Origin: Candidatus Bathyarchaeia archaeon
GTDB taxonomy: Archaea > Thermoproteota > Bathyarchaeia > Bathyarchaeales > Bathycorpusculaceae
Assembly: GCA_030019335.1 (NCBI GenBank)
Contig: JASEET010000005.1
Location: 25,962-89,961, forward strand
DNA: 64,000 bases
Direction of reading: 5' to 3'
Part shown: one piece after another, positions 1 through 64,000 of the stretch
How positions within the stretch are numbered: the stretch's first letter is position 1
How the letters are laid out: each line of letters opens with the position of its first letter
The notes under the pieces: generated by a model
Seen by the model: the letters and a program-made list of their open reading frames with translations, nothing else
Database searches by the model: none
Told to the model about the DNA's origin: nothing
Translations under genes and position numbers: made by a program

Positions 1-820
1 CCGTTTCAACCTTATTTATTATTACAACGTTTGCCAACCGCAGATTAGCCTCACCAGGATGATAAGCAACCTCATGTCCGGCTCTGTGGGGGTCAGCTAC
101 AACAATGTGTAGGTCTGGCTTGTAGAAAGGTAGGTCGTTGTTGCCTCCATCCCAGACGATAACGTCCGCCTCTTTCTCCGCTTCTCTCAGAATTTTTTCG
201 TAGTCAACCCCTGCATAAACGATTATACCGTTGTCTATGTGTGGCTCGTATTCTTCTCTTTCCTCAATCGTGCACTCATGTTTATCCAAGTCTTCGTGTG
301 AAGCGAAACGCTGGCAAATCTGCTCTTTTAGGTCTCCGTAGGGCATCGGATGCCTAATAACAACAACCCTCAAACCTTTGCTTTTCAAGATTTTCGCAAC
401 TTGCCGTGAAGTTTGGCTTTTCCCTGAACCAGTTCTTACGGCACACACAGAAACAACTGGAACCTTTGCCTTTAGCATCGTTGTTTTCGGACCCATTAAG
501 CGGAAGTCTGCACCATTTGCCAATGCTACAGACGCTTTATGCATAACGTATTCATGTGAAACATCGCTGTAGGCAAAGATAACCTGGTCAACATCATGTT
601 TCCTTATCAGCTTTGGCAGTTTCCCTTCCGGATAGATTGGTATGCCCTTCGGATAGTGTGGACCTGCAAGCTCTGGGGGGTAGCTTCTTTCTTCTATGCC
701 GGGAATCTGCGTGGCTGTGAATGCCACAACTTCATAAGCATCATTGTTTCTAAAGTAGACATTGAAGTTGTGGAAGTCCCTACCAGCCGCACCCATTATA
801 ATAACTTTGATTCTCTTCAT
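1..820 (-). CDS. COG2403-type P-loop NTPase (family often annotated as cyclic 2,3-diphosphoglycerate synthetase/GTPase); N-terminal ~273 codons, 3' end outside window
   Basis: Own minus-strand translation from ATG 820-818: MKRIKVIIMGAAGRDFHNFNVYFRNNDAYEVVAFTATQIPGIEERSYPPELAGPHYPKG...VCAVRTGSGKSQTSRQV. It is open to position 1 and absent from the track because no stop lies in the window. Confidence 0.6.
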   Translation of the reverse strand, partial: MKRIKVIIMGAAGRDFHNFNVYFRNNDAYEVVAFTATQIPGIEERSYPPELAGPHYPKGIPIYPEGKLPKLIRKHDVDQVIFAYSDVSHEYVMHKASVALANGADFRLMGPKTTMLKAKVPVVSVCAVRTGSGKSQTSRQVAKILKSKGLRVVVIRHPMPYGDLKEQICQRFASHEDLDKHECTIEEREEYEPHIDNGIIVYAGVDYEKILREAEKEADVIVWDGGNNDLPFYKPDLHIVVADPHRAGHEVAYHPGEANLRLANVVIINKVET

Positions 821-900
821 ATCGCGATTCCTCGCCAAAACCCCGAGCAAGGGGATTCAATACTACCTAAATCATTCCATATAAACCTTAACGTGGCAAC

Positions 901-2004
901 TTACCCTAAGAGACGTAAAACTGTTTCACCTATGAAGTCTATCTGCCTTGCGGTAACACCTGGATGGGCTGGCAACGAAAGAACCTGTTTTGCGGCTTTC
1001 TCTGTTTCCGGAAGCCTATATCTTCCAAATTTTCTATAATATGGCATTACATGTATAGGATTTACATAGTAGACTTCTGTGCCTATACCCTTTTGTCTCA
1101 GTGCTTCAATAATTTTGTCTCTTTTCTTTCCTTTTGCACCCTTTAACCTAATGGTGTAAAGATGCCAACTGTGTTTGTAGCCTTTGTGTTCTTTTGGCAG
1201 CAGCAAACCCTTTGCTTTTTTAAGTTTCACTGTTAGTCTTTCGGCGTTTTCACGTCTTTTTGCTAAGAATTTTGGTAGTTTCTTTAATTGTACGCAGCCT
1301 ATCGCTGCTTGTATTTCTGGCATGTGATAGTTGTGCCCGAGCATGAGTGATTTGTACTTCTCTTTTTCTCCGTGGCTTCTCATGAACCGCATCTTTTCGG
1401 CAAGTTTATCATTGTTTGTTGTTACCATGCCACCTTCGCCCGTTGTCATGTTTTTGCTTGCATAGAAACTCCAGCATGCAGCATCTGCAAAGGCTCCTGG
1501 CGGTTTTCCCTTGTAACTTGCACCGTGGGCTTGAGCTGCATCTTCAATAATCGTTAGTCCATGCTTGTCAGCGATTTCTCTTATTGGTTGCATGTCAGCT
1601 GGCAAACCATACAAGTCCACGGGCATTATACCCTTTGTCTTTTTTGTTACGGCTTTTTCAATTCTTCTTGGAGAAATATTGTATGTTTCAGGGTCTACGT
1701 CCACGAAGACTGGTTTGGCTCCAGCCATCGCAACCACTTCGGCTGTTGCAACGAACGTAAAGCTTGGCAGAATCACTTCATCCCCTCGTTTAATTCCAGC
1801 TCCCACAATTGCTAAATGTAAAGCGGCTGTTCCCGTGTTTACCGCTATTGCATGTTTTGCTTTAACAAATTTTGCGAAGGCTTTTTCGAACTTCATAACC
1901 ACGGGACCCGCGCCAAGTCCATGCGTTAGTGTGCCGCTTTTCAAAACTTTGACAACAGCTACGATTTCCTCTTCCCCAATTTGAGGGGCGTTGATTGGAA
2001 TCAT
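901..2004 (-). CDS. DegT/DnrJ/EryC1/StrS-family PLP-dependent sugar aminotransferase
   Basis: 367-aa ORF with family-typical N-terminus (PINAPQIGEEE), AIAVNTGTAALHLA and the PLP-lysine context SFYASKNMTTGEGGMV. Confidence 0.9.
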   Translation of the reverse strand: MIPINAPQIGEEEIVAVVKVLKSGTLTHGLGAGPVVMKFEKAFAKFVKAKHAIAVNTGTAALHLAIVGAGIKRGDEVILPSFTFVATAEVVAMAGAKPVFVDVDPETYNISPRRIEKAVTKKTKGIMPVDLYGLPADMQPIREIADKHGLTIIEDAAQAHGASYKGKPPGAFADAACWSFYASKNMTTGEGGMVTTNNDKLAEKMRFMRSHGEKEKYKSLMLGHNYHMPEIQAAIGCVQLKKLPKFLAKRRENAERLTVKLKKAKGLLLPKEHKGYKHSWHLYTIRLKGAKGKKRDKIIEALRQKGIGTEVYYVNPIHVMPYYRKFGRYRLPETEKAAKQVLSLPAHPGVTARQIDFIGETVLRLLG

Positions 2005-2085
2005 GCCATCGCCATCTAGTTAGTATGCTACTCCCATGTTAATAACTTGTGCGTTTAATTTGATGTCGAATAAAAAACCGGGACG

Positions 2086-2739
2086 TTAAAAAGATGAAAG
2101 GTCATCATTCAAATTTTTAACTCTGCTTAAGAATTCCTCCAATTCCTTTTCAACTTCTTCCTTTCTTTTTGTTAGAAACCCCAATTCCTCTAATATTTCC
2201 TCCAGCCACTCTTTAATGGCTAGGTTGCACTTTTCCTTAGTCATTCTGGCAAGATATTTTGAAACATCTTGTGGACCACGCTTTTTCAATAAGTGTAGTG
2301 GATAATTGATTTGCTGAAATTTTGAGAATGGGAAGAAATGTCTAGTTGACCGCGGTTTCATTAGGTGTCCGCTAAGTCCCGCCGAGATAACCTTTTCAAC
2401 GGCAATTTCTCCATTTGGATCGCTTATATATCGATGGATTCTCCTTCTTCCAACTCGAATTTTTGGATTCTGGAAGGCATCAACAAGTATAACTGGCATC
2501 AGTGTATAACCAAGGCTTTTTAACACAAGCCAACGGTGCATTCCATCAAAGATAACGTGCGTTTTTTCATCCGCAATTATTGGGTATTTCAGCACGCCAT
2601 CTCTAAGGATTTCCCGTCTAAGCAGTTCCAGATAAAGTGGAGAGCCTTTTTCATGGGGTTTCAGCTCGTCAATCGGCAACAAAAGTATTTTTAAATCTGA
2701 TTTTTCAGCTAAAATAGTGGATGTCACTTGTTCTTTCAC
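2086..2739 (-). CDS. ParB/sulfiredoxin-fold domain protein; candidate ADP-dependent serine kinase (SerK-like)
   Basis: 217 aa. LLLPIDELKPHE...FDGMHRWLVL matches the ParB/Srx core. It lies 36 nt downstream of TrpB2 on the same strand. Confidence 0.55.
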   Translation of the reverse strand: MKEQVTSTILAEKSDLKILLLPIDELKPHEKGSPLYLELLRREILRDGVLKYPIIADEKTHVIFDGMHRWLVLKSLGYTLMPVILVDAFQNPKIRVGRRRIHRYISDPNGEIAVEKVISAGLSGHLMKPRSTRHFFPFSKFQQINYPLHLLKKRGPQDVSKYLARMTKEKCNLAIKEWLEEILEELGFLTKRKEEVEKELEEFLSRVKNLNDDLSSF

Positions 2740-2775
2740 CTTTTAATGGCTGAAAGTTGGAACTTTTTTTCTAGT

Positions 2776-4155
2776 TCACCATTCCAGCCATGGATAAAGT
2801 TCCTTCAGCCTTCTCATGGATTCATCTACTTTTTCTTTAGGATACTCATATGGTGGTAGCTTGCCGCTGTTGTAGTCGTCATAAGCTTGCATGTCAAAGT
2901 GGCCGTGTCCGCACAGCAAGAACAGAATGGTTTTCTCCTCACCAGTTTCCTTGCACTTGAGAGCTTCGTCAATGACGGCCTTGATGGCGTGGGCGGGCTC
3001 GGGGGCTGGCAGTATGCCCTCTGTTCTGGTGAATAGAGTTGCCGCCTCGAACGCTTCGATTTGGTTGTAAGCCTTGCTTTTTACGATTCCTTCCGCATTC
3101 AATAAACAGAGAGTTGGAGCCATTCCGTGATAGCGTAGGCCGCCAGCGTGGATGGGCGGGGGTATAAACATGTGGCCAAGCGTATGCATTTTAACCAAAG
3201 GAATCATTCGAGCACTGTCTCCATGGTCGTATGTGTAGTATCCTTTCGTCACTGAGGGAGCCGCGGTGGATTCCACTGCTAGGAAGTCCGTATCTTTAGG
3301 AGCTTTCCCTGAGACTTTATCGTAATAGAAAGGCCACAATAATCCTGAAAAACTGCTTCCTCCCCCTACACACCCTACGAGCAAATCTGGATAATCGTCC
3401 ACAAGTTCCATCTGTTTCTGAGCTTCTTGACCAACGACGGTTTGGTGAAGAAGAACGTGGTTAACAACGCTTCCGAGAGTGTATTTCGCTTCTTCGTGTG
3501 TAACAGCGTCCTCCACGGCTTCACTTATGGATATTCCTAGACTTCCTGAACAGTTAGGATCCTCCTCCAGAATCTTCTTCCCAAATTTTGTTCTCTCGCT
3601 TGGGCTTGGAAAAACTTCAGCTCCCCAAGTTTCCATCATGACTCTCCTATAGGGCTTTTGGTGGTAGCTTGCTCTGACCATGTAAATGGTTGATTTCATT
3701 TCAAACAACATGCAACCAAAGGACAGCGCTGAACCCCATTGACCTGCCCCAGTTTCTGTTGTAAGCCTTTGCGTGCCTTCCTTCATGTTGTAGTAAGCTT
3801 GAGCAACAGCGGTGTTCGGCTTATGGCTTCCCGGAGGGCTTACTCCTTCGTATTTGTAGTAGATTTTGGCGGGCGTCTTTAGGGCCTTCTCAAGACTGAC
3901 TGCTCGGTAGAGGGGTGTTGGCCTCCATAATCGGTAAACCTCGCGCACTTCTTCCGGTATACTTATCCAACGTTCTTTACTAGTCTCCTGCTTTACGAGT
4001 TCCTTGGCAAATACAGCCTCTAGAGCCTGAGGGGGTACAGGCTCCCTTGTCTTTGGATTTATCATGGGAGGGAGCGGTTTCGGAAGATCTGGGAGAATGC
4101 AGTACCATTGTTTAGGTATTTCTTCCTCGTCTAATATTATTTTTCTAGATGCCAT
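2776..4155 (-). CDS. trpB: TrpB2-type tryptophan synthase beta-like PLP enzyme
   Basis: Long TrpB-related ORF with the N-terminal extension ([16 protein letters not shown]), [11 protein letters not shown]-lysine motif and GGGSSFSG loop. I prefer ATG 4155 (GGAGAG 6 nt upstream) over the track start at 4206. Confidence 0.85.
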
Positions 4156-4235
4156 TTTTGTCTCTCCTAGGTACGTTTCAGTACATTTAAGGTCATTAAT
4201 AGACACTGTAATTACAAGAACATATTTATACTTTA

Positions 4236-4772
4236 TTGCGCAAAAACGTACATAAAGGAATCCGTAACATGTGGAGTAACATCAGAAAATGTCTAGAAGG
4301 ATATCCGGAGCGGCTTAAAGTAGCACGTGTCCTCGTAGAAAATGGGCTAAGCGTAAGAAATGAGAAAATCTATCTCAACGAAATCGAAATTCCACCAGTG
4401 CGTGTGGCCCGAGTTGCAGGGGTGGATAGACGAACAGTTAAGGAGACATTGAACTCCATCAAAGCCAACCGTGAACTTCGGTTAATATTTGAAGGAATAA
4501 GGTCTGCTGGGTATTCATTAAAAGAAATTGCTAAGTACTTGAATCTAGGTGTGGTCGAAATAACACCTGTTGATGCCAGAATGCCAGGCATTTTGGCGAA
4601 TTCCGCTATGATCCTTGCCAAAGGTGGTCTAAGCATAAGACAAGCGATTGTGGATGACCCGGAGCTATCACCAGAGCCGAAACTCACATTGATTGTTGAG
4701 AAAAAAATCCCGGGAAAACTGATTTCGAAGTTTCTAGAGGTAAAAGGGATAGCTAAGATATCAGTGTACTAG
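4236..4772 (+). CDS. COG2150-like predicted regulator of amino-acid metabolism with C-terminal ACT-like domain
   Basis: 178-aa ORF divergent from trpB2. Pattern [12 protein letters not shown]...[18 protein letters not shown] (HTH-like) plus a C-terminal ACT-like segment. An alternative start is at 4269. Confidence 0.55.
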
Positions 4773-4965
4773 AGAATAGTCGCTATGCTTGTTACATGCT
4801 TTCGGTGGCTGTCGCGTTTTGGAGATAATCCTTCAACTTTTATGTCATACATCAAAGAACGAAAAGCCTTCCGTCGTCCAATCGCAGGGTTTGAAGGCAT
4901 TTACGGATTATGAACGTAGAATTAAGATTAAAAATGAGATTATGTAGCAAAGGTCGCGTAGCAGA

Positions 4966-6264
4966 CTAGTGACTTGCTGGACTACTCCTCATAAAAGAGG
5001 ACACCTTCATGGCTACTGCCGAGGCACTTATTAGTGTCTCATAAACGTGCATGGGCTGTTGCACTGCTCCAGCGAGAAATATGCCATCTCTTGTTGTTTC
5101 ATTTGGCGCTAGTTGAGGATGTTTTTCCAGAAAGAAGCAGTCTTCGTCGAGTGGAAGTTGGAGTTTTTCTTTGAGGTTGACTTGAGGCTTTAGTCCAGTT
5201 TCTAAAACAATAAGGTCAGCTGTTATTGAGAGCAGTTTAGATGTGGCTAGGTCATAAACGTCCAAAGTTAGGAAGCCATTTGGTGTTTGGCGTACTTCGG
5301 ATGGTTGCCCATGGATAAATTCAACTCCGCCGGCTCTGACTTTCTGATACAACTGTTCGCCCTGTTTTGTAACGGCCCTTATGTCTGTGTAGCAAATGTA
5401 GGCGTCAACTTCCTCTCCATACTGCTGTTTCAAGTAGTAGGTATGTTTGAGAGCGTTTAAGCATCCGATATTGCAGCAATAGCGAAGGTGCTTTTCATCT
5501 CGCGAGCCAGTGCACAAAATAAACACAACGCTTTTCGGTCTTTCTTTGCTGTCGATTCTCAGGATTTTTCCGCCAGTTGGACCTGTTAGGCTACACAATC
5601 GCTCATACTCCATCCCAGTAATCACATTCGGATAAACACCGTACTTATACTGTCCCACTTTTTGAGCGTCATATTGACAAAATCCTGTTGCCAAGACAAT
5701 AGCACCTACAGATAGTTCTTCACGCAACGGTTTTTGGTCATACAGCACTGCTCCTTCTGGGCAAGCGTCCTGGCACGCACGGCAGGATTCGTCTTTAAAG
5801 TAGAGACAAGCCTCTTTGTCAACTAGATATCTGGCTGGAACTGCAAAGGGTTTAGGCAGGTATATGGCTTTTCTCGTTGCCAGTCCCATTTCAAACTTTT
5901 TTGTAACATCTACTGGACAAACCTTTTCGCATTCACCGCAGTTGGTGCATTTAGCTTTGTCCACATATCTAGCCCTTTTTGATATATGCACTCTAAAATT
6001 GCCTATGGAGCCGGCAACTGATTCAATTTCAGCATAAGGCAGAACCGTTATGTTAGGGTCATTCAAAACCTTTTGGAGCAGTTGTTTAGTTAGCTCCTCC
6101 GCGTTCTCTAAGGTTGGAAACACTTGATGTAAAAGTGAAGCATGACCTCCGAGGCGAGGTTCCTTCTCAACTAAATAAACGTTTATTCCCATGCTTGCAA
6201 GGTCAATAGCGGTTTGCAGTCCAGCGACTCCTCCACCTACAACAAGCGCAGAATGCTTGTTCAT
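4966..6264 (-). CDS. hdrA: HdrA-like FAD/[4Fe-4S] oxidoreductase (short form)
   Basis: GGGVAGLQTAIDLA dinucleotide fold and CTNCGECEKVCP / CRACQDACP ferredoxin motifs. ATG 6264 has AAGGAG 6 nt upstream (track start 6294). Confidence 0.8.
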   Translation of the reverse strand: MNKHSALVVGGGVAGLQTAIDLASMGINVYLVEKEPRLGGHASLLHQVFPTLENAEELTKQLLQKVLNDPNITVLPYAEIESVAGSIGNFRVHISKRARYVDKAKCTNCGECEKVCPVDVTKKFEMGLATRKAIYLPKPFAVPARYLVDKEACLYFKDESCRACQDACPEGAVLYDQKPLREELSVGAIVLATGFCQYDAQKVGQYKYGVYPNVITGMEYERLCSLTGPTGGKILRIDSKERPKSVVFILCTGSRDEKHLRYCCNIGCLNALKHTYYLKQQYGEEVDAYICYTDIRAVTKQGEQLYQKVRAGGVEFIHGQPSEVRQTPNGFLTLDVYDLATSKLLSITADLIVLETGLKPQVNLKEKLQLPLDEDCFFLEKHPQLAPNETTRDGIFLAGAVQQPMHVYETLISASAVAMKVSSFMRSSPASH

Positions 6265-6352
6265 GTTTATCTCCTTGTATAAGATTGAGAACATTAGGTT
6301 AGAGATTGGCTTTTAAAAAGATTTGTGATTATGCAATTGAAGTTCGAAAACA

Positions 6353-6904
6353 ATGCTTATAAAGGCAAGAGCCGCTATCCCTTATTCCATGTCCATCATA
6401 GACCTTACAACCACAAAAAAGCCTGATTTGGCTCTCCGCCTCAAACTCTTAGCTAAGATTGGCGAGCATAAGCCTTACAATTGTTTTCAATGTATTAGAT
6501 GTACAAGCGGTTGCCCATCGATGAAAATGTTGGAGCTGAAACCGCATGAAATCGTAAGTTTAGCTAGTCTCGGTTTTATTGAGGAATTAATCGCTTCAGG
6601 CACGGTCTGGGCTTGCGCAACCTGTCTAAAGTGTAAGGAAAGATGCCCCCAAGCCGTGGCTCCAGTCGACCTCATATTTGCGTTAAGAAACTTGGCTGTT
6701 GAAAAAGAAGCCAAGGTTCCCGAAAGTTTTCTGCGTTCATTAAGCGCTATACTTGAAACTGGTTTTGTTCAAAAACCGCAAGACACCGTGACACGCAAAA
6801 TGGAAAAAGTGAACAGAGAGAAGCTGGACTTACCAAAGTTCCACGAGCCTGATGAGAAGTTCAAGGCCGCTTTTTTCAAGGTGTTAGAACTCTTTCAGGA
6901 GTAG
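6353..6904 (+). CDS. hdrC: HdrC-like 2x[4Fe-4S] subunit
   Basis: CFQCIRCTSGCP and CATCLKCKERCP motifs; directly precedes the HdrB-like gene. Confidence 0.8.
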   Translation: MLIKARAAIPYSMSIIDLTTTKKPDLALRLKLLAKIGEHKPYNCFQCIRCTSGCPSMKMLELKPHEIVSLASLGFIEELIASGTVWACATCLKCKERCPQAVAPVDLIFALRNLAVEKEAKVPESFLRSLSAILETGFVQKPQDTVTRKMEKVNREKLDLPKFHEPDEKFKAAFFKVLELFQE

Positions 6905-6910
6905 TGGAAG

Positions 6911-7807
6911 TTGAAAGTTGCAGTTTACTGGGGCTGTCTCATTCCAACGGTCCAGTATGGCTATGAAATGTCGGTTAGAGCGGTTATGCCTCAGCTCGGT
7001 TTAGAGCTTGTGGAATTAAACAATGTCTCTTGCTGTGGAACACCCATCAAAAGCGTGAATATGTTTGCAGCGCTTTATCTGGCGGTGAGAAACCTAGCCA
7101 TAGCTGAAAAAACGGGCTTAGACGATTTGCTTCTTCCATGCAATGGCTGTTACTTGTCGCTTTCTGAAGCCAAACACCTTCTCAGTCAAGACGGTAAACT
7201 AAAAGAAAGGATTAACAACATACTTAAAGAAGAAAACCTTCAATATGAAGGCTCGATTAAGATTTGGCACACCATCAACTTGCTTCACGACCTTGCCGGA
7301 GAAGAAAGAATGAGAGAGGTGGTTAAGCACCCCCTAAACGGCTTAAAACTCGCGGTTCATTATGGCTGCCACATTTTAAGACCCAGCACATTTCAGCCAA
7401 TTGACGACTCAGAGAACCCGAAAAAAATGGACGAGTTAGTTGAGTGGTTAGGTGCAAAAAGCATCCCTTATCCAGAGAAGTTGGATTGTTGCGGATATAT
7501 GCTTTTGTTGTCACATCCGGACGCTGCATTAACGTTTACTGGGCTAAAGTTGAAGGCAGTTCAAGACTGGGGTGCAGATGCGCTAGTGGTGTCTTGTCCG
7601 TCTTGTCAGATGATGTTTGACATGCGCCAGAAAAGTTCGGGTGCCACAACTGGTGCAAAACTTAATTTGCCAGTGCTTTATTATACGCAGTTGCTTGGCT
7701 TAGCGATGGATATCTCAACCGAGAGGCTTGGACTAAACTTGAATCGAAGCCCTATAGATGAGCTTTTACAAAAAGTGGGTTTAATATCTACTGCGACTTC
7801 TCCATAG
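6911..7807 (+). CDS. hdrB: HdrB-like subunit with two CCG (Cys-rich) domains
   Basis: 298 aa, TTG start. CCG motifs VSCCGTP...CNGC and DCCGY...CPSC. Confidence 0.8.
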   Translation: MKVAVYWGCLIPTVQYGYEMSVRAVMPQLGLELVELNNVSCCGTPIKSVNMFAALYLAVRNLAIAEKTGLDDLLLPCNGCYLSLSEAKHLLSQDGKLKERINNILKEENLQYEGSIKIWHTINLLHDLAGEERMREVVKHPLNGLKLAVHYGCHILRPSTFQPIDDSENPKKMDELVEWLGAKSIPYPEKLDCCGYMLLLSHPDAALTFTGLKLKAVQDWGADALVVSCPSCQMMFDMRQKSSGATTGAKLNLPVLYYTQLLGLAMDISTERLGLNLNRSPIDELLQKVGLISTATSP

Positions 7808-7833
7808 AGTTAACGGCATTTCCTTCTGGCAAA

Positions 7834-7845
7834 CCTTATATATTT
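7834..7845 (+). promoter_or_regulatory. TATA-box-like element upstream of the acyl-CoA dehydrogenase gene
   Basis: CCTTATATATTT about 40 nt upstream of ATG 7884; AGGTGA SD-like element at 7870-7875. Confidence 0.4.
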
Positions 7846-7883
7846 AGTGTCCATGAGACTCTTTTCTCTAAAGGTGAAATATA

Positions 7884-9104
7884 ATGGTAGAGTTTGGCTT
7901 TACTGAACAACAAGAAATGTTTCGAAAGATTTTGCACGAATGGTGCCAGAAAAACCTTACCCTTGAAAAAGTTAGAGAAATGGACACTAAACAATGGATC
8001 CCTGATGAAATCATTACGGGAATGGCTGACCTTGGTTTATGGCTCATGACCATTCCGGAAGAACATGGCGGATTGGGAGCAGATTGGGTTACTGCTTGTA
8101 TAGCTGCCGAAGAATTAGCCTATGCTGATATTACCATAGCAATCCCAGTGCACTTCCTAGTCGAAAGCAGTTGGGGATTTGTTGCTGACAGATACTGCAC
8201 AGAAAGGGTTAGAGAAGAGTGTATACGTCCGGCAATAAAGGGCAAGGCATTCATGGGTATAGCTACAACCGAAGCTGGTGGAGGTTCTGATGTCGCTGCT
8301 TTCAAGACAGTAGCAAGAAAGGAGGGGAACGATTGGATTGTTAATGGAGAAAAGACGTACATTAGTGGTACAGAAGAGTGTGTACATCTTGGCAAGGGTG
8401 GCTTCTGGATAACTGCTAGAACATCAAAAGCACCGCCAGGGGCTGCACATCGAGGCATGACATCCTTCTATCTTCCATTTAAGGCTCCGGGCGTTGAGGT
8501 AAGCAAACGTTTCGATGACATGGGCAGAATGGGTATATCATGTGGGGCTTTCACCATGAAAGACGTTAGACTGCCAAATGATTATCTCATGGGAGAAGAG
8601 GGCAAAGGCTTCTATATGACCATGGAAGGCTTTGACGCTGCAAGGATATTAATTGGAGCTACTTCCATCGGATGTGCGCAACGTGCACTTGAGATTGGAA
8701 TGGAATATATTAAGGAGCGTAAAGCTTTCGGTCGCCCTATTGGAAAATTTGGCATGATCCAATATGAATTGGCAGATGACTACGCAAAGCTAGAAGCCTT
8801 GCGATCGTTGGTCTACAGAACGGCTTGGATGATGGACGAAAGGTATAAGACAAAGCGTTTCACGCCACTCGAAGTAGCAAAGATGATATCAACGGTCAAG
8901 CTGCTGGGTCCGCCTCTTGCATTTAAGATCTTCTATGATACAATGATATGGTTAGGAGCTTGGGGATACACCAAAGAATGCCCACTTGAAATGGGAATGC
9001 GAGGGATAATGTCGTACGTCATTGGAGCTGAGGGTGCCCTTAACATCCAGAGGGTTGTTCTCGTAAGAGAACTTCTTGGAAGCGAATACATCGATTACAA
9101 GTAG
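7884..9104 (+). CDS. acyl-CoA dehydrogenase family protein
   Basis: 406 aa. ATTEAGGGSDVAA, WIVNGEKTYISG and a C-terminal helical domain typical of ACADs. Confidence 0.9.
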   Translation: MVEFGFTEQQEMFRKILHEWCQKNLTLEKVREMDTKQWIPDEIITGMADLGLWLMTIPEEHGGLGADWVTACIAAEELAYADITIAIPVHFLVESSWGFVADRYCTERVREECIRPAIKGKAFMGIATTEAGGGSDVAAFKTVARKEGNDWIVNGEKTYISGTEECVHLGKGGFWITARTSKAPPGAAHRGMTSFYLPFKAPGVEVSKRFDDMGRMGISCGAFTMKDVRLPNDYLMGEEGKGFYMTMEGFDAARILIGATSIGCAQRALEIGMEYIKERKAFGRPIGKFGMIQYELADDYAKLEALRSLVYRTAWMMDERYKTKRFTPLEVAKMISTVKLLGPPLAFKIFYDTMIWLGAWGYTKECPLEMGMRGIMSYVIGAEGALNIQRVVLVRELLGSEYIDYK

Positions 9105-9237
9105 CTTCTAGGGGACAAACCCTCTCTTTTTTCCATTCACATAAAATATTGATTGTTAAATGGAAAACACTCTTCCACACGGTTCCACGAAACGAAAAGA
9201 ACGTTCAAAATGTGTTAGCTTTAGCTAATTTTTGGCT

Positions 9238-9423
9238 TTTTCAAGGCCGCTAACAAAGCAGGCACTATCTCATAGAGGCGGGTGCGCGCATAGAGAGTGT
9301 CAACTGGAGATGGGTTTGAGAGGAGTCATATCTTACTGCATCGGAGCCGAAGGAGCTACAAACATCCAGAGGGTAATCATAGCCAGAGAACTGCTTGGCA
9401 AAGAATACATGGCTCACAAATAA
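9238..9423 (+). pseudogene. relic of the C-terminal ~45 codons of a second acyl-CoA dehydrogenase paralog
   Basis: ECQLEMGLRGVISYCIGAEGATNIQRVIIARELLGKEYMAHK aligns with the C-terminus of the 7884-9104 product (ECPLEMGMRGIMSYVIGAEGALNIQRVVLVRELLGSEYIDYK). No upstream ACAD body is present. Confidence 0.75.
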
Positions 9424-9452
9424 AACCCTCTTTTTCTTTTCATTCCTTTGCC
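9424..9452 (+). terminator. oligo-T tract (archaeal-type terminator candidate); similar tract after the intact ACAD at 9118-9135
   Basis: AAACCCTCTTTTTCTTTTCATTCC follows the relic stop. The near-identical AAACCCTCTCTTTTTTCCATTC follows the 9104 stop. Confidence 0.35.
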
Positions 9453-9462
9453 TTTTTAGAAA

Positions 9463-10440
9463 TCAACTGGAAGCTAGTAGTTTTCTTAAAGCTTCTGATA
9501 GAGCTGGGACTATTTCGTATAAGTCGCCAATGACAATGTAATCGGCCATCTCCATTATTGGTGCTTCTGGGTCTCTATTGATAGCCGCTATTATCTTAGA
9601 GTCGCGTATTCCAGCCACATGCTGGATTACCCCGGAAATCCCGCATGCAATGTAAAGCTTTGGCTTGATAGTGTGCCCTGACAATCCTACCCATTCTGTG
9701 AACCATTTTCTATCTTCAACTAATGGTCGGGTGTATCCGACTTGTCCACCCAGTATCTGGGCTAGTTCATCGAGAATTTTGAAGTCTTCTTTCTTTTCGA
9801 GTCCCCTTCCGCCTCCAATAACCACTTCCGCCTCTTCGATTCTGGTCTCGGCTATTTCTATTGGTTTAACTTTAACAATTTCGGTTTTTGCCACTTCAAG
9901 TTGTACATCGCTTATGTCAACAACTTCGCCTTTGCTTTCTTCTGTATATTTGAGTTTTTCGAATCTTCTGCGAGGTATAGTAACTATTTGCGGCTTAGTA
10001 CGGAAAACTTGGGTTACTATGGCGTTTCCACCGTAGACGATTCGTTCTGCGAGCAGTCTGCCTTGTTCATCAACTTTTAACTCCAAGCAGTCTGAGACGC
10101 ATCCAGCATTAAGCCGAGCGGCAAGTCGGGCGGCAAGTTCTTTTCCTCTTTTGGTAGAACCCATCAGAAACAGTTCAGGCTTGTGCTGTTTAGTTAATTG
10201 GGTTAAAGCACTTAGATAAGGTTCAACGTGAAATACCTTTAGTTGCGGGTTGTCTACTACGATGACTTTGTGAGCGCCATAACCGATTAGCTCTTTTACT
10301 TGTTTTTTAATATCATGTCCCAACATAACTGCTGTTAGTTGCGTCTGCAGTTTGCCTGCTAATCTGCTTCCTTTGCCAAGTAATTCAAGCATCAAGTCCT
10401 TATTTTCTGAGTATGCCCAGACTCCACGATGTTCGCTCAA
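9463..10440 (-). CDS. etfA: electron transfer flavoprotein alpha subunit
   Basis: 325 aa. The C-terminal FAD-binding block PKLYIACGISGVIQHVAGI...IAAINRDPEAPI is typical of EtfA. Confidence 0.9.
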   Translation of the reverse strand: MSEHRGVWAYSENKDLMLELLGKGSRLAGKLQTQLTAVMLGHDIKKQVKELIGYGAHKVIVVDNPQLKVFHVEPYLSALTQLTKQHKPELFLMGSTKRGKELAARLAARLNAGCVSDCLELKVDEQGRLLAERIVYGGNAIVTQVFRTKPQIVTIPRRRFEKLKYTEESKGEVVDISDVQLEVAKTEIVKVKPIEIAETRIEEAEVVIGGGRGLEKKEDFKILDELAQILGGQVGYTRPLVEDRKWFTEWVGLSGHTIKPKLYIACGISGVIQHVAGIRDSKIIAAINRDPEAPIMEMADYIVIGDLYEIVPALSEALRKLLASS

Positions 10441-10446
10441 CCGTTT

Positions 10447-11241
10447 TCACCTCACTATAATCCCTTCTTGAATCAGTGTTTTCGCTAACTTCTCTGCAAT
10501 CTCCATGGCAGTTTCTCCCTTTATGACAATTTTTTTACGTTCCACCTTAGGTGCAAGAACATCTAGCACCTGAACCGCTGAGCCCGCTTCACCCACTTTT
10601 TCGCTTGGAATGTTAAGGTCTGCAGCTTTCCATATCACAATTTCTTTCTTGAATGCCTTCATGATTGCCATGTATGAGGGAGTACGAGGTTCATTGATTT
10701 CCTTCGTCACGGTTACTAAAACCGGCATTTTTGCTCTCACAGTCTCAGAGCAGTCTTCTAAACCTCGCTCAGCAGTAACAGTGTCTCCTTCGAGACTAAG
10801 TTTTCTTGCATAGGTTATCAATGGAATGCCCAATCGCTCGGCTAAGCGCGGTCCAATCTGCGCCGAGAAACTGTCAATTGAGGCTTCGCCGCATAAAATG
10901 ATGTCGAAAGCGCCTATCTTTTTAATCGCTTCAGCAAGAACATAGGAGGTTGCCAATGTGTCAGAGTTTTCAAAGATTGAATCATTTATTAGGTAAGCCT
11001 TGTCAGCGCCCATTGCTAGGGCTTCCCTTAATGTTGTTTTGGCATCTTCTGGACCAGTAGTCACCGTGAGGACTTCGCCTCCGAGCTTCTCTTTGATGCG
11101 TATGGCTTCTTCTAGGGCATTTTTGTCGAAGTCACTTATCTTTTTGGGCGCATCCGCAATGATTAAACGTCTCGTAGCTGAGTCAACCTTTAGCTGAGAG
11201 ACATCTATGGCTTGTTTTACACAAACTAGGATTCTAACCAT
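10447..11241 (-). CDS. etfB: electron transfer flavoprotein beta subunit
   Basis: 264 aa. ILVCVKQAIDV..., DFDKNALEEAIRIKE and GADKAYLI...DTLATSYVLA match EtfB. Confidence 0.9.
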   Translation of the reverse strand: MVRILVCVKQAIDVSQLKVDSATRRLIIADAPKKISDFDKNALEEAIRIKEKLGGEVLTVTTGPEDAKTTLREALAMGADKAYLINDSIFENSDTLATSYVLAEAIKKIGAFDIILCGEASIDSFSAQIGPRLAERLGIPLITYARKLSLEGDTVTAERGLEDCSETVRAKMPVLVTVTKEINEPRTPSYMAIMKAFKKEIVIWKAADLNIPSEKVGEAGSAVQVLDVLAPKVERKKIVIKGETAMEIAEKLAKTLIQEGIIVR

Positions 11242-11492
11242 TTTAAAGTCTCCCCGGTGAGGACTCTAATCGTTTGTTTAACGGTTTAATAAATTTTTTC
11301 AAGACAGAGGCTCTACCTAACCATGGAAGGCTTCGACAATCTTATAAACAAACTATTTCCCTCGCTTCGTTATCATTCTCTGGGCTGCTGCTGAAGAGAC
11401 CAAGCTTAAAAAATACGTCAATTCATACAAGAAATATAAAAAGAAGGTTGGAGTATTCATCCCGTAAAATCTAAATTATTATCGGTGTCTTC

Positions 11493-12602
11493 ATGGAGTA
11501 TGAAATTAAATGTTCAGTATGCGGTAAATCTTCTCCTAGCTTACTTAATTTCAGATGTCCTTCCTGTGGTCAACCGTTGGATCTTCAAATTCACCCTAAT
11601 TTTGAAGCTGGAAAAATTCGAAGGAGAGATTATACTGTTTGGCGGTATGCAAAGTTTTTCCCGCATGTAAAAGAGACAGAAATCGTAACTTTGGGTGAGG
11701 GTTGGACGCCTTTAGTCAAGTTTTCAAGCAACGTTTATTTCAAACTTGAAAATTTGAATCCCACCGGTTCTTTTAAGGATAGAGGCTCCACAGTACTAAT
11801 CTCAACATTGCATAAACTGATAAAAAAAGCTGGAGGCTGCATGTCTGAGGATTCTTCAGGTAATGCAGGGGCTTCTATAGCTGCTTATGCTGCTCGTGCA
11901 GGGTTAAAGGCGAAAATTTATGTTCCAGAAAATGTTTCTGGACCGAAGTTCAACCAAATCCGGTTTTATGGGGCAGGAGTTGTTAAGGTTTCAGGTGGTC
12001 GAAGCAAAGTTGCAGAGGAAGCGCAAAAAGTTGGAAGGGGAAAATTCTATGTTGGACACATACTTCATCCTTTGTTTAGGGATGGAATAAGAAGCCTTGC
12101 GTATGAAATAGCTGAGCAGCTTGGTTGGCAAATCCCAGAACGCATTTACTTGCCAGTTTCCGCTGGGACTCTGCTTTTAGGCGTTATAAGCGGTTTTAAG
12201 CATTTAGTTGAGTCCAACGCGATAGAGGCTATGCCCAAAATAGTGGCTTGCCAAACACAACAAGTTTCACCGCTTTACCATCGCTTTAGAAACTTGAGTT
12301 ACACTCCGCCGAAAAAGATTACGTCTATCGCTGATGCTTTAGTGAGTGTGAATCCTCCGCTACTAAATCTTATGGTTGAACACTTGAGGGAAGCAAATGG
12401 TGATGCTGTTATGCTTGAAGAAGACGAAATATTCAACGCTTTCGTAGAGCTTGCTAGAAAAGGGTTTTTTGTTGAACCAAGCTCAGCTGTTGCTTACGCA
12501 GCTTACACGAAGCAGCTCAAGAGCGAAGAACCATCAAAGGATGATAAGGCTGTGATAATTCTAACCGGGACGGGCTTGAAAACCATGCTTGAACCAAATT
12601 AA
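11493..12602 (+). CDS. thrC: threonine synthase-family PLP enzyme with N-terminal zinc ribbon
   Basis: CSVCGK...CPSCGQ ribbon, then NPTGSFKDRGS (PLP lysine) and SSGNAGASIAAYAA. Confidence 0.8.
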   Translation: MEYEIKCSVCGKSSPSLLNFRCPSCGQPLDLQIHPNFEAGKIRRRDYTVWRYAKFFPHVKETEIVTLGEGWTPLVKFSSNVYFKLENLNPTGSFKDRGSTVLISTLHKLIKKAGGCMSEDSSGNAGASIAAYAARAGLKAKIYVPENVSGPKFNQIRFYGAGVVKVSGGRSKVAEEAQKVGRGKFYVGHILHPLFRDGIRSLAYEIAEQLGWQIPERIYLPVSAGTLLLGVISGFKHLVESNAIEAMPKIVACQTQQVSPLYHRFRNLSYTPPKKITSIADALVSVNPPLLNLMVEHLREANGDAVMLEEDEIFNAFVELARKGFFVEPSSAVAYAAYTKQLKSEEPSKDDKAVIILTGTGLKTMLEPN

Positions 12603-12655
12603 TAATTTCCTTAGAAGTTTACATATGAAAATCTAACTTTCAGCTTTTCCTTTCA

Positions 12656-12670
12656 GAAAAACTTATATTG
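12656..12670 (+). promoter_or_regulatory. BRE/TATA-like element of the thermosome gene
   Basis: AAAAACTTATATTG. GGAGG at 12701-12705 and TTG 12716 follow at appropriate distances. Confidence 0.4.
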
Positions 12671-12715
12671 CAATGCTGTTTCTCTTATTGGCGCATTAAA
12701 GGAGGTTTGTTAGGT

Positions 12716-14362
12716 TTGTCATCAGCTGGAGGAGTTCCAGTTTTAATTTTGAAGGAAGGTTCAAGTCGCACCAGAGGAAGAGAGGCCCAACATGCAAACA
12801 TAATGGCGGCGAGAATTGTAGCAGAAACTGTGAAAAGTGCTCTAGGACCGAAAGGCATGGATAAAATGCTTGTTGACAGCTTCGGCGATGTGACAATAAC
12901 AAGCGATGGACGCACAATCCTTGATGAGATGGACATTCAGCATCCAGCAGCCAAGATGATGGTTGAAGTTGCGAAAACACAGGACAATGAAGCCGGTGAC
13001 GGAACAACAACAGCTGTGGTTTTAGCAGGCGAACTGCTAAACAAGGCAGAAGAGCTAATCGAGAAAAATGTTCATCCAACAATAATAATTGACGGATACA
13101 AAAAAGCCTCGGAAAAAATACTGGAAGTTTTAGAGAAAATAGCAATACCAGTGGAGCCAAATGCTGAAGAATATTTGAAAAAGACTGCGATGACTTCTAT
13201 GGCAAGCAAATTGGTGGCTGAGCATAGAGGATACTTGGCTGATGTGGCGGTTAAAGCAATTCTTCAAGTTGCTGAAAAAGAAAATGGTAAATACAAGGTG
13301 GATGTGGATGATGTCAAAGTTGAAAAGAAACCGGGTGAATCAGTGAGAGATACGAAGTTAATTAGCGGCATAGTTTTAGACAAAGAAATTGTGCATTCTG
13401 GAATGCCTAAACATTTAGAAAACGCAAAAATAGCGTTACTGGATTGTGCACTTGAGATTGAGAAGACAGAATTTGACGCAAAAATCAACATTGAAAGCCC
13501 GGAACAAATGGAGGCATTCCTAAAACAGGAAGAAACAATGCTGCGGGAGATGGTTAATAAGATAACTGCAGCAGGTGCAAATGTTGTCTTGTGCCAAAAG
13601 GGTATTGACGATATGGCTCAACACTTCTTAGCGAGAAAAGGAACACTTGTAGTGCGGAGAATTAAAGAATCAGATATGGAGAAGCTTGCGAAAGCCACTG
13701 GTGGAAAAATAATAACAAACTTGGATTACGTAAATCCGGCAGATTTGGGCTATGCAAGTCTTGTTGAGGAACGCAAAATAGGCGACGACAAAATGACTTT
13801 CATAGAAGGATGCAAGCACCCTCATGCCGTTACAATTTTGATAAGGGGTGGAACACAACGCATTGTGGACGAAGCGGAACGTTCATTACATGATGCTTTA
13901 TGTGTAGTTCGAGACATAGTTGAAGAACCAAAAGTCTTAGCTGGTGGTGGAGCACCAGAGCTCGAAGTTTCGCGTGCACTCAAGAAATATGCGGAAACCC
14001 TTCCGGGAAGAGAGCAACTCGCGGTTAAATGCTTTGCAGAAGCCCTAGAGGCTGTTCCCGTAACGTTGACTGAAAATGCTGGTTTAGACCCAATAGACAT
14101 ACTGTCTGAGCTGAGGGCGAGACACGAAAAGGGTGAAACATGGACTGGAATAGAGGTTCACTCTGGCAAAGTTCGAGACATGACTGAGGTAGGAGTTTTC
14201 GAACCATTAGCTGTCAAGAAGCAAATAATCAAGTCAGCAACAGAAGCCGCTTCAATGATACTGAAAATAGATGATGTAATCGCTGCTGGTAAGATGAAGG
14301 CTCCGCCAATGCCTCCAGGAGGACCCCCTGGTGGGATGGGACCAGGCGCCGGAGTGTATTAA
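12716..14362 (+). CDS. ths: thermosome (group II chaperonin) subunit
   Basis: [44 protein letters not shown] and a C-terminal GGMGPGAG tail. The track start 12668 lies inside the TATA element; TTG 12716 or 12707 after GGAGG is more likely. Confidence 0.93.
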
Positions 14363-14389
14363 GATACGGCTAAGAAAGAGAAGAAAATT

Positions 14390-14623
14390 TTGATAGGGCC
14401 CCCAAAGCTTACCCGCTTCGAAAAAGCTCGGATAGTGGGCGCTAGGGCTCTCCAAATATCAATGGGTGCCCCCATACTTGTTGAGGTCTCGGAAGGCTTT
14501 TCAAGTCCGATAGATATAGCATTGAAAGAACTTGAGGCAAACATCTTACCAATAACTATCAGGCGAACATTGCCCGACGGCACCTATCAAGATATTCCAC
14601 TAAAATGGCTTTTAGAAAAATAA
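14390..14623 (+). CDS. rpoK: DNA-directed RNA polymerase subunit K (Rpo6)
   Basis: [25 protein letters not shown] is the Rpb6/RpoK signature; TTG start. Confidence 0.85.
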
Positions 14624-14754
14624 CCGCGCTTTTCTCAAACGTCGTCTTCTTGCTTAACTTTTAAAATGGCGGAGACGGTCGGAGGAATCCTTTGCTGTTC
14701 CTCCTTCGCCAGCATAGAATAATAGTAAACGGTTATTTATGCTGGAAGAAATGG

Positions 14755-15243
14755 TTACTTTTTGTTTTGAGTTTTCTTTAAGATTTCTTTTGCTGTTTCA
14801 AGTGTTTTTCTTATTCTTGTCCAATGGGCTCCTTGCCAGTAGATTTGTCCGCATTTTGGGCATTTCCAAAACTTGTTGTAATGTGAAAACGTGCTTTTCT
14901 CAATTTTGTCTGCTACTTTTTCTTTGGGTATTGGTTTTACTCGGGTGTTGCATTTTGGGCATCTTGATGTTGTCATGTCTATTTCTAATTTGATGTTGAA
15001 CCTTTGTGTAAGTTGTGCGAGTTTTTCTGCTTCTGTTTTTCCGCCTAGATAGAAGGCGTCAACTCCTTTTGCTGTGGCTTGTTGGTAAAGCTCTAAGTCC
15101 CTTGTAAGCAGGATTCTTCTTTCCTTTTTGGCTATCATGATTAGTTGGGCATCGTCAAGTTTGTTTGAGTATTTCACGTTGTGCCCTAGCATTCGAAGCC
15201 AACGTGTAAGTTTTCCAAGCATCCCATCGGCAATGAACTTCAA
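14755..15243 (-). CDS. Mut7-C RNase-domain (PIN-like + Zn-ribbon) protein
   Basis: MKFIADGMLGKLTRWLRMLGHNV N-terminus and CPKCN...CPKCGQIYWQGAHW C-terminus. Confidence 0.8.
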   Translation of the reverse strand: MKFIADGMLGKLTRWLRMLGHNVKYSNKLDDAQLIMIAKKERRILLTRDLELYQQATAKGVDAFYLGGKTEAEKLAQLTQRFNIKLEIDMTTSRCPKCNTRVKPIPKEKVADKIEKSTFSHYNKFWKCPKCGQIYWQGAHWTRIRKTLETAKEILKKTQNKK

Positions 15244-15246
15244 AGT

Positions 15247-16587
15247 TTATTCTCTCCGAATTATTTTTCCGCTTCCTGCCTTAGCTACGATTTCTTCTTC
15301 ATCCATGATTAATTGACCGTTAACGAATGTTTTAACTGGTTTTCCTTCAACTGTCCATCCGTCAAACGGGGAGTATTTCGCTTTTGAGTGGAATTTTGTT
15401 GCGTCAATTCTGTATTTTTTATCTAAATCTACAACCACTAAATCTGCGTTATTTCCCTCTTTCAAATAGCCTCTACCTTTCAACCTGAAGATTTCAGCAG
15501 GGTTTTCTGAAATTAACCTAACTACATCAGCTATTGATAATCGTCCACGTTTCACCTCTGTGAGCAATAGTGGAAGAGTTGTTTCTAAGCTTGGTATGCC
15601 AACCTTGACATCCCAAACAAGCTTTGCTTTCTTCTCTCCTAAAGTGTGTGGCGCATGGTCTGAAGCCAAGATGTCAATCCAACCATTTTTGACTCCGTTC
15701 CAGAGGGCTATTGTATGGTGTTTTTCTCGAACAGGCGGCATGGTCAATGCCAGTGTTCCGATTCGCCTTAAATCGTCAGTGGACAAAAATAGATGATGCG
15801 GCGTTGTTTCGCATGTTACTGGTAGTCCTAATTTTTTTCCATCAATTACTGCTTCTAATCCTTTTTCTGTGCTTATGTGACAAAAATGCACCTGTGTGCT
15901 GGTTTGTTTGGCGATGTTTAGCAAGCGTTTCACGGCTTTCACCTCTGCACTTTCTGAATGTGCCTTGAGAAATGCCTCGATATCGTTGCGGTTGGAACGC
16001 TTAAGCTTCCCTTCAGCTCTTTCTAATGTTGCTTTGTCTTCTGCGTGAACAGCGACTGGAACCTTCAATCTGCTAACGGTTTTGAACGCTTCTAACAAGG
16101 CATAATCGTCATTAATGTTTAATCCGCCAACCTGCTCAGCCATAAAAAGCTTAAAAGCCACAGCTCCTTCTCTAACTATTTCCTCAGTTTCCCTCGTGTT
16201 TCTTGGAAATTCGGAGTAAAAGCCGATGTTAACCAAAACTTTCTTTTCAGCGATTTTCATTCGGTTCCTCAAGTTTTCTGCACTCATTGTCACTGGGTCA
16301 TTGTTGGGCATGTCCAAAACTGTTGTCACTCCACCTGCGGCGGCGGAGGCTGTTCCGCTGTAAAAATCTTCTTTGTACGTTTTTCCTTCATCTCGAAGAT
16401 GCACATGAACATCTATTAAACCGGGTAAAACCAAGAGATTTTTTAGGTTGATTTTTGCCTCTGCTTTAGGCATGCTTATTTCTTTGCCTATTTTGAGGAT
16501 TTTTCCTTTGTTTATTGCTAGGCTGCAGTCCACTATTTTGTTATTTATGTAGGCTTTCGTGTTGCTTAGGACTAGGTCAACAATCAA
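15247..16587 (-). CDS. pyrC: dihydroorotase (amidohydrolase superfamily)
   Basis: GLIDVHVHLRDEG, AVHAED and ILASDHAPH metal-ligand motifs. Confidence 0.8.
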   Translation of the reverse strand: MIVDLVLSNTKAYINNKIVDCSLAINKGKILKIGKEISMPKAEAKINLKNLLVLPGLIDVHVHLRDEGKTYKEDFYSGTASAAAGGVTTVLDMPNNDPVTMSAENLRNRMKIAEKKVLVNIGFYSEFPRNTRETEEIVREGAVAFKLFMAEQVGGLNINDDYALLEAFKTVSRLKVPVAVHAEDKATLERAEGKLKRSNRNDIEAFLKAHSESAEVKAVKRLLNIAKQTSTQVHFCHISTEKGLEAVIDGKKLGLPVTCETTPHHLFLSTDDLRRIGTLALTMPPVREKHHTIALWNGVKNGWIDILASDHAPHTLGEKKAKLVWDVKVGIPSLETTLPLLLTEVKRGRLSIADVVRLISENPAEIFRLKGRGYLKEGNNADLVVVDLDKKYRIDATKFHSKAKYSPFDGWTVEGKPVKTFVNGQLIMDEEEIVAKAGSGKIIRRE

Positions 16588-16637
16588 GTTGATCGGCTCT
16601 CTTGTTATTGGAATAAAGTGGAATAGAATGTTAAAGT

Positions 16638-17546
16638 TTATTCTATTATTTTGAAGAAATCTCTTTCCGTTATTATGCCTATGAGTTTTTCGTTTTTGAC
16701 CACTGGTAAAGCGCCTATTTTTTTCTCTTGCATTATTTTTGCTGCTTGACCGACATCTGCGTTTGGCTCAATTGTTGATACCTCTTTTGTTGCTATTTCA
16801 AGTGCATGTGTGTTCAAAACCTGTATTATGGTTCCAGACCGTAGATATTTGAAGACTTCTCCGGAGCCGAAGAACCGTATAATATCCATGGCTGTTATTA
16901 TGCCTACTACTTTGCTATCGGAGATTATTGGCAGTCTTCTGAATCCTTGTGTTGTCATTGTTTTTTCGGCTTCAAAGATTGTTGTTTTGGGTGATGCTGT
17001 GACTACTTTTTTGGACATTAGTTGAGCAACGTTTACGCCGCTTATTCTATCAGCGAACATGTTGGCAATGTCTCTCTCCGTGATTATTGCTCTTACACGG
17101 TTTTCATTGTCAACCACAGGTAAACCGCCGAGGTTTTTTTCTTTCATTAATTTTATTGCTTCGCTTATTTTTGCAGAAGTTTTAACTGAAACAACTTTTT
17201 TGGTTATTACGAGTTTTATGGGCTCGTTTATGGCTTTGAAAATGTTTCCTCCAAATTTTTGTTGAATTATTTGGAATTTTTTTCCGCCGCCTAGGTAATT
17301 GATTATGTCTGTGGCTGTTATGATTCCTTCTAACGTTCTTGTTCCTGGGTTAGCGATTGGAATGCGTCGGAATCCTTCCTTGGTCATTATTTGTATACCA
17401 TCGTAAATGGGTGTTGTTGGAGCCATTGTGACAACGGGGCTTTTTGCAACATGTAATATTTCGCCTTCACGTTTTTTCGGGGGATGAGTTTTTAAAGAGA
17501 GCGGGCCCTTCCCCCTTAACGACCTTCTAAAACTTTCTCTACTCAA
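16638..17546 (-). CDS. CBS-domain protein (four CBS repeats)
   Basis: Repeated ...GFRRIPI / GGLPVVD / GFRRLPI / GALPVV blocks. Confidence 0.85.
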   Translation of the reverse strand: MSRESFRRSLRGKGPLSLKTHPPKKREGEILHVAKSPVVTMAPTTPIYDGIQIMTKEGFRRIPIANPGTRTLEGIITATDIINYLGGGKKFQIIQQKFGGNIFKAINEPIKLVITKKVVSVKTSAKISEAIKLMKEKNLGGLPVVDNENRVRAIITERDIANMFADRISGVNVAQLMSKKVVTASPKTTIFEAEKTMTTQGFRRLPIISDSKVVGIITAMDIIRFFGSGEVFKYLRSGTIIQVLNTHALEIATKEVSTIEPNADVGQAAKIMQEKKIGALPVVKNEKLIGIITERDFFKIIE

Positions 17547-17558
17547 ATTTTTCCCTTC

Positions 17559-18326
17559 TTATTTAACAAGAAGCTTAACAATGTCTTCACGGTCAACTAT
17601 ACCAATTAACCTTCCGTTGCCGTCTTTTATTGGTATTCTTCCAATGTTTTTTGAAATCATTAGTTTGGCGACTTCGCTGATTCTGGTTGACGGTTTTGCG
17701 GCTATAACTGTTGTGTTCATTATTGAAGAAATTTTGGAGGTAGCTCGGAAACGTCCTTTTTGAGATTCGAAGGTAGGCAGCGTTGTTCCGCTTTCCAGAA
17801 GGTCTTTTTGTGTAATAATGCCTACCAGTTTGTCCTTTTTGACTACTGGCAGTCCAGCGAAGGATTGGTTTTGCATTAGACGCCAAACGTTATCAATCTC
17901 ATCATCTGGAGAGCATGCAACAACGTTTTTTGACATGATTTCTGAAACTGGTTTTGAGAGTTTGTTTGGGTTTGCTTTGAGCGAAGTCTCAATGAAGTTT
18001 TCTAAGCCTAAAACTCCCCTGTAGGTTTTGTCTTGAGCCGAGTTTACGATGGGCACGTACCATTCGTCTAGTCGAATCATTTTTTTAACGGTGGAAGCAG
18101 CATCGTCTTCCATTGCTGCTATGTGCTTTGGTGCGGTCATTATGCCCTTAACTTTTATGGGTGAAACAGAAGAGGAAATAGCCATTACGTCGCCGCGTGA
18201 AACTATGCCTAACAGTTTTTTGTTTTCTTTCACTACTGGGAGAATTCTTAAGGCGAAATCCCTTATTATTGCACGGGCTTTTGTGGCGAGTTCATCGTCA
18301 TAAATAAACGGGTGCTTCTTGTCCAT
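17559..18326 (-). CDS. CBS-domain protein (four CBS repeats)
   Basis: CBS blocks are present. The track start 18443 overlaps the upstream gene with an Arg-rich artefactual extension; ATG 18326 (MDKKHPF) is preferred. Confidence 0.8.
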   Translation of the reverse strand: MDKKHPFIYDDELATKARAIIRDFALRILPVVKENKKLLGIVSRGDVMAISSSVSPIKVKGIMTAPKHIAAMEDDAASTVKKMIRLDEWYVPIVNSAQDKTYRGVLGLENFIETSLKANPNKLSKPVSEIMSKNVVACSPDDEIDNVWRLMQNQSFAGLPVVKKDKLVGIITQKDLLESGTTLPTFESQKGRFRATSKISSIMNTTVIAAKPSTRISEVAKLMISKNIGRIPIKDGNGRLIGIVDREDIVKLLVK

Positions 18327-18355
18327 AATTTCTTTAACACGCAAACAACCGCCTC

Positions 18356-18943
18356 TCACTCTGCGCTTTCTAATTCGATTCTGCAGTCTTCGCAGAGAAA
18401 ATCTCCGTTGGTTTCTTTTAAGGTGTCTGACCAAGCACCGCAACGGTCGCAGTATCCGGCGAGGGGTGTGGATTCCTCTGTTGTTGCTTCTTGGGCTCTG
18501 TTTTCTCCTTCTATGAGTGCCTGTTCTTGGATGATTTCTATGAGTTCGGGCATGACTCCTAAGATGTCTTTGCTTGAGAGTACTCCGATTAGTTGTCCCT
18601 TGTATATGACTCCTAATCTTCTAATGTTTAGTCTGCTCATTCTTCTGGCGGCTTCGCTTATCTTTTCATCGGGCTCTATTGTGATTAGAGGTGTGGTCAT
18701 AACTTCTTTAGCTTTTAGAGAGTCGGGTTTGACATTTTTAGCTAAAACCCTTCTAACTAAATCCCTTTCCGTGATTATTCCAAGTGGTTTTCCCTCTTTG
18801 CTTGTCACTATTATGCAGCCCAAACCATGTTTATCCATGAGTTCTGCAACTTGATTTGCTGGTGCGTCTTCATCTATTGTTATTACTGGGCTGCTCATAA
18901 CATCTTTAGCCAGCATTCGAGACCTTAACCCAATGTCTGACAT
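18356..18943 (-). CDS. CBS-pair protein with C-terminal CxxC...CxxC zinc ribbon
   Basis: Two CBS repeats followed by AGYCDRCGAWSD...FLCEDCRIE. ATG 18943 (MSDIG) is preceded by an A/T-rich TATA-like tract. Confidence 0.8.
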   Translation of the reverse strand: MSDIGLRSRMLAKDVMSSPVITIDEDAPANQVAELMDKHGLGCIIVTSKEGKPLGIITERDLVRRVLAKNVKPDSLKAKEVMTTPLITIEPDEKISEAARRMSRLNIRRLGVIYKGQLIGVLSSKDILGVMPELIEIIQEQALIEGENRAQEATTEESTPLAGYCDRCGAWSDTLKETNGDFLCEDCRIELESAE

Positions 18944-19118
18944 TGTTCTCAACCACTTAAATGATGTATACTTTGTTAAGCTTGCTTCACTCAACTCAAA
19001 ATAAACATCCCACATTTAAAACTTGTTATGTTTCGCGCAGATACAATAGTTGCTGGCTGGGTGAAGTTTTATTAGCATCTGCTGGCTAATGCACCTAGTC
19101 TAATACGGGGAAAATAAT

Positions 19119-20009
19119 ATGTTAAAAACAAATGTTGATAAATTGGTAAAAATCTCGGTTGTCGGCGAGGTAGCCAGCCCAGTTTTCGGAAGAGCAATCT
19201 ATAGGATTTCAGCTCAAGGCACTCCACTTGTTTTGCCAGGAGTCGGAGGAATCACGTACAATGTGAGGGTAGGCGACTTGGCGTGTGGATGGGAAGCAGA
19301 CCATGTTGAACCGGGCGTAAGCATAGAAAACAAAGAAAGCGACCCCCGTTTTGCACAGGCTGCAAACGCAGCCTTGAATGTGCTTTCATGTGTTGGAAAT
19401 GAGGCAGTGGTGGTTATGGGTGATGCGAAAGGTGCAAAGGGAGTTGTGACTGGAAAACATGGTGGAATAGAGCATGTGTTGGTGGATTTTCAGCTTGAAA
19501 CCCTTGAGAAACTCATGCCTGGCGACAAAGTGCTTGTGAAAGCCTTCGGCGTGGGCTTGAAACTTTTGGATTATCCCGATATAAAGGTGATGAATATGGA
19601 CCCGCGCTTTCTTGAGGCTTTAGGTCCGAAACCAAGTGGTGACAAATTGGAGGTTCCGGTTACACATGTAATTCCGGCGATGATAATGGGTTCAGGTTTG
19701 GGAGCTAACCACACATATTCTGGGGATTATGACATCCAGCTTTTTGATGAAAATGTTAGGAAGCAGTATGGGCTTGATGATTTGAGGCTCGGTGACTTGG
19801 TAGCCATAAGAGACGCGGATCATTCTTATGGTAGAATATACAAGCAGGGTGCTATATCAGTTGGTATTGTTGTGCATACGAATTGTGTGTCGTCTGGTCA
19901 TGGACCTGGGGTTACAACTTTGTTTACGTCTTCTACTGGTAAGATAGTTCCGAAAGTTGATGCAAAGGCTAATATTGCTTCCATTTTTAGGTTGAGGACA
20001 GATATATAA
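19119..20009 (+). CDS. conserved hypothetical protein (resembles the DUF4438 family from memory)
   Basis: 296-aa ORF with good coding character; no catalytic motif recognised. Confidence 0.45.
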   Translation: MLKTNVDKLVKISVVGEVASPVFGRAIYRISAQGTPLVLPGVGGITYNVRVGDLACGWEADHVEPGVSIENKESDPRFAQAANAALNVLSCVGNEAVVVMGDAKGAKGVVTGKHGGIEHVLVDFQLETLEKLMPGDKVLVKAFGVGLKLLDYPDIKVMNMDPRFLEALGPKPSGDKLEVPVTHVIPAMIMGSGLGANHTYSGDYDIQLFDENVRKQYGLDDLRLGDLVAIRDADHSYGRIYKQGAISVGIVVHTNCVSSGHGPGVTTLFTSSTGKIVPKVDAKANIASIFRLRTDI

Positions 20010-20053
20010 GTCAGTCAACGCTTTTACATGCGATGGAAAGAAAAGTGAGGATA

Positions 20054-20353
20054 ATGCCGGTTAAAAGGAAAAGCCGTGGAAGATCCAAAGGTGGCAAGGG
20101 AAGAAGTGGTTTTGTTCAGTGTGTTAGTTGCGGGCAAATGGTGCCTCGAGATAAAGCTAAGAAGGTTACTAGGAGGGTTTCTATGGTTGATTACGCTTTG
20201 GCGAAGGAGCTTCGTCAGAAGGGTGCGTATATTACTGCTCCGGTGCAGACGAAGTATTATTGTGTTTCGTGTGCTGTGCATCGGGGTGTTGTGAAGGTTA
20301 GGGCTAAAAACGAGCGGCATACGCGTCCGAGACAAGGAAGAAGGAGATTTTAG
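20054..20353 (+). CDS. rps26e: 30S ribosomal protein eS26
   Basis: MPVKRKSRGRSKGGKGRSGFVQCVSCGQMVPRDKA...YCVSCAVH. GTGAGG precedes ATG 20054. Confidence 0.9.
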   Translation: MPVKRKSRGRSKGGKGRSGFVQCVSCGQMVPRDKAKKVTRRVSMVDYALAKELRQKGAYITAPVQTKYYCVSCAVHRGVVKVRAKNERHTRPRQGRRRF

Positions 20354-20362
20354 TTTTTTAGC

Positions 20363-20971
20363 TTAAGCTTCTCTTTTCTTTAGTTTGTTGTAAACGTGTA
20401 AGCCTCTTTGTAGGACTGTTAGGTTTGAGAGTATTGCGAGCAGGATTATACCTGTGTTCATTACTGTTTTTGGTTGCCAAAAGCTTGCTGTTATGCTTGC
20501 TATGGCTAGTATGATTATGCGTTCTGCCCTTTCTGCTAACCCAACGGATTCCATTTTTATTCCGGCTGCTTCAGCCTTTGCGCGGGTGTAGCTTACGAGT
20601 AATGAGCCTGTTAGGGCTGTTAAGCCCCATGGTGCATCGCATAATCCGCTTGCTATTATGCCTGCGTATACAGCAACGTCCGCATACCTATCTAGTAAGG
20701 AGTCTAGAAATCCGCCGAAAGCCGTTGTTTCATGATAGAGCCTAGCTAATATTCCGTCTAGGGCGTCGCAGAATCCTGAAAGCAGGAGCAAAACGGTTGC
20801 AAGCAGAAGGTAAAGTGTGCGGGTTTGCCCTGCTGTGTATGCTATGGCTGAAAGGAAAGCTAAAGCTATGCCTATGGCGCTTATCCTATTTGGTGTCAAC
20901 CCTATTTCATGGGCTAGTTTTGCTTCTGTTGTAAGCATTGTTTGAACTTTTTTCTTCAGTTTTGTTAGCAT
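20363..20971 (-). CDS. CDP-alcohol phosphatidyltransferase (archaetidylinositol-phosphate/archaetidylserine synthase-like)
   Basis: DALDGILARLYHETTAFGGFLDSLLDRYAD matches D-G-x2-A-R-x8-G-x3-D-x3-D; multiple TM segments. Confidence 0.85.
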   Translation of the reverse strand: MLTKLKKKVQTMLTTEAKLAHEIGLTPNRISAIGIALAFLSAIAYTAGQTRTLYLLLATVLLLLSGFCDALDGILARLYHETTAFGGFLDSLLDRYADVAVYAGIIASGLCDAPWGLTALTGSLLVSYTRAKAEAAGIKMESVGLAERAERIIILAIASITASFWQPKTVMNTGIILLAILSNLTVLQRGLHVYNKLKKREA

Positions 20972-21134
20972 AGCATGGGATTCTCCATTTTTATGTTAGC
21001 GTTTATGATTATTATTCCCTGCATGAAAAGGTTGTTGAATTGTTCCTTTTAACTTTTCAAACTCCTACGTATTATCACTAGGCTTCTCTCATAAAAAAGA
21101 GGGGTTAAGAATCGCGTAAATATCAAATTTAGTA

Positions 21135-21172
21135 TTCTTCTGGTTTCTTCTTCTTTTCTGGTTTCTTCTTTC
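21135..21172 (-). repeat. purine-rich 18-nt tandem repeat (2 units, GAAGAAACCAGAA core) forming a 16-codon Lys-rich micro-ORF (21129-21179, MSGKKKPEKKKKPEEY)
   Basis: The minus strand reads ATGTCTGGAAAGAAGAAACCAGAAAAGAAGAAGAAACCAGAAGAATACTAA. Confidence 0.6.
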
Positions 21173-21450
21173 CAGACATTCGAGTTGCCTCGAGAAGCAA
21201 GTCAACTAATATGCACTTAAAATTTTACGGTTTCCAAGATAGTTTGAAAATTGAAGTTTTTAGATAAAAAATGCTAAAATAAGCCTGTAGTCGAGTTTAT
21301 AATAATCTAGATTTTTCTTTTTCGGAATCTTTGGCGAAAATAACTGGAATTTTGAAAGTGAGATGTGTTGTCTTGTGATGTGTATCAGCGTTAAGCATAG
21401 CAAACTTTATCTTAAGGTGGGTTGCTTCAGCAATCTATCGTTGGAATCAC

Positions 21451-22206
21451 ATGGTTTACTATGTAGTGTACAAAGCTTCCAAAAACCATAACAATCGAAG
21501 CCTAATCCCTACTCGTTTAAGGGCTATTGGTTGTAGGCAGATAAACAAAACCTTTTGGGAATTTGATAAGGAGAAAGTGGCTAGGGTTTTGAAGTTGCTT
21601 GAAAAGAATCAGTCTGTACTCCTTAAAAGAACTAGGGAAGTTAAGAAGCGTTTAATTGTAAAGGGCGTGGTTCAAGATCTTGGGAGTTTAATCGTAGTTT
21701 CGATTAAGGCTCCTAAAGATGAAAAGGAGAAAATATGGAAGCTTGTGAAAAAGACTCCTTGCATCCGTCTTTGCAGGCGTGTTTACGCTTTTTATCAACG
21801 GCACTCTCGATTTGATTCGGAAAATAAGTTAATTGATGCTAGACGTTTAGTAGCTTTCGTAAGAGAGCTTGGCGGAGAGGTTAAATTGTTTCCTAAAGTT
21901 GTTATTCCTAACGAACGTTTAGTTCAAAGGTTGGTTGATGAAACAAGGCAACATGCGGAAAAGGAGATTTTTGACATAATTCAAAATTGTATGCGGCTTT
22001 ATGATCAGTGTCTTAAAAATGAGTGTGATTCAAAGCAGTTTAATGATGTCTTACGCAAGCTTAGAAGGCAATTTGTCATTGTTAAAAGGAAGGCTGGGTA
22101 TTATGAAAAATGGATGGGGCTTGACTTTTCAAAAAGTCTGATGAAAGCATATAGGGCTCTGATAAAACTGAAACGTTATTCCGGATGGCAAAAGTTGGCT
22201 GCATGA
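21451..22206 (+). CDS. orphan hypothetical protein; two N-terminal beta-alpha-beta modules with a Cas2/VapD-like sequence pattern plus a helical C-terminal domain
   Basis: 251 aa. MVYYVVYK...RLRAIGCRQINKTFWEF...SVLLKR and LIVVSIKAP...IWKLVKKTPCIRLCRRVYAF. Flanked by about 470 and 230 nt of non-coding DNA. Confidence 0.35.
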   Translation: MVYYVVYKASKNHNNRSLIPTRLRAIGCRQINKTFWEFDKEKVARVLKLLEKNQSVLLKRTREVKKRLIVKGVVQDLGSLIVVSIKAPKDEKEKIWKLVKKTPCIRLCRRVYAFYQRHSRFDSENKLIDARRLVAFVRELGGEVKLFPKVVIPNERLVQRLVDETRQHAEKEIFDIIQNCMRLYDQCLKNECDSKQFNDVLRKLRRQFVIVKRKAGYYEKWMGLDFSKSLMKAYRALIKLKRYSGWQKLAA

Positions 22207-22436
22207 AAGGTTTTCATAGGCAATCCTTTTGTTAAGAAAGAACTTGGGAGTTTATCGAGTAAACTAGCAAAAAATAGGTTATTATTTTGAATAAACCACG
22301 AATTTTTCAATTTTTCTTGAATTGCATGTTTTTTTGCCGAGCATTGGTTTAGAGGGTTTAGATTTTTAGTTCTTTATCTTTTAAAAATCTTTAACTGAAA
22401 GTAGCTGATGTGGGTTTTTTCGCGGAGGTAAAAACT

Positions 22437-22505
22437 ATGCGCTTCGAAGAAGAAGAATGGGAAGAGGAAGAAGAATGGGAAGAGGAAGAAGAAGAGGAGT
22501 GGTAA
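22437..22505 (+). CDS. 22-codon acidic micro-ORF MRFEEEEWEEEEEWEEEEEEEW
   Basis: GGAGGT lies 7 nt upstream of the ATG. The ORF is built from three 18-nt repeats (GAAGAAGAATGGGAAGAG x2 plus a variant). Confidence 0.4.
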   Translation: MRFEEEEWEEEEEWEEEEEEEW

Positions 22506-22686
22506 AGAACCTTTAACATACTAAATCATATCCCCTTTTATTACTCCAGAAATATGTAAATGTATTTTTTGTTTGCATTAAAAGCTGAGTATGTTAAGCA
22601 TTTCAGATTTGATTAATTTTGTTATTTGGTAGCAATTCTTATTTAAGCGGGATAGGTTAAAGATAGTTTTGTTATGGAGTGTCTGT

Positions 22687-22980
22687 ATGATTAGCATCAT
22701 GTCCGTGAAGGTTGACGATAAAACTTGTTTGGGAGTGAAAGTTGAGCTTCCTGATTCGCCGCCACTGCTTCTGGTGGTTGCTGAGAAGGGATTTGTTATG
22801 TGTGGTTTTTTGAATGTTGATGTTGCTGAAAAGCTGGGTGTGGCTGCTGTAGTGGTTAGTGGAGTGAAAAGTTTTGAAGACGTGCTTAATGCACAGGTTA
22901 AAGCTGCAACTTCGAAGGCTAAGGCTTTAGGTGTAAGCGTAGGAATGAAGGGTGCTGATGCCTTAAAGTGCTTGTTTTAG
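22687..22980 (+). CDS. DUF1805 (YunC-like) domain protein
   Basis: LGVKVELPDSPPLLLVVAEKGFVMCGFLNV...AAVVVSGVKSFEDVLNAQV...GMKGADALK pattern. The track start is TTG 22669. Confidence 0.55.
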   Translation: MISIMSVKVDDKTCLGVKVELPDSPPLLLVVAEKGFVMCGFLNVDVAEKLGVAAVVVSGVKSFEDVLNAQVKAATSKAKALGVSVGMKGADALKCLF

Positions 22981-23369
22981 AAACAACTAACTTCAACCCG
23001 TTTCCTCACCCTCTTTGCGATGCGCAAAAATTGACCTATACCTACCCCCTATAGCTTTTTGATACCCCTCCCCTACCTTTCCTGTGTTAGGAATATTTGG
23101 TTATCCGTGCAATTATTACGGGATACCTCCTATCATTTTTTGCAACAAAGTATCTATCACATAAGTTTGCAGATTTTCTGTGTAAGCTTTGCGAAATACA
23201 CATCCTCTAGGTTTCTGCAATGATCGTCTAATAGGCTCCAAATAGGTTTGCTTGTTTTAGAGATTTTCTGTTGCAATACTGATAGCCTTATGGTTTTCGG
23301 CAAGACGGCTTTGCGAGGTAGTGGCTAAGGCTTATTAAGACTATTGAAAGCTAATCTTTTGGGAAGTTT

Positions 23370-23840
23370 ATGCCAAAAAAGAAAAGTTGGTCTGAAAAAC
23401 TGAAAGATAGCAAAGGTTTGCCGAAAGTAGAGAGAATTACTGATAAAATGAGTAAAAGATGGGGTACAGGTACTGTGGTTATTCCGGCGCCTATGGAAGT
23501 TGATGAAATTATGAGAAGGGTGCCTGAAGGAAAACTTATTACAATTAATGAAATTCGCTTGGCTCTTGCTAAAAGACATGGAGCGACTATCGGTTGTCCT
23601 ATGACTACGGGTATTTTTGCTTGGATTGCTGCTAATGCTGCTGAAGAACAGAGACAAAAGGGTGAAAAGGAGATTACTCCTTACTGGCGTACGTTAAAAA
23701 CTGGTGGAGTGATAAACCCGAAATATCCTGGTGGGGTTGAAGCCCAAAAGAAACTTTTAGAAAAGGAAGGACAGAGAGTAGTTCAGAAAGGCAAGAAATA
23801 TGTTGTTGTTGATTACGAAAAATCATTAGCAAAAATATAG
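23370..23840 (+). CDS. MGMT/alkyltransferase-like DNA-binding-domain family protein (no active-site PCHR Cys)
   Basis: 156 aa. VPEGKLITINEIRLALAKRHG...ITPYWRTLKTGGVIN resembles the MGMT C-terminal DNA-binding fold with PYWR in place of PCHR. Confidence 0.45.
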   Translation: MPKKKSWSEKLKDSKGLPKVERITDKMSKRWGTGTVVIPAPMEVDEIMRRVPEGKLITINEIRLALAKRHGATIGCPMTTGIFAWIAANAAEEQRQKGEKEITPYWRTLKTGGVINPKYPGGVEAQKKLLEKEGQRVVQKGKKYVVVDYEKSLAKI

Positions 23841-23955
23841 CGCTACAACGTTGTTTTTCCATGCTGCCTCCATATGAAGATACCAAGAATTTAGAAGTAG
23901 TTCCAAAGCTAAATCGTCAGACATTTCCACAAATTTAGCATTGCTACGTTGTAAT

Positions 23956-25215
23956 TTACTGAGTTTCGGCGCAAATGTAATTTTTATTTTGTAGTTCTAG
24001 TGGGCATCCTCCGCCGCAGATTTGCAGTTGCAGGCAGTCTTTGCATTTTGGCTCCGCATATCCTCGTTTTCTTATTTGCACTGCAAGAGGATGGTTCCAG
24101 ATTTTCTGCCAATCATCTTTGAGAATGTTGCCGAGGCTTTCAAAGTAGCTTTGACATGGGTAAACGTCGCCATTTGGCCCTATACACATGTTGATCCTTG
24201 CGGCTGAGCATGATTTGACGCCTAAGCCCAGTTTAACGGGGTCTAAGCGGCAGTATTGAGTTGGTGTGTACCATGGAAACTTTAATCCGAGCTGATTGGC
24301 TTTGTCATGAATTTTGGGTAAAAGTTCATTTAATGTTTCAAGAGGTAAGGCAAATTCTTTGCTTATAGCATTTGCCTTTCCTGAGTAGATTAAGCTGTTG
24401 CATCCGAAAGAAGCAATTCCAAGTTTTTCAGAAAGTCTATTATTTCTAAGAAATTGGCGGCGTTATATTTGCTTAGAGTGGTGTTTGTGGTCAGGTAGAT
24501 TTGTGTCGGAACAGCATTCTTGATTCCGGCAACAGTTTCTTTCCAGCTCCCTTTGGTTGCAGTCATTGAATCATGGGTTTTAGGTTTGTGAGATTCAAGC
24601 GTGACTTGAACGAAGTCTAATCCGGTTTTTCGAGAGTTTCAACGTAAGCTTTGTCTTTTAGTCTTCTTCCGTTGGTGATAAGTCCGGTGACCATTCCCTT
24701 GTTCCGTGCGTAAAACAATAGTTCTGGCAAGTCTTCGCGTAGGGTTGGTTCGCCTCCGGTGAAGGTTAAGATGAACACTCCGATTTGACTAAGAGTGTTA
24801 ATGACTTCTTTCCATTGTTCTGTTGTAAGCTCAGAAGTTTTGTGTGGTCCGCCTGCATAACAGTGGACGCAGTTGTTTTGACATCTGAAAGTGAGCGCTA
24901 AATCCATGCGTAGTGGTGCTGTATAGTGTTGGCTGAAGGGTTCCACGGTTTTTACGTCGAGAAAGGATATGGGACAGACTTTTTCGGTCTGTGCCAGTGT
25001 GCTGATTGTGTAGACGATTTTTCGTAGTCTTTCTTTGCTGTTTTCGCGTCTACTCTGTACATGCGGCGAACCTTTTTCAAGGCGGCATCTGTGGGTAGTC
25101 CTTGCATGAAAAAGTAGGCGTAGGCTGTCGCTGTCTCGTTAAGATAGAGGACTGTGTTGGCGTTAATGACCATGAGCCCTTGTTGGTCTGGTTCGATGCG
25201 AAGCTGAAGCGCCAA
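23956..25215 (-). pseudogene. PqqD/RRE-domain + radical SAM + SPASM peptide-maturase-like gene, split into 4 pieces by three 1-nt shifts in T5 runs (24424-24428, 24626-24630, 25018-25022)
   Basis: Own frame-corrected translation: ...LRIEPDQQGLMVINANTVLYLNETATAYAYFF...RMYRVDAKTAKKDYEK/IVYTISTLAQTEKVCP...LALTFRCQNNCVHCYAGG...FTGGEPTL...ETLEK/TGLDFVQVTLESH...DFLKK/LGIASFGCNSLIYSGKA...CIGPNGDVYPCQSYF...CKDCLQLQICGGGCP. Confidence 0.75.
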
Positions 25216-25302
25216 ACCAGCAAATTCGTCTTTTCCTCGATAGGTGTAGCAGCCTTGCGGAATCTTGGGCGGGCGTAAGATTTTATGTAAGAAGCTTATG
25301 AT

Positions 25303-25767
25303 TTAGCCCACTCTTCCGCTCGCACAGGCGCAGGCGCATGATACACAGGCACAGACGCATGCACATGCTGCGCATGCACAGACGCAACCAGCCTCGTGGC
25401 GAGCAGGCTCGGTTGAAGACTTGGCGGCTGGCATTGGAATAATTGCGTTGGTGAATTTTTCAAGGTTAGCTACGATGTTGTTTGAGGTGTTTTCCACCGC
25501 GGTTGCAATGTTGTTTGCGAAGTTGGCGCCTGGAATTGTTGGTGGTTTCACCGATTGAGTCGGAGTTTCAACGTTTGGTTTGTATGTGGGATTGGGGTGG
25601 TAGTGTTGATAGCCGTACCAGTACCATAGCCAGTATGAGCTTGGTTCGAAGGCTGTGTCTTGGAATGTTGTTTGTGTGCGCGATTGATAGTTTGGGTCTA
25701 GTAAGAGCCACAAGAGTTGTTCGTCATAAGCTTTTGAGGCTAACTCTGGTGTGCCTGCCTGTTCCAC
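25303..25767 (-). CDS. hypothetical protein with aromatic-rich centre and C-terminal alternating-Cys core (candidate RiPP precursor or metal-binding tail)
   Basis: 154 aa ending ...ARHEAGCVCACAACACVCACVSCACACASGRVG. GTG start at 25767. Its stop is followed in the same frame by the rSAM reading frame (annotated TTG start 25215, 87 nt downstream). Confidence 0.55.
   Translation of the reverse strand: MEQAGTPELASKAYDEQLLWLLLDPNYQSRTQTTFQDTAFEPSSYWLWYWYGYQHYHPNPTYKPNVETPTQSVKPPTIPGANFANNIATAVENTSNNIVANLEKFTNAIIPMPAAKSSTEPARHEAGCVCACAACACVCACVSCACACASGRVG
25318..25389 (-). repeat. low-complexity TGY/GCN codon-alternation tract encoding (Cys-Ala/Val)n
   Basis: The plus strand reads GCTCGCACAGGCGCAGGCGCATGATACACAGGCACAGACGCATGCACATGCTGCGCATGCACAGACGCA. 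Confidence 0.8.
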
Positions 25768-25961
25768 TTGTTCCCAAGCCTTCGCTACAATTTTTCTGTA
25801 CTAGTCGATTGTGTCGCGTCTACAGTATCCGCGTATTTTTTGTTCGACGGTGTCTCTGAGGAGCATTACTGTTTGGGCTAGTTTTCCTTCGTCTAGGTTT
25901 CCGCAATCATCATCGAGACTTATAAGTGTAAAAGCTAAAAAATCCGTGTGGAGATGTTATC

Positions 25962-26555
25962 TTGTCTAAGAGGGAGCTTTTAGACGCTATTGCCGCAGGA
26001 GTCATCGTTTGTCGTAAATGTGAACTTTGGAAAACCCGTAAAAATGCTGTTCCAGGCGAAGGCAGTCCAAACAGCCAAATCATGTTTATTGGAGAAGCGC
26101 CTGGCTACTGGGAAGATATCCAAGGAAGACCATTCGTAGGTGCGGCTGGAAAATTCCTTGACACTCTGCTTTCTGAAATTGGATTTTCAAGACAAACAGT
26201 CTTCATCGGCAACATTTTAAAATGTAGACCTCCAAAAAACCGTGAACCCTTACCCGACGAAATTCAAAAATGCACACCATACCTGAACAGCCAAATTCAA
26301 ATCATCCAACCAAAAATTATCGTTACTCTCGGAAACTACTCAACAGCCTACATCTTCTCCAAAGCCACTCTACCATTCAACGGAATAACCCAAGCTCACG
26401 GAAAATTCTATAAAGCATCCATTTTAGACATGCGAGTAACAATGTTTCCAACATTTCATCCAGCCGCATCGCTCTACAGTGCAAGATACAAAGAACAGCT
26501 GATTCGTGATTTCCGCACACTACAGCATGAACTTAAAGAAAAGGGACTTATTTAA
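25962..26555 (+). CDS. udg: family 4 uracil-DNA glycosylase ([4Fe-4S] type)
   Basis: CRKCELW..., GEGSPNSQIMFIGEAPGYWEDIQGRPFVGAAGKFL and HPAA motifs; TTG start. Confidence 0.9.
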   Translation: MSKRELLDAIAAGVIVCRKCELWKTRKNAVPGEGSPNSQIMFIGEAPGYWEDIQGRPFVGAAGKFLDTLLSEIGFSRQTVFIGNILKCRPPKNREPLPDEIQKCTPYLNSQIQIIQPKIIVTLGNYSTAYIFSKATLPFNGITQAHGKFYKASILDMRVTMFPTFHPAASLYSARYKEQLIRDFRTLQHELKEKGLI

Positions 26556-27487
26556 TCACTTATCTTCTTAGCAGCCTTTATATCATTAAGCAACTCTTCT
26601 ATATCCCTGTAGGTTTTAGACGGCAAATCAGCCAGAACAGCACCAAGCCTAACCTGTTTTCCCTCCTCAACCTCCACAAGCCTCCACCCAAGCTTTTTGA
26701 TTAACATACTCTTCGAAGCAGGATACCGCGTCCTTTCAACAACACGTCTAATAGAGGCTAAACCCGTCGAACCAGTAATTTTCGGAAAAACACCCTTCAA
26801 CAAGTATTCCATGAACCGTACTCCATCCATAAACATTGAAAGGTTGTTAAACAGAACGTAAACCTCTTTCCCCTCCCTTTCATACGCACTGATTAACTCC
26901 TTCAGCTCTTGCAGTTCAGAATCACTAAACTGGTAATAATACATTCGTTCACCCAAACCGTGAAGCCTAAAATAAGCAACCTCGCCAGTGTAAGCTGGCA
27001 TAACCCTAAACGGGTCAGTAACATGCACAACATCCAATCTCTCCAAAACCTGCCCAAGCCTTTTGCGAACCTCAGCACTCTCCCACGCCGGTCCACGAGT
27101 CTCCCAAACCAAAACCAAACCTTCACGATCCACCGTCCCAAAAAACTTCTCAGCATCCCCAAGCCTATCAGGTCTAAAAGAACCCGGCGTTTGAATAAGC
27201 AATATTCTCGAGTTTAGAGTCTTGCATATCCACTTCATACGCTCAAAAGCCTGAAGACGTGCTTCCTCAACTTTCAGTTTCGCCTTATGACTTATGTCCT
27301 GATGCGCCTTAACAGTGAATTCAAAATTTCCGGGCACCTTTTCACGCCAACCTTCAACCGTTCTTTCCCGTGGATACTGATAAAAAGTGCTGTTCAACTC
27401 TACCAAGCTAAAGTTTTCGAAATATTTCTTCATGGATGTTGGAAAACCGCAACACCCAACCCTAATCATCATAACCGCCTTATACAC
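26552..27487 (-). CDS. DUF72 family protein with C-terminal extension
   Basis: IRVGCCGFP...YFENFSLVELNSTFYQYP...WREKVPGNFEFTVKAHQ is the DUF72 signature. Confidence 0.8.
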   Translation of the reverse strand: MYKAVMMIRVGCCGFPTSMKKYFENFSLVELNSTFYQYPRERTVEGWREKVPGNFEFTVKAHQDISHKAKLKVEEARLQAFERMKWICKTLNSRILLIQTPGSFRPDRLGDAEKFFGTVDREGLVLVWETRGPAWESAEVRKRLGQVLERLDVVHVTDPFRVMPAYTGEVAYFRLHGLGERMYYYQFSDSELQELKELISAYEREGKEVYVLFNNLSMFMDGVRFMEYLLKGVFPKITGSTGLASIRRVVERTRYPASKSMLIKKLGWRLVEVEEGKQVRLGAVLADLPSKTYRDIEELLNDIKAAKKISD

Positions 27488-27716
27488 TTACTTTCGGGGT
27501 GAGTGGACTGGTCTGCCAAGCTTCTCTTAGCCAAAACCTTGCAAACACTTAGTAATACAGACATGCGAATACTATCCTCACATAATTGTATATTCTGGTT
27601 TTTCACGTTTTAAACTTATAGTTTACATTTCAACTATTGCGCCCTGCATTCCTTTTTTCTTGCCTGGAATATAAAAACAATAGAGAAAGTTAGTAAAAAA
27701 GCGCGTGCTTATGGTG

Positions 27717-28657
27717 TCACTCTAAAAGACTCTTTACTTTCTCAAAAATGTCTTGAGCGTATATTATCTTGCCGCAGTGGGAGCATGTTGTTTGAGACCC
27801 ACTTTTCGGAAATTCAATTGTTGCACCGCATTCGGGACATTTCAATACTTGCATAACTAAACTACCCTTCTCCATGTAAGTTTTTAAGAAAGAAAAATCC
27901 AATATAACGTGGAGTCGTTCCTTTTTCTTTTCCACATCAATTTCTTTTCTTCTAATTGCAATAGCATTTTCTATGGTTGGCTTAAATAATTCCAAAAATG
28001 CATATTGCAAATTGAATGTATTTTCGCCCTTGCTGTCCACCACAGATATCTTCTTGGGTAACTGCCAGTTGCTGCTGTCTCCAGTATCCCCCGAAACCCC
28101 ATTGATTTCTTCCGGTGGTATTTCATACACTAATAGAAACGATGTAACTTTTTTTTTAGGAAACCTCGTTCGCGCCTCGCTAACCAACGCAATCTTTGAG
28201 TTGACAATAGGAGAATTCCAGACTCTTGTGTTGTAGATTCTACTGTATTTCCCTTTATAACTTTCTTTTCACGGACTTCCCTTGATCCTTCCCACTGGTG
28301 CAATAGTTTTTCTCCCTTCTCTGTTATCACAGCTTTTGAAACATCTGAACTAACGTTCTTCGACAGAAATTCCCAGTTAACTTTTTTATCAAGTTTTAGA
28401 TTTTTCCAGAAATCAATTGAAAGACACTTTCCAATAACAGTAAATAAAGGCGTCTTTGTGCTGATAAGTGTATACACGCCACTTCCATCTTTTGGAAGTT
28501 CATGTAGGGTAAGTTCCAATATTTTTCTGTTCTTTATGAAGAGCCGCCATTTGGTCATACAAGTCAGACATTGAGCGTACTTGCCTATTATTCCAGACAA
28601 CTTATAGCCATTAGTCGAGCCACATATTGGACATTTTGGGATTTCTTCCTGCATCAA
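27717..28657 (-). CDS. Zn-ribbon / PH-like (GRAM/YokE-type pattern) / Zn-ribbon protein, split by a frameshift in a T9 run (28149-28157)
   Basis: Track ORFs 28130-28657 and 27717-28187 overlap at the run. Adding one A gives ...GILLLSTQRLRWLARRERGFLKKKVTSFLLVYEIP.... N-terminal CPICG...CLTC and C-terminal CPECG...CSHCG. Confidence 0.5.
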
Positions 28658-28834
28658 TCCTAAATACGCCTCAATTTCGAATGACCCTTAACCATAATTA
28701 TTTTTGTTTTTCTTTCCGTATAAAACATTCGGATTAGATTTATGCATCAATTCGATAAACATTCACTATTTTTCAACGCTCAGCTTACTTCAGCAATTAG
28801 AAGCGATGACGGTAATAAACACAAACCTTTCGCT

Positions 28835-29734
28835 CTAAATTATGAAAATTAGAAAAATTCCAACAACAACCAATATCGACCCCGCAACAATCTTTGCTGT
28901 AACCTGTTCATGCAGAAAAATTATCCCAGAAATTGTTGAGAAAAGCGGTGTTGTTGAAGATATTGGAACAGCTTGTGATTCCAAGGTGTGTATGAAACTG
29001 AATGTTAGTAAAAACCATCCTAATGCCAGGGCTACTATGCCTCCGGAGATAAGGGCAGCCAGCGTTTTTCTCTGCATTTTTAGAAAACTGAATTTTCTAT
29101 CGGTTATTGGAGCTGAAGCTAACAGAAGAACTGCGACTGCTGCCACTCTAATGGTGTTTATGGCTAAGGCGTGGTCTAAGCTTTCTGTTCCCGGGAGAGT
29201 TACAGCCATGTTAATCATTGTTATGCTTACAGCCCATATTATGGCGGTTGCCAAAGCATAAGCTACACCTTTAACCAAAACCTTCTTTTGCAGTTCATGC
29301 GTACTTGTTTCTTCTTCTTGGCTGAGAAGCCACACTCCAAAAACTATTGCAACAGTGCCGAGAACCACATACAAAGTGACTATTTCTCCTTTTAAGAAAA
29401 CCGCAAACAAAAGGTTGAACAGTGGATATATACATGTTATCGGAACGGCTCGCGCCACCCCTATCAGCTTTAAGCTCATCATGTACAGGGTGTCACCGAA
29501 GCCCAAACCAATTATTCCGCTGACTCCTGTAAGAACAACAGCATACAAAGGTAAATCAGTCAAAACTCCAAATTTACCCATAACCGCCAAACAAACAACC
29601 AAAACTACGCCCGTGCACACGCAACGCACAATGTTTGCTGAAATAGGCTTCGCCCTTAACAACGCTTCTTTATACAGTACCGCGGATACTGTCCAGCAAA
29701 TCGCAGCGCCTAAAGCCGCAAATTCCCCTATCAT
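28835..29734 (-). CDS. EamA/DMT-family transporter (10 TM)
   Basis: Two EamA-like halves, hydrophobic throughout. ATG 29734 (MIGEFAALGAA) is preferred to 29770. Confidence 0.85.
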   Translation of the reverse strand: MIGEFAALGAAICWTVSAVLYKEALLRAKPISANIVRCVCTGVVLVVCLAVMGKFGVLTDLPLYAVVLTGVSGIIGLGFGDTLYMMSLKLIGVARAVPITCIYPLFNLLFAVFLKGEIVTLYVVLGTVAIVFGVWLLSQEEETSTHELQKKVLVKGVAYALATAIIWAVSITMINMAVTLPGTESLDHALAINTIRVAAVAVLLLASAPITDRKFSFLKMQRKTLAALISGGIVALALGWFLLTFSFIHTLESQAVPISSTTPLFSTISGIIFLHEQVTAKIVAGSILVVVGIFLIFII

Positions 29735-29847
29735 TGTCAGACCTTTCCGATTATTGGCGTTATTAATCACTCGTTTGAAGGGAAAAGATTTTGCACAGAG
29801 AGCGTTAAAATATCTAACGTTTAAAATCTATTTGAGATGTGCAAACC

Positions 29848-30552
29848 ATGCAAATCCATGTTCACTGGACCCCAAAAGTCTCCGAAAAGTTTCCAGAACT
29901 CTCCATCTGCATAGGCATAATCAACAACGTCCATATAGAAAAAGAAAACGAACAAATTCAAAAGCTTAAAAAGACTGTATATGAAGAGGTCAGAGCCAAA
30001 TACAAAATTGAAACGTTGAAAGACAACCCAACCGTTAGAGCCTACAGAGACTTCTACTGGAAGCTTAACATAGACCCTACAAAAACGAGGCCTTCAGGCG
30101 AAGCCTTGCTCAGAAGAGTTTTACACGGACGCGAGCTTCCGCGCATATCCACAGTTGTTGACGCCTACAATCTGGCTTCAATGAAAACAATAATTTCAAT
30201 AAGTGGATTTGACAAGGATAAGCTAAACCCGCCTTTCCAAATACGATTCGCAAAAACCGGCGAAGCCTTCACGGGAATCGGCATGAATAAGCTTATAACC
30301 TTGACGGATAAGATGCTTGTTTTGGCTGATGAAAAACAAATCTTATGCATTTACCCCTACAGAGACTCGGATTATACAAAAATCACTAGACAAACAAGAA
30401 ACGTGTTGATAGTTGGATATGGGGCTCCAGGAATAACAGACGAGCAGCTAAAAGAGGCTGTAGAAACAACCTTTTCGCACATTAGGCTGTTTTCAGGCGG
30501 AGAAACTGAAATGGTAAAAGTTTTTAAATCGCCATTTGCGGAAAACCGTTGA
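29848..30552 (+). CDS. stand-alone B3/B4 tRNA-binding domain protein (PheT-beta B3/4-like, COG3382)
   Basis: RAYRDFYWKLNIDPTKTRPSGEALLRRVL...LPRISTVVDAYNLASM pattern. Confidence 0.7.
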   Translation: MQIHVHWTPKVSEKFPELSICIGIINNVHIEKENEQIQKLKKTVYEEVRAKYKIETLKDNPTVRAYRDFYWKLNIDPTKTRPSGEALLRRVLHGRELPRISTVVDAYNLASMKTIISISGFDKDKLNPPFQIRFAKTGEAFTGIGMNKLITLTDKMLVLADEKQILCIYPYRDSDYTKITRQTRNVLIVGYGAPGITDEQLKEAVETTFSHIRLFSGGETEMVKVFKSPFAENR

Positions 30553-30806
30553 AAGGATACATCCATATCGTTTTTAATACCCTCCACCTACGTTTTTTAC
30601 GTCAAGAAAACGCATGTTACGTTGCCCACGAGACAGGCTATAACGGTGAAAATCTAGACCTAGAGCATGTGGTTAAGATTGCAAGGGCTGAGCTAAACGC
30701 ATTCAGAAACTACTTCTAATCTCACGTTTCTTCCTTTGTATCCCAATGTGTACAGCACACACTAAGGAAAAGAATATAATTCATCGCTAAATTATTTTTA
30801 GTAAAC

Positions 30807-31346
30807 ATGCAATATCATTTAAGCATTCAACCTTTCGATTATGATTACGATTTTCTTGAGGATATCTGTAGATATTCTAAATCGCTATATAAAATGAAAA
30901 CAGTTGAAATTTTGCCTAGAAAAACGTTGCCAGAATACTTACTTCTCAAGCCAAAAAGCCTTTTAGCCAAATTCCTTATGAGAAAAAGAAAAATGATTTA
31001 TCTTAACGATTTGCAGGAAGAACTGAAGAGACATTCTACATACAACTCAAAAAAGATGATTCTTGTCATTCTACCCCATTTTATCCTCGGATTCGGGGAT
31101 TATCTAACAGGTTTAACTCTTAAGCCTAACTTGTCAATAGTCTCAACTTACAGCATAAACGAGAGATACTTGTCTAAAGCTTGCATAGGAATCAGCCTGC
31201 ACGAAATTGGGCATAATCTCGGATTAAGACATTGCAAAAGCGAAGGTTGCTTGATGAAAACCCCTTGTAAACCCAAAAACTTCTATAAAGGTGTTTATAG
31301 GCTTTGCAAAGAACATGAAAAGACACTTGCTCATGTCGCGTCATAA
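30807..31346 (+). CDS. amzA: archaemetzincin-like zinc metallopeptidase
   Basis: HEIGHNLGLRHCKSEGCLM...CKEH matches HExxHxxGxxHC...C of archaemetzincins. Confidence 0.75.
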   Translation: MQYHLSIQPFDYDYDFLEDICRYSKSLYKMKTVEILPRKTLPEYLLLKPKSLLAKFLMRKRKMIYLNDLQEELKRHSTYNSKKMILVILPHFILGFGDYLTGLTLKPNLSIVSTYSINERYLSKACIGISLHEIGHNLGLRHCKSEGCLMKTPCKPKNFYKGVYRLCKEHEKTLAHVAS

Positions 31347-31355
31347 AAAGTTAAT

Positions 31356-31592
31356 ATGTTGTCTCGTGATAGTTTAATTCAGGAAGCAACAGAAATGGTT
31401 TATCCTCCACGTGTTCCGAGACCTCTTAAACGCCCAGAAGAGCAACGGTGGCCCTCACCCACACCACTTCCAGCCTTACCAGCAGAAGACATCGGAAAAA
31501 TATTAAAAAAGATTCTTGAAAGACTTGACGCAATCGAAAAACGCCTAGACAACATGGAAAAACTACTAGCAAAAACACAACCAAAGCCATAA
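31356..31592 (+). CDS. hypothetical small protein (Pro-rich N-terminus, coiled-coil C-terminus)
   Basis: 78-aa ORF 10 nt after amzA; no recognisable domain. Confidence 0.4.
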   Translation: MLSRDSLIQEATEMVYPPRVPRPLKRPEEQRWPSPTPLPALPAEDIGKILKKILERLDAIEKRLDNMEKLLAKTQPKP

Positions 31593-31689
31593 AACTCTTA
31601 CTTAACGCATCCCTATGCTCAAGCCTCTGCCAGTCAATCTTCAAGAAACTAAAAAAGAACAGAATTATGTAACTAGGTTTTATTATTCT

Positions 31690-32416
31690 CTAAATCTTTA
31701 ACAAATTGACAATTTCTCTTATGAATTTTAGAATTTTTCTTTTTTCTGTTAAAGAAAGTCGTGAGCCAGTAATGCTAAACCATAATCTACCAGCTTCACC
31801 TCTTCTAACAAAATCTGCATAACTCCTCAGTTGTGAAACTAAATGCCTTCTAAAATTTACTTCTTCAAGTATTCTGCTAATCAAAACGGTTGAATTAATT
31901 TCTTCACCTCTATCCAATAGAAGAGAAAGCACATCAATCGCATCTTTTATTCTACCAGTCGGAACCAGTTTGAGAACCAGCAAAGTTTTTCGAGGTCTAC
32001 AACAGGTGCCATACAAGCATGCGGCTCCGAAGCCTTATGATAACCTGTTATCTTCAGTTTTTTGCGTTAAAAAACAAGTCGTCGGTTACCGGATATGCGA
32101 AACCTGTTGACATATCAAAGATTTTTCCAACACTGATATGTAGATCTATAAAGCCTTCATTGAACCTTTTGCTTCCAACAACTCCAAATTCCGTGTCCCG
32201 AGGAGGATAGCCTAAAAACCGTAGCAACGCCTTAAGATTCCCCAGAGCCCTTCTAGTGGCAACAAGATCGATATCTTTAGTGAAACGGTAACCTTTAATG
32301 TAAGCCCTTACGGCGTACCCACCGATAAGAACAAGCTTTATTCCCCATTTCTCACCTTCTTCAACAACCCTTTTCAAATCTTTTAGGCTTTCAATTTCCA
32401 ATTCAGCTTCGCTCAC
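31690..32416 (-). pseudogene. minimal nucleotidyltransferase-fold protein (AbiEii/DUF1814-like pattern), interrupted by two 1-nt shifts (32054-32075 and T5 run 31986-31990)
   Basis: LVLIGGYAVRAYIKGYRFTKDIDLV NTase motif. Frame-corrected read-through: ...DDLFFKRKKLKITGYHKASEPHACMAPVVDLEKTLLVLKLVPTGRIKDAIDV.... Confidence 0.5.
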
Positions 32417-32494
32417 TAAATCACCTCACCAAATCTGTGACAATTTTTGAAACAAACGCCTTACTGAGATAGATTTTCATATTCCACCTCTTTC

Positions 32495-33376
32495 CTAAAC
32501 CCGCATAGTACTCTTTTTCTTCTCTCTGAAGGGGGTGACTTCCACGCTCTTTGGAAACGTTATCAAATAAGAAAGGTCAGCCTTTTTCCTTATTTTCTCC
32601 ACTTTCTCCTTGGGAAAAATCTCTCGCTTAGCCTCGTAATTGATTATTTCTAATACACATCCCAATTTTCTCACAGCACCCTCTCTTTCAGCTAAATGAA
32701 TGAGCTTCCGCCACTCTAGCTCTTTCCTTTTGGAAATTAGAATAGCCAAAGCATCCATCAAACTGAACCTGTCTTCACCTTTCAATCCATCAACAACCAA
32801 AAGTTCAGGCTTAAGATATCGAACTTCATCGACTACAGCCGATTCCTTAAGCATATCCTCTGTCAAGTTCGAATGAATGTGAACGTTCTCCTTCCTAGCC
32901 TTCTCAGCTGGAATGCCATCAACGGAAACTGCGACCTCGCGGTCGGCAAGAAGTGCCACTCATTTATCCAAATCCTCTCTTTTTACGTGAAGATCAACCT
33001 TGCCAGGCACGGTGTAACTATGATACTTGAAAGACGCGTAAGCCCCCCCAACAACATATTCCAGATGCTTCAGTGCTTCCCGAAGCTTGCCTAAAACCGA
33101 CTTTTCCTCAGCAGAATTTTGAATTCCAAACGTAAGCACAGCATCTTCTGGAGAAATTAACCTGAAAAACTTCCTCCGCGGATCCACAGAATCCCTCCAA
33201 GAAATCAAAAATCCCCTGTTTCTCAACTGAGCTAAAACGATTGAAACCATACGCTTATCCTCAATTCCAAGAAGCTTCTTAGCTTCCTCAAAATCAAAAG
33301 CATCAACTCCTTTGACTATATAAATTAACGAATACTTCTCCGCTAACCAACTTGGAATCCACTTCACAGCAATCAC
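32495..33376 (-). CDS. winged-helix + nucleotidyltransferase-like protein interrupted by an in-frame TGA (32960-32962), or two translationally coupled genes
   Basis: Track ORFs 32960-33376 and 32495-32959 abut in the same frame (GAT AAA TGA GTG GCA). The N-terminal wHTH pattern is MVSIVLAQLRNRGFLISWR. YVVGGAYASF...VDLHV continues across the stop. Confidence 0.5.
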
Positions 33377-33384
33377 CGGTGGAA

Positions 33385-33434
33385 AGTCAACTAATAGCTT
33401 GACTAAATTACATAGTCAAACAAATAATATGACT
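33385..33434. promoter_or_regulatory. two inverted repeats (AGTCAA-N8-TTGACT and AGTCAA-N10-TGACT) immediately upstream of the wHTH gene; candidate autoregulatory operator
   Basis: Half-sites at 33385-33390, 33399-33404, 33414-33419 and 33430-33434. The GTG start of the wHTH gene is at 33376. Confidence 0.45.
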
Positions 33435-33579
33435 AAAAAGATAATTTTAAGTTGATACCTACCTATGGCAGTGTGCCCAAATTCCACTCCCCTTGTTTCT
33501 AAGGGTTAGTTATGAGCAAAAGTTTTTAGTCCTACGCCTAAATAGAAAACGGTGTTTGAGCGTGTCTTTCCGCCTTAAG

Positions 33580-34332
33580 ATGGAGCAAACAGCAAAAAAC
33601 AAAAAATCAAACATCATTTTAGCCCTAGACTTCCCCTTCGAAAAACCAGAAAACCGCGAAAACCTCTTCTCCAAAGCACAACACATCCTAGAAACAGTAA
33701 ACCCCTACATTTGCACTGTAAAGTTTAACCGTCACCTCGTTCTCCCCCTCGGCACATTCAACGGCGTTCAAAAACTTGTGAAAAAAGTTCATGACTTAGG
33801 TTTGATAGCGATAATGGACTGCAAAATAAACGACATAGGCGCAACAAACCAAACAATAGCCGAATACTATTACGCTGCTGGCTTCGACGCCCTAACAGCC
33901 AACCCTTTCGTGGGATGGGAAGAAGGTTTAAAACCCGTTTTCGATGTTGCGCGTAAACTGCAACGGGGCGTAATCCTTCTCGTCTACATGAGCCATAAAG
34001 GAGCGTGGGAAGGCTACGGACAAACAATTTATGATGTCGAAACCAGCGAAAAAGCACCTCAATACGTGTCATTCGCGAAAAAAGCCTTAAAATGGAATGC
34101 CGACGGCGTTGTGGTTGGCGCAACATACCCAGAAAAAATAAGAGAAGTGCACGAAATACTTGGCGAAAAAATCCCAATTTATTCGCCTGGAATAGGCGTT
34201 CAAGGCGGAGCAATCGAATCAGCTTTGAAAGCAGGAGCACGCTACCTAATCGTAGGACGCACAATAACGCTTGCAGAAAACCCAGCGGAAACCGCGAAGA
34301 AAACCAGAGACCTCGCAAACCAATGTAAATGA
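33580..34332 (+). CDS. pyrF: orotidine 5'-phosphate decarboxylase
   Basis: NIILALDFP, DCKINDIGATN and a GR-containing C-terminal loop (IVGRTI). ATG 33580 is preferred to 33493. Confidence 0.85.
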   Translation: MEQTAKNKKSNIILALDFPFEKPENRENLFSKAQHILETVNPYICTVKFNRHLVLPLGTFNGVQKLVKKVHDLGLIAIMDCKINDIGATNQTIAEYYYAAGFDALTANPFVGWEEGLKPVFDVARKLQRGVILLVYMSHKGAWEGYGQTIYDVETSEKAPQYVSFAKKALKWNADGVVVGATYPEKIREVHEILGEKIPIYSPGIGVQGGAIESALKAGARYLIVGRTITLAENPAETAKKTRDLANQCK

Positions 34333-34472
34333 AAACTAGGCGTAATTAAAAAATAACGCGTATTATCTTCCTCTTCTTTCCCAAAGTTCCTTCTTCAGCA
34401 AGTCTCTAACCGCGGAAACAGCTTTCTATGTTTTTTGTTTTCTTTACACAATTATTTTTCTAAAGAAACAGT

Positions 34473-34745
34473 TTAGGTCTCTAGGTTTGGTAACATCGCA
34501 ATAACATTTGCTATTTTCTTAACAACCGTCTGGTCAAATCTGAGATCTTCCTCCATATTTGCTATTGGAATCTTCTGCACTATCTGAAGTTGTTGTAGAA
34601 CAGCAACATCGTTCAGAATCATTCTCGGTCCAGCATCTTTTGGCTTTTTCAGTTCAAGAAGGGCTGGTAAAAACATGATGAAAATGAAGATTAAAACTCC
34701 AAAACATAGTGTGATAAGCGTTGTTGAAGTCGGGGGCGGAATCAT
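34473..34745 (-). CDS. small membrane protein (1 TM), last gene of the GT2 operon
   Basis: 90 aa with an N-terminal hydrophobic helix; 24 nt after the GT2 stop. Confidence 0.5.
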   Translation of the reverse strand: MIPPPTSTTLITLCFGVLIFIFIMFLPALLELKKPKDAGPRMILNDVAVLQQLQIVQKIPIANMEEDLRFDQTVVKKIANVIAMLPNLET

Positions 34746-34769
34746 TTTCTTTTCGTTGAAATGATTTGC

Positions 34770-36053
34770 CTATTTCATAATATAACTATTTCCACTCCCA
34801 GAGTGAACAGTTTTATCCCATGTGATAGTATGTTTTCCAAAGATTTTTGACGTCAGCAAATCTGTAAAGGCTTTGGTGCATATCACAATATTATATAAGA
34901 ACATGAAGATTAGTAGCGGAATAAGCCAACATGCTCGTGTTCTGCCATCTAAATAGGCGCCCATTCCCACTTCAAAAAACGGGGCAAAATTTCCAACAAA
35001 ACTGTAAAAAGAGAGTGGTATGGTTGTCAAAAGGGCGTTGAGCCATTGTGGAGGCTTAGAGAAGAATAGTAAAACACTTATGATCCATGAAATCCAAATG
35101 AGGATTGGCATAAAATACACATTTAACAAAAGCAAGCCATCGATTTTCTTCTTTAGCAGTAAATTATTGCTTTTTAAAACTTTTAGTGAATGTTTGAATG
35201 CACATTGCATATGTCCCTTAGCCCATCTACATCTTTGCTTCCAATAGGCGCGCCAGTTTTCAACGGCTTCCTCATAACATTCTGCATCATTGACATACCG
35301 AACCTTATAACCAGCAAGATAGACACGAAAGGTTAAGTCCGTATCTTCCGCCAAGATGGATTCGTCCCATCCACCTAAGGATTCTAATAGCTTGCGCCTA
35401 ATTGCGAACGCTGTTCCTCCGAGCTGTGGAATCAATCCTAAGCTATCTCGCGCTTGTTGGTCGATGCGATATCCACCCACTCTTTCTAATGCCACAAGTC
35501 TTGTTACAATGTTTTGAGGTTCATTTAGGACCGTGACTCTACCTTGCACTGCTCCCACCTTCGGGTCAACGAACTCCGCTACAAGTTTTTCTATGATATC
35601 TGCTTGTGAATAGTAGTCTGCGTCGAAGCAAAGTACTATCTCACTTTTTGCATATTTTAGTCCAGCGTTTAAAGCTGATGCTTTTACTTTGCCCCATTCC
35701 TTTGAGGTCCGATGTATAACCTTGATGTAGCTGTAGTTTTTTGCATATTCTTCAACTATTTTTCCAGTGTCATCCGTTGACGCGTCGTCTATAACTATTA
35801 TTTGCATTTTATCTTTTGGATAAGTTAGCTCAGTCATTCTCTGGAGTATCCTTCCAATCACTTGTTCCTCATTACGTGCTGGAATTAGAGTTGACACCGT
35901 GGGTTGATAAGTCGTGTTTTCAACTGTGACTGCTTTTTTACGCTTTTGAGCGTTTTTAAGGACTGTTAGGGTGAAGATAAAATGTCGGATGAGGTATGTC
36001 GTCATCAAAGCCGTTAAAATCAGGAAGAACACTTCCAACAATTTAGTTATCAA
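34770..36053 (-). CDS. processive family-2 glycosyltransferase (PgaC/NodC/cellulose-synthase-like) with C-terminal TM bundle
   Basis: IVIDDASTDDT, CFDADY, LAEDTDLTF and QRCRWAKG (D,D,D,QxxRW signature). Confidence 0.8.
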   Translation of the reverse strand: MITKLLEVFFLILTALMTTYLIRHFIFTLTVLKNAQKRKKAVTVENTTYQPTVSTLIPARNEEQVIGRILQRMTELTYPKDKMQIIVIDDASTDDTGKIVEEYAKNYSYIKVIHRTSKEWGKVKASALNAGLKYAKSEIVLCFDADYYSQADIIEKLVAEFVDPKVGAVQGRVTVLNEPQNIVTRLVALERVGGYRIDQQARDSLGLIPQLGGTAFAIRRKLLESLGGWDESILAEDTDLTFRVYLAGYKVRYVNDAECYEEAVENWRAYWKQRCRWAKGHMQCAFKHSLKVLKSNNLLLKKKIDGLLLLNVYFMPILIWISWIISVLLFFSKPPQWLNALLTTIPLSFYSFVGNFAPFFEVGMGAYLDGRTRACWLIPLLIFMFLYNIVICTKAFTDLLTSKIFGKHTITWDKTVHSGSGNSYIMK

Positions 36054-36475
36054 GCCTTAACCCCTGCTCTTGTGTTTCTAGAATTAGCTAAGGCTGTCAA
36101 ACTTATGGACCAGAACGAAACAATCCAGACGAGATTTGCTATGGGACTTAGAATCATGTATAAAGTGTTGAATACTTCTCCGAAATAGTAAGCAACAGTG
36201 TAAGCAAACAAGGAAAAAAGATTATTCCAAACTAAACCAGTAACGTTGCCTATTAATAGCATGGATAATTTTGTTTTTAATGTTCCATTTAACGGAAAAA
36301 TTAGAGAAACGAAAAGGAAATTAAAGATCATAAGCATAGGTGCTGATTCGTTGCCGATGTAGGGAGAAGACAAAAGCATATAGGAAGCGATTGCTCCCGT
36401 GAAAAACCCGAAAATTAAATGTTTAATTCTCCATCCGTCTTCTTCCATCTTTAATCCCCCTTCCACTTCAAGCAT
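36050..36475 (-). CDS. integral membrane protein (4 TM), overlaps the GT2 start by 4 nt
   Basis: 141-aa hydrophobic ORF; ATGA overlap indicates an operon. Confidence 0.55.
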   Translation of the reverse strand: MLEVEGGLKMEEDGWRIKHLIFGFFTGAIASYMLLSSPYIGNESAPMLMIFNFLFVSLIFPLNGTLKTKLSMLLIGNVTGLVWNNLFSLFAYTVAYYFGEVFNTLYMILSPIANLVWIVSFWSISLTALANSRNTRAGVKA

Positions 36476-36520
36476 TAGAAGCTAATTATAGAACAATGAT
36501 ATAGAAGATAAATCTAGAAG
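36476..36520. repeat. four TAGAAG/TAGAAC hexamers at exact 13-nt spacing in the promoter region of the GT2 operon
   Basis: Hexamers start at 36476, 36489, 36502 and 36515. Confidence 0.6.
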
Positions 36521-36652
36521 AAAGTTTTTAAAACTTACGTAAGAATCCATTAATCTAAATTGTTGATTGAGCGGTTGTTTTAGGACAAAATACTTGAGCG
36601 TTTAAATTTAAAGGAAATCTAACTCTGTGTATTGCCAATTTTTTAGCGGTTT

Positions 36653-37231
36653 TCAAGGTTGAAGAATGATGTTGTCTATTACCATGCATAAAACTTGGAA
36701 AACTTCTTCAACATCTAAGTTGTCCGTATCCAATATTAGGTGAAATGGTGTGAAATCTTCTCCCAAGCTGAAACCGTAAAGCTTCTTATAAATTGCCTTT
36801 GTCTTTTCCTCTTTGTTTTTTAACGCTTTTAAGGCATCTTTAACGCTTATGCCGTCTCTTTTAGCTATTCTTTCCGCCCTTTTTTCTGGGGAAGCTTCTA
36901 ACCATATTTTGAAGCCTTTTTTAAGAAGCCAGGGCATGGTCCAGCTATCTAAGATTATGTTTCCTTGCTGTGCCAGTTCCAGAAATTTTTGGTCAACAAC
37001 CTTGTCAAACTTCGGGTCTTTTTCCCTTTTTTCTAGAAAACGCATTCCTTCCCTGCTTTCCCACCATCCATGTTCAATGGGCTTGTAGCCGTCTTCCATT
37101 GCTAGAGCTTTTAATATGTCTCCACCTGAATGGTGTTTGAGTCCGTATTTTTTAGCCAATTTTTTCGCTAGCGTGCTTTTTCCGCTTCCAGCCATTCCGC
37201 AAATGCAAATAACTATAGACTTTCTAATCAT
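36653..37231 (-). CDS. cmk: archaeal-type cytidylate kinase
   Basis: ICGMAGSGKST P-loop; conserved position next to eL34 in archaeal operons. Confidence 0.8.
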   Translation of the reverse strand: MIRKSIVICICGMAGSGKSTLAKKLAKKYGLKHHSGGDILKALAMEDGYKPIEHGWWESREGMRFLEKREKDPKFDKVVDQKFLELAQQGNIILDSWTMPWLLKKGFKIWLEASPEKRAERIAKRDGISVKDALKALKNKEEKTKAIYKKLYGFSLGEDFTPFHLILDTDNLDVEEVFQVLCMVIDNIILQP

Positions 37232-37255
37232 GGTTTAAGAAGCCTCAACTTAGTG

Positions 37256-37534
37256 TTAAAGTGTTCTTGTAGCTTGTCTCAATGCTTTTTTGAGACAGTT
37301 ATGGCATAATTGTCCACCGTAAAGGCGCCAAACCCTTCTTTTACTTCGGTTTAGTTTGCGTACTTCTGATGTGGGAAGATGTGAAATTCCAGCTAAAGGT
37401 TGACCGCAAAGGTAACACCGTGGCAAAGCGCTGATTTCTCGCTTGTAATGAACTCCTTTGCCGCCGCCAGGTAAAGCTTTGTAAGAACGTTTTTTGCTTC
37501 TGGTGCGCTTGGAAGGTCTGGGCATTCTAATCAC
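37256..37534 (-). CDS. rpl34e: 50S ribosomal protein eL34
   Basis: RSKKRSYKALPGG...CYLCGQPLAG pattern. Confidence 0.85.
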   Translation of the reverse strand: MIRMPRPSKRTRSKKRSYKALPGGGKGVHYKREISALPRCYLCGQPLAGISHLPTSEVRKLNRSKRRVWRLYGGQLCHNCLKKALRQATRTL

Positions 37535-38004
37535 TCCATGCTTACTAGCCCAAACAAGTGAGAAAATATCGAACTAAAAAGGAAAGAGCATAGCATGTAC
37601 CACCAAAGGAGGGATGTCATATTTCCAAGCAATGGAAGCGGGAGTATAGATCCGACTCCCGGAAAGTATGCTATCGGAATAGGCCCATAAGATCCGCCTA
37701 AGATTTGCCACATAATTAATAGTGGAGCAATAATGATTAGCGTTACTTTTATTGATTGCCACATCATTTTCGATTGAAGTTGCAAAATATATTGCTGCTT
37801 CTTCATGAGCTTTTCTATACGTTTTTTGTCTCCACTACGTTGAGCCTTGCGCAGTTCTGCATTATACTCTGCAACCTCTTTTCTCCAAGCTTTCGATTTT
37901 TCTGGGTTTGTCAGAAGGCGATTCACTAGCGATGTCAGTAAAGAGATGGTAGCGGCTAGGAGAAATATGAAAATCGTGGAGAAAGGAATTTCAAGCGGAA
38001 GCAT
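37531..38004 (-). CDS. DUF106 (EMC3/TMCO1/YidC-like) membrane protein
   Basis: TM - coiled coil (KAQRSGDKKRIEKLMKKQQ) - TM topology; canonical position between adk and eL34. Confidence 0.75.
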   Translation of the reverse strand: MLPLEIPFSTIFIFLLAATISLLTSLVNRLLTNPEKSKAWRKEVAEYNAELRKAQRSGDKKRIEKLMKKQQYILQLQSKMMWQSIKVTLIIIAPLLIMWQILGGSYGPIPIAYFPGVGSILPLPLLGNMTSLLWWYMLCSFLFSSIFSHLFGLVSME

Positions 38005-38006
38005 TT

Positions 38007-38594
38007 CTATATTACTCCTAGGGCTTTTAATATTTCTTTTGCAGCTTCTTTTTGTTTTCCCTCAGCATTAATAACTATTTTTATTGGTGCACCCGTTAAA
38101 ACTGCACATGCTCCAGCCATAAGCCTTGAAAATAAAAGTTCTTGCTTAACTGCTTCCTCTACTGCTTCATCCCTTTTTCTAGTGGCGTCCTTCATTCTTC
38201 TCGATGAGATTTCGCTAGGCTTGGCTTCGATAAGCACGAACATCTCTGGTTTTAGGAGTTGCAGAACGTGAAACGGCAAGCCTGGAAGATATCCTCCAAT
38301 AGTTTTTATTGACATATGTGTGTCAATGATTGTTATGCCGTTTAGCTGCCTTATTTTTTCTGAAACTGCTTCAGCTACTTCCTTTTGCAGTTTACGCTGA
38401 AAATTAATGTCCGTTTTTCTCATAGCATCCCTTTCCATTCCCTTTTCGTATTTCTGAAGAATTTCAACCATGACTGTTCCATAATTCATTACATTAACCT
38501 CTACGCCAGCTTTTTTACCAAGCTTCTCAGCAACGTTGCAAACTGTGGTTTTTCCAGTTCCTGGAATTCCAGTAACAATTATTGTTTTATTCAT
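38007..38594 (-). CDS. adk: archaeal-type adenylate kinase
   Basis: IIVTGIPGTGKTT P-loop; follows secY. Confidence 0.85.
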   Translation of the reverse strand: MNKTIIVTGIPGTGKTTVCNVAEKLGKKAGVEVNVMNYGTVMVEILQKYEKGMERDAMRKTDINFQRKLQKEVAEAVSEKIRQLNGITIIDTHMSIKTIGGYLPGLPFHVLQLLKPEMFVLIEAKPSEISSRRMKDATRKRDEAVEEAVKQELLFSRLMAGACAVLTGAPIKIVINAEGKQKEAAKEILKALGVI

Positions 38595-38599
38595 GAGGT

Positions 38600-40027
38600 T
38601 TAGTCTCCGAATATTCGTCTAAAGGCTGGATATGTTTCGGCAACTCTTTCCCGCATTAATATCTGATAATACTGATAAACTATACCTACGGAAAGCAGAA
38701 TGCCCATTCCTGAACCGAAAACTCCGAAGAAATCTGAAACCCCAGCAATTAACCCCACAATTACTCCTCCAAGAACCGTAACGGCCGGGATGTAGCGTTT
38801 AAGAATGGATTCAACAGCCTTTCCAGACCGTCTATACCCTGGAATCTGCATACCAGCACCAACAAGTTGTTTGGCTACTGTTGATGGTCCTAGGCCGCCG
38901 ACTTCAAGCCATGTAAGCGAAAAAACAACACAAAAAGCAACAAGAATTCCAAGGTAGCCGAAAGCTCTCAGCGGGTCTTGCATAACACCTGTAAAACTGC
39001 GAGGTGAAATCACATAACACACAAGCCCTCCTACAGGTTCAAGACCGCCGCCTTCTGTGAAACGAAACTGTCCTAAAAGGTCAAGCCAAAAGTTTCGCCC
39101 AGGTGGAGGCTGACCGCTCCAGCTCCAGAAAAGCTGCGAAAAGAAATACACATTAGCGAAAAGAGCGGACGCAAAAATTACAGGAAGATTGGATACGTAT
39201 AAGAGTTTTATTGGATATCGGCTGCGGAAACCTCTGTAGCCAGCGTAGGATAATGGCAATTCCACTCTTACTCCTTCCATGTAAATTATAATTAGAAAGG
39301 TAGCTATTGTAACTATAAAGCCGAGCATGGACGGGTTTGGCTCTCTCAGCAAAAGCAGTGTCAGTGGTTCGCCACTCGACAAAACTTGAGCTAGAGCAAC
39401 AAAGAAGCCGTAACTTCTTCCAAGTTCGCCCACAGCAGGGGCGGGTGAGAAGCATTGCCAGAAAATTCCTTGCGCAACACCAGCCATAATAAACAGACTT
39501 ATGCCGCTGCCGAATCCCCAGCCTTTCTGGACAAGCTCATCCATTAATATGACAATTATTCCGGCTGCTAGGAGTTGCAGGAAAACGATGATAGCTGTCG
39601 TGCCTGGTAATGCGCCATACATTCCACCGATTATATATGCGGATGCTTGAACTCCTGTTAGGAATATTGAAAAGACTTTGCTGGCTGTTGTGAATAGACT
39701 TCTGTCTTCCGGACGTGACATGTCACAGTCTATCATGGCGGAACCAACCAAAAGCTGTAGTATTATCCCTGCTGTGACTATTGGACCTATGCCGAGCTCC
39801 ATGAGGGTGCCACGGCTTGAGGCAAAAATTATTCGGAGGGCGGCGAGTTCTCCCATCGCTGTTATTTCAATGCCGTAGAGTTGAATTTCAGCCATTATTA
39901 AGTAGATGATGAGTATAAGTGCCGTCCAGAAGAGCTTCTCATTGAATCGTACTCTGCGTTCCGGAGCCTTAATTTCCGGAATACCCCTAGCAACAGGTTT
40001 GAATAGGCTTAAGAATCTGCCAGCCAT
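38600..40027 (-). CDS. secY: preprotein translocase subunit SecY
   Basis: 475 aa, 10 TM, archaeal SecY N-terminus (PEIKAPERRVRFNEKLFWT). Confidence 0.95.
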   Translation of the reverse strand: MAGRFLSLFKPVARGIPEIKAPERRVRFNEKLFWTALILIIYLIMAEIQLYGIEITAMGELAALRIIFASSRGTLMELGIGPIVTAGIILQLLVGSAMIDCDMSRPEDRSLFTTASKVFSIFLTGVQASAYIIGGMYGALPGTTAIIVFLQLLAAGIIVILMDELVQKGWGFGSGISLFIMAGVAQGIFWQCFSPAPAVGELGRSYGFFVALAQVLSSGEPLTLLLLREPNPSMLGFIVTIATFLIIIYMEGVRVELPLSYAGYRGFRSRYPIKLLYVSNLPVIFASALFANVYFFSQLFWSWSGQPPPGRNFWLDLLGQFRFTEGGGLEPVGGLVCYVISPRSFTGVMQDPLRAFGYLGILVAFCVVFSLTWLEVGGLGPSTVAKQLVGAGMQIPGYRRSGKAVESILKRYIPAVTVLGGVIVGLIAGVSDFFGVFGSGMGILLSVGIVYQYYQILMRERVAETYPAFRRIFGD

Positions 40028-40482
40028 GGATTAACCGCTACCTTCCCCTGTTCTTGAACTTCTATTAAGATTTGTCCACCAGCTTCTTTTACTTTTTCAG
40101 CTGCAGACTTTGAATAAGACCTTACTTTCACAATTAATGGTTTTGTAACCTTGCCCGCACCGAGAAGTTTAGTGTAGCCAAGGCTTTCCAAATCTATAAA
40201 GAATTTATCCTCCTTCTTTTCTGCTGAAAGTTTTTCAGCTAATTCGTCAAGTGTTCCGACATTTATGCCATTCACTTTCTGTCTCAGACTTTTAGGCGAA
40301 GTGAATCCCCTTTTGCCAAAGTAATCTGGTTCATATTTTATCACGTATGTCCATTTATGTTTATGGAACCCTGCTTTCCCGTGCCCTCCTCTTTGTCCCC
40401 CTCCCCTGTGCTGCCCCACTCTACCAAAGCCATGAGTTCTTGAACCACGTTCCTTTCTGATTTTTCGAAGTTTATGCGGCAT
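40009..40482 (-). CDS. rpl15: 50S ribosomal protein uL15
   Basis: RKERGSRTHGFGRVGQHRGGGQRGGHGKAG. Confidence 0.92.
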   Translation of the reverse strand: MPHKLRKIRKERGSRTHGFGRVGQHRGGGQRGGHGKAGFHKHKWTYVIKYEPDYFGKRGFTSPKSLRQKVNGINVGTLDELAEKLSAEKKEDKFFIDLESLGYTKLLGAGKVTKPLIVKVRSYSKSAAEKVKEAGGQILIEVQEQGKVAVNPWLADS

Positions 40483-40485
40483 TTT

Positions 40486-40944
40486 CTAACCAACCACTTT
40501 GTCTACAGCCTTCTCTTCAATTGCCTTCCTTAACCGTATTTCAAATACCCCGTTTTTATATGTTGTGCGTATAGTGTTTGGAATCACCTTTTTTGGAAGA
40601 TTTAGACTTTTATAGTATTTTCGATCTGAGGCTTCAGCGGATAAGGTTAACCGTTGATTTTTTACATGGATTTTCAGATTTTCCCTCTTGAACCCTGCAA
40701 ACTGGGCGACGATTATTATTTCATTGCTTTCTTCAAGAATGTCGACTAAGGGTTCTGGCTCTTTCCATCTTCTTCCCCTATAAACCTTTGGAAGCCTATA
40801 TTTGTAGGGATACGCTCCCCTTTTAATCCTCGAGTTTTTGACGTGGAATATTTGACGATTTTTTCTGTTCTTAACTTTATCAAAGTCTCTGAAAACGTGG
40901 AACCGTCTTGAACGTTTTTTATATCTTCGCCACTTCGCGCTCAA
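40486..40944 (-). CDS. Hsp20/alpha-crystallin-domain protein with a highly basic 60-aa N-terminal extension
   Basis: PLVDILEESNEIIIVAQFAGFKRENLKIHVKNQRLTLSAE...YKNGVFEIRLRK is an ACD. The N-terminus is SAKWRRYKKRSRRFH...RGRRWK. Confidence 0.7.
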   Translation of the reverse strand: MSAKWRRYKKRSRRFHVFRDFDKVKNRKNRQIFHVKNSRIKRGAYPYKYRLPKVYRGRRWKEPEPLVDILEESNEIIIVAQFAGFKRENLKIHVKNQRLTLSAEASDRKYYKSLNLPKKVIPNTIRTTYKNGVFEIRLRKAIEEKAVDKVVG

Positions 40945-41023
40945 TTAGTCTTCTCCTCGGATACAATGGCATCCAGAAAGTAACTATAAAATGTATCGCA
41001 AACAAAACGTCAAAAGTTAAAAT

Positions 41024-41524
41024 TCAGATCATTCGCCTTATTAGCTCGTTGATTTTTTCTTCACGGTATCCCAGCTCGCCTCCCATACCACAACCCTTTT
41101 TTATTTTTCCTTTGAAACCTTTAGTTGGCGGATGCAACCTAAAAACTGGTTGCATATTTGGCAATTTCCGATATTCAACATGACAGTCGAATATTGCTCC
41201 CGCAAGGTCTTCTAATGATTTGTAACCGATTTTCTGTGCATATTCATCTGTTAACTTCTTGTTTCCAGCAAGTCTTCCTCTTTCTTTTATTAGCATGTTT
41301 ACGATTTCCTTTGAGGCTTCGCCCCATGTAACGAAATTTTGTGCTGTTTTCAGCATTCCGAGGAATGATGGGCGATTGTCGATTAACACAGCGTAATTGT
41401 TTCTTATCAAGTGAAGCATTTGGAGGGTTTCTCTGGCTTGTCGTGGGGCCCTAATGGTTCCGCGAATTCTTATGGCTATTATACATTTGCGTTTCTTTGC
41501 TTCTTTAGACACTATCTCACCCAA
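41024..41524 (-). CDS. rpl30: 50S ribosomal protein uL30
   Basis: IAIRIRGTIRAPRQARETLQMLHL. Confidence 0.9.
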   Translation of the reverse strand: MGEIVSKEAKKRKCIIAIRIRGTIRAPRQARETLQMLHLIRNNYAVLIDNRPSFLGMLKTAQNFVTWGEASKEIVNMLIKERGRLAGNKKLTDEYAQKIGYKSLEDLAGAIFDCHVEYRKLPNMQPVFRLHPPTKGFKGKIKKGCGMGGELGYREEKINELIRRMI

Positions 41525-42153
41525 TCAACTGGAGTTATGAGACTGTAAGTTTTCTTTAATGCGTCGAAAACAGCATATGCAAAGGAGGGAACAGTTCTCG
41601 TTGAACCATAACTTCTTGTCCAGCAATCGTTTATGCCCGCAAGTCCAAAAATGACTTTTGCCACTTCGCTGGCTACAAGACCTAACCCTCTTGGTCCAGG
41701 GATAATAACGATTCTTACGGCGCCGCATTTTCCCTCGATTTGGAATGGCGCTGAATGAGGCTTGCCACATCCACATTCCCAGCTTCCACATCCCCTTCTA
41801 ACTGGAACGATGTTTAGACGAGCGTTCATAGCAGCCTTTTCTATGGCTGTTCGTACCTGACGTGCTTTTCCAGACCCTAAGCCAATGTAGCCGTCTCTGT
41901 TTCCAACAGCAACTATTGCCTTAAACCTTGATTTTTCGCCAGCGTCTGTTTGTTTTTGAACCAGATTTATGTTTATGACTTCTTCTTGGATGTCAGGAAG
42001 TAACGTGTCCACAATTTGTGGTTCATGTATTCGTAAACCTTCCATAAAAATCTCTTCAATGGATGTGATTCTACCCTCTTGTATCATTTTTCCAAGACTA
42101 GTTCTAGGAATCCACTGCTCAAGATTTACTGCTGTTCTCCTCGATCGTCTCAA
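41512..42153 (-). CDS. rps5: 30S ribosomal protein uS5
   Basis: [32 protein letters not shown]. Confidence 0.93.
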
Positions 42154-42755
42154 GTCTTCTTACCTCCACGGAATGTTGCAAGTATACTTTTTTTAATTTG
42201 TTCAAAATGTTTTGGAAGTTTTTCCGGGGAGAGCTTCTGTTCCAGATATTTTGAAAATCTAGCTTGGTATTCTTCGGAGTTGGAGGCTAAACTTTGTGCG
42301 TACTCTGCAATATGTTCGCCTTTTATCCTCTTTTCATCCGGCAGCTTCTCTTCGCTGTGGGGCACGTTCACTCCAGCGTCTAAAACACCCTTTAACACTG
42401 CGAAAACTCTCGCGCCCTTTGTAGGCGAATGTAATCCTGTGTCTAAAATGGCTTCTTTTACACCTTCTGCTTTGGCTTTTAATCCGCAGAGAAGACCCGT
42501 TAGATAGGCTGCTGGAAGACTTCCTCTAGGAGCCTTCCACCCATACTTTTTAGCTAGTTCTCCGCCATGTGCTGAAAGTATGGCTTCGTCTCCATGAGGT
42601 TTAGCCACAATTATCTGAGCAATCATGTTTTTGAGTGAGCCGCGGACTACCAAGCGTGGTTTTCCAGAAAGCACTAACGCCTTCCTTGCTCTGTAATCTG
42701 TTTTTCCCTCCCTTCTTCGTCGAAATGGAACACAATAACGTGGTCCCTTTGCCAT
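42150..42755 (-). CDS. rpl18: 50S ribosomal protein uL18
   Basis: [21 protein letters not shown] 42755 forms an ATGA overlap with the eL19 stop. Confidence 0.92.
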
Positions 42756-43210
42756 CAGCGTTTCCTCCAAAGTTCATGCGCCTTTAAGTAGCGTTCCATG
42801 TCGGCAATAGACTCGAATCTTCCGCTGCTTGCCATCTTGTAAAGCTTTCGATAAGTGTTTTCAGTGATTATTCTGCTGGTTTTTAGTTCACGCAGCCTCT
42901 TTCTTAAGGCTCGAATCTTGCTCATCCACGCCTCTTTCTTAGAGATTTTTGCGTGGGACGCCCCGCTTCTGCTGCCTGGCACACGTCTCCGCCCCTTCTT
43001 TTTCTTTTCATGTAGAATTCGTGCTCTCGCGCGGCTTACACCCTTTTCCGGCAGTGATTTAATGACGCCTTCATGAATTAGTTTTCTGATTTCATCTCTA
43101 GTTATAGCTACTTCCACATCATCTATTCTTTCAGAGTCTATCCACACGCGGTTTTGTCCAACTTTAAGTATCTGTGCTGCTAGACGTCGTTGACTTTTAA
43201 GACCTGTCAC
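42755..43210 (-). CDS. rpl19e: 50S ribosomal protein eL19
   Basis: [22 protein letters not shown]. Confidence 0.92.
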
Positions 43211-43719
43211 TGTTTTTCTGTCCTCCTTTTCAGTTTCTTTGACTTCTTTTGTCTCCTTTTCGGTTTTTCTTTTTCTACTATTTCCGTTTCTTCTTCCTTT
43301 TCTTCTTTTCTAAACGCTTCCTTAGCTTCTTTAAGATTTAGAATAGTTATTTTCCTCTTTCTCGCTTCAACAAGGATTTTAGCTCTTTTTCTTTTACCAA
43401 CCGTGTGTGCAATTCTTACGGCTTGGGTTTTCGGGTTGATTTCTGCAAGTTCTTCAGCATTGTATACTAAAACTTCTCTGTAGCCTGACGGGTGAAGCCC
43501 CCTTGCCGCTTTTGGTCCTCTGTATCCAGCGGTTACGGTGGGCGGCCAACCCTTGATTTTCCTTCGCATCTTGTTGTCTAATCCTCTTGGTCTACGCCAG
43601 CTTTTCTTCAAGCGTTTGTACCGCCAGCTTTCTTGTCTAACGAATTTAGGCTTCTTCTTTTTCATTCGTTCTCTCAGTTTCAACGTTTTTTTCACGGAAG
43701 CTGCGTCTTGTTCTGTCAT
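43207..43719 (-). CDS. rpl32e: 50S ribosomal protein eL32 with Lys/Glu-rich C-terminal tail
   Basis: RQESWRYKRLKKSWRRPRGLDNKMR; tail ...KEEKEEETEIVEKEKPKRRQKKSKKLKRR. Confidence 0.9.
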   Translation of the reverse strand: MTEQDAASVKKTLKLRERMKKKKPKFVRQESWRYKRLKKSWRRPRGLDNKMRRKIKGWPPTVTAGYRGPKAARGLHPSGYREVLVYNAEELAEINPKTQAVRIAHTVGKRKRAKILVEARKRKITILNLKEAKEAFRKEEKEEETEIVEKEKPKRRQKKSKKLKRRTEKQ

Positions 43720-44264
43720 TCTTCCATTCCCTCGCTTTTTTTATACACGTATATGCCGTCCAAGAAAACACGGGGGTCTTTCTTTTTCACTTTGGTGGCT
43801 TGTTCGATGTTTGCTGCTGTTTGGCTTACATCTTCGAGGTTTATGCCTTGAACTATTACGTCTTCGCTTTGAATCTTGATTTGGACGTCGCCCACTATTT
43901 TGGCTTTTCTTGCGCTGCGTTCACCTGTGAAGTTTTCAATCAAAACTGTTTTATCCTTAACCTTAACTGAAATTGGGAAGTGGGAGAAAACTATTTTGAG
44001 TTTGTATGTGAAGCCTTTTCTAACTCCAGTAATAATGTTTTGGATGTGTGAACAAATTGTGCCTACAAGGGCTGCCTCTTTCTTACGTGGCCATTCAGTC
44101 CATATGCGAATGGTTTTTCCTTGAAGCTCAATTGAGAATGGAGCGTGAGAGAAGTCTCGGGTTAACGTTCCCTTTACACCCTTAACCGTGACTTTTCTCC
44201 CTTCGATTGTCACTTCTACGTCGTCTGGAACTTGAATGGTTTTTGAGACTTCTATGGCTCGCAT
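43716..44264 (-). CDS. rpl6: 50S ribosomal protein uL6
   Basis: Two-repeat uL6 pattern (VTIEGRKVTVKGVKGTL...). Confidence 0.9.
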   Translation of the reverse strand: MRAIEVSKTIQVPDDVEVTIEGRKVTVKGVKGTLTRDFSHAPFSIELQGKTIRIWTEWPRKKEAALVGTICSHIQNIITGVRKGFTYKLKIVFSHFPISVKVKDKTVLIENFTGERSARKAKIVGDVQIKIQSEDVIVQGINLEDVSQTAANIEQATKVKKKDPRVFLDGIYVYKKSEGMEE

Positions 44265-44278
44265 TTGAGGTCACTTTT

Positions 44279-44680
44279 CTAATAAACGAACGCTAGCAAT
44301 CTGCCTCCGATGCGTTTTTGCTTTGCCTCTTTGTGGGATAACACTCCCTTGGGGGTTGAGACAATTAATATGCCTACTTCTCTTGATGGGAGGAATTTTT
44401 TCTCCCATTCTTCAAATTTGTCCACTTTCGCCGGAAAACGCGGTCTGATGCCTCCACATTTGTTTATTCTTCCTAAAAGTTGAACCTTGAATTTTCCGGA
44501 GCGACCGTCATCAATGAATTCGAATTCTCCGATGTAACCATTTAACTGCATAACCCTTAAAACTCTGCCTAAAAGTTTAGAGGCTGGACTAATTATGCAT
44601 TCACGTTTGTTGCGCATCTCATTGTTTATGATTGTTGTTAAACCGTTTGCCAAAGGCTCCATCGCGATTTTCCTCATCAT
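44279..44680 (-). CDS. rps8: 30S ribosomal protein uS8
   Basis: [19 protein letters not shown]...[13 protein letters not shown]. Confidence 0.9.
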
Positions 44681-44841
44681 TCATATTTTTTGAACCCGAG
44701 TTTTTTGGCTACTTCTCTAAAACAATGCCGACATAAATATAAATTGTAACGTCGAATAACTGGTCCGTAAGACCCGCACCTGCTGCATGATCTGGTTCCT
44801 TTGCCGTATTTTCTTTCCTTTTTAGGTTTCTTTTTGCCCAT
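44677..44841 (-). CDS. rps14: 30S ribosomal protein uS14 (zinc-binding type Z)
   Basis: Own translation (below the track cutoff): [58 protein letters not shown] overlap with uS8. Confidence 0.88.
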
Positions 44842-44859
44842 ATGCATTTTCTCCAATAA

Positions 44860-45399
44860 CTATACTATTTCAACTCTCAAAACATCTTTAACGAACACCA
44901 TGGTTTCTTTAGGTGTTAAAACATGTTTTGAGCCGATTTTCGCTTTTTGTTTCCGCCTGTTTTTCACTCGGTATCCGGGACGGCTAAAGGAGATACAGAC
45001 GTCCATGCCGAATATGCCCACTTCAGGATCATATTTTACTCCTGGAATTTCTATGTGCTCTTTTATGCCGAAGGAAAAATTGCCAAATTTGTCAAAACAA
45101 TCTTTGGAGAATTTATTGTCAACTACGGGCAAAACTTTCTTCAAGAATTCTATTGCCCTATGCTTTCTAAGCGTTACGAGACACGCTATTGGTTCACCCC
45201 TTCTGACTCCGAACTCTCTAATGGTTTTCTTGGCTTTTCTCTTGCATGGATTTTGACCAGTTAAATCTTTTAGAACCCTTGCAGCCCTTTCCAAAGGTTC
45301 CCCTGACTTTCCAACACTCATGTTAACAACAACTTTCTCAATTCTTGGTCTAAGCATAGGGTTTTCCTCCCATCTCTTTCGAATTTCATCCTCAGACAA
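44860..45399 (-). CDS. rpl5: 50S ribosomal protein uL5
   Basis: NPMLRPRIEKVVVNMSVG...FGIKEHIEIPG. Confidence 0.92.
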   Translation of the reverse strand: MSEDEIRKRWEENPMLRPRIEKVVVNMSVGKSGEPLERAARVLKDLTGQNPCKRKAKKTIREFGVRRGEPIACLVTLRKHRAIEFLKKVLPVVDNKFSKDCFDKFGNFSFGIKEHIEIPGVKYDPEVGIFGMDVCISFSRPGYRVKNRRKQKAKIGSKHVLTPKETMVFVKDVLRVEIV

Positions 45400-46159
45400 C
45401 TTCAGCTGCCTCCGGTATGGATATAAGGGGCTGTTTTTCGCCTATTGCGAAAACAAGGTTCAAGATTGTTTGGTAACGGTTACCTCTTCTATCCTCGATT
45501 GTTACAAGGATGTTTCTACGCTTCTTCCCCTCCGCCTTTTCGATTTCAACTATTTTGCCATATTTCCCAATGTTTTTCCCGCCAGTTATTATCGCAAAAT
45601 CATTCTCTTTCATTGTTATATATTCAAGAATTTGCCTTTCTGGAAGGCTTATTTTCACCGTGTCAAGAGTTTTATAAACGTCCTCTTGCGGATTTTTAGG
45701 GTCAGCAACCTTCACCAATACGTTTGAGCCGTCGTGAAGGCTAAGTTGCACATGTCCATTCTTAACAACAGTTTTGTTTTCTATTCTGCATAGCTTGAAG
45801 CTTGCTTCTCCTTTATCGGTTGGATGGAGGATTAAGCCTTTGCTGGAAGGTAGTATACGGAAGCATTTGTCAACATCCGGTATAGAAATAACATCCATCA
45901 AACCTACTGGAAAGTCGTCTTCACGCCTAACCTTTCCATCAACATACACTTTTCCTTGCGAAACTATTTTTTTAGCCTCTTTCCTTGTTTTGGCGAATCC
46001 GAGAATGTCCCGTAGAATTACAGCCAGAGGCAGACAGTTTCCAAGGGACTGAGGTCCAGGGGAGGGTTTCACAACCCAGACAGACTCCTTTCTATGGATT
46101 GGCCAGAATCTCGGCGCGGGTTTACGCTTTAACCCTGTGGATCCCCCTTTCTTACCCAA
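45392..46159 (-). CDS. rps4e: 30S ribosomal protein eS4
   Basis: LKRKPAPRFWPIHRKE...; TTG start after GGAGG. Confidence 0.92.
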   Translation of the reverse strand: MGKKGGSTGLKRKPAPRFWPIHRKESVWVVKPSPGPQSLGNCLPLAVILRDILGFAKTRKEAKKIVSQGKVYVDGKVRREDDFPVGLMDVISIPDVDKCFRILPSSKGLILHPTDKGEASFKLCRIENKTVVKNGHVQLSLHDGSNVLVKVADPKNPQEDVYKTLDTVKISLPERQILEYITMKENDFAIITGGKNIGKYGKIVEIEKAEGKKRRNILVTIEDRRGNRYQTILNLVFAIGEKQPLISIPEAAEVV

Positions 46160-46291
46160 ATTATGTTCCTCCTTCAGTTTTCTTGGCGGTTTTTCGTTTA
46201 GCTCTTGTTTTCTTTGCTTTCGGCTTCTTTTCCTCTTCGGCTTTCTTTTTCTTCGTCTTTTTCACTCTTTTCCGTTCCTTCGGTTTTTCTT

Positions 46292-46819
46292 CTATTTTTT
46301 CTCGGCTGGTTTTTTAGCCACCTTTCTTCTTTTCGGCCTCTTTTTTGGGATTTTCTCTTCCATGCCCCCTTTTTCTTTAATAACCTCTTCTTTTATCTCC
46401 ACAACTTCTTCTGGAGGTTTCTCTTCAATCCCTTCCATTTTCTCGCGGGCTTCTTTTCTTCTTTCCAGAACTTTCTTTCGCCATTTGTCATCAAGGTTTA
46501 AGCCTGTTATCATAACCTTTGAGGGGTGTATCGGAACAAATATTGTTGTTCCGTCAACTTTTTCTCGTGTTAAGCCTTCAACATAAATTCTATATTTCTC
46601 TCTGTCTATGCGTGTGACTTTTCCTTCGAATCCTTTGTGGTCTCCTCGCATTATGTGAACTGTGTCGCCGCTTCTAACCGGTAGGACTCTCACTCCATGT
46701 GAGGTTCTTAGTTTTGGTGAGAGGGGTGCTGCGAAATGTTTGTGGCGTATGTGGTCTGGTGCTTGGAAGAGCATTTTTCTCTGTTTTGTTGGTTTTGTTA
46801 CTGGTTTTGTTGCTTGCAT
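46292..46819 (-). CDS. rpl24: 50S ribosomal protein uL24 with long Lys/Glu-rich tail (tail may continue to 46161 if the T6 run 46295-46300 is one base short)
   Basis: VRSGDTVHIMRGDHKGFEGKVTRID KOW core. The 132-nt gap to eS4 keeps an open K-rich frame. Confidence 0.88.
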   Translation of the reverse strand: MQATKPVTKPTKQRKMLFQAPDHIRHKHFAAPLSPKLRTSHGVRVLPVRSGDTVHIMRGDHKGFEGKVTRIDREKYRIYVEGLTREKVDGTTIFVPIHPSKVMITGLNLDDKWRKKVLERRKEAREKMEGIEEKPPEEVVEIKEEVIKEKGGMEEKIPKKRPKRRKVAKKPAEKK

Positions 46820-46829
46820 GTGCTTCCCC

Positions 46830-47270
46830 CTATATTATTATGCTGGCGGCGCTTGCTATTCTCGGCCATCTTTCAGCAGCCTCTTTCGCCACGGGTCCGC
46901 GAATGTCTGAGCCTTTCATTTCTCCATCTGGAGTTATTATCACTGCTGCGTTATCTTCGAATTGAACCCAGACGCCTTCAGCCCTTCTGTAGGGTTTTCT
47001 CTGTCTTACAACCACTGCATGGAAGATTTTCTTTCTCATGTCCGGTGTTCCATGTCTAACTGAAACTGTTATTCTGTCGCCCACTGCGGCTGATGGGATA
47101 CGTCGTAAACGTCCTTTATAGCCCATCGCTTGAATTAGTCGCAGTTCTTTGGCTCCTGTGTTGTCTGCACATTTCAGGATTGAACCAGCGGGTAGTCCTC
47201 TTGAAATTTTTGGTCTCTGCCCTATCATTCCCTTTGCAATTAACGCCCTCATTTTTGCCCTTGCAGCCAT
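46830..47270 (-). CDS. rpl14: 50S ribosomal protein uL14
   Basis: LKCADNTGAKELRLI...AVVVRQRKPYRR. Confidence 0.92.
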   Translation of the reverse strand: MAARAKMRALIAKGMIGQRPKISRGLPAGSILKCADNTGAKELRLIQAMGYKGRLRRIPSAAVGDRITVSVRHGTPDMRKKIFHAVVVRQRKPYRRAEGVWVQFEDNAAVIITPDGEMKGSDIRGPVAKEAAERWPRIASAASIII

Positions 47271-47272
47271 TT

Positions 47273-47590
47273 TTACTTCTCCTCCAGTTTTTCAACAACA
47301 ACAAATGCTACTGTTTTGCTTATGGGACGGCATTCAGCTATTCTGACGCGGTCTCCTTCCTTCGCGTTTATGCATGGTGGGTTATGACTTGGGATGCGGC
47401 TGCTTCTTCTTTCGTATCTCATAAATTTTGGAACGTAGTAAAAGTAGTCGCGTTTAACAATGACTGTTTTATCCATTTTTGCGCTGACAACTGCGCCTTC
47501 CAAGACGCGGCCTCTTACTGGAAGGTCGCCGTGGAAGGGACAGTTTCTGTCATTACATGTTTTCTTAGGCTTTTTAAAAGTCAGTGACAT
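47273..47590 (-). CDS. rps17: 30S ribosomal protein uS17
   Basis: CNDRNCPFHGDLPVRGRVLEGAVVSAKMDKTVIV. Confidence 0.92.
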   Translation of the reverse strand: MSLTFKKPKKTCNDRNCPFHGDLPVRGRVLEGAVVSAKMDKTVIVKRDYFYYVPKFMRYERRSSRIPSHNPPCINAKEGDRVRIAECRPISKTVAFVVVEKLEEK

Positions 47591-47872
47591 TTACCACAAC
47601 CTCCTAATGCGCTTTTTGAGGCGGTCTTCAGGTCTTCCTACGAGAAGTTTTCCGTCAATTTCAACAACCGTTCCATCAGAAAACCTGAAATGAAAAACAG
47701 CTGAATCTTTTACAACGATTTTTCTTTTCTTTTCATGTAAAATTGTGAGGGTGTTTCGTGTTTCATCTATTACCTTGCCAGCTATTCCAACGTAACCGGG
47801 ATTTCTGCTTTTGGCAACTTTCACTTCGGTTCCAATAAATTCATAGCGGATTATTTCTGGCGTTACTTTCAT
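47591..47872 (-). CDS. rnp1: RNase P protein component 1 (Rpp29/Pop4)
   Basis: EFIGTEVKVAKSRNPGYVGIAGKVIDETRNTL; canonical position between uL29 and uS17. Confidence 0.85.
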   Translation of the reverse strand: MKVTPEIIRYEFIGTEVKVAKSRNPGYVGIAGKVIDETRNTLTILHEKKRKIVVKDSAVFHFRFSDGTVVEIDGKLLVGRPEDRLKKRIRRLW

Positions 47873-48108
47873 TTCTCTTTCTTCCCCTCAGTCTTCGCTT
47901 TTCCTAGCCCAAGTTTTTGCTCGTTCTCTATGGTTAGTATTCGGGCAATTGTTTTGCGTAGCTCTCTTATTCTAGCTGGATTTTCTATTGTACCGCCTGC
48001 TTTAATCATAGTTTTTAATCTGAGAAGCTCTGTTCTAAGCTCGTTGAGTCTTTTCATTCTTTCTTCAGAGGGTATATCTCGTATTTCTTTGACTCGCAGT
48101 ATTGGCAT
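47869..48108 (-). CDS. rpl29: 50S ribosomal protein uL29
   Basis: LNELRTELLRLKTMIKAGGTIENP. Confidence 0.88.
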   Translation of the reverse strand: MPILRVKEIRDIPSEERMKRLNELRTELLRLKTMIKAGGTIENPARIRELRKTIARILTIENEQKLGLGKAKTEGKKEK

Positions 48109-48786
48109 CTACTCGGTTGCCTCCTTTTCTTCGCTTTTTTCTTCAGGTTTTTCTTCGGCTGCGGCTTCTAACGTTTCTTCTTCGGGTGGAAGAGCTTCAA
48201 TTATTTGGATTTTGTCTGGAAACTTTGCGTCAGGCAGCATTATCCTAACTTTTACGCCAAACATGCCAGGTTTCAGTTGGACGTGAACTTCGGCTTTTCG
48301 CATGTACTTTAGTGCTGGGTCTCCACATTTCGGCAGGTATCCAGCCCTGAATTTTTCATATCTTGCCCTCTCGGTTCTTAATTTTCCGCTTATGATTATT
48401 TCTGCCCCTAGGGCTCCAGATTCCATAACACGGTTTAAAGCCCAGAATCCAGATCGCCTAAAATGTACGCCTCTTTGTAGGGCTGAAGCGATGCGTGAAG
48501 CGACAACATAAGCATTCAATTCGGGAATTTCCATTTCGGAAACTGAAATTTGCGGGTTTGAAACATTAAATTTCTCCTCCAAAATTTTTGCAAGATCTCT
48601 TATTGTTCCTCCACCACGCCCTATTACCAAACCTGGACGCATCGCATAAATCACTATGTGGGTTCCTAACGGGGTTTTTGAGATGGTTACTCCGCCGTAT
48701 CCGGCTCTTTCAAGTCTTTTTTGTAGAAATTCGTCAATTTCTGTTCTTTTTATGGATTCTGTTACGAAATGTTTGACAACAGACAT
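48109..48786 (-). CDS. rps3: 30S ribosomal protein uS3 with acidic C-terminal tail
   Basis: KH-domain uS3 pattern. ATG 48786 overlaps the uL22 stop; the track start 48840 adds an Arg-rich artefact. Confidence 0.92.
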   Translation of the reverse strand: MSVVKHFVTESIKRTEIDEFLQKRLERAGYGGVTISKTPLGTHIVIYAMRPGLVIGRGGGTIRDLAKILEEKFNVSNPQISVSEMEIPELNAYVVASRIASALQRGVHFRRSGFWALNRVMESGALGAEIIISGKLRTERARYEKFRAGYLPKCGDPALKYMRKAEVHVQLKPGMFGVKVRIMLPDAKFPDKIQIIEALPPEEETLEAAAEEKPEEKSEEKEATE

Positions 48787-49274
48787 TATGCTTCTTCTCC
48801 TGTCTCTGCTTGTTCTTCTAGGGCTACTTCGATGTGGCATAGGGTTTGGAATTTTGGTGTGGTTCTTCCAAAGGCTCTTGGAATGTACCGCTTTATTTTC
48901 ATGCCTGGATATGCGGATGCATGAATGATGCGTAGTCTTTCGGTGTCTAAGCCCTTATATTCGGCGTTTGCTTCTGCTCCTTCAAGTACCTTTAGAATGT
49001 GTTTTGCTACTTTTACCGGATATCTGCCAGCATAAGCCTTTTCTAGTCCGTGGCGGTGTCCAGCCTTCTTTTTGAATCTTGTGAAGGGAACAGGCCTTTT
49101 TTTGGCTATAACATCTTTAAGATACTGTTTTGCCTGAATAAGCGTCATACCCTTAATTGTTTTGCATACTTCCCGTGCTGATTTATGAGATACTCTAACT
49201 TCTCGTCCGCTTGCTTTCACGGTTTTTTCCGGGTCTAGTTCTTCTTCTGTTATGGAGTATCCCCATTTTGGCAC
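48786..49274 (-). CDS. rpl22: 50S ribosomal protein uL22
   Basis: PKWGYSITEEELDPEKTVKASGREVRVSHKSAREVC. GTG 49274 has GGAGAG 8 nt upstream. The 240-aa track ORF is an artefactual fusion. Confidence 0.88.
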   Translation of the reverse strand: MPKWGYSITEEELDPEKTVKASGREVRVSHKSAREVCKTIKGMTLIQAKQYLKDVIAKKRPVPFTRFKKKAGHRHGLEKAYAGRYPVKVAKHILKVLEGAEANAEYKGLDTERLRIIHASAYPGMKIKRYIPRAFGRTTPKFQTLCHIEVALEEQAETGEEA

Positions 49275-49342
49275 TTTTTGGTCTCTCCAACTTGCAATTG
49301 AACAGCGGTATGGTGATTTATATGGTTTTCCATACTCGCTCG

Positions 49343-49508
49343 CTATTTCCGTTTTCTGAACAGTTTTTTCCCATTCTATGTCTGCGACGTATTCAAAACC
49401 CACTTCCAACAGTTTGCATGTTTCCTCTAACATTTCAGCAACTTTCACATGGAACTCGCTGTTTTCTGTTTGGAATATAGCCTGTTCAATGTTTATGTAA
49501 ATCTCCAT
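49343..49508 (-). pseudogene. small archaeal gene ending in the recurrent ...GFEYV...LFRKRK* motif, shifted by one extra base in a T6 run (49364-49369)
   Basis: MEIYINIEQAIFQTENSEFHVKVAEMLEETCKLLEVGFEYVADIEWEK, then in the -1 frame LFRKRK-stop (TAG 49343-49345). The motif is recognised from memory of archaeal small proteins; I cannot name the family. Confidence 0.45.
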
Positions 49509-49529
49509 GTTTTGAATGTTTTTATGGCG

Positions 49530-49975
49530 ACACGCTTCCTTAGCCTACGTAATGTTTACCGTTTGAGGCATGAATCTACGGAGATATCGACCAAGTCCAC
49601 ACGCTGTTCCTGCACCATACCTCAAAGATATATAGTCTTTCTATCTGCCATCGATAATGACAATGTTCTACAGTATCTTCTCACCAATGTAAGACATACC
49701 AGGTGGTGGCATGATGGCTACCATCACCATCTGCATCAACCCATTCTTCTATGCAATAGGCAGAACGCTTATCTCAAAACTAAGATGCAATTCATAACAA
49801 TTACATAATCACCCTTTATCGGATAATAAGATACCCTTGCAGGTGCGTATTCTTTCCTTTGGCTATATCGTCTAAACGGAACCGGCGCCAAGCACCTGTA
49901 AAGATATTTTTCATAGTCACTGACTTTAGTGATATTAATAATTTTAATTTGAGAAGCATGCTTCATTTTAGTCAT
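49530..49975 (-). pseudogene. degraded GNAT-like acetyltransferase relic
   Basis: The 68-aa ORF YEKYLYRCLAPVPFRRYSQRKEYAPARVSYYPIKGDYVIVMNCILVLR resembles N-terminal/central motifs of an archaeal GNAT family. Downstream frames are riddled with stops. Confidence 0.3.
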
Positions 49976-50114
49976 GCTTAGTTCATCTAACTAACTTTTA
50001 TAAAATTTTTACATAACTTTTTGAGCAAAAGAGAGAGAAAAAGTAAGCATACCAATGGGCATTCTAGCACTACTACTCTCTCCCTTGTATTTGAAGTTAG
50101 GCTTGTAGGGAGCT

Positions 50115-50633
50115 CTATTCGAAGAATATGTTAAACAACTCGAGATGAGCCGTATAGAGGATTGTGGAGATGGCGATGATTATTATAAGGAAAAGGAATT
50201 TTTCCATGGCTGAGCCTGTTCTTATTCCATCTCTTACTTTTGCTTTGCTGAATGGTTGCAGCCATTTTATACCTGTTGGGTTAAGCGAATCCGCAGCCAA
50301 GTGCGAGATAAAGCCTAAGAAAAAGCATGCCACAGCCAACATTCCCAAATCATAGAACGCGGCGATAACCCAAACAGCCGCTGTTGCAATTAAAGCAGCC
50401 AGAAGACTGTGAACGATTCCTCTATGAGTAACGAACTTGCTAACACCTCTGGATGTTCGCCTAAACAAGTAAGACTGTCTGGCTAGAAAGCCTCTAGGAT
50501 GGTCAATGTCTGGCAATAGGCTTCCAGCAATAAGAAGAGCTAAAATCATCGGGTCGTCAAATGGTAACTCAACAAAGTAAGCGGTAACATAGTAGCATAG
50601 TAGAGCAAAAGCCGCATGAGTTGTTCCAATCAT
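50115..50633 (-). CDS. DUF457/YdjM-like membrane-bound metal-dependent hydrolase
   Basis: MIGTTHAAFALL...LLPDIDHPRG...HRGIVHS...HLAADSLNPTG. Confidence 0.75.
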   Translation of the reverse strand: MIGTTHAAFALLCYYVTAYFVELPFDDPMILALLIAGSLLPDIDHPRGFLARQSYLFRRTSRGVSKFVTHRGIVHSLLAALIATAAVWVIAAFYDLGMLAVACFFLGFISHLAADSLNPTGIKWLQPFSKAKVRDGIRTGSAMEKFLFLIIIIAISTILYTAHLELFNIFFE

Positions 50634-50881
50634 TTTTTACGCCACAAATCCGAAACACGACCAGCCTTCACGAGCTTCCACTTACCAAAGAAATCCTTCT
50701 TGTAAAAATGGTACAAGCCACAGCGAGTACACTGCATTATACGCCTACTTTTCTTAAAATCAACTTCATACAACTCTAAAGGCGAACCGCAATCAATACA
50801 TTTGCCGCCGTAAGTTCTTGCGTTTCTTTCACCCATTCGCAATTCTCCATCCTTTCTGAATACAATAGTTTTTTTAATCAA
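50630..50881 (-). CDS. small zinc-ribbon protein
   Basis: CIDCGS...CTRCG; 4-nt overlap with the downstream DUF457 gene. Confidence 0.55.
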   Translation of the reverse strand: MIKKTIVFRKDGELRMGERNARTYGGKCIDCGSPLELYEVDFKKSRRIMQCTRCGLYHFYKKDFFGKWKLVKAGRVSDLWRKK

Positions 50882-50940
50882 CCCCTTATCTGACGATTAG
50901 AAATATTAATAACTTCTCTGCTTACCTAAATATTCAAACT

Positions 50941-52488
50941 TTGGGAAGCTTGTTAAATGTGTCTAAGCCTCAAGAATCCAACAAGTTTGAAGCGTATTCA
51001 GCGAGCATATGTCCAGTATGTCAGAGAAAAGTACCTATGAGGATTTACGAGGAAAATGATGTGATTTACTTGGAGAAAACTTGTCCTGAGCATGGGAAGT
51101 TTGAGGATGTCTATTGGGGAGATGCTGAACTTTACAAATGGTTTTATGAGAACTGGTACAATGCCAGATATGCGGGCAGCGGTTTGAAAAACCCCCACAC
51201 TAAGATAGTTAATGGGTGCCCGTTTGACTGTGGGTTATGTCCGCAGCATAAGACGCATACTGTTTTAGGTATAATAGACGTTACGAACAGATGTAACATG
51301 GCATGTCCGATTTGTTTTGCCTATGCTGGGGCAGCAAACTACGTTTATGAGCCCTCATACGAACAAATTGTAGATATGATTAAGCTGTTTAGGGCTAATA
51401 GTCCTTGGGCTTGTAATGCCTTACAGTTCAGTGGTGGAGAACCAACTATAAGAAATGACTTGCCAGACTTGATTAGAGAAGCTAAAAAGGCTGGAATAAC
51501 CCATTTGGAAGTTAACACTAATGGATTGCGTCTTGCAGAAGACATAGAATACTTTAAGAAAATCCGCGAAGCAGGAATGAGCACGCTTTATCTCCAATTC
51601 GACGGCTTAAGGGAAGAAATATACAAGAAACTTAGAGCAAGAACAAACCTCGTTCCTATTAAAGAGAAAGTTTTAGAAAACGCTAGAAAAATAGGCTTCA
51701 AATCGATAGTTTTAGTGTTCACGTTAGCGAAGAACGTGAATGATAACGATTTAGGAAACATAGTCCAGTACGCTGTCAAAAATTATGATGTTGTCAGATG
51801 CATTAATATTCAGCCGATTTCGATGGCTGGAAGAGCCAGAAAAGAGGAGATGAGGAAACTTCGCATCACCATACCCGATGCAATCAAGCTAATAGAGGAG
51901 CAAACAAACGGAGCCGTGACAAAATGGGATTGGAGACCGGTTAACTGGCCTCTTCCAGTGTCTAAAGGAATGGAAATGTTAAAGAACAGAACTTATCCAG
52001 AATTCACAATGCATCCCATGTGCGGAGCAGCAACATTCGTAATTGTTGAGAAAGACAGCTCCTACAAGCCCATAACCAAATATGTAGATGTTGACAAGTT
52101 TGCCGAAATTTTCTGGGATATATATTATTCAGGCGTTAAAGGCAAAAAGACAATGGCAAAAATGAAACTGGTAAAACTTTTGCCGATGGTGAAGTCTGAT
52201 CTTGTTAGAAACTTGATTAAGAATGTGATAACCAAGGGAAGCTACGAGGCTTTAGGAGAACTCATGCATCGAGTTATCATGCTTGGAATAATGCATTTCC
52301 AAGACGTGTGGAACTTTGATGTAGATAGGGTTCAAAGATGTGCAATTCATTACGCAACGCCAGACGGAAAGATAAGGTCCTTCTGCACGTACAACAGCAT
52401 TTACAGAAACGAAGTTGAAAAGCAGTTCGCCGTTCCAATCAGTAATTGGACCAGCAAGATAGGAAAGAAAATCAACGAGCCAGCATAA
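50941..52488 (+). CDS. COG1964-type radical SAM protein with N-terminal CPxC...CPEHG knuckle; tetraether lipid synthase (Tes / GDGT-MAS)-like
   Basis: SICPVCQRKV...KTCPEHGKFEDVYWGD, NRCNMACPICF radical SAM cluster, SGGEPT. The size (515 aa) is similar to described Tes enzymes. Confidence 0.5.
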   Translation: MGSLLNVSKPQESNKFEAYSASICPVCQRKVPMRIYEENDVIYLEKTCPEHGKFEDVYWGDAELYKWFYENWYNARYAGSGLKNPHTKIVNGCPFDCGLCPQHKTHTVLGIIDVTNRCNMACPICFAYAGAANYVYEPSYEQIVDMIKLFRANSPWACNALQFSGGEPTIRNDLPDLIREAKKAGITHLEVNTNGLRLAEDIEYFKKIREAGMSTLYLQFDGLREEIYKKLRARTNLVPIKEKVLENARKIGFKSIVLVFTLAKNVNDNDLGNIVQYAVKNYDVVRCINIQPISMAGRARKEEMRKLRITIPDAIKLIEEQTNGAVTKWDWRPVNWPLPVSKGMEMLKNRTYPEFTMHPMCGAATFVIVEKDSSYKPITKYVDVDKFAEIFWDIYYSGVKGKKTMAKMKLVKLLPMVKSDLVRNLIKNVITKGSYEALGELMHRVIMLGIMHFQDVWNFDVDRVQRCAIHYATPDGKIRSFCTYNSIYRNEVEKQFAVPISNWTSKIGKKINEPA

Positions 52489-52564
52489 CTTTTCTGGGCA
52501 GGACTAGAAATGTTCAGAAAAGAAGAAAGGGGCGGTACTAAAAATAAAAGGGAATGAAGTGCTT

Positions 52565-53719
52565 TTACATTGTTTTCATTAGTCGGTTTATTATTGTCAG
52601 TTTCTGCATCTCTGTTGTTCCTTCGTATATTTCTGTTATTTTTGCACAGCGATGGAAACGCTCAACATGGTAATCTGCCAGATATCCGTATCCACCATAA
52701 ATTTGAATTGCCTCATCCGTAACTTCCATGGCAACTCTGCCCGCAAAAGCCTTCGCCATAGAAGTTGCCATCGGGTCAAGTCTTCCTTGGTCGAACAACC
52801 AAGCCGCCTTATACGTTAACATTCTTGCAGCCTCGATTTTAATCGCCATGTCAGCCAGTTTGAAGGATATTCCTTGAAACTTAATTATAGGCGCGCCGAA
52901 CTGTTTTCTGGTTTTAGCATATTGAAATGCACGTTCAAAGGCTCCCTGAGACATGCCAACAGCTTGGGCGGCAACCGCAATTCTTGTTTCATCGAAAAGT
53001 TCAAGAGCGTAATAGAAGCCCTTGTTCAGTTCACCTACTAGGCTTGTTTCAGGCGCTTTGACATCGCTTAGTGCAAGGGAGCCCGTTATACATGGTTTGA
53101 TGCCCATTTTTCTTTTCAGCTTTGTTGCCTCCAGTCCCGGTGTGCCCTTCTCCACGAGGAATATGCTCTGACCCCTATGCGAAGGCGTGGCATTCGGGTC
53201 TGTTTGGCAAAGCACTATAAATATATCCGCCACCGGGGCGTTTGTTATGAACTCTTTGCTGCCGTTAATGACCCATTCGTTTCCACTTTTTACTGCTGTT
53301 GTGTCCATGCGTGTTATGTCGCTTCCATGTTCAGGCTCTGAGAAGGCTGCCGCTGATATTGTGTCGCCTCTGGCCAAAGGCGGAATATACTTTTTCTTCT
53401 GCTCTTCGTTTCCATGCTTTAACAGGACATCAGGAATCATCAAGTTTCCAAGCGACACTGCAGCTCCAAGTCCCGGGTCTACTCTACACATCTCTTCAAC
53501 CACTATGCAGTCTTCCAAGAGGCCGTAACCTTGTCCATCATACTCTTGCGGAATCCTCATGCTCGTGAATCCTAGCTTAGCTGCCTTTTTGTAGAGTTCC
53601 ATAGGAAACTCTTCTTTTTCATCAAGCTCCAAAGCCAGTTCTGGTGTAAACTCTTTTTCGCAGAATTCCTTAATGGCTCTTTTAATTTCCTTTTGTTCCT
53701 CATTTAATTCAAAATGCAC
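52565..53719 (-). CDS. acyl-CoA dehydrogenase (short/medium-chain, butyryl-CoA-DH-like)
   Basis: AFSEPEHGSDI, WVINGSKEFITN, C-terminal YEGTTEMQ. Confidence 0.92.
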   Translation of the reverse strand: MHFELNEEQKEIKRAIKEFCEKEFTPELALELDEKEEFPMELYKKAAKLGFTSMRIPQEYDGQGYGLLEDCIVVEEMCRVDPGLGAAVSLGNLMIPDVLLKHGNEEQKKKYIPPLARGDTISAAAFSEPEHGSDITRMDTTAVKSGNEWVINGSKEFITNAPVADIFIVLCQTDPNATPSHRGQSIFLVEKGTPGLEATKLKRKMGIKPCITGSLALSDVKAPETSLVGELNKGFYYALELFDETRIAVAAQAVGMSQGAFERAFQYAKTRKQFGAPIIKFQGISFKLADMAIKIEAARMLTYKAAWLFDQGRLDPMATSMAKAFAGRVAMEVTDEAIQIYGGYGYLADYHVERFHRCAKITEIYEGTTEMQKLTIINRLMKTM

Positions 53720-53746
53720 TTATTACATCTCCTTTTTCGTTTAGAC

Positions 53747-54730
53747 CTATGCTTTTTGTCCTTTCAACTCATATATTTTACCTTTCAACGCGGGCACAAC
53801 CTTGAATAAATCGTCAACAATGCCGTAGTCGGCGAAGCTGAAGATGGGCGCGTTTGGGTCTTTGTTTACGGCTATGATTAAGTCTGAGTTTTTCATTCCT
53901 AGAACATGCTGAAAGGCTCCGCTTATTCCAAGAGCAATGTAAACTTTTGGCTTTACGGTTTTTCCAGAAGTGCCCACTTGACGGTCGCTTGGAAGCCATC
54001 CCTTATCCACGATTGGACGTGAGCAAGCAAGCACTCCACCAAATGCCTTTGCCAACTCTTCAACCATTGGCATATTGTTCTCGTCCTTTATTCCGCGTCC
54101 AATGCCAATGAGCACATCTGCGGCTGTTATGTCAACTCCTCCTGGAGGCGGCAAAACATATTCGATGAAACGTTTCTCGGTTATCTCTTCGGAAAGCGGA
54201 GAGGGCGTTTCTATGATTTCTCCGTTCATGGTTGGTTTTTGAGCTGCGAAGGTTGCTTGGCGGACAGTAACAATGTAACTTTTAGACTTTCGAACTTTTG
54301 CCCTAACGTTCACTTTGCCACCGTACATTTGCCGCGTTACAATAAGTGCTTCGTTTTCAAACTCTAAGTCTATGCAGTCCGTTGCAAGCGGCAGATTCAG
54401 ATCAACTGCAAGGCTTGGAGCTAAATCCACACCAAAAGATGTGTGCCCTATCATGGTTAGCAACGGCTTATGCTCTTTGATTAGATTTGATAACACTTTC
54501 TGGTACGCTTCGGAGTTAAAGTTCTCCAATTTCGCATCTTCAATTAGCAGAACCTTTTTCGCGTATTCTGAAAGGGTTTTGGCATGTTTCTTAACGTCTT
54601 TGCCCAACAGAACCGCTGTCAAATCCATGTTTGTTTTTTCGGCTAGTTCTTTGCCCTTTGTCAGCATTTCGAAGGCTATGTCTCTGATTTGTCCCTGCCT
54701 ATGCTCAGCCAGAACAAAGATTTCCTTCAT
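53747..54730 (-). CDS. etfA: electron transfer flavoprotein alpha subunit
   Basis: PKVYIALGISGAFQHVLGM...IAVNKDPNAPIF. Confidence 0.9.
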   Translation of the reverse strand: MKEIFVLAEHRQGQIRDIAFEMLTKGKELAEKTNMDLTAVLLGKDVKKHAKTLSEYAKKVLLIEDAKLENFNSEAYQKVLSNLIKEHKPLLTMIGHTSFGVDLAPSLAVDLNLPLATDCIDLEFENEALIVTRQMYGGKVNVRAKVRKSKSYIVTVRQATFAAQKPTMNGEIIETPSPLSEEITEKRFIEYVLPPPGGVDITAADVLIGIGRGIKDENNMPMVEELAKAFGGVLACSRPIVDKGWLPSDRQVGTSGKTVKPKVYIALGISGAFQHVLGMKNSDLIIAVNKDPNAPIFSFADYGIVDDLFKVVPALKGKIYELKGQKA

Positions 54731-55519
54731 TTATATCAGCCCCCTAGCTCTGAGGATTTCGGCAATTTTCGCTGAGACTTCTTCTGGGGTTCCCTTAAGG
54801 AACTCTGCTTGTTTCTCCACAGAAGGCACAAACATCTTCTCTATCTTTATCCAAGAACCTGCTTCGCCAACATCGTTTTCGCTTAAGCCTATGTCAGCCA
54901 AGCCTAGAACCTTTATCTCCTTTTGCATGGCTTTACGGATGCCCATAATTGAAACGTATCGTGGCTCGTTTATTCCCGTCTGAACTGTGAGAACCATAGG
55001 CATTTTCACCTCAACCATTTCTTCTAAGCCTCCTTCCAATTCTCGGTTAACTTTGGCAACACCGTCGTCTAATTCAATTTTTTTAACCATTGTTGCATGT
55101 GAAATCCCAAGCAATTCAGCAAGTATGGGTCCAACCATCGTGTAGCCGTCGTCGCCAGCTAGAGCCCCAGTCAATATCAAGTCGAAGGGCAAACTCTTGA
55201 TCGTGCTCTGCAAAATTTTCGCAATTGCATAACCGTCAGAATCTTCAAACCTCGTGTCCGTCAGTCTTATTGCTTTGTCTGCACCTCTGGCTAGGCATTT
55301 CCTTAATGTGCTGTCAGCATCTTCAGGACCAACAGTTATTGCTGTGACTGTGCCTCCAAACTTCTCTTTAATGCGAACCGCTTCCTCCAGTGCGTAGTCA
55401 TCCCACTCATTAATGTCAAAGACCAAGCCTGTTTTCTCTATAGCCTTCCCAGTAGCGTCAATCTTTATCTCTGCTTCCGCTGTTTCCGGAACATGCTTAA
55501 CACAAACAATTATGTCCAA
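54731..55519 (-). CDS. etfB: electron transfer flavoprotein beta subunit
   Basis: IIVCVKHVPE..., NEWDDYALEEAVRIKE; TTG start after GGAGGAAAG. Confidence 0.9.
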   Translation of the reverse strand: MDIIVCVKHVPETAEAEIKIDATGKAIEKTGLVFDINEWDDYALEEAVRIKEKFGGTVTAITVGPEDADSTLRKCLARGADKAIRLTDTRFEDSDGYAIAKILQSTIKSLPFDLILTGALAGDDGYTMVGPILAELLGISHATMVKKIELDDGVAKVNRELEGGLEEMVEVKMPMVLTVQTGINEPRYVSIMGIRKAMQKEIKVLGLADIGLSENDVGEAGSWIKIEKMFVPSVEKQAEFLKGTPEEVSAKIAEILRARGLI

Positions 55520-55754
55520 GCCCTCTTTCCTCCTTGAATGCCAAATTTCCGTTTAACATTATTACTTTTTCGTCTGTTTCCCCCTTAATCTCCATACAAT
55601 CTTTGCTGTGAAATATCATATAATAGTCTTTAAAAAAGCGATAAAAGAAAAAGAGAGCTGGTGGAAATAACTGTCTGAAAAGCTGCCATCCCTATCTTGG
55701 CGCAAACTTCTGAAAACCCTAAGCAAGGGCAAAAACTCAGAGGGGGAGGGGGTC

Positions 55755-55772
55755 TAAAAAAATAAGAGGCCT
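55755..55772 (-). terminator. oligo-T tract downstream of the HdrA/MvhD gene
   Basis: The minus strand reads GGCCTCTTATTTTTTTAGACC about 60 nt after the stop at 55833. Confidence 0.35.
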
Positions 55773-55832
55773 ATCAGCATTTTATTTTACATCAAAATAT
55801 AAAGGGATTATCCAATTTAGGTTGTGAGAAAA

Positions 55833-58196
55833 CTAAATTTGCAGTTTCTGTTTTATGCCATTGCGTTTCTCTTCAGCCAACGGTCCAAACTTCTTAATTC
55901 TGTCCGTAAACATTCCGAACAGTTCTGCAGCCTTCTTATACACCGGCAACGGCACATAACTATAACGAACCCGCATGCTCTCAATGCCATACTGAGCCAG
56001 CTCTCGTCCCATATCAATCATCCGCTTCTTCATAAACTTCTCATCAATCTCTTCACTGCCCTCAATCACCAAAACCCCATCAGCACCAAAAGCAAACGCA
56101 CTAAGCAAATGTTTAAGGCTTAATATAGCCGTAGACGGAACAGCCACAATCCGAATACTCTCAGGATAATTCGTGCGATCCAAACCCAAAAAGTCCATAC
56201 CCGTATACCCAATATTCTTATCCACAAACGCAACAATCCTAACCTCTCCAGCCTGCTTATCCGCCAACACACCACGCACATGAGCAAACAACTGTTTAGC
56301 CGTTGAATTCTTGAAGTCAATAGCCTCCTGCGGACAGATAGGAATGCACGCGCCACAGCCAATACACTGAAACGGATCAATCTTCGCCTTACCTTCCTGC
56401 ATCGTTATAGCTTTCACCGGACAAATCGGAACGCATTCGCCACAACCGTTGCACAAGTCTGCAATCACAAAGGCTTTTTCAGGACTTGTCGTAACATATT
56501 CGCTTTTGAGGAATAGCGAAGCCTTAGCTGCAGCTCCTAAAGCATCAGAAACCGTGTCACGAACATCCTTTGGGCTTAGGGCGCAGCCGCAAGCAAAAAT
56601 TCCAGTGACCAGCGAATCCACTGGGTCAAGCTTTGGATGTTTCTCCGTTATGAAACCATCCTCGCCCGTGGCAACTTTCATTTTATCCGTAAGCTCCTTA
56701 ATCCCTGTAGGCGGAACCATAGCCGTAGCTAAGGCAACCATGTCAAACTCATCCTCCCTAACTTCGCCTGTCAGCGTGTCTTCAGCCAAAACCACAAGTT
56801 TGCCATTTTTGTTCTTCCAGACTTCAGCTACTTTTCCCCGCACAAAAACAACTCCGGCTTCTTGGTCTCGCCAGTAAAGGTCTTCGTAGCCTTTGCCAGT
56901 CGCCCTTATATCCGTATAATAGATTGAAACGTCTATTCCAAGCATTTTCTTAAGCACAAAAGCTTGCTTCAAAGCGTACATACAGCATATGCGGCTACAA
57001 TATGAAATATGTTTCTTTTCTCTTGAACCAGCACAAAGCACAATAGCCATTTTTCTAACGTCGCTACCATCCGACCTCTTCACATAGCCGCCAGTTGGTC
57101 CAGCAGCAGAAGTAAGCCTCTCCAAATCCATCATTGTAATGACATCTTGGTAAACGCCATACCCATAATTCTCAAGCTTTTTGGCATCGTAAAGCTCGTA
57201 TCCAATAGCCAAAATTATGGCGCCCACGTTTAGCTCAACAATTTTCCCCTTATCCTCTAATGCTACGGCTTTAGCTGGGCAGAGTTGCTCGCACTTTCCA
57301 CATTTCGTGCAAGCGTCAAAATCTATCGCGTAAGCAGAAGGCACAGCCTGCGGAAACTCTATGTAAGCGGCTTTTCTCTGCGACAAGCCTTCATTAAACT
57401 CGTCTGGAACAGTTACTGGACACACTTTCGCGCATACACCACAGCTTTTGCATTTCTCAACATCCACACCTCTAGGTTTCATGAAAACCTTCACAGCATA
57501 ATTGCCTGGACGCCCACTAACATCCTGTACCTCACTATAAGTAAGCAAATTCACGTTTGGGTTTCTCCCCACTTCAGCCATTCTGGGAGTTAGTATGCAT
57601 TGGGCACAGTCAAGGGTTGGAAAAACCTTGGTTAGTTTCGCCATGTTGCCTCCTATGCTTGGTTTTCGCTCTACAATATGAACTTTAAAACCTAAGTAGC
57701 CGAGTTCGAGGGCTGCTGTGATTCCAGCTATGCCTCCGCCTATAATGAGGATTTCCCTCGAGCCTTTTTCGCTTATAGTTTCTAATGGCTCAAGTTCTCG
57801 GCTTCGCTCATAACCGCCTCTAATTAGGCTTATGGCTTTATTTGTGGCTTCTGCAGAGGGTTTTGGACCGTGAACCCATGAATCCTGTTCTCTAATGTTT
57901 ACAAACTCAAGCATGTAAGGGTTCAAGCCAGCACCTTCTAAAACGCTTTGAAAAGTTGAGAGGTGCATTCTGGGCGTGCAGCTGGCCACTACGACGCTGT
58001 CCAAATCATTCTTCTTTATTGCTTCAATCATCATTTCCTGAGCTGGTTTCGCGCATAAGTACTTATTGTATTTGGCTACAGCAACCCCTTCCCAGTCTTT
58101 AACAGCTTCAACAACAGCCTTAACGTCCACAACATCGCCTATGTTTCCGCCGCACTCGCAAACAAAAATGCCGATTCTCGGCGGCTTTTTCTTCAC
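55833..58196 (-). CDS. hdrA: HdrA-like flavo-FeS protein fused to a C-terminal MvhD/FlpD-like domain
   Basis: IGIFVCECGGNIG N-terminus, GGGIAGITAALELG, several CxxCxxCxxxCP motifs. The C-terminal IVAFVD...IRIVAVPSTA...ADGVLVIEGS is an MvhD-type domain. Confidence 0.88.
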   Translation of the reverse strand: MKKKPPRIGIFVCECGGNIGDVVDVKAVVEAVKDWEGVAVAKYNKYLCAKPAQEMMIEAIKKNDLDSVVVASCTPRMHLSTFQSVLEGAGLNPYMLEFVNIREQDSWVHGPKPSAEATNKAISLIRGGYERSRELEPLETISEKGSREILIIGGGIAGITAALELGYLGFKVHIVERKPSIGGNMAKLTKVFPTLDCAQCILTPRMAEVGRNPNVNLLTYSEVQDVSGRPGNYAVKVFMKPRGVDVEKCKSCGVCAKVCPVTVPDEFNEGLSQRKAAYIEFPQAVPSAYAIDFDACTKCGKCEQLCPAKAVALEDKGKIVELNVGAIILAIGYELYDAKKLENYGYGVYQDVITMMDLERLTSAAGPTGGYVKRSDGSDVRKMAIVLCAGSREKKHISYCSRICCMYALKQAFVLKKMLGIDVSIYYTDIRATGKGYEDLYWRDQEAGVVFVRGKVAEVWKNKNGKLVVLAEDTLTGEVREDEFDMVALATAMVPPTGIKELTDKMKVATGEDGFITEKHPKLDPVDSLVTGIFACGCALSPKDVRDTVSDALGAAAKASLFLKSEYVTTSPEKAFVIADLCNGCGECVPICPVKAITMQEGKAKIDPFQCIGCGACIPICPQEAIDFKNSTAKQLFAHVRGVLADKQAGEVRIVAFVDKNIGYTGMDFLGLDRTNYPESIRIVAVPSTAILSLKHLLSAFAFGADGVLVIEGSEEIDEKFMKKRMIDMGRELAQYGIESMRVRYSYVPLPVYKKAAELFGMFTDRIKKFGPLAEEKRNGIKQKLQI

Positions 58197-58286
58197 TGGC
58201 AGCGATCTCCGATTTCATTGATTTGTTTTGATTCATACTGAGAAAAACGCTTAAAAAATCTTATGTTTCCATTTAAGGCAAATGTG

Positions 58287-59405
58287 ATGGAGCAAATGAA
58301 CGCCCAAGAGCTTATTCAAAAACATAAATTGCTTGAATGTATCCAGTGTGGAATGTGTACTGGAAGCTGCCCGGTTTCCAGAAAAGCCAGCTTGAACGTT
58401 AGAAAGTATATGCGTGAAGTTGCCATCACAGGCAAGTTAATTATGCACCCGCAAAACGAGTTGTGGAGCTGCACAACATGTTCAACATGCGGCATCCGCT
58501 GCCCAAAAGAATTAAACCCATATGAATTCCTAATCGACATCCGCAGCTTGGCGATTGAAGGGGGCCAGATTGCACCTACCATCCGAGACGCTTTGGAAAG
58601 CATTTTCAAAAATGGTAATCCTTGGGGGAGAATAAGGAGCAAGAGGTCTGAGTGGGCTCAAGGCTTAAACATTAAGCACATTTCACAAGGAGCGGAAATC
58701 TTATACTTTGTTGGTTGCACACCAGCCTACGACCCAAGATTTCAAGATGTAGCCAAGAGCCTTGTGAAATGTTTTGAAAAAGCTGGAGTAAATTTTGGAA
58801 CTTTTGGTGATGAAGAAAGCTGTTGTGGAAGCGAAGTTTATGGCATGGGCGAGAAAGGCTTATTCGAATTTCTTGTCGAAGAGAACATGAAAATCTTCAA
58901 CAAATACAACATAAGACAGACCGTGACAAACTGCCCGCATGGTTTTCATGCTTTCAAAAACCGTTACAACCAGACCAGCTTTGAAGTGCAGCATCACACG
59001 CAGTTGCTTGCAAAACTAATTGATGAGAAGAAATTAACTTTCTCGAAAGAGGTGAAAAAGAAAGTTATTTATCATGACCCTTGCTTCCTTGGAAAACAAA
59101 ACAACATCTACGAAGAACCCAGAAAAGTCATTGAAAGCATACCCGGCGTAACTTTGTTGGAGTTTGACCGCTCAAGGGCACGGAGCTTATGCTGTGAAGG
59201 CGGAGGCGGAAGAATGTGGGTTGACATTCCAGGACCACGATTGGCGGAAATCCGCGTTAAGGAGGCTGTCAACGTCGGCGCAGACGTCCTGGCAGTGGCA
59301 TGTCCCTTCTGCATGTTAACCATGGAAGATGCTGTTAAAACCACAGGGAACGAGGGCAAAATCCAAGTAATGGATGTAGCCGAACTCCTAGCCCTATCCC
59401 TATGA
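58287..59405 (+). CDS. hdrD: HdrD-like (HdrC+HdrB fusion; GlpC/LutA-type) FeS/CCG-domain protein
   Basis: CIQCGMCTGSCP and CTTCSTCGIRCP followed by two CCG domains (SCCGSE, SLCCEGGGG...CPFC). ATG 58287 is preferred because a TATA-like GCTTAAAAAATC lies at 58248-58259. Confidence 0.85.
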   Translation: MEQMNAQELIQKHKLLECIQCGMCTGSCPVSRKASLNVRKYMREVAITGKLIMHPQNELWSCTTCSTCGIRCPKELNPYEFLIDIRSLAIEGGQIAPTIRDALESIFKNGNPWGRIRSKRSEWAQGLNIKHISQGAEILYFVGCTPAYDPRFQDVAKSLVKCFEKAGVNFGTFGDEESCCGSEVYGMGEKGLFEFLVEENMKIFNKYNIRQTVTNCPHGFHAFKNRYNQTSFEVQHHTQLLAKLIDEKKLTFSKEVKKKVIYHDPCFLGKQNNIYEEPRKVIESIPGVTLLEFDRSRARSLCCEGGGGRMWVDIPGPRLAEIRVKEAVNVGADVLAVACPFCMLTMEDAVKTTGNEGKIQVMDVAELLALSL

Positions 59406-59544
59406 AAGCACACAAAACGCGAACGTCAATTTTAGCAGAGTTTCAATTGCCTAAATTGGATACCCTCTCTAGGATTTTTAGAGCTAATACTGATTTAAAA
59501 GACATAAAATCAAAATTTAAGCAGAACAGCATTAATCTGAGAAC

Positions 59545-59700
59545 ATGGGTAAAAGTGGAGAGAAAAAGAAATACCGCTGCGAAATTTGTGGCGAAGAGCT
59601 TGACGAAGACGAAGTCTACGAATTGGATGGCATGATTCTCTGCTGGGACTGCTACAACGAAGAAGAAGACTTACGCGCCATAGAAGAAGAATGGATATAG
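59545..59700 (+). CDS. 51-aa acidic 4-Cys (rubredoxin/Zn-ribbon-knuckle) mini-protein
   Basis: Own translation: MGKSGEKKKYRCEICGEELDEDEVYELDGMILCWDCYNEEEDLRAIEEEWI. Confidence 0.55.
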   Translation: MGKSGEKKKYRCEICGEELDEDEVYELDGMILCWDCYNEEEDLRAIEEEWI

Positions 59701-59702
59701 TG

Positions 59703-59849
59703 ATGTGGATGAGTGAAAAGGATTTTTATGAGTGTATGCGGTGCGGCCAGAGAATATCAAGGGAAGAGTATGAAACTTATGACGGTTTATGCGAGGAATG
59801 TTATATAATCGAGATAGACGAACTGGATTACGAATTAGACGAAGAATAA
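59703..59849 (+). CDS. 48-aa acidic 4-Cys mini-protein, paralog of the preceding ORF
   Basis: Own translation: MWMSEKDFYECMRCGQRISREEYETYDGLCEECYIIEIDELDYELDEE. It starts 2 nt after the previous stop. Confidence 0.55.
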   Translation: MWMSEKDFYECMRCGQRISREEYETYDGLCEECYIIEIDELDYELDEE

Positions 59850-59864
59850 TTCCTGCACTATTTC

Positions 59865-59878
59865 ACATATAAATACCA
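59865..59878 (+). promoter_or_regulatory. TATA-box-like element for trxB (near-leaderless)
   Basis: CACATATAAATACC about 25 nt upstream of ATG 59900. Confidence 0.4.
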
Positions 59879-59899
59879 AACGCCAACTATTATTTTGGG

Positions 59900-60844
59900 A
59901 TGAAAACTATGGAGAATTGGGACCTAATAATTATAGGCGCAGGACCCGCCGGTTTAGCCGCTGGAATATATGGCGCCAGAAGCGGATTAAAAACGCTGAT
60001 TTTAGAGGAGAAAATTGTTGGAGGCACAACAGTTAATGCGCCATTAATCGAGAATTATCCGGGTTTTCAAAGCATCAATGGAATGGAACTAGCGCAAAGA
60101 ATGGCAGCTCAATGCAGAAAGGCGGGCGCCACAATTCACGAATTTGAAAAAGTCATGGGCATGAACCTAAAAGGCGACGCAAAAATTGTGAAAACAAACA
60201 AAGCCACTTATGAGGCGAAAGCTGTTATAATCGCTTCTGGCTCGCATTATCGTGAACTCGGCGTTCCAGGAGAGAAGGAATTTCAAGGTAAAGGCGTAAG
60301 CTACTGCAGCACTTGCGATGGACCACTGTTTAAGGGTAAAAATGTGCTTGTTGTTGGCGGCGGAAACTCTGCTGTTGTAACAGCCCTATATTTGACAGAA
60401 ATAGCCTCACAAGTTAAAATTGCCCACCGCAGAGAAGAGTTTAGGGCTGAAAAGGCGCTTGTTGACGTTTTGAAGACGACGGAAAATGTTGAAATTTTAT
60501 TGAATACGGAAATTAAAGAGATTAAAGGCGAAAAATTAGTTAACAAAGCAATAATATTCAACAACAAGACAGGCGAAACCGGAGAATTGCCCATTGAAGG
60601 CGTTTTCGTCCAAGTTGGGGAAGACCCAAACAGCCAACTAGCAAAAGAGGCTGGGGTAGCTGTTGACGAAGAAGGCTACATTATCGTTGATGTTCGTCAA
60701 AGAACAAACATCGTGGGTGTTTACGCTGCTGGCGACGTTACAAATCATCCAGTTAAACAGGTGGGAACAGCCGTTGGACAAGGCATAACAGCAGCCTTAG
60801 AAGCTTATGGTTATATTCGAAGACCTTATTATTATAAAAGGTAG
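59900..60844 (+). CDS. trxB: thioredoxin-disulfide reductase-like flavoprotein
   Basis: [15 protein letters not shown], redox-active CSTCDG, GGGNSA and GDV motifs. Confidence 0.88.
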   Translation: MKTMENWDLIIIGAGPAGLAAGIYGARSGLKTLILEEKIVGGTTVNAPLIENYPGFQSINGMELAQRMAAQCRKAGATIHEFEKVMGMNLKGDAKIVKTNKATYEAKAVIIASGSHYRELGVPGEKEFQGKGVSYCSTCDGPLFKGKNVLVVGGGNSAVVTALYLTEIASQVKIAHRREEFRAEKALVDVLKTTENVEILLNTEIKEIKGEKLVNKAIIFNNKTGETGELPIEGVFVQVGEDPNSQLAKEAGVAVDEEGYIIVDVRQRTNIVGVYAAGDVTNHPVKQVGTAVGQGITAALEAYGYIRRPYYYKR

Positions 60845-60959
60845 GAATCAGCCCAAAATAATTATATTTTCGGAGAACTCATTTTTAGAGTTCTATGCTA
60901 TAAGTGTGCCATAAATAATGGAGCAAGGCGGTTAACTTTCAAGTGTTGGAGAGATATGA

Positions 60960-62160
60960 ATGAGTGAGGCTTGTGCCGCTGCGGTGACAATTAACCAAGA
61001 TTACTGTAGCAGATGTTCAATCTGTTATTCCGTTTGTCCTTATGAAGCCGTAAAACGTGATTCTGAAACTGGAAAAGTGGAAATAGACATCCAAAAATGC
61101 CAAGTTTGTGGAATATGCTATAGCGCATGTCCATCTGTGGCAATAGAAATCGTTTATTATAACTATGAAAGTTTGATGGATTATGTTAATTGTATGCGGG
61201 AAAAGGAGAAAGGCGAAACGCTTGTTCTCATGTGTAGGGGTAACTCGCCAGCCACATGTGAAATTGAAGAAATCCTTCAAGAGCAAGGTTTAAAAATGAG
61301 CAATTACATCCCGCTGCGGTTGCCATGTTCTGGCAGGGTTCCAACAGAATTCATTTTTCAAGCATTAAAATCAGGAATAAAAAACGTTGTCTCTATCCAA
61401 TGCGAAGACCACTTTTGCAGATTTAAACAAGGAACAAAAATAAACGCTAGAAGACTGTCTCTTGGCAGAGCGGTTCTTGAGCAATTAGGCTTTGGCAAAG
61501 ACGCCTTAAAAGTTGTAAAATATTCAAGAAAAGCCATCTACGAAACAGACAAGTGCGTAGGCTGCGACAAATGCGTTTTCATCTGTCCATACGGTGCAAT
61601 AGAAGCAGAAGCCTTTGCAACTCCAAAAATAAATTTAGACGCGTGTGTTGGTTGTGGAGCGTGTGCTTTGGTTTGTCCACACTTGGCAATTCAGGTTAAG
61701 GGTTTTGAATTTGAAAACATAAGCAAGTTGATAAGGCTTTACGGCGAATCAGCCCAAAAACTGAAGAGGGAAGGCGCCTCACCAGCAATTCTCGTTTTCT
61801 GTTGTCAATGGTCAGAGTTCTCAGCCCTAGACGACCCAGAATGCCTATTATTCAAGAAAAGGGCTTTTGCCTTAGAAATTCCATGTTTCAAAGCCTTAGA
61901 CCCAGTTCATGTTGTCCAAGCCCTACATAGTGGTTTTGACGGAGTTATGGCTGTGGTATGCGCTGCGGAAGATTGTAAACTTGAGGAGGGAAGAGAAACA
62001 GCTGAAAGAAACGCCAGCGTCTTAAGGAATGCCTTAAAGAAAATGAATCTGCTTGACCGTTTCGAGCTTTTCACAGTTTCACCCAGATGTGTTGGAGAAT
62101 TTAACCAGAAACTTGAAGAATTTTATAGGAAAATTGCTGCAATGGCGGAGGCTAAAGGAA

Positions 62161-62168
<8 letters not shown>
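60960..62168 (+). CDS. polyferredoxin with two MvhD/FlpD-like domains (Fd-MvhD-Fd-MvhD)
   Basis: CSRCSICYSVCP, CQVCGICYSACP, CVGCDKCVFICP and CVGCGACALVCP. Two MvhD-like blocks are present (LVLMCRGN...LPCSGRV...SIQCEDHFC and ILVFCCQWS...IPCFKAL...VVCAAEDC). Confidence 0.75.

Positions 62169-64000
<1,832 letters not shown>

Follow-up and report, generated by a model that had tools for sequence, protein, structure and literature searches.

In the class II benzoyl-CoA reductase system of Geobacter metallireducens, an ETF (BamOP) can pass electrons to an acyl-CoA dehydrogenase (ACAD), as seen from reduction of crotonyl-CoA in vitro, and the HdrBC-like protein BamD reduces ETF in vitro and binds ETF in situ. 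In characterized Hdr-type enzymes, the N-terminal and C-terminal domains of HdrA provide the route of the low-potential electrons and the site where electrons enter, and a Lys by flavin N5 is a hallmark of the Hdr-type bifurcating flavins (bioRxiv 10.64898/2026.04.10.717634). The two domains have these roles in 5ODC as well. A further group, EtfD/EMO, consists of membrane-bound, quinone-reducing ETF:(methyl)menaquinone oxidoreductases (PMC13083937).

Here we analyzed a six-gene block in a MAG (1.64 Mb) of a Bathyarchaeia sediment archaeon. The window, which is the whole stretch of DNA analyzed, is 64,000 nucleotides long. The block comprises a short hdrA (4966-6294, minus strand), hdrC-hdrB-acd (6353-9104, plus strand) and etfB-etfA (11241-9463, minus strand). 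All six open reading frames were found exactly where a preliminary description of the window had placed them, and the identities proposed there were backed by comparisons with Pfam, NCBIfam and PDB. The intergenic gaps are 6 nt (hdrC/hdrB), 76 nt (hdrB/acd) and 6 nt (etfB/etfA). The features are as follows.

4966-6294, minus strand: short hdrA, 442 aa (HdrA2 profile, 5ODC_A, Cys/Lys columns, clade)
6295-6352, no strand: divergent spacer between hdrA and hdrC, 58 bp, A/T-rich, with TTTTAAAAAGATTTGTG
6353-6904, plus strand: hdrC, with Fer4_8 and Fer4_17 domains and two CxxCxxCxxxCP motifs ([4Fe-4S])
6911-7807, plus strand: hdrB, with two CCG domains (91.7 bits), beginning 6 nt past hdrC
7836-7877, plus strand: TATA-like TTATATATTTA (7836-7846) and GGTGA (7873-7877) 5' of the ACAD start, read from the sequence
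7884-9104, plus strand: acd, encoding ACAD1, a divergent acyl-CoA dehydrogenase with three ACAD Pfam domains
9292-9423, plus strand: remnant of an ACAD1 3' end, 43 codons and a stop, recognized by identity to ACAD1 C-termini
9463-10440, minus strand: etfA, large subunit, with ETF and ETF_alpha domains and the ET-FAD motif
10447-11241, minus strand: etfB, encoding the small subunit, 6 nt ahead of etfA, with recognition loop NEPRTPSYMAIMKA
52565-59405, no strand: second module with ACAD2, EtfA2, EtfB2, HdrA::MvhD and an HdrD-like CCG protein (Pfam domains)

The block resembles BamDEF-ETF in having an HdrA-type flavoprotein, a CCG protein with non-cubane sites and a soluble ETF, all cytoplasmic; here the three are co-conserved, and the wiring of HdrA through the CCG protein to ETF would be alike. 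It differs from the Bam system in having no tungsten BamBC, BamGHI or BamF, in its separate, methanogen-like HdrB and HdrC (BamD is a fusion), in its single-unit HdrA, short in this genome (the Bam HdrA is a fused double), and in an ACAD encoded within the hdr operon. The lineage of its ETF is of the bifurcating type; BamOP is a high-potential ETF of the ordinary kind. With MvhADG-HdrABC and HdrABC of methanogens (5ODC, 8RVU, 7BKB) it shares the ten Cys of HdrB, the HdrA core and the two clusters of HdrC. Unlike these complexes, however, the gene cluster lacks a hydrogenase, a formate dehydrogenase and MvhD, MCR and ComA are missing from the organism, and the HdrA has the cluster motif YCCRxGC in place of YCSxxCC and no N- or C-terminal domains.

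Bcd-EtfAB and CarCDE (5OL2, 6FAH) likewise combine an ACAD with an ETF, of a lineage broadly shared with the ETF here, and CarC and CarE are among the top PDB matches of ACAD1 and EtfA1; the block differs in the altered bifurcating-flavin motif of EtfB1, in an EtfA1 with no ferredoxin domain and in the added Hdr-type module. As in EtfD/EMO (PMC13083937), ETF would have a CCG-domain iron-sulfur protein as its redox partner in the metabolism of fatty acyl-CoA, a partnership that is proposed for the block, but the block has no hydrophobic segments, has true HdrB and HdrC rather than an HdrD-type fusion, and includes an HdrA flavoprotein. EtfABCX/FixABCX (7KOE) also joins ETF to an extra FAD flavoprotein and [4Fe-4S] clusters, and short hdrA lies beside etfBA in two MAGs; unlike EtfABCX/FixABCX, the block has no ETF-QO-family FixC, FixX domain or quinone.

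Proteins of the six-gene block

The short hdrA, flanked by trpY and hdrC, probably starts at Met11 (~6264), as judged from orthologues, which gives 432 aa. The protein corresponds to positions 135-561 of the 777 in the HdrA2 profile (435 bits) and to residues 145-561 of 5ODC_A (350 bits), and its core scored 264-350 bits against the solved methanogen HdrAs. It retains the FAD-binding thioredoxin-reductase-like core with the GxGxxG of the FAD domain (GGGVAG, residues 20-25), a four-Cys cluster motif by a conserved Lys, together with the inserted ferredoxin domain, whose two [4Fe-4S] motifs are CTNCGECEKVCP and C-x8-CRACQDACP. The four Cys are all present in a shifted pattern, C-x12-CC-x3-C versus C-x13-C-x3-CC in 5ODC_A, where the two other HdrAs of the same genome have C-x12. 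This site by the FAD probably corresponds to cluster HA4 of 5ODC. The Lys column at flavin N5 is invariant. The profile coverage leaves no N-terminal cluster/Cys-pair domain, no C-terminal 2x[4Fe-4S] ferredoxin domain and no MvhD in the short HdrA. Since two domains used by methanogen HdrA are missing, we infer bifurcation here rather than observe it.

All ACAD-linked HdrAs formed a single clade (SH-aLRT 98), marked by a cluster motif of its own, YCCR[VI]GC. Nested inside it, on a long stem branch (0.67), was the clade of the ACAD-linked short HdrAs, ours included (SH-aLRT 100). The HdrAs of relatives, of ~660 aa, have both the N-terminal and the C-terminal domains, and at five loci in relatives an NfnB/GltD-like insert (Fer4_20 and Pyr_redox_2) lies inside HdrA. 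The trees place the short HdrA of this genome as a derived form and the long form as ancestral, and they mark the ACAD-linked HdrA as a lineage dedicated to the context of this module. At least 120 metagenome clusters contain an HdrA of 425-455 aa.

HdrC probably starts at Met13 (~6389), again from orthologues. With the inner starts of hdrA and hdrC, the divergent spacer is ~124 bp. Its TTAGAAAAGATTTGTG core is retained in L074 and L089, the nearest relatives, with TTAGAAAAGAGTTGTG in L075, and the spacer is probably a shared promoter region. HdrC scored 87 bits against TIGR03290 (cut-off 160) and HdrB 255 bits against TIGR03288 (cut-off 345), so that neither reached its curated equivalog cut-off. 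In the alignment with methanogen HdrBs, ten of ten Cys that make up the pair of non-cubane cluster sites are kept in HdrB, which scored 200-213 bits against five solved methanogen HdrBs (8RVU_b, 213 bits). Neither MCR alpha nor ComA was found in the genome, the former in agreement with the reported absence of methanogenesis genes from the window, and by these two markers CoM-S-S-CoB is not indicated as the substrate. With its resemblance to a genuine disulfide reductase, HdrB could still act on a thiol/disulfide substrate.

ACAD1 matched best 1UKW (177 bits) and CarC (6FAH_C, 169 bits) in PDB. Its catalytic Glu383, at the position of MCAD Glu376, is invariant in 13 sequences, and its GAEG aligns with YEG of ACAD2. 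Orthologues of ACAD1 are 53-91% identical, and other ACADs ~32%. The TATA-like element and GGTGA in front of the gene may be its own promoter and ribosome-binding site, and a terminator-like stem and T-run (9110-9135) follows it.

EtfA1 has no N-terminal ferredoxin domain. It scored 232 bits against CarE (residues 66-394), 191-211 bits against other bifurcating EtfAs and 134 bits against human ETF, and EtfB1 scored 152-191 bits against five bifurcating EtfBs versus 62-107 bits against non-bifurcating ones. Overall, EtfAB1 gave 152-232 bits to 4KPU, 6FAH, 5OL2, 7QH2 and 7KOE and 62-134 bits to non-bifurcating ETFs. In the phylogeny, EtfB1 was the sister clade of the characterized bifurcating ETFs (support 98/99). 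EtfAB1 thus groups with the bifurcating ETFs, though its second-flavin motif is non-canonical: the second-nucleotide-site motif GEASIDSFSAQIGP differs at six positions from the bifurcating motif GRQAIDGDTAQVG, and the EtfB1 family reads GE[AT]S[IL]D[SG][FY]S[AG][QL]VG, with the canonical motif nowhere in the family. The site may hold FAD or AMP or be empty.

Purifying selection acts on each of the six genes. Their dN/dS was 0.06-0.14 against L089, L075 and L074 (0.07-0.11 for short hdrA) and up to 0.22 (EtfA1) against L084, with the dS of ACAD1 saturated against L089 and L084.

Co-conservation and gene order

We then compared the genes across 61 related genomes. Orthologues of ACAD1 were found in 32 of them, of EtfB1 in 24 and of HdrB1 in 15. 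Every genome with HdrB1 also had EtfB1 (15/15, Fisher p = 2e-8), and 14 of the 15 had ACAD1, the exception being a contig break; the p values of the nested co-occurrence span 2e-8 to 2e-4. Among 80 species-level loci, hdrCB lay immediately 5' of ACAD1 in 44, with a co-directional hdrA of ~660 aa in 32 of these and a short divergent hdrA in 8. The linkage proposed in the preliminary description therefore recurs among relatives. The short divergent hdrA that it reported is true of this genome, but most relatives have a full-length, co-directional hdrA. Two Asgard-labelled MAGs have short hdrA, etfB and etfA co-directional.

ACAD1 was solitary in 25 of the 80 loci, and the ACAD1-bearing relatives G006 and G026 had no EtfB homologue at E <= 1e-30. 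ACAD1 can therefore do without Hdr and without this ETF. It is the core gene of the module.

Proposed electron path and its alternatives

The enoyl-CoA/acyl-CoA couple lies at about -10 mV. In the scheme that we propose, ACAD1 would handle this couple and exchange electrons with the ET-FAD of EtfAB1, which in turn would exchange them with the pair of non-cubane [4Fe-4S] clusters in HdrB, a step for which BamD/ETF is a precedent. The two HdrC clusters would wire HdrB to the cluster beside the HdrA FAD, and the inserted ferredoxin domain of HdrA would link that FAD to ferredoxin. The net effect would be to tie the acyl-CoA/enoyl-CoA couple to low-potential ferredoxin without a quinone, and NAD(P)H would also be tied in where the HdrA of relatives has the NfnB/GltD-like insert. 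Coupling could be by flavin-based bifurcation, in which enoyl-CoA would accept the high-potential electrons, or by the reverse process, confurcation, during acyl-CoA oxidation. For the genome with the short HdrA, the candidates for a mid-potential third partner are the second nucleotide site of EtfB and a hydride passed directly to the FAD of HdrA.

The six genes would thus form one soluble electron-transfer unit conserved in Bathyarchaeia (ACAD <-> ETF <-> HdrB/HdrC <-> HdrA <-> ferredoxin, quinone-free), to which we give a slightly better than even chance. From the sequences we infer a physical complex, a contact between ETF and HdrB, a direction of electron flow and bifurcation. Such a module offers a testable idea of the role of an "Hdr" enzyme in archaea that do not make methane. 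The earlier suggestion that acyl-CoA electrons pass via ETF to Hdr and not to a quinone is supported by the co-conservation, the ETF class and the missing ETF-QO/FixX domain. The search for this domain (PF05187) gave no match in the genome, while the controls Caulobacter, Thermotoga and Sulfolobus did match, and the six proteins lack hydrophobic stretches of transmembrane grade; both results agree with a route that has no quinone. Also in favor of a single unit are the short intergenic gaps, the recurrent gene order, the dedicated HdrA lineage and its NAD(P)H-type insert in some relatives, the co-directional short hdrA and etfBA of the two Asgard-labelled MAGs, the intact sites of HdrB and ACAD1, the purifying selection, the confinement of CCG proteins to the window, and Hbd, Crt and a third ACAD elsewhere in the genome as metabolic context. 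Weighing against it are the solitary ACAD1 loci and the two relatives with ACAD1 but no EtfB homologue, the possible promoter of ACAD1 and its independent replacement, the domains missing from the short HdrA, the altered second-flavin motif of EtfB1 and the disulfide-reductase-like HdrB.

On the other hand, bifurcation may be centered on ETF, in an analogue of EtfABCX/FixABCX with Hdr as the high-potential sink. NADH would then reduce the bifurcating FAD in EtfB1 and the low-potential electron would go to ferredoxin, while the high-potential branch would run from ET-FAD through HdrA, HdrC and HdrB to a disulfide, with the short HdrA replacing FixC and FixX and with ACAD1 merely another client of the same ETF. 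The sister position of EtfAB1 to the characterized bifurcating ETFs, the complete heterodisulfide-reductase-type site in HdrB with its similarity to methanogen HdrB, the absence of a quinone reductase from the genome by the ETF-QO/FixX domain search, and the fix-operon-like order in L131 and L137, where short hdrA lies immediately 5' of etfB-etfA, would fit this arrangement. We consider it unlikely: the second-flavin motif of EtfB1 is canonical nowhere in its family, the gene joined to the hdr operon is ACAD1 and not a thiol-carrier gene, the genome has neither MCR nor ComA and a candidate disulfide carrier was found in none of the loci examined, and the long HdrA forms bear bifurcation hallmarks of their own.

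Equally doubtful is a linear, non-bifurcating chain, in which ferredoxin, or a hydride donor at the FAD, would feed the truncated HdrA and electrons would pass through HdrC/HdrB, ETF and ACAD1 to enoyl-CoA. The module would then reduce enoyl-CoA at the expense of ferredoxin or NAD(P)H and serve as an electron sink without energy conservation. That the short HdrA is missing the N-terminal cluster and C-terminal ferredoxin domains of Hdr-type bifurcation speaks for such a chain, as do the long stem branch of the short clade, which suggests a change of function, and the 2-oxoacid:ferredoxin oxidoreductase that follows short hdrA on the same strand in L089. However, the Lys by flavin N5 is retained, the chain would waste ~0.5 V per electron, and the HdrA architecture is complete in the ancestral long form.

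That the genes are neighbors with no shared function, placed in a slot of variable content that trpY and a ThrC-like gene delimit, or a module decaying in this genome, could be suggested by the unrelated inserts that the trpY-to-PALP slot holds in relatives, the solitary ACAD1 loci, the ACAD remnant in the spacer and the deletion of the hdr genes in L073 and L076, but is very improbable given the nested co-occurrence, the retention of all three parts in each genome even where the genes are scattered (G031, G051, G003, G017, G034), the HdrA clade dedicated to this context and the purifying selection on all six genes.

The second module and the ACAD1 remnant

The preliminary description had also noted a duplicated theme at 52565-59405. 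A second, differently built module is indeed present, but it is not a duplicate: the paralogues are old, with 32-42% identity between the modules, its CCG protein is of the HdrD type, and its ETF is of the non-bifurcating type, with EtfB2 matching best 1O94_C, the W3A1 non-bifurcating ETF (197 bits). The second module is not part of the six-gene unit. The CCG proteins of the two modules are the only two in the genome; none was found beyond the window.

The remnant between acd and etfA is 88% identical to the C-terminus of the L084 ACAD1 and 67% identical to the intact neighboring ACAD1. These identities indicate that the remnant derives from an older ACAD1 allele and that ACAD1 was replaced independently of the neighboring genes. 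Elsewhere in the genome we found Hbd, Crt and a third ACAD.

Gene content of the module and its linkage in relatives

The reading frames of all six module genes lay exactly where the preliminary description had placed them.

Genes of the module, with coordinates in the window
4966-6294, minus strand: short hdrA, encoding an HdrA-type flavoprotein of 442 aa (HdrA2 profile and alignment with 5ODC_A)
6353-6904, plus strand: hdrC, with two CxxCxxCxxxCP motifs
6911-7807, plus strand: hdrB, with two CCG domains and all ten cysteines
7884-9104, plus strand: acd, encoding ACAD1, a divergent acyl-CoA dehydrogenase with three ACAD domains
11241-9463, minus strand: etfB and etfA, with 6 nt between them

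In the profile search, the short HdrA covered only positions 135-561 of the HdrA2 profile (777 positions), and it aligned with residues 145-561 of Methanothermococcus HdrA (5ODC_A) at 350 bits. Because both alignments were restricted to this region, we describe the protein as a FAD-binding, thioredoxin-reductase-like core with an inserted two-cluster ferredoxin domain; in the same alignments, the N-terminal cluster domain, the C-terminal ferredoxin domain and MvhD were all absent. HdrB matched every solved methanogen HdrB at 200-213 bits. The nearest solved structures of ACAD1 were 1UKW and CarC (169-177 bits), and its catalytic Glu was invariant in the alignment. None of the six proteins had a transmembrane-grade hydrophobic stretch. 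Judged by the lengths of their orthologues, Met11 and Met13 are the likely starts of hdrA and hdrC, respectively. A TATA-like TTATATATTTA and a GGTGA precede the ACAD1 start codon (window 7836-7877), and ACAD1 may have its own promoter besides read-through out of hdrB. A sigma-70 promoter scan returned 9 sites against 10.7 expected, from a bacterial-type model that is uninformative for an archaeon.

The ACAD1 orthologue group was sharply bounded, with members at 53-91% identity and all other ACADs at about 32%, and nearly every relative carrying it bore the label Candidatus Bathyarchaeia or Bathyarchaeota. In a set of 61 same-order relatives, orthologues of ACAD1, EtfB1 and HdrB1 were found in 32, 24 and 15 genomes, respectively, and the three genome sets were nested. 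EtfB1 was present in 15 of the 15 HdrB1 genomes (Fisher p = 2e-8, a value that ignores shared ancestry) and ACAD1 in 14 of them, the exception being a 3.7-kb contig that ends within hdrB. In these relatives ACAD1 can occur without EtfB1, and two ACAD1 genomes had no EtfB homologue whatever at E <= 1e-30; the Hdr genes never occurred without this ETF.

Gene layout was counted in 80 species-level loci from public genomes. hdrC-hdrB lay immediately upstream of ACAD1 in 44 loci, 32 of which had an hdrA of at least about 660 aa reading in the same direction and eight a divergently transcribed short hdrA. etfBA was inside the fetched flank in 41 of the 80 loci, nearly always convergent on ACAD1, and ACAD1 stood alone in 25. 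Where the parts were scattered (genomes G031, G051, G003, G017 and G034), all three were still in each genome. Since the genes were nested in genomes, their order was kept in many loci and scattered parts remained together in the genome, the co-conservation on which the preliminary description had made its redox-module reading depend was indeed found. Full-text literature searches turned up no published account of such an hdrACB-acd-etfBA cluster, which does not prove that there is none.

Two MAGs labelled Odin-/Baldrarchaeota carried short hdrA, etfB and etfA in one co-directional string, from which hdrC-hdrB diverged and on which the ACAD converged. Along these loci (L131:376-6580 and L137:8453-14660), acd was followed by etfA, etfB and short hdrA, all three on the opposite strand, and these by the divergent hdrC-hdrB; the loci may reflect lateral transfer into or out of Bathyarchaeia, or else a binning or labelling issue. 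The second locus also had a LAGLIDADG domain, probably an intein, within a family-B DNA polymerase (L137:16184-19639, minus strand). At another public locus, the alpha and beta genes of a 2-oxoacid:ferredoxin oxidoreductase (POR_N/PFOR_II and TPP_enzyme_C) followed short hdrA on the same strand (L089:220-3684, minus strand), a possible local ferredoxin link.

Three architectures of the ACAD-linked HdrA

In a tree of HdrA cores, the ACAD-linked HdrAs all grouped in a single clade (SH-aLRT 98); methanogen HdrA, this genome's two remaining HdrAs and the other short HdrAs found in relatives fell outside it. Within the clade, the short forms were monophyletic (100), with a stem branch as long as 0.67, and the long forms were their sister group. 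All members of the ACAD-linked clade shared a private cluster motif beside the flavin, YCCR[VI]GC in place of YCSxxCC, and retained the flavin Lys, which is given as a hallmark of Hdr-type bifurcating flavins in the study on class II benzoyl-CoA reductase (bioRxiv 10.64898/2026.04.10.717634).

A third architecture was found in five loci, in which HdrA had 1050-1129 aa and an in-frame Fer4_20 plus Pyr_redox_2 (NfnB/GltD-like) module inside the inserted ferredoxin domain. This in-frame domain ruled out a split gene or an intein as the source of the 1.3-kb gap seen in some relatives' hdrA. The five (L096:5167-8553, L085:4786-8169, L108, L110 and L160) all lay within hdrA-hdrC-hdrB(-acd) operons. 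The insert suggests that the ACAD-linked HdrA lineage has NAD(P)H as a partner.

The short hdrA had a dN/dS of 0.07-0.11, similar to the other five module genes, and at least 120 metagenome protein clusters of its length (425-455 aa) were found at 59% identity or more. A decaying fragment was rejected on the dN/dS of about 0.1 and this large family of equal length, and the HdrA-core tree spoke against an unrelated paralogue of the kind seen among the relatives' other short HdrAs, which was rejected as well. No conserved extra gene that could supply the missing HdrA domains lay beside short hdrA, and the neighbours differed in every locus. Public records name the protein only "heterodisulfide reductase subunit A" or "FAD-dependent oxidoreductase". 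The canonical, NfnB-inserted and minimal HdrAs form a natural series for dissecting which domains bifurcation requires.

ETF affiliation, metabolic setting and proposed electron path

EtfB1 and EtfA1 scored 152-232 bits against five solved bifurcating ETFs (4KPU, 6FAH, 5OL2, 7QH2 and 7KOE) and 62-134 bits against non-bifurcating ETFs. In the tree, the EtfB1 family was sister to the three bifurcating EtfBs 4KPU, 6FAH and 5OL2, in a joint clade with support 98/99. At the second flavin site, compared with these three bifurcating EtfB sequences only, the motif was GRQAIDGDTAQVG in the references and GEASIDSFSAQIGP in EtfB1 (family consensus GE[AT]S[IL]D[SG][FY]S[AG][QL]VG). Membership of EtfAB1 in the bifurcating group was thus supported by scores and tree affiliation, but not by the second-flavin motif, which is not canonical; the second site may hold FAD, AMP or nothing. 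The ET-FAD motif was kept in EtfA1, as was the partner-recognition loop (NEPR...) in EtfB1.

The assembly (1.64 Mb in 73 contigs, 100% complete by score) encoded three HdrA homologues, two ETFs, two [NiFe]-hydrogenase large subunits outside the window, and only two CCG proteins, both inside it. The preliminary description had seen no methanogenesis genes in the window; in the whole genome, neither MCR alpha nor ComA was found. It had also held that an ETF of the classical non-bifurcating group, together with an ETF-QO encoded elsewhere, would speak against its reading. No ETF-QO/FixX iron-sulfur domain was found in the genome, and control genomes matched in the same search. An Hbd-Crt pair lay on another contig with a third ACAD, acyl-CoA ligases and indolepyruvate:ferredoxin oxidoreductase. 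Acyl-CoA chemistry thus exists in this genome, and a quinone-linked ETF outlet was not found. This cluster (contig C22:63075-78210) comprised two acyl-CoA ligase-like genes, the third ACAD, 3-hydroxyacyl-CoA dehydrogenase, crotonase, a beta-eliminating lyase and indolepyruvate:ferredoxin oxidoreductase-like genes, of which the ligases, lyase and oxidoreductase genes were identified solely by eye. Its genes provide a setting of amino-acid and acyl-CoA fermentation.

Genuine HdrABC is common in non-methanogenic archaea and bacteria that have no CoM-S-S-CoB, and its substrate there has long been in question. The module offers a testable answer to what Hdr reduces outside methanogens, because a dedicated HdrA/HdrC/HdrB lineage is tied to one ETF, the operon ends in one ACAD and a quinone-linked ETF oxidase was not found. 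From sequence comparison, we rated the module as one of the Hdr-type bifurcating modules with exchangeable partner modules. We further propose, tentatively and at distinctly less than even odds, that hdrACB-acd-etfBA encodes an undescribed class of Hdr-type bifurcating or confurcating enzyme, in which enoyl-CoA, not heterodisulfide, is the high-potential substrate and is reached from the non-cubane clusters of HdrB via ETF and a dedicated ACAD, with NAD(P)H and ferredoxin as the other partners.

On the path that we propose by analogy with the BamD-ETF pair described below, electrons would pass reversibly between ACAD1, EtfAB1 (ET-FAD), HdrB, HdrC, HdrA (FAD), the inserted ferredoxin domain and ferredoxin, in that order. 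The enoyl-CoA couple lies at about -10 mV. In the reductive direction, enoyl-CoA would replace heterodisulfide as the high-potential acceptor and pay for ferredoxin reduction; in the oxidative direction, reduced ferredoxin would lift acyl-CoA electrons to a mid-potential carrier.

The nearest experimentally grounded precedent is the BamD-ETF pair of class II benzoyl-CoA reductase. In that enzyme, the high-potential electron moves from the HdrA-like BamE through the HdrBC-like BamD to a soluble ETF, which was seen in cells bound beside the non-cubane clusters of BamD, was reduced in vitro and is able to hand electrons on to butyryl-CoA dehydrogenase (bioRxiv 10.64898/2026.04.10.717634). A CCG protein also partners ETF in the membrane enzymes EtfD and EMO (PMC13083937).

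The mid-potential partner would be explicit, as NAD(P)H, in the NfnB-insert forms only. For the short form, the second site of EtfB or direct hydride transfer could provide the third leg; if there is none, the module would be a linear, non-bifurcating chain, which we regard as a candidate alternative. Bifurcation centred on the ETF, with Hdr as the high-potential sink reducing some disulfide, was rated lower because the second-flavin motif of EtfB1 is altered, the ACAD is positioned within the hdr operon and no thiol-carrier gene was found.

If the enoyl-CoA reading is true, it would explain why Bathyarchaeia, other non-methanogenic archaea and some Asgard-labelled MAGs have kept genuine HdrABC. 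Bathyarchaeia are among the most abundant sediment archaea. Should the proposed wiring hold, they would carry out the acyl-CoA/enoyl-CoA conversion, a thermodynamically awkward step, in the cytoplasm and by bifurcation or confurcation, with a bearing on their amino-acid and fatty-acid fermentation and its energy yield.

Turnover of the module and the second module

In the spacer between ACAD1 and etfA, the last 43 codons of another ACAD1 allele were left as a 3' remnant (9292-9423, plus strand), with its own stop and a T-rich tail. The remnant shared 88% identity with the C-terminal end of ACAD1 from L084, the genome with the closest hdr and etf genes (80-89%), and 67% with the adjoining intact ACAD1. 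The intact ACAD1 was 89-91% identical to that of loci L073-L076 and 72% to those of L084 and L089. These identities indicate that the intact ACAD1 was introduced from another Bathyarchaeia lineage and that the remnant is the older allele, so that the ACAD was replaced in place and its slot kept filled.

In L073 and L076, which are among the genomes with the closest ACAD1, hdrB was reduced to its last 60-80 codons upstream of ACAD1 (L073:1-266 and L076:9674-9930), and the hdr genes were thus lost there; one of the two is a closed 1.3-Mb chromosome (CP070828.1). Together with the ACAD replacement, this loss indicates that the module is often gained, remodelled and lost within the class.

Genes intervening between acd and etfA in relatives were considered as pathway genes and were uninformative, being restriction-modification genes, secreted proteins and the like. 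In three relatives (L097:8832-11580, L141:11288-13911 and L117:3933-9119), unrelated inserts, named by eye as methylase/restriction-like genes and secreted repeat proteins, lay between ACAD1 and etfA within the trpY-to-ThrC-like slot, which is thus a local insertion hot spot.

The preliminary description had taken the second module (52565-59405) as a differently built second copy that duplicated the theme. That module is an ACAD-ETF-HdrD-HdrA/MvhD string, from which the present one is set apart by a genuine split HdrC/HdrB, an HdrA clade of its own and an ACAD placed inside the operon. EtfB2 was nearest to the non-bifurcating W3A1 ETF (1O94, 197 bits vs 112-139 bits to bifurcating ETFs), and counterparts in the two modules were 32-42% identical. 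Because the ETF is of a different type and identity is this low, the modules are old paralogous systems built from different parts, not products of a duplication. Downstream of the second module (window 59900-64000) lay a thioredoxin-reductase-like gene, a gene for a ferredoxin/MvhD double-domain protein and NfnA/NfnB-like genes.

Follow-up and report, generated by a model that had tools for sequence, protein, structure and literature searches.

The window, a stretch of 64,000 nucleotides from a Candidatus Bathyarchaeia archaeon, very probably contains the relic of a conserved gene cassette in which a membrane protein ending in a strictly alternating Cys-rich tail is paired with a radical SAM (rSAM) enzyme carrying an RRE-like and a SPASM domain. 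The best overall explanation is probably that of a decayed copy of a cassette whose enzyme modifies the tail in place. This cassette is undescribed but widely conserved in Bathyarchaeia and in several anaerobic bacterial groups. Most known cases of RRE-guided rSAM/SPASM chemistry concern small exported peptides, along with a few cofactors; if the proposed reading is true, such chemistry would also give a conserved membrane protein a structure that it keeps permanently, and the cassette would offer rSAM enzymology a compact, testable substrate–enzyme pair. The host lineage is a major one among uncultured sediment archaea. In a genome scan, the tail protein was detected in the genomes of at least 141 species, with a Bathyarchaeia label on nearly all of them, and further contigs with the cassette bear the labels of Chloroflexi, Deltaproteobacteria, Cloacimonas and additional bacterial groups. 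Given this spread, a physiological function is likely, and not an antibiotic one.

Remains of the cassette in the window

The initial annotation had described an open reading frame (ORF) of 154 amino acids with a GTG start on the minus strand (25303–25767). Re-translation of the window gave this ORF and its product as described, including the aromatic-rich middle (SSYWLWYWYGYQHYHPNPTYKPN) and the C-terminus ARHEAGCVCACAACACVCACVSCACACASGRVG with its 10 Cys; the DNA of the tail has a 27-nt period at 25322–25386 according to TRF. The product had been taken for a long-leader precursor. Instead, it corresponds to the C-terminal third of a type-I membrane protein of ~540 amino acids, and the homology to this protein extends upstream of the ORF to about position 25903, across an in-frame TAG. 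When full-length homologs were compared with the window by tblastn, only their residues ~346–516 matched, at 25902–25390. By these alignments the 154-aa ORF is a fragment, namely part of the last ~200 codons of the ~540-aa protein. The truncation of the substrate gene, with ~1.6 kb absent at the 5′ side, had been overlooked. In blastn alignments with a syntenic metagenome contig (L089), window positions 26496–25953 align with 700–1243 of the contig and 25903–23957 with 2859–4808, the latter with 88% DNA identity. The segment absent at the junction comprises the gene of a Zn-ribbon protein ending in EEPKW as well as ~341 codons from the start of the tail-protein gene, and a UDG gene abuts the deletion site in the window. 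Neither N-terminal homology to the tail protein nor a second copy of it was detected in the whole window by tblastn with full-length homologs; no EEPKW-type ORF was found within the 64,000 nt, and no tRNA gene lies near the inserted or deleted segments. The synteny with this contig, together with homologs labelled almost exclusively Bathyarchaeota/Bathyarchaeia, bears out the archaeal origin that had been suggested for the DNA.

The stop codon of the tail ORF (25305–25303) is in the same frame as the enzyme reading frame, as had been noted, and so is the TTG at 25215. This TTG had been given as the enzyme start; the native start is located instead at 25299–25297, where the ATG of relatives has become ATA (MSLLRKILRPP in L089 vs (I)SFLHKILRPP in the window). 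The enzyme frame is split into four segments by three frameshifts, each of them a 1-nt deletion, and the frame-corrected product is 87–90% identical in amino acids to the intact enzymes P0104 and P0100. The features of the relic are collected in Table 1.

Table 1. Features of the cassette relic, in window coordinates.
Feature	Position	Strand	Basis
Cys-tail membrane-protein gene, 3′ remnant (about codons 342–540), containing the 154-aa ORF	25303–25903	−	tblastn and blastn
27-residue tail CVCACAACACVCACVSCACACASGRVG, 10 Cys, internal period of 9 residues	25306–25386	−	translation; TRF; homolog selection
In-frame TAG, Tyr in homologs (DTID*YRKIV vs DTI[DE]YYR[KR]IV)	25801–25803	−	alignment with homologs
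Junction of ~1.6-kb deletion relative to the syntenic relative L089	25904–25952		blastn
RRE-rSAM-SPASM enzyme pseudogene (448 aa in intact relatives)	23956–25299	−	frame-corrected alignment
ATA where relatives have the enzyme ATG start	25297–25299	−	alignment with relatives
Frameshift 1, single base lost beside an A-run	25015–25020	−	pairwise alignment with L089; frame change
Frameshift 2, single base lost beside an A-run	24627–24632	−	pairwise alignment with L089; frame change
Frameshift 3, A5 in window vs A6 in relative	24426–24431	−	pairwise alignment with L089; frame change
PqqD/RRE-like N-terminal domain (native residues ~16–104)	24989–25254	−	AF2 of P0104; SkfB alignment; homolog Pfam scores
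Radical-SAM cluster motif CQNNCVHC	24860–24883	−	motif in translation
SPASM domain: C-x12-G-x4-C, CKDCLQLQICGGGC, final Cys	23959–24252	−	Pfam and motif

Relic or sequencing error

The precursor/maturase pair that had been proposed is not intact in the window: neither gene has an uninterrupted frame with a start codon. Both are broken, the substrate gene by the 5′ deletion and the TAG, and the enzyme gene by the loss of its ATG and the three frameshifts, and the cassette is non-functional as far as these lesions indicate. General frameshift noise has been ruled out, since full-length domain matches were obtained for 20 other genes of the window, the ribosomal operon among them; in neighboring genes, such matches include UDG, DUF72, EamA, DUF4438, and CDP-OH transferase. 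As the neighboring genes are intact, the locus is therefore interpreted as a pseudogene relic and not as the product of general sequencing error. Old pseudogenisation with relaxed selection is not seen either. Compared with L089, dN/dS is 0.13 for both relic genes and 0.12 for an intact pair, and because of this agreement the decay of the cassette is taken to be recent. Alternatively, the cassette might be alive and its lesions might be assembly or sequencing errors, as suggested by the position of all three missing bases at A-runs (the pattern of homopolymer errors), by similar breaks in long-read MAG loci of the same family and by the dN/dS values; but the absence of about 1.6 kb with UDG abutting the gap, the TAG substitution and the change of ATG to ATA, in addition to the 20 genes with full-length matches, leave this possibility a very slender one. 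As judged from the copy in the window, the source genome has apparently lost the cassette, although a second, intact copy may lie elsewhere in it. The cassette can thus be lost, and would be dispensable in at least one lineage.

The intact tail protein

In loci with full flanks, the tail protein is encoded by ORFs of 540–553 amino acids starting with MVK. Database homologs of 229–270 amino acids have also been retrieved, and this has been ruled out as the native size, because such short homologs come from contigs of ~1–3 kb and the fully flanked loci show the MVK start and a signal peptide. The protein is predicted to consist of the signal peptide, a DUF2207-like ectodomain, one transmembrane (TM) helix, a cytoplasmic domain of ~290 amino acids and the Cys tail, with hydrophobic segments at residues 2–29 and 226–250, the latter followed by RKKPY. 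Toward its end, the cytoplasmic domain has a long conserved helix (IPGADFANNIATAVENTSNNIVANLEKFANAILP) and a short linker, after which the (Cys-small residue)n tail follows with almost no variation. The alignment of archaeal with bacterial members covers the full length of the protein. A search of solved structures with the tail protein gave nothing above noise. In the AF2 model of the cytoplasmic domain (pLDDT 53), the tail is unstructured, with values near 31–35.

The conservation of the tail was analyzed over a 22-residue stretch in 79 tails, that is, those of 78 related loci and of the window. These 79 tails are encoded by 78 distinct nucleotide versions, which give only 10 peptide versions. 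No change is seen at any of the 10 Cys, at six Ala or at a single Val and a single Ser, whereas at the DNA level all synonymous codons occur. The tail is, by this codon pattern, under extreme purifying selection in the homologs; low-complexity DNA, a chance ORF or a DNA-repeat artefact is ruled out by the freedom of synonymous codons around a fixed peptide. Two types of tail can be distinguished, type A ending in CACVSCACACAGGGVG and type B ending in CACACACAGCACACAGGGR.

Linkage and distribution

An enzyme homolog (51–84% identity) lies adjacent to the tail gene and on the same strand in 82 of 82 loci, with a median distance of 169 nt between the two matches, and the tail gene is also found upstream of the enzyme in loci retrieved through the enzyme. 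The same pair occurs in the bacterial loci L083, L092 (labelled Deltaproteobacteria), L093 (labelled Anaerolineae) and L086; L094 has both genes as well, at a distance of 2.6 kb from each other. The proposal that the Cys-tail protein and the rSAM/SPASM enzyme form a genuine pair thus holds, and their linkage is strict: tail homologs devoid of an rSAM neighbor, which had been named as evidence against the pairing, were encountered in none of the loci examined. The identities of tail protein and enzyme are also correlated across loci (Spearman 0.83, n = 70), a correlation that shared descent alone could yield. Genes flanking the cassette differ from locus to locus. A third cassette gene, which usually precedes the pair, encodes a protein of ~110–130 amino acids with two TM helices, a Zn ribbon and the C-terminus EEP(K/L)W.

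The core had been thought to be of an undescribed type, and this is still the case for Pfam, NCBIfam and the literature searched. In the sources consulted there is no description of a strictly alternating Cys-Ala substrate motif. Likewise, neither a curated family for the cassette nor an account of it was found in the literature on Bathyarchaeota SPASM proteins or archaeal RiPPs, and the literature search gave no paper dealing with DUF2207 and radical SAM together.

The enzyme

The frame-corrected enzyme matches Pfam Radical_SAM (PF04055, E 1.6e-24) and SPASM (PF13186, E 2.6e-11), and the full SPASM motif (C-x9-15-G-x4-C ... C-x2-C-x5-C-x3-C ... C) is present as CSAARINMCIGPNGDVYPC, CKDCLQLQICGGGC and a final Cys. 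From the architecture originally assigned, the rSAM core and the SPASM domain are thereby confirmed by Pfam and motifs. The PqqD-like N-terminus is suggested by AF2 topology and by the SkfB alignment, and has no Pfam PqqD match in the window; PqqD scores 27.1 bits, above threshold, in the bacterial homolog of L083, 19.6 bits in that of L084, and gives no match for P0104. The AF2 model of P0104 places strands at residues 16–21, 30–35, 41–46 and 49–53 and helices at 55–65, 70–81 and 85–104, with pLDDT 57–88 (mostly 72–88) in this domain and 57 for the whole enzyme. Because the models of the enzyme, the substrate domain and the tail are all weak, no docking geometry is proposed.

By sequence, SkfB is the best solved relative (E 6.5e-21), with an alignment starting at residue 43, and PqqE and SuiB come next; in Foldseek searches SuiB, SkfB and PqqE rank first. 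The nearest solved relatives of the enzyme are, by both sequence and predicted structure, these RiPP and peptide maturases. HMM classification of the corrected enzyme, carried out as the initial annotation had proposed, confirmed an rSAM/SPASM protein falling in no curated NCBIfam subfamily at cut-off: none of the rSAM/SPASM models (SCIFF, ACGX, mycofactocin, PqqE, NirJ/Ahb, SkfB, GeoRSP and others) reached it with the window enzyme or four homologs, the best match being NirJ2 (149 bits vs a cut-off of 500). A role in anti-phage defence was also considered and set aside, PADLOC giving only a generic viperin-like rSAM similarity.

Proposed mechanism and alternatives

It is reasonably likely that the enzyme acts on the Cys tail. 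The chemistry is less secure; thioether crosslinking, deduced only from the enzyme class and the Cys content, is a plausible candidate that falls somewhat short of an even chance. In the proposed mechanism, the enzyme would be cytoplasmic, as would the tail-bearing domain of the type-I membrane protein. Its RRE would dock on the conserved helix that precedes the tail, the auxiliary clusters of the SPASM domain would bind the tail thiolates, and the radical-SAM site would take hydrogen from adjacent Ala, Val or Ser residues. Several Cys-to-carbon thioethers of the sactionine or ranthionine type might result. The modified tail would remain on the membrane protein, as a protein modification and not as a cleaved and exported RiPP. 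More tentatively, the cassette may represent a new class of radical-SAM protein modification, in which the tail, while still on its protein, would become a dense poly-thioether or another sulfur-based structure. Such a structure would serve as a built-in cofactor, a metal or electron site or a rigid signalling module within a transmembrane device, of which the EEPKW partner would also be a part, and would not be a RiPP natural product.

Among the alternatives, the one that fares best, although still unlikely, is that of a metal- or Fe-S-binding tail on the cytoplasmic face, metallothionein-like or acting as a cluster scaffold, with the rSAM enzyme building or inserting a cluster or cofactor or acting as a partner in some other way. 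CxC repeats, which are present in the tail, are typical of metal-thiolate proteins, a Zn-ribbon protein is the third member of the cassette, and SPASM enzymes hold substrate thiolates on their auxiliary clusters. However, the spacer residues (six Ala, Val15 and Ser16) are as invariant as the Cys, which metal binding alone would not need; the enzyme has a putative peptide-recognition domain and is closest to maturases that form thioether or C–C bonds in peptides; and the 154-aa product matches no metallothionein family in Pfam at E up to 0.1.

Somewhat less probable is that the true substrate is the invariant EEPKW C-terminus of the Zn-ribbon protein, where for instance a Trp-centred crosslink would be formed, the Cys tail having another role. 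This terminus is adjacent in 60 loci according to a strict test ([TAVIS]EEPKW), with ~20 more having such an ORF just beyond the distance window, and it extends to bacteria and L080. SuiB, the top Foldseek match, makes a Lys-Trp crosslink, and the NCBIfam models of WgkB and of the KxxxW maturase match the enzyme below threshold. Nevertheless, L081 and L082 have Leu in place of Lys (EEPLW), no such gene is found near L094 in spite of its tail protein and enzyme, and in nearly all loci it is the tail gene, and not that of the Zn-ribbon protein, that the enzyme gene abuts.

A classical RiPP pathway, in which an RRE-bound long-leader precursor would be crosslinked, cut at Ala-Gly and exported as a small Cys-rich product, is a poorer account still. 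It would agree with the RRE-rSAM-SPASM architecture, with the RiPP maturases found as nearest solved relatives and with the strict pairing with a Cys-rich C-terminus. On the other hand, the supposed precursor is a membrane protein of ~540 amino acids whose domains outside the tail are conserved between archaea and bacteria. The Ala-Gly that had been read as a leader cleavage site is not conserved: the dipeptide before the tail varies, AD being the commonest (24 of 78 tails) and SS, AS and AG occurring in 8 each, besides others. The NHLP/Nif11-type leader likewise found no support, the tail protein matching neither this nor any other leader or precursor family in Pfam or NCBIfam. Nor do the listed gene neighborhoods contain a recurrent protease, exporter or ABC transporter beside the cassette. 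Finally, the core is nearly invariant over the 141 or more species, whereas typical RiPP cores are not near-invariant across species.

That the tail is a hydrophobic C-terminal membrane segment or a lipidation site that the enzyme does not modify, the adjacency being mere co-regulation, accords with a hydrophobicity at the level of a TM helix (Kyte-Doolittle at least 1.6, residues 510–540), but is most improbable, as an anchor would accept Leu, Ile or Phe, substitutions that are not seen, and the adjacency is kept across bacteria and archaea despite changing flanks.

Comparison with known systems

Modification of the tail in place, the preferred reading, can be compared with several known systems. 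SkfB, the maturase of the sporulation killing factor of Bacillus subtilis, forms a Cys-to-alpha-carbon thioether in a ribosomal peptide (SkfA). Its structure (PDB 6efn) is among the top Foldseek matches, and its alignment with the enzyme described here begins in the N-terminal peptide-binding domain and takes in the rSAM core. The auxiliary domain of SkfB is of the Twitch type, and its substrate is a short peptide that is cleaved and exported. The enzyme described here has a full SPASM motif instead, and its candidate substrate forms the tail of a membrane protein of 540 amino acids; the NCBIfam SkfB model gives 86.8 bits against a cut-off of 300. Another example is that of the ranthipeptide/SCIFF systems (PapB/PapA of freyrasin, CteB/SCIFF), in which RRE-rSAM-SPASM enzymes introduce several thioethers into Cys-rich cores, some with repeated motifs. 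Their precursors are of roughly 45–60 amino acids with CX3D-type or scattered Cys, and no membrane protein with a core of strictly alternating Cys and Ala is known among them; none of their NCBIfam models reaches the cut-off on the enzyme. The ACGX system (TIGR04340 radical SAM/SPASM), named for a partner peptide with short Cys repeats, has an enzyme model that matches at E 7.5e-21, but the 74.7 bits obtained against a cut-off of 400 do not make the enzyme a member, the repeat of the tail is not of the ACGX kind and its protein has no NCBIfam match at all.

Archaeal rSAM enzymes with auxiliary clusters are also known in lipid modification, as in Tes (GDGT-MAS), which matches the rSAM core (E 4.6e-11), and in Gms, which has a SPASM domain and an N-terminal six-helix domain with a hydrophobic lipid pocket (PMC11186832). 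In contrast, the N-terminal domain of the enzyme described here is predicted to be beta-beta-beta-alpha-alpha-alpha, and the enzyme is linked to a partner protein. This architecture, together with the restriction of the GDGT-MAS match to residues 129–236, disfavours a Gms- or Tes-like identity.

Regarding the substrate, the overall layout is shared with DUF2207 proteins (PF09972), in which an N-terminal ectodomain and a TM segment are followed by a cytoplasmic part with a Gly-rich C-terminus of low complexity. One archaeal tail protein, P0221, matches at 18.8 bits and E 0.002, below the gathering score of 24.4, and seven other members give no match; the corresponding part is absent from the window. 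Some bacterial members are named “DUF2207 domain-containing” in NCBI and UniRef. Neither a Cys-Ala tail nor an rSAM partner is among the described features of DUF2207. Finally, the closest functional analogy to the proposed model, by description and not by sequence, is QhpD/QhpC. In this system, an rSAM-SPASM enzyme puts Cys thioethers into a polypeptide that is kept within a functional protein, the gamma subunit of quinohemoprotein amine dehydrogenase, and does not leave it as a natural product. The QhpC polypeptide differs in being small and soluble, in having its crosslinks to Asp/Glu side chains and in its export to the periplasm.

The Window ORF and Its Full-Length Relatives

The minus-strand ORF of the window starts with GTG and is translated into 154 residues, with a Trp/Tyr-rich stretch and the C-terminus CVCACAACACVCACVSCACACASGRVG. 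Directly past its stop codon the enzyme begins in the same reading frame, in four pieces that were joined by bridging three frame changes. Once corrected, this enzyme matches Pfam Radical_SAM (E 1.6e-24) and SPASM (E 2.6e-11) and carries the motifs CQNNCVHC, C-x12-G-x4-C and CKDCLQLQICGGGC, so that the ORF, the Cys core and the frame-broken rSAM/SPASM enzyme of the initial annotation were correct as written. A search of 5.8 billion proteins yielded about 100 relatives of the 154-residue product, every one of them from a metagenome or a Bathyarchaeota bin and with the tail retained; most are 186–270 residues long, but their source contigs span only 1–3 kb. When a single genome of each species was scanned by pattern, the tail protein was found in at least 141 species, from which 80 loci were fetched. 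Where the flank is sufficient, the frame extends over 540–553 residues and starts with MVK and a hydrophobic signal-like segment; therefore, the window ORF is a fragment. The native product is thus a membrane protein with a signal peptide and a TM segment (Table), and not the long-leader precursor that had been proposed. From the positive-inside rule, we infer that its N-terminal ~200 residues are extracellular and its C-terminal ~290 residues, including the tail, cytoplasmic. No match to the tail protein was obtained in NCBIfam or among solved structures, and a Pfam DUF2207 match in one member is weak (E 0.002, below threshold).

Conservation of the Tail

Tails were extracted from 78 related loci and the window. 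These 79 tails comprise 78 distinct nucleotide versions but just 10 variants of the 22-residue core. The same residue recurs in every tail at all ten Cys positions, at six Ala positions and at Val15 and Ser16; Cys is encoded by either TGC or TGT, Ala and Val by all of their four codons each, and Ser by codons of both its families. No other part of the protein is as constrained as the tail. Archaeal and bacterial tail proteins can be aligned over their full length, with the invariant block CACACAC-xx-CACACA-G-G. On the other hand, the dipeptide preceding the tail varies, so that there is no conserved double-glycine-type cleavage site; the Ala-Gly previously read as such is present in just 8 of 78 tails. 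Among 1.84 billion representative proteins, a search by profile retrieved 391 relatives (labeled Chloroflexi, Anaerolineae, Deltaproteobacteria, Cloacimonas, Edwardsbacteria, and Eremiobacteraeota), among which a second tail type, ...GGG-CACACACAGCACACAGGGR, is common. The 27-nt repeat of the tail-coding DNA suggests that the tail originated by internal duplication.

Genes Linked to the Tail Gene

In all 82 loci examined first, a few of which end at contig ends or N-runs, an enzyme homolog (51–84% identical to the corrected window enzyme) adjoins the tail gene and shares its strand, being immediately downstream in nearly every case; in locus L080, the enzyme comes first and the Zn-ribbon gene lies between it and the tail gene. 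Conversely, loci fetched via the enzyme carry the tail gene on its upstream side. Members of this enzyme family also adjoin the tail gene in the bacterial-type loci L083, L092, L093, and L086 (frameshifted in the last); in L094 the distance is 2.6 kb. Flanking genes vary among loci, and thus conservation is limited to the cassette itself. Directly upstream of the tail gene, a protein of ~110–130 residues is encoded, which has a pair of hydrophobic helices and, at its C-terminal end, a Zn ribbon that terminates in a nearly invariant [TAVIS]EEPKW. This partner is present in 60 loci under a strict adjacency test, most others having it just beyond the distance window applied, and occurs in bacterial loci and L080; it may belong to the cassette as its third component, or else be the protein on which the rSAM enzyme acts. 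A nearby window ORF with a TFIIB-like Zn ribbon is unrelated to this family (Table).

Class of the Enzyme

Neither the window enzyme nor four archaeal and bacterial homologs reached the cut-off of any NCBIfam model. The best score was that of NirJ2 (149 bits vs. a cut-off of 500), and the SkfB, PqqE, mycofactocin, ACGX, SCIFF-type, and WgkB models all remained far under theirs. Among solved structures, SkfB is nearest in sequence (E 6.5e-21), followed by PqqE and SuiB; the SkfB alignment starts at residue 43 and therefore includes the N-terminal domain. Foldseek ranked SuiB, SkfB, and PqqE at the top. In an AF2 model of moderate overall quality (pLDDT 57), residues 16–104 (pLDDT 57–88, mostly 72–88) form a small sheet and then three helices, the RRE/PqqD topology. 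For Pfam PqqD, the enzyme of locus L083 exceeds the threshold (27.1 bits), that of L084 reaches 19.6 bits, and P0104, an intact close relative of the window enzyme, gives no match. GDGT-MAS resembles the enzyme in the rSAM core alone, as seen by sequence match. The lipid-modifying SPASM enzyme Gms differs in having a six-helix N-terminal domain (PMC11186832).

Degradation of the Window Copy

When full-length homologs were compared with the whole window (tblastn), residues ~346–516 alone matched. The syntenic 45.6-kb metagenome contig L089 carries, in order, UDG, a 109-residue Zn-ribbon gene, the 540-residue tail protein, a 448-residue enzyme, DUF1805, CDP-alcohol transferase, DUF4438, CBS proteins, and an amidohydrolase. 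About 1.6 kb of it, comprising the Zn-ribbon gene together with the initial ~341 tail-protein codons, has no window counterpart, a deletion that explains the absence of the Zn-ribbon gene and a truncation of the substrate gene that had been missed. The remainder bears five further lesions (Table). Full-length domain matches in 20 other window genes, including the direct neighbors and the ribosomal-protein operon, indicate local damage and not general sequencing noise. Deletions in homopolymers, such as the frameshifts at A-runs here, are also a typical sequencing error; the 1.6-kb deletion, nonsense codon, and start-codon change are independent of this caveat. Between window and L089, dN/dS is 0.13 for both relic genes, similar to an intact enzyme pair of like divergence (0.12) and to flanking genes (0.10–0.19), and so inactivation was recent. 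The window feature is a dead remnant, whose interest lies in the family it revealed. Frameshifted tail or enzyme genes were also seen in L002/L045, L022, L041, L044, L048, L056, L061, L072, and L086, nearly all MFD-named bins (an example of such a tail is CMCLCLRLCFMCLCMC); these are probably assembly errors, which would inflate apparent pseudogene counts for the family.

Table. Location of features in the window and in related loci (window coordinates unless stated)
Feature	Location	Strand	Remarks
154-residue ORF	25303-25767	minus	stop codon 25305-25303
Tail-protein remnant	25902-25390		tblastn match
Relic cassette	25903-23957		L089 2859-4808; 88% identity, three 1-nt gaps (blastn)
UDG gene	26496-25953		L089 700-1243 (blastn)
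TAG for conserved Tyr	25803-25801	minus	tail-protein remnant
ATA for enzyme ATG	25299-25297	minus	
1-nt losses beside A-runs	~25017, ~24629, ~24428		enzyme gene
27-nt unit x 2.4	25322-25386		tail-coding DNA; 81% match, 9-residue period
Signal peptide ending VSA	L089 protein, residues 2-29		hydropathy scan
Single TM segment, then RKKPY	L089 protein, residues 226-250		hydropathy scan
Tail, third hydrophobic segment	L089 protein, residues 510-540		hydropathy scan
Zn-ribbon gene	L089 1514-1843; L083 463-822; L092 5305-5703		L003-L082: just upstream of tail gene
156-residue ORF	27717-28187	minus	C-terminal TFIIB-like Zn ribbon, 24.7 bits (below threshold)
Segment without L089 counterpart	20997-22619		GC 0.32-0.38 (low); may be an insertion
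251-residue ORF in this segment	21451-22206		no Pfam match
GAA-rich 18-nt tandem repeat in this segment	22449-22493		
Second segment without L089 counterpart	23092-23957		directly downstream of dead enzyme gene
ORF in this second segment, methylguanine-methyltransferase DNA-binding domain	23370-23840		sub-threshold (24.2 bits vs. 27)
GC skew, relic cassette	23900-25900	minus (genes)	plus-strand skew +0.13 to +0.24; C exceeds G on coding strand
GC skew, DUF72 gene	26000-27500	minus	opposite sign to relic cassette
Ribosomal-protein operon	41027-49544		intact (L30, S5, L18, L19e, L32e, L6, S3, L22); reading-frame control
Ferredoxin domains fused to methyl-viologen-reducing hydrogenase delta subunit	60960-62165		reading-frame control

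Proposed Function and Comparison with Known Systems

The family thus consists of a membrane protein whose Cys-Ala tail is almost invariant, strictly linked to an rSAM-SPASM enzyme with a putative RRE, and both tail and enzyme are predicted to lie on the cytoplasmic side. The enzyme probably modifies the tail. In this mechanism, the RRE would bind the helix predicted just upstream of it (IPGADFANNIATAVENTSNNIVANLEKFANAILP), where a PG..FA motif is largely conserved and the Ala is invariant between archaeal and bacterial proteins; the tail thiolates would bind an auxiliary cluster, and 5'-deoxyadenosyl radical chemistry would join Cys sulfur to carbons of the intervening Ala, Val, or Ser. Such linkages have precedents in SkfB, CteB, PapB, and QhpD, and thioether formation is suggested here tentatively. 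The Cys residues might instead make this enzyme-linked tail a metal- or cluster-binding one, which is judged unlikely. Still less probable is that the EEPKW terminus, nearly invariant as it is, represents the real substrate, an idea weakened by the EEPLW ending in loci L081 and L082 and by L094, near which no Zn-ribbon partner was found. A classical cleaved RiPP, for which a Cys-rich core beside an RRE enzyme would speak, is very improbable, and no protease or exporter linked to the cassette was found in the neighborhoods examined. That the hydrophobic tail is just an unmodified anchor is the least likely of these alternatives.

Regarding the initial annotation, the pairing (the refuting case set for it, a tail protein with no rSAM neighbor, occurred in no examined locus), the enzyme class, the archaeal origin and the unusual core, nearly invariant and unmatched in NCBIfam, have held, and no support was obtained for the long-leader precursor, its cleavage site or an RiPP product as implied there. 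Neither the tail protein nor the Zn-ribbon partner is represented by a model in Pfam, NCBIfam, or PADLOC, and a literature search of an incomplete library, so that a prior description is possible, gave no account of the cassette. The modified product would stay within the membrane protein, in parallel with QhpC, which likewise remains in its enzyme. RRE-guided rSAM/SPASM maturation is known, and it is the substrate class and its context that appear to be undescribed.
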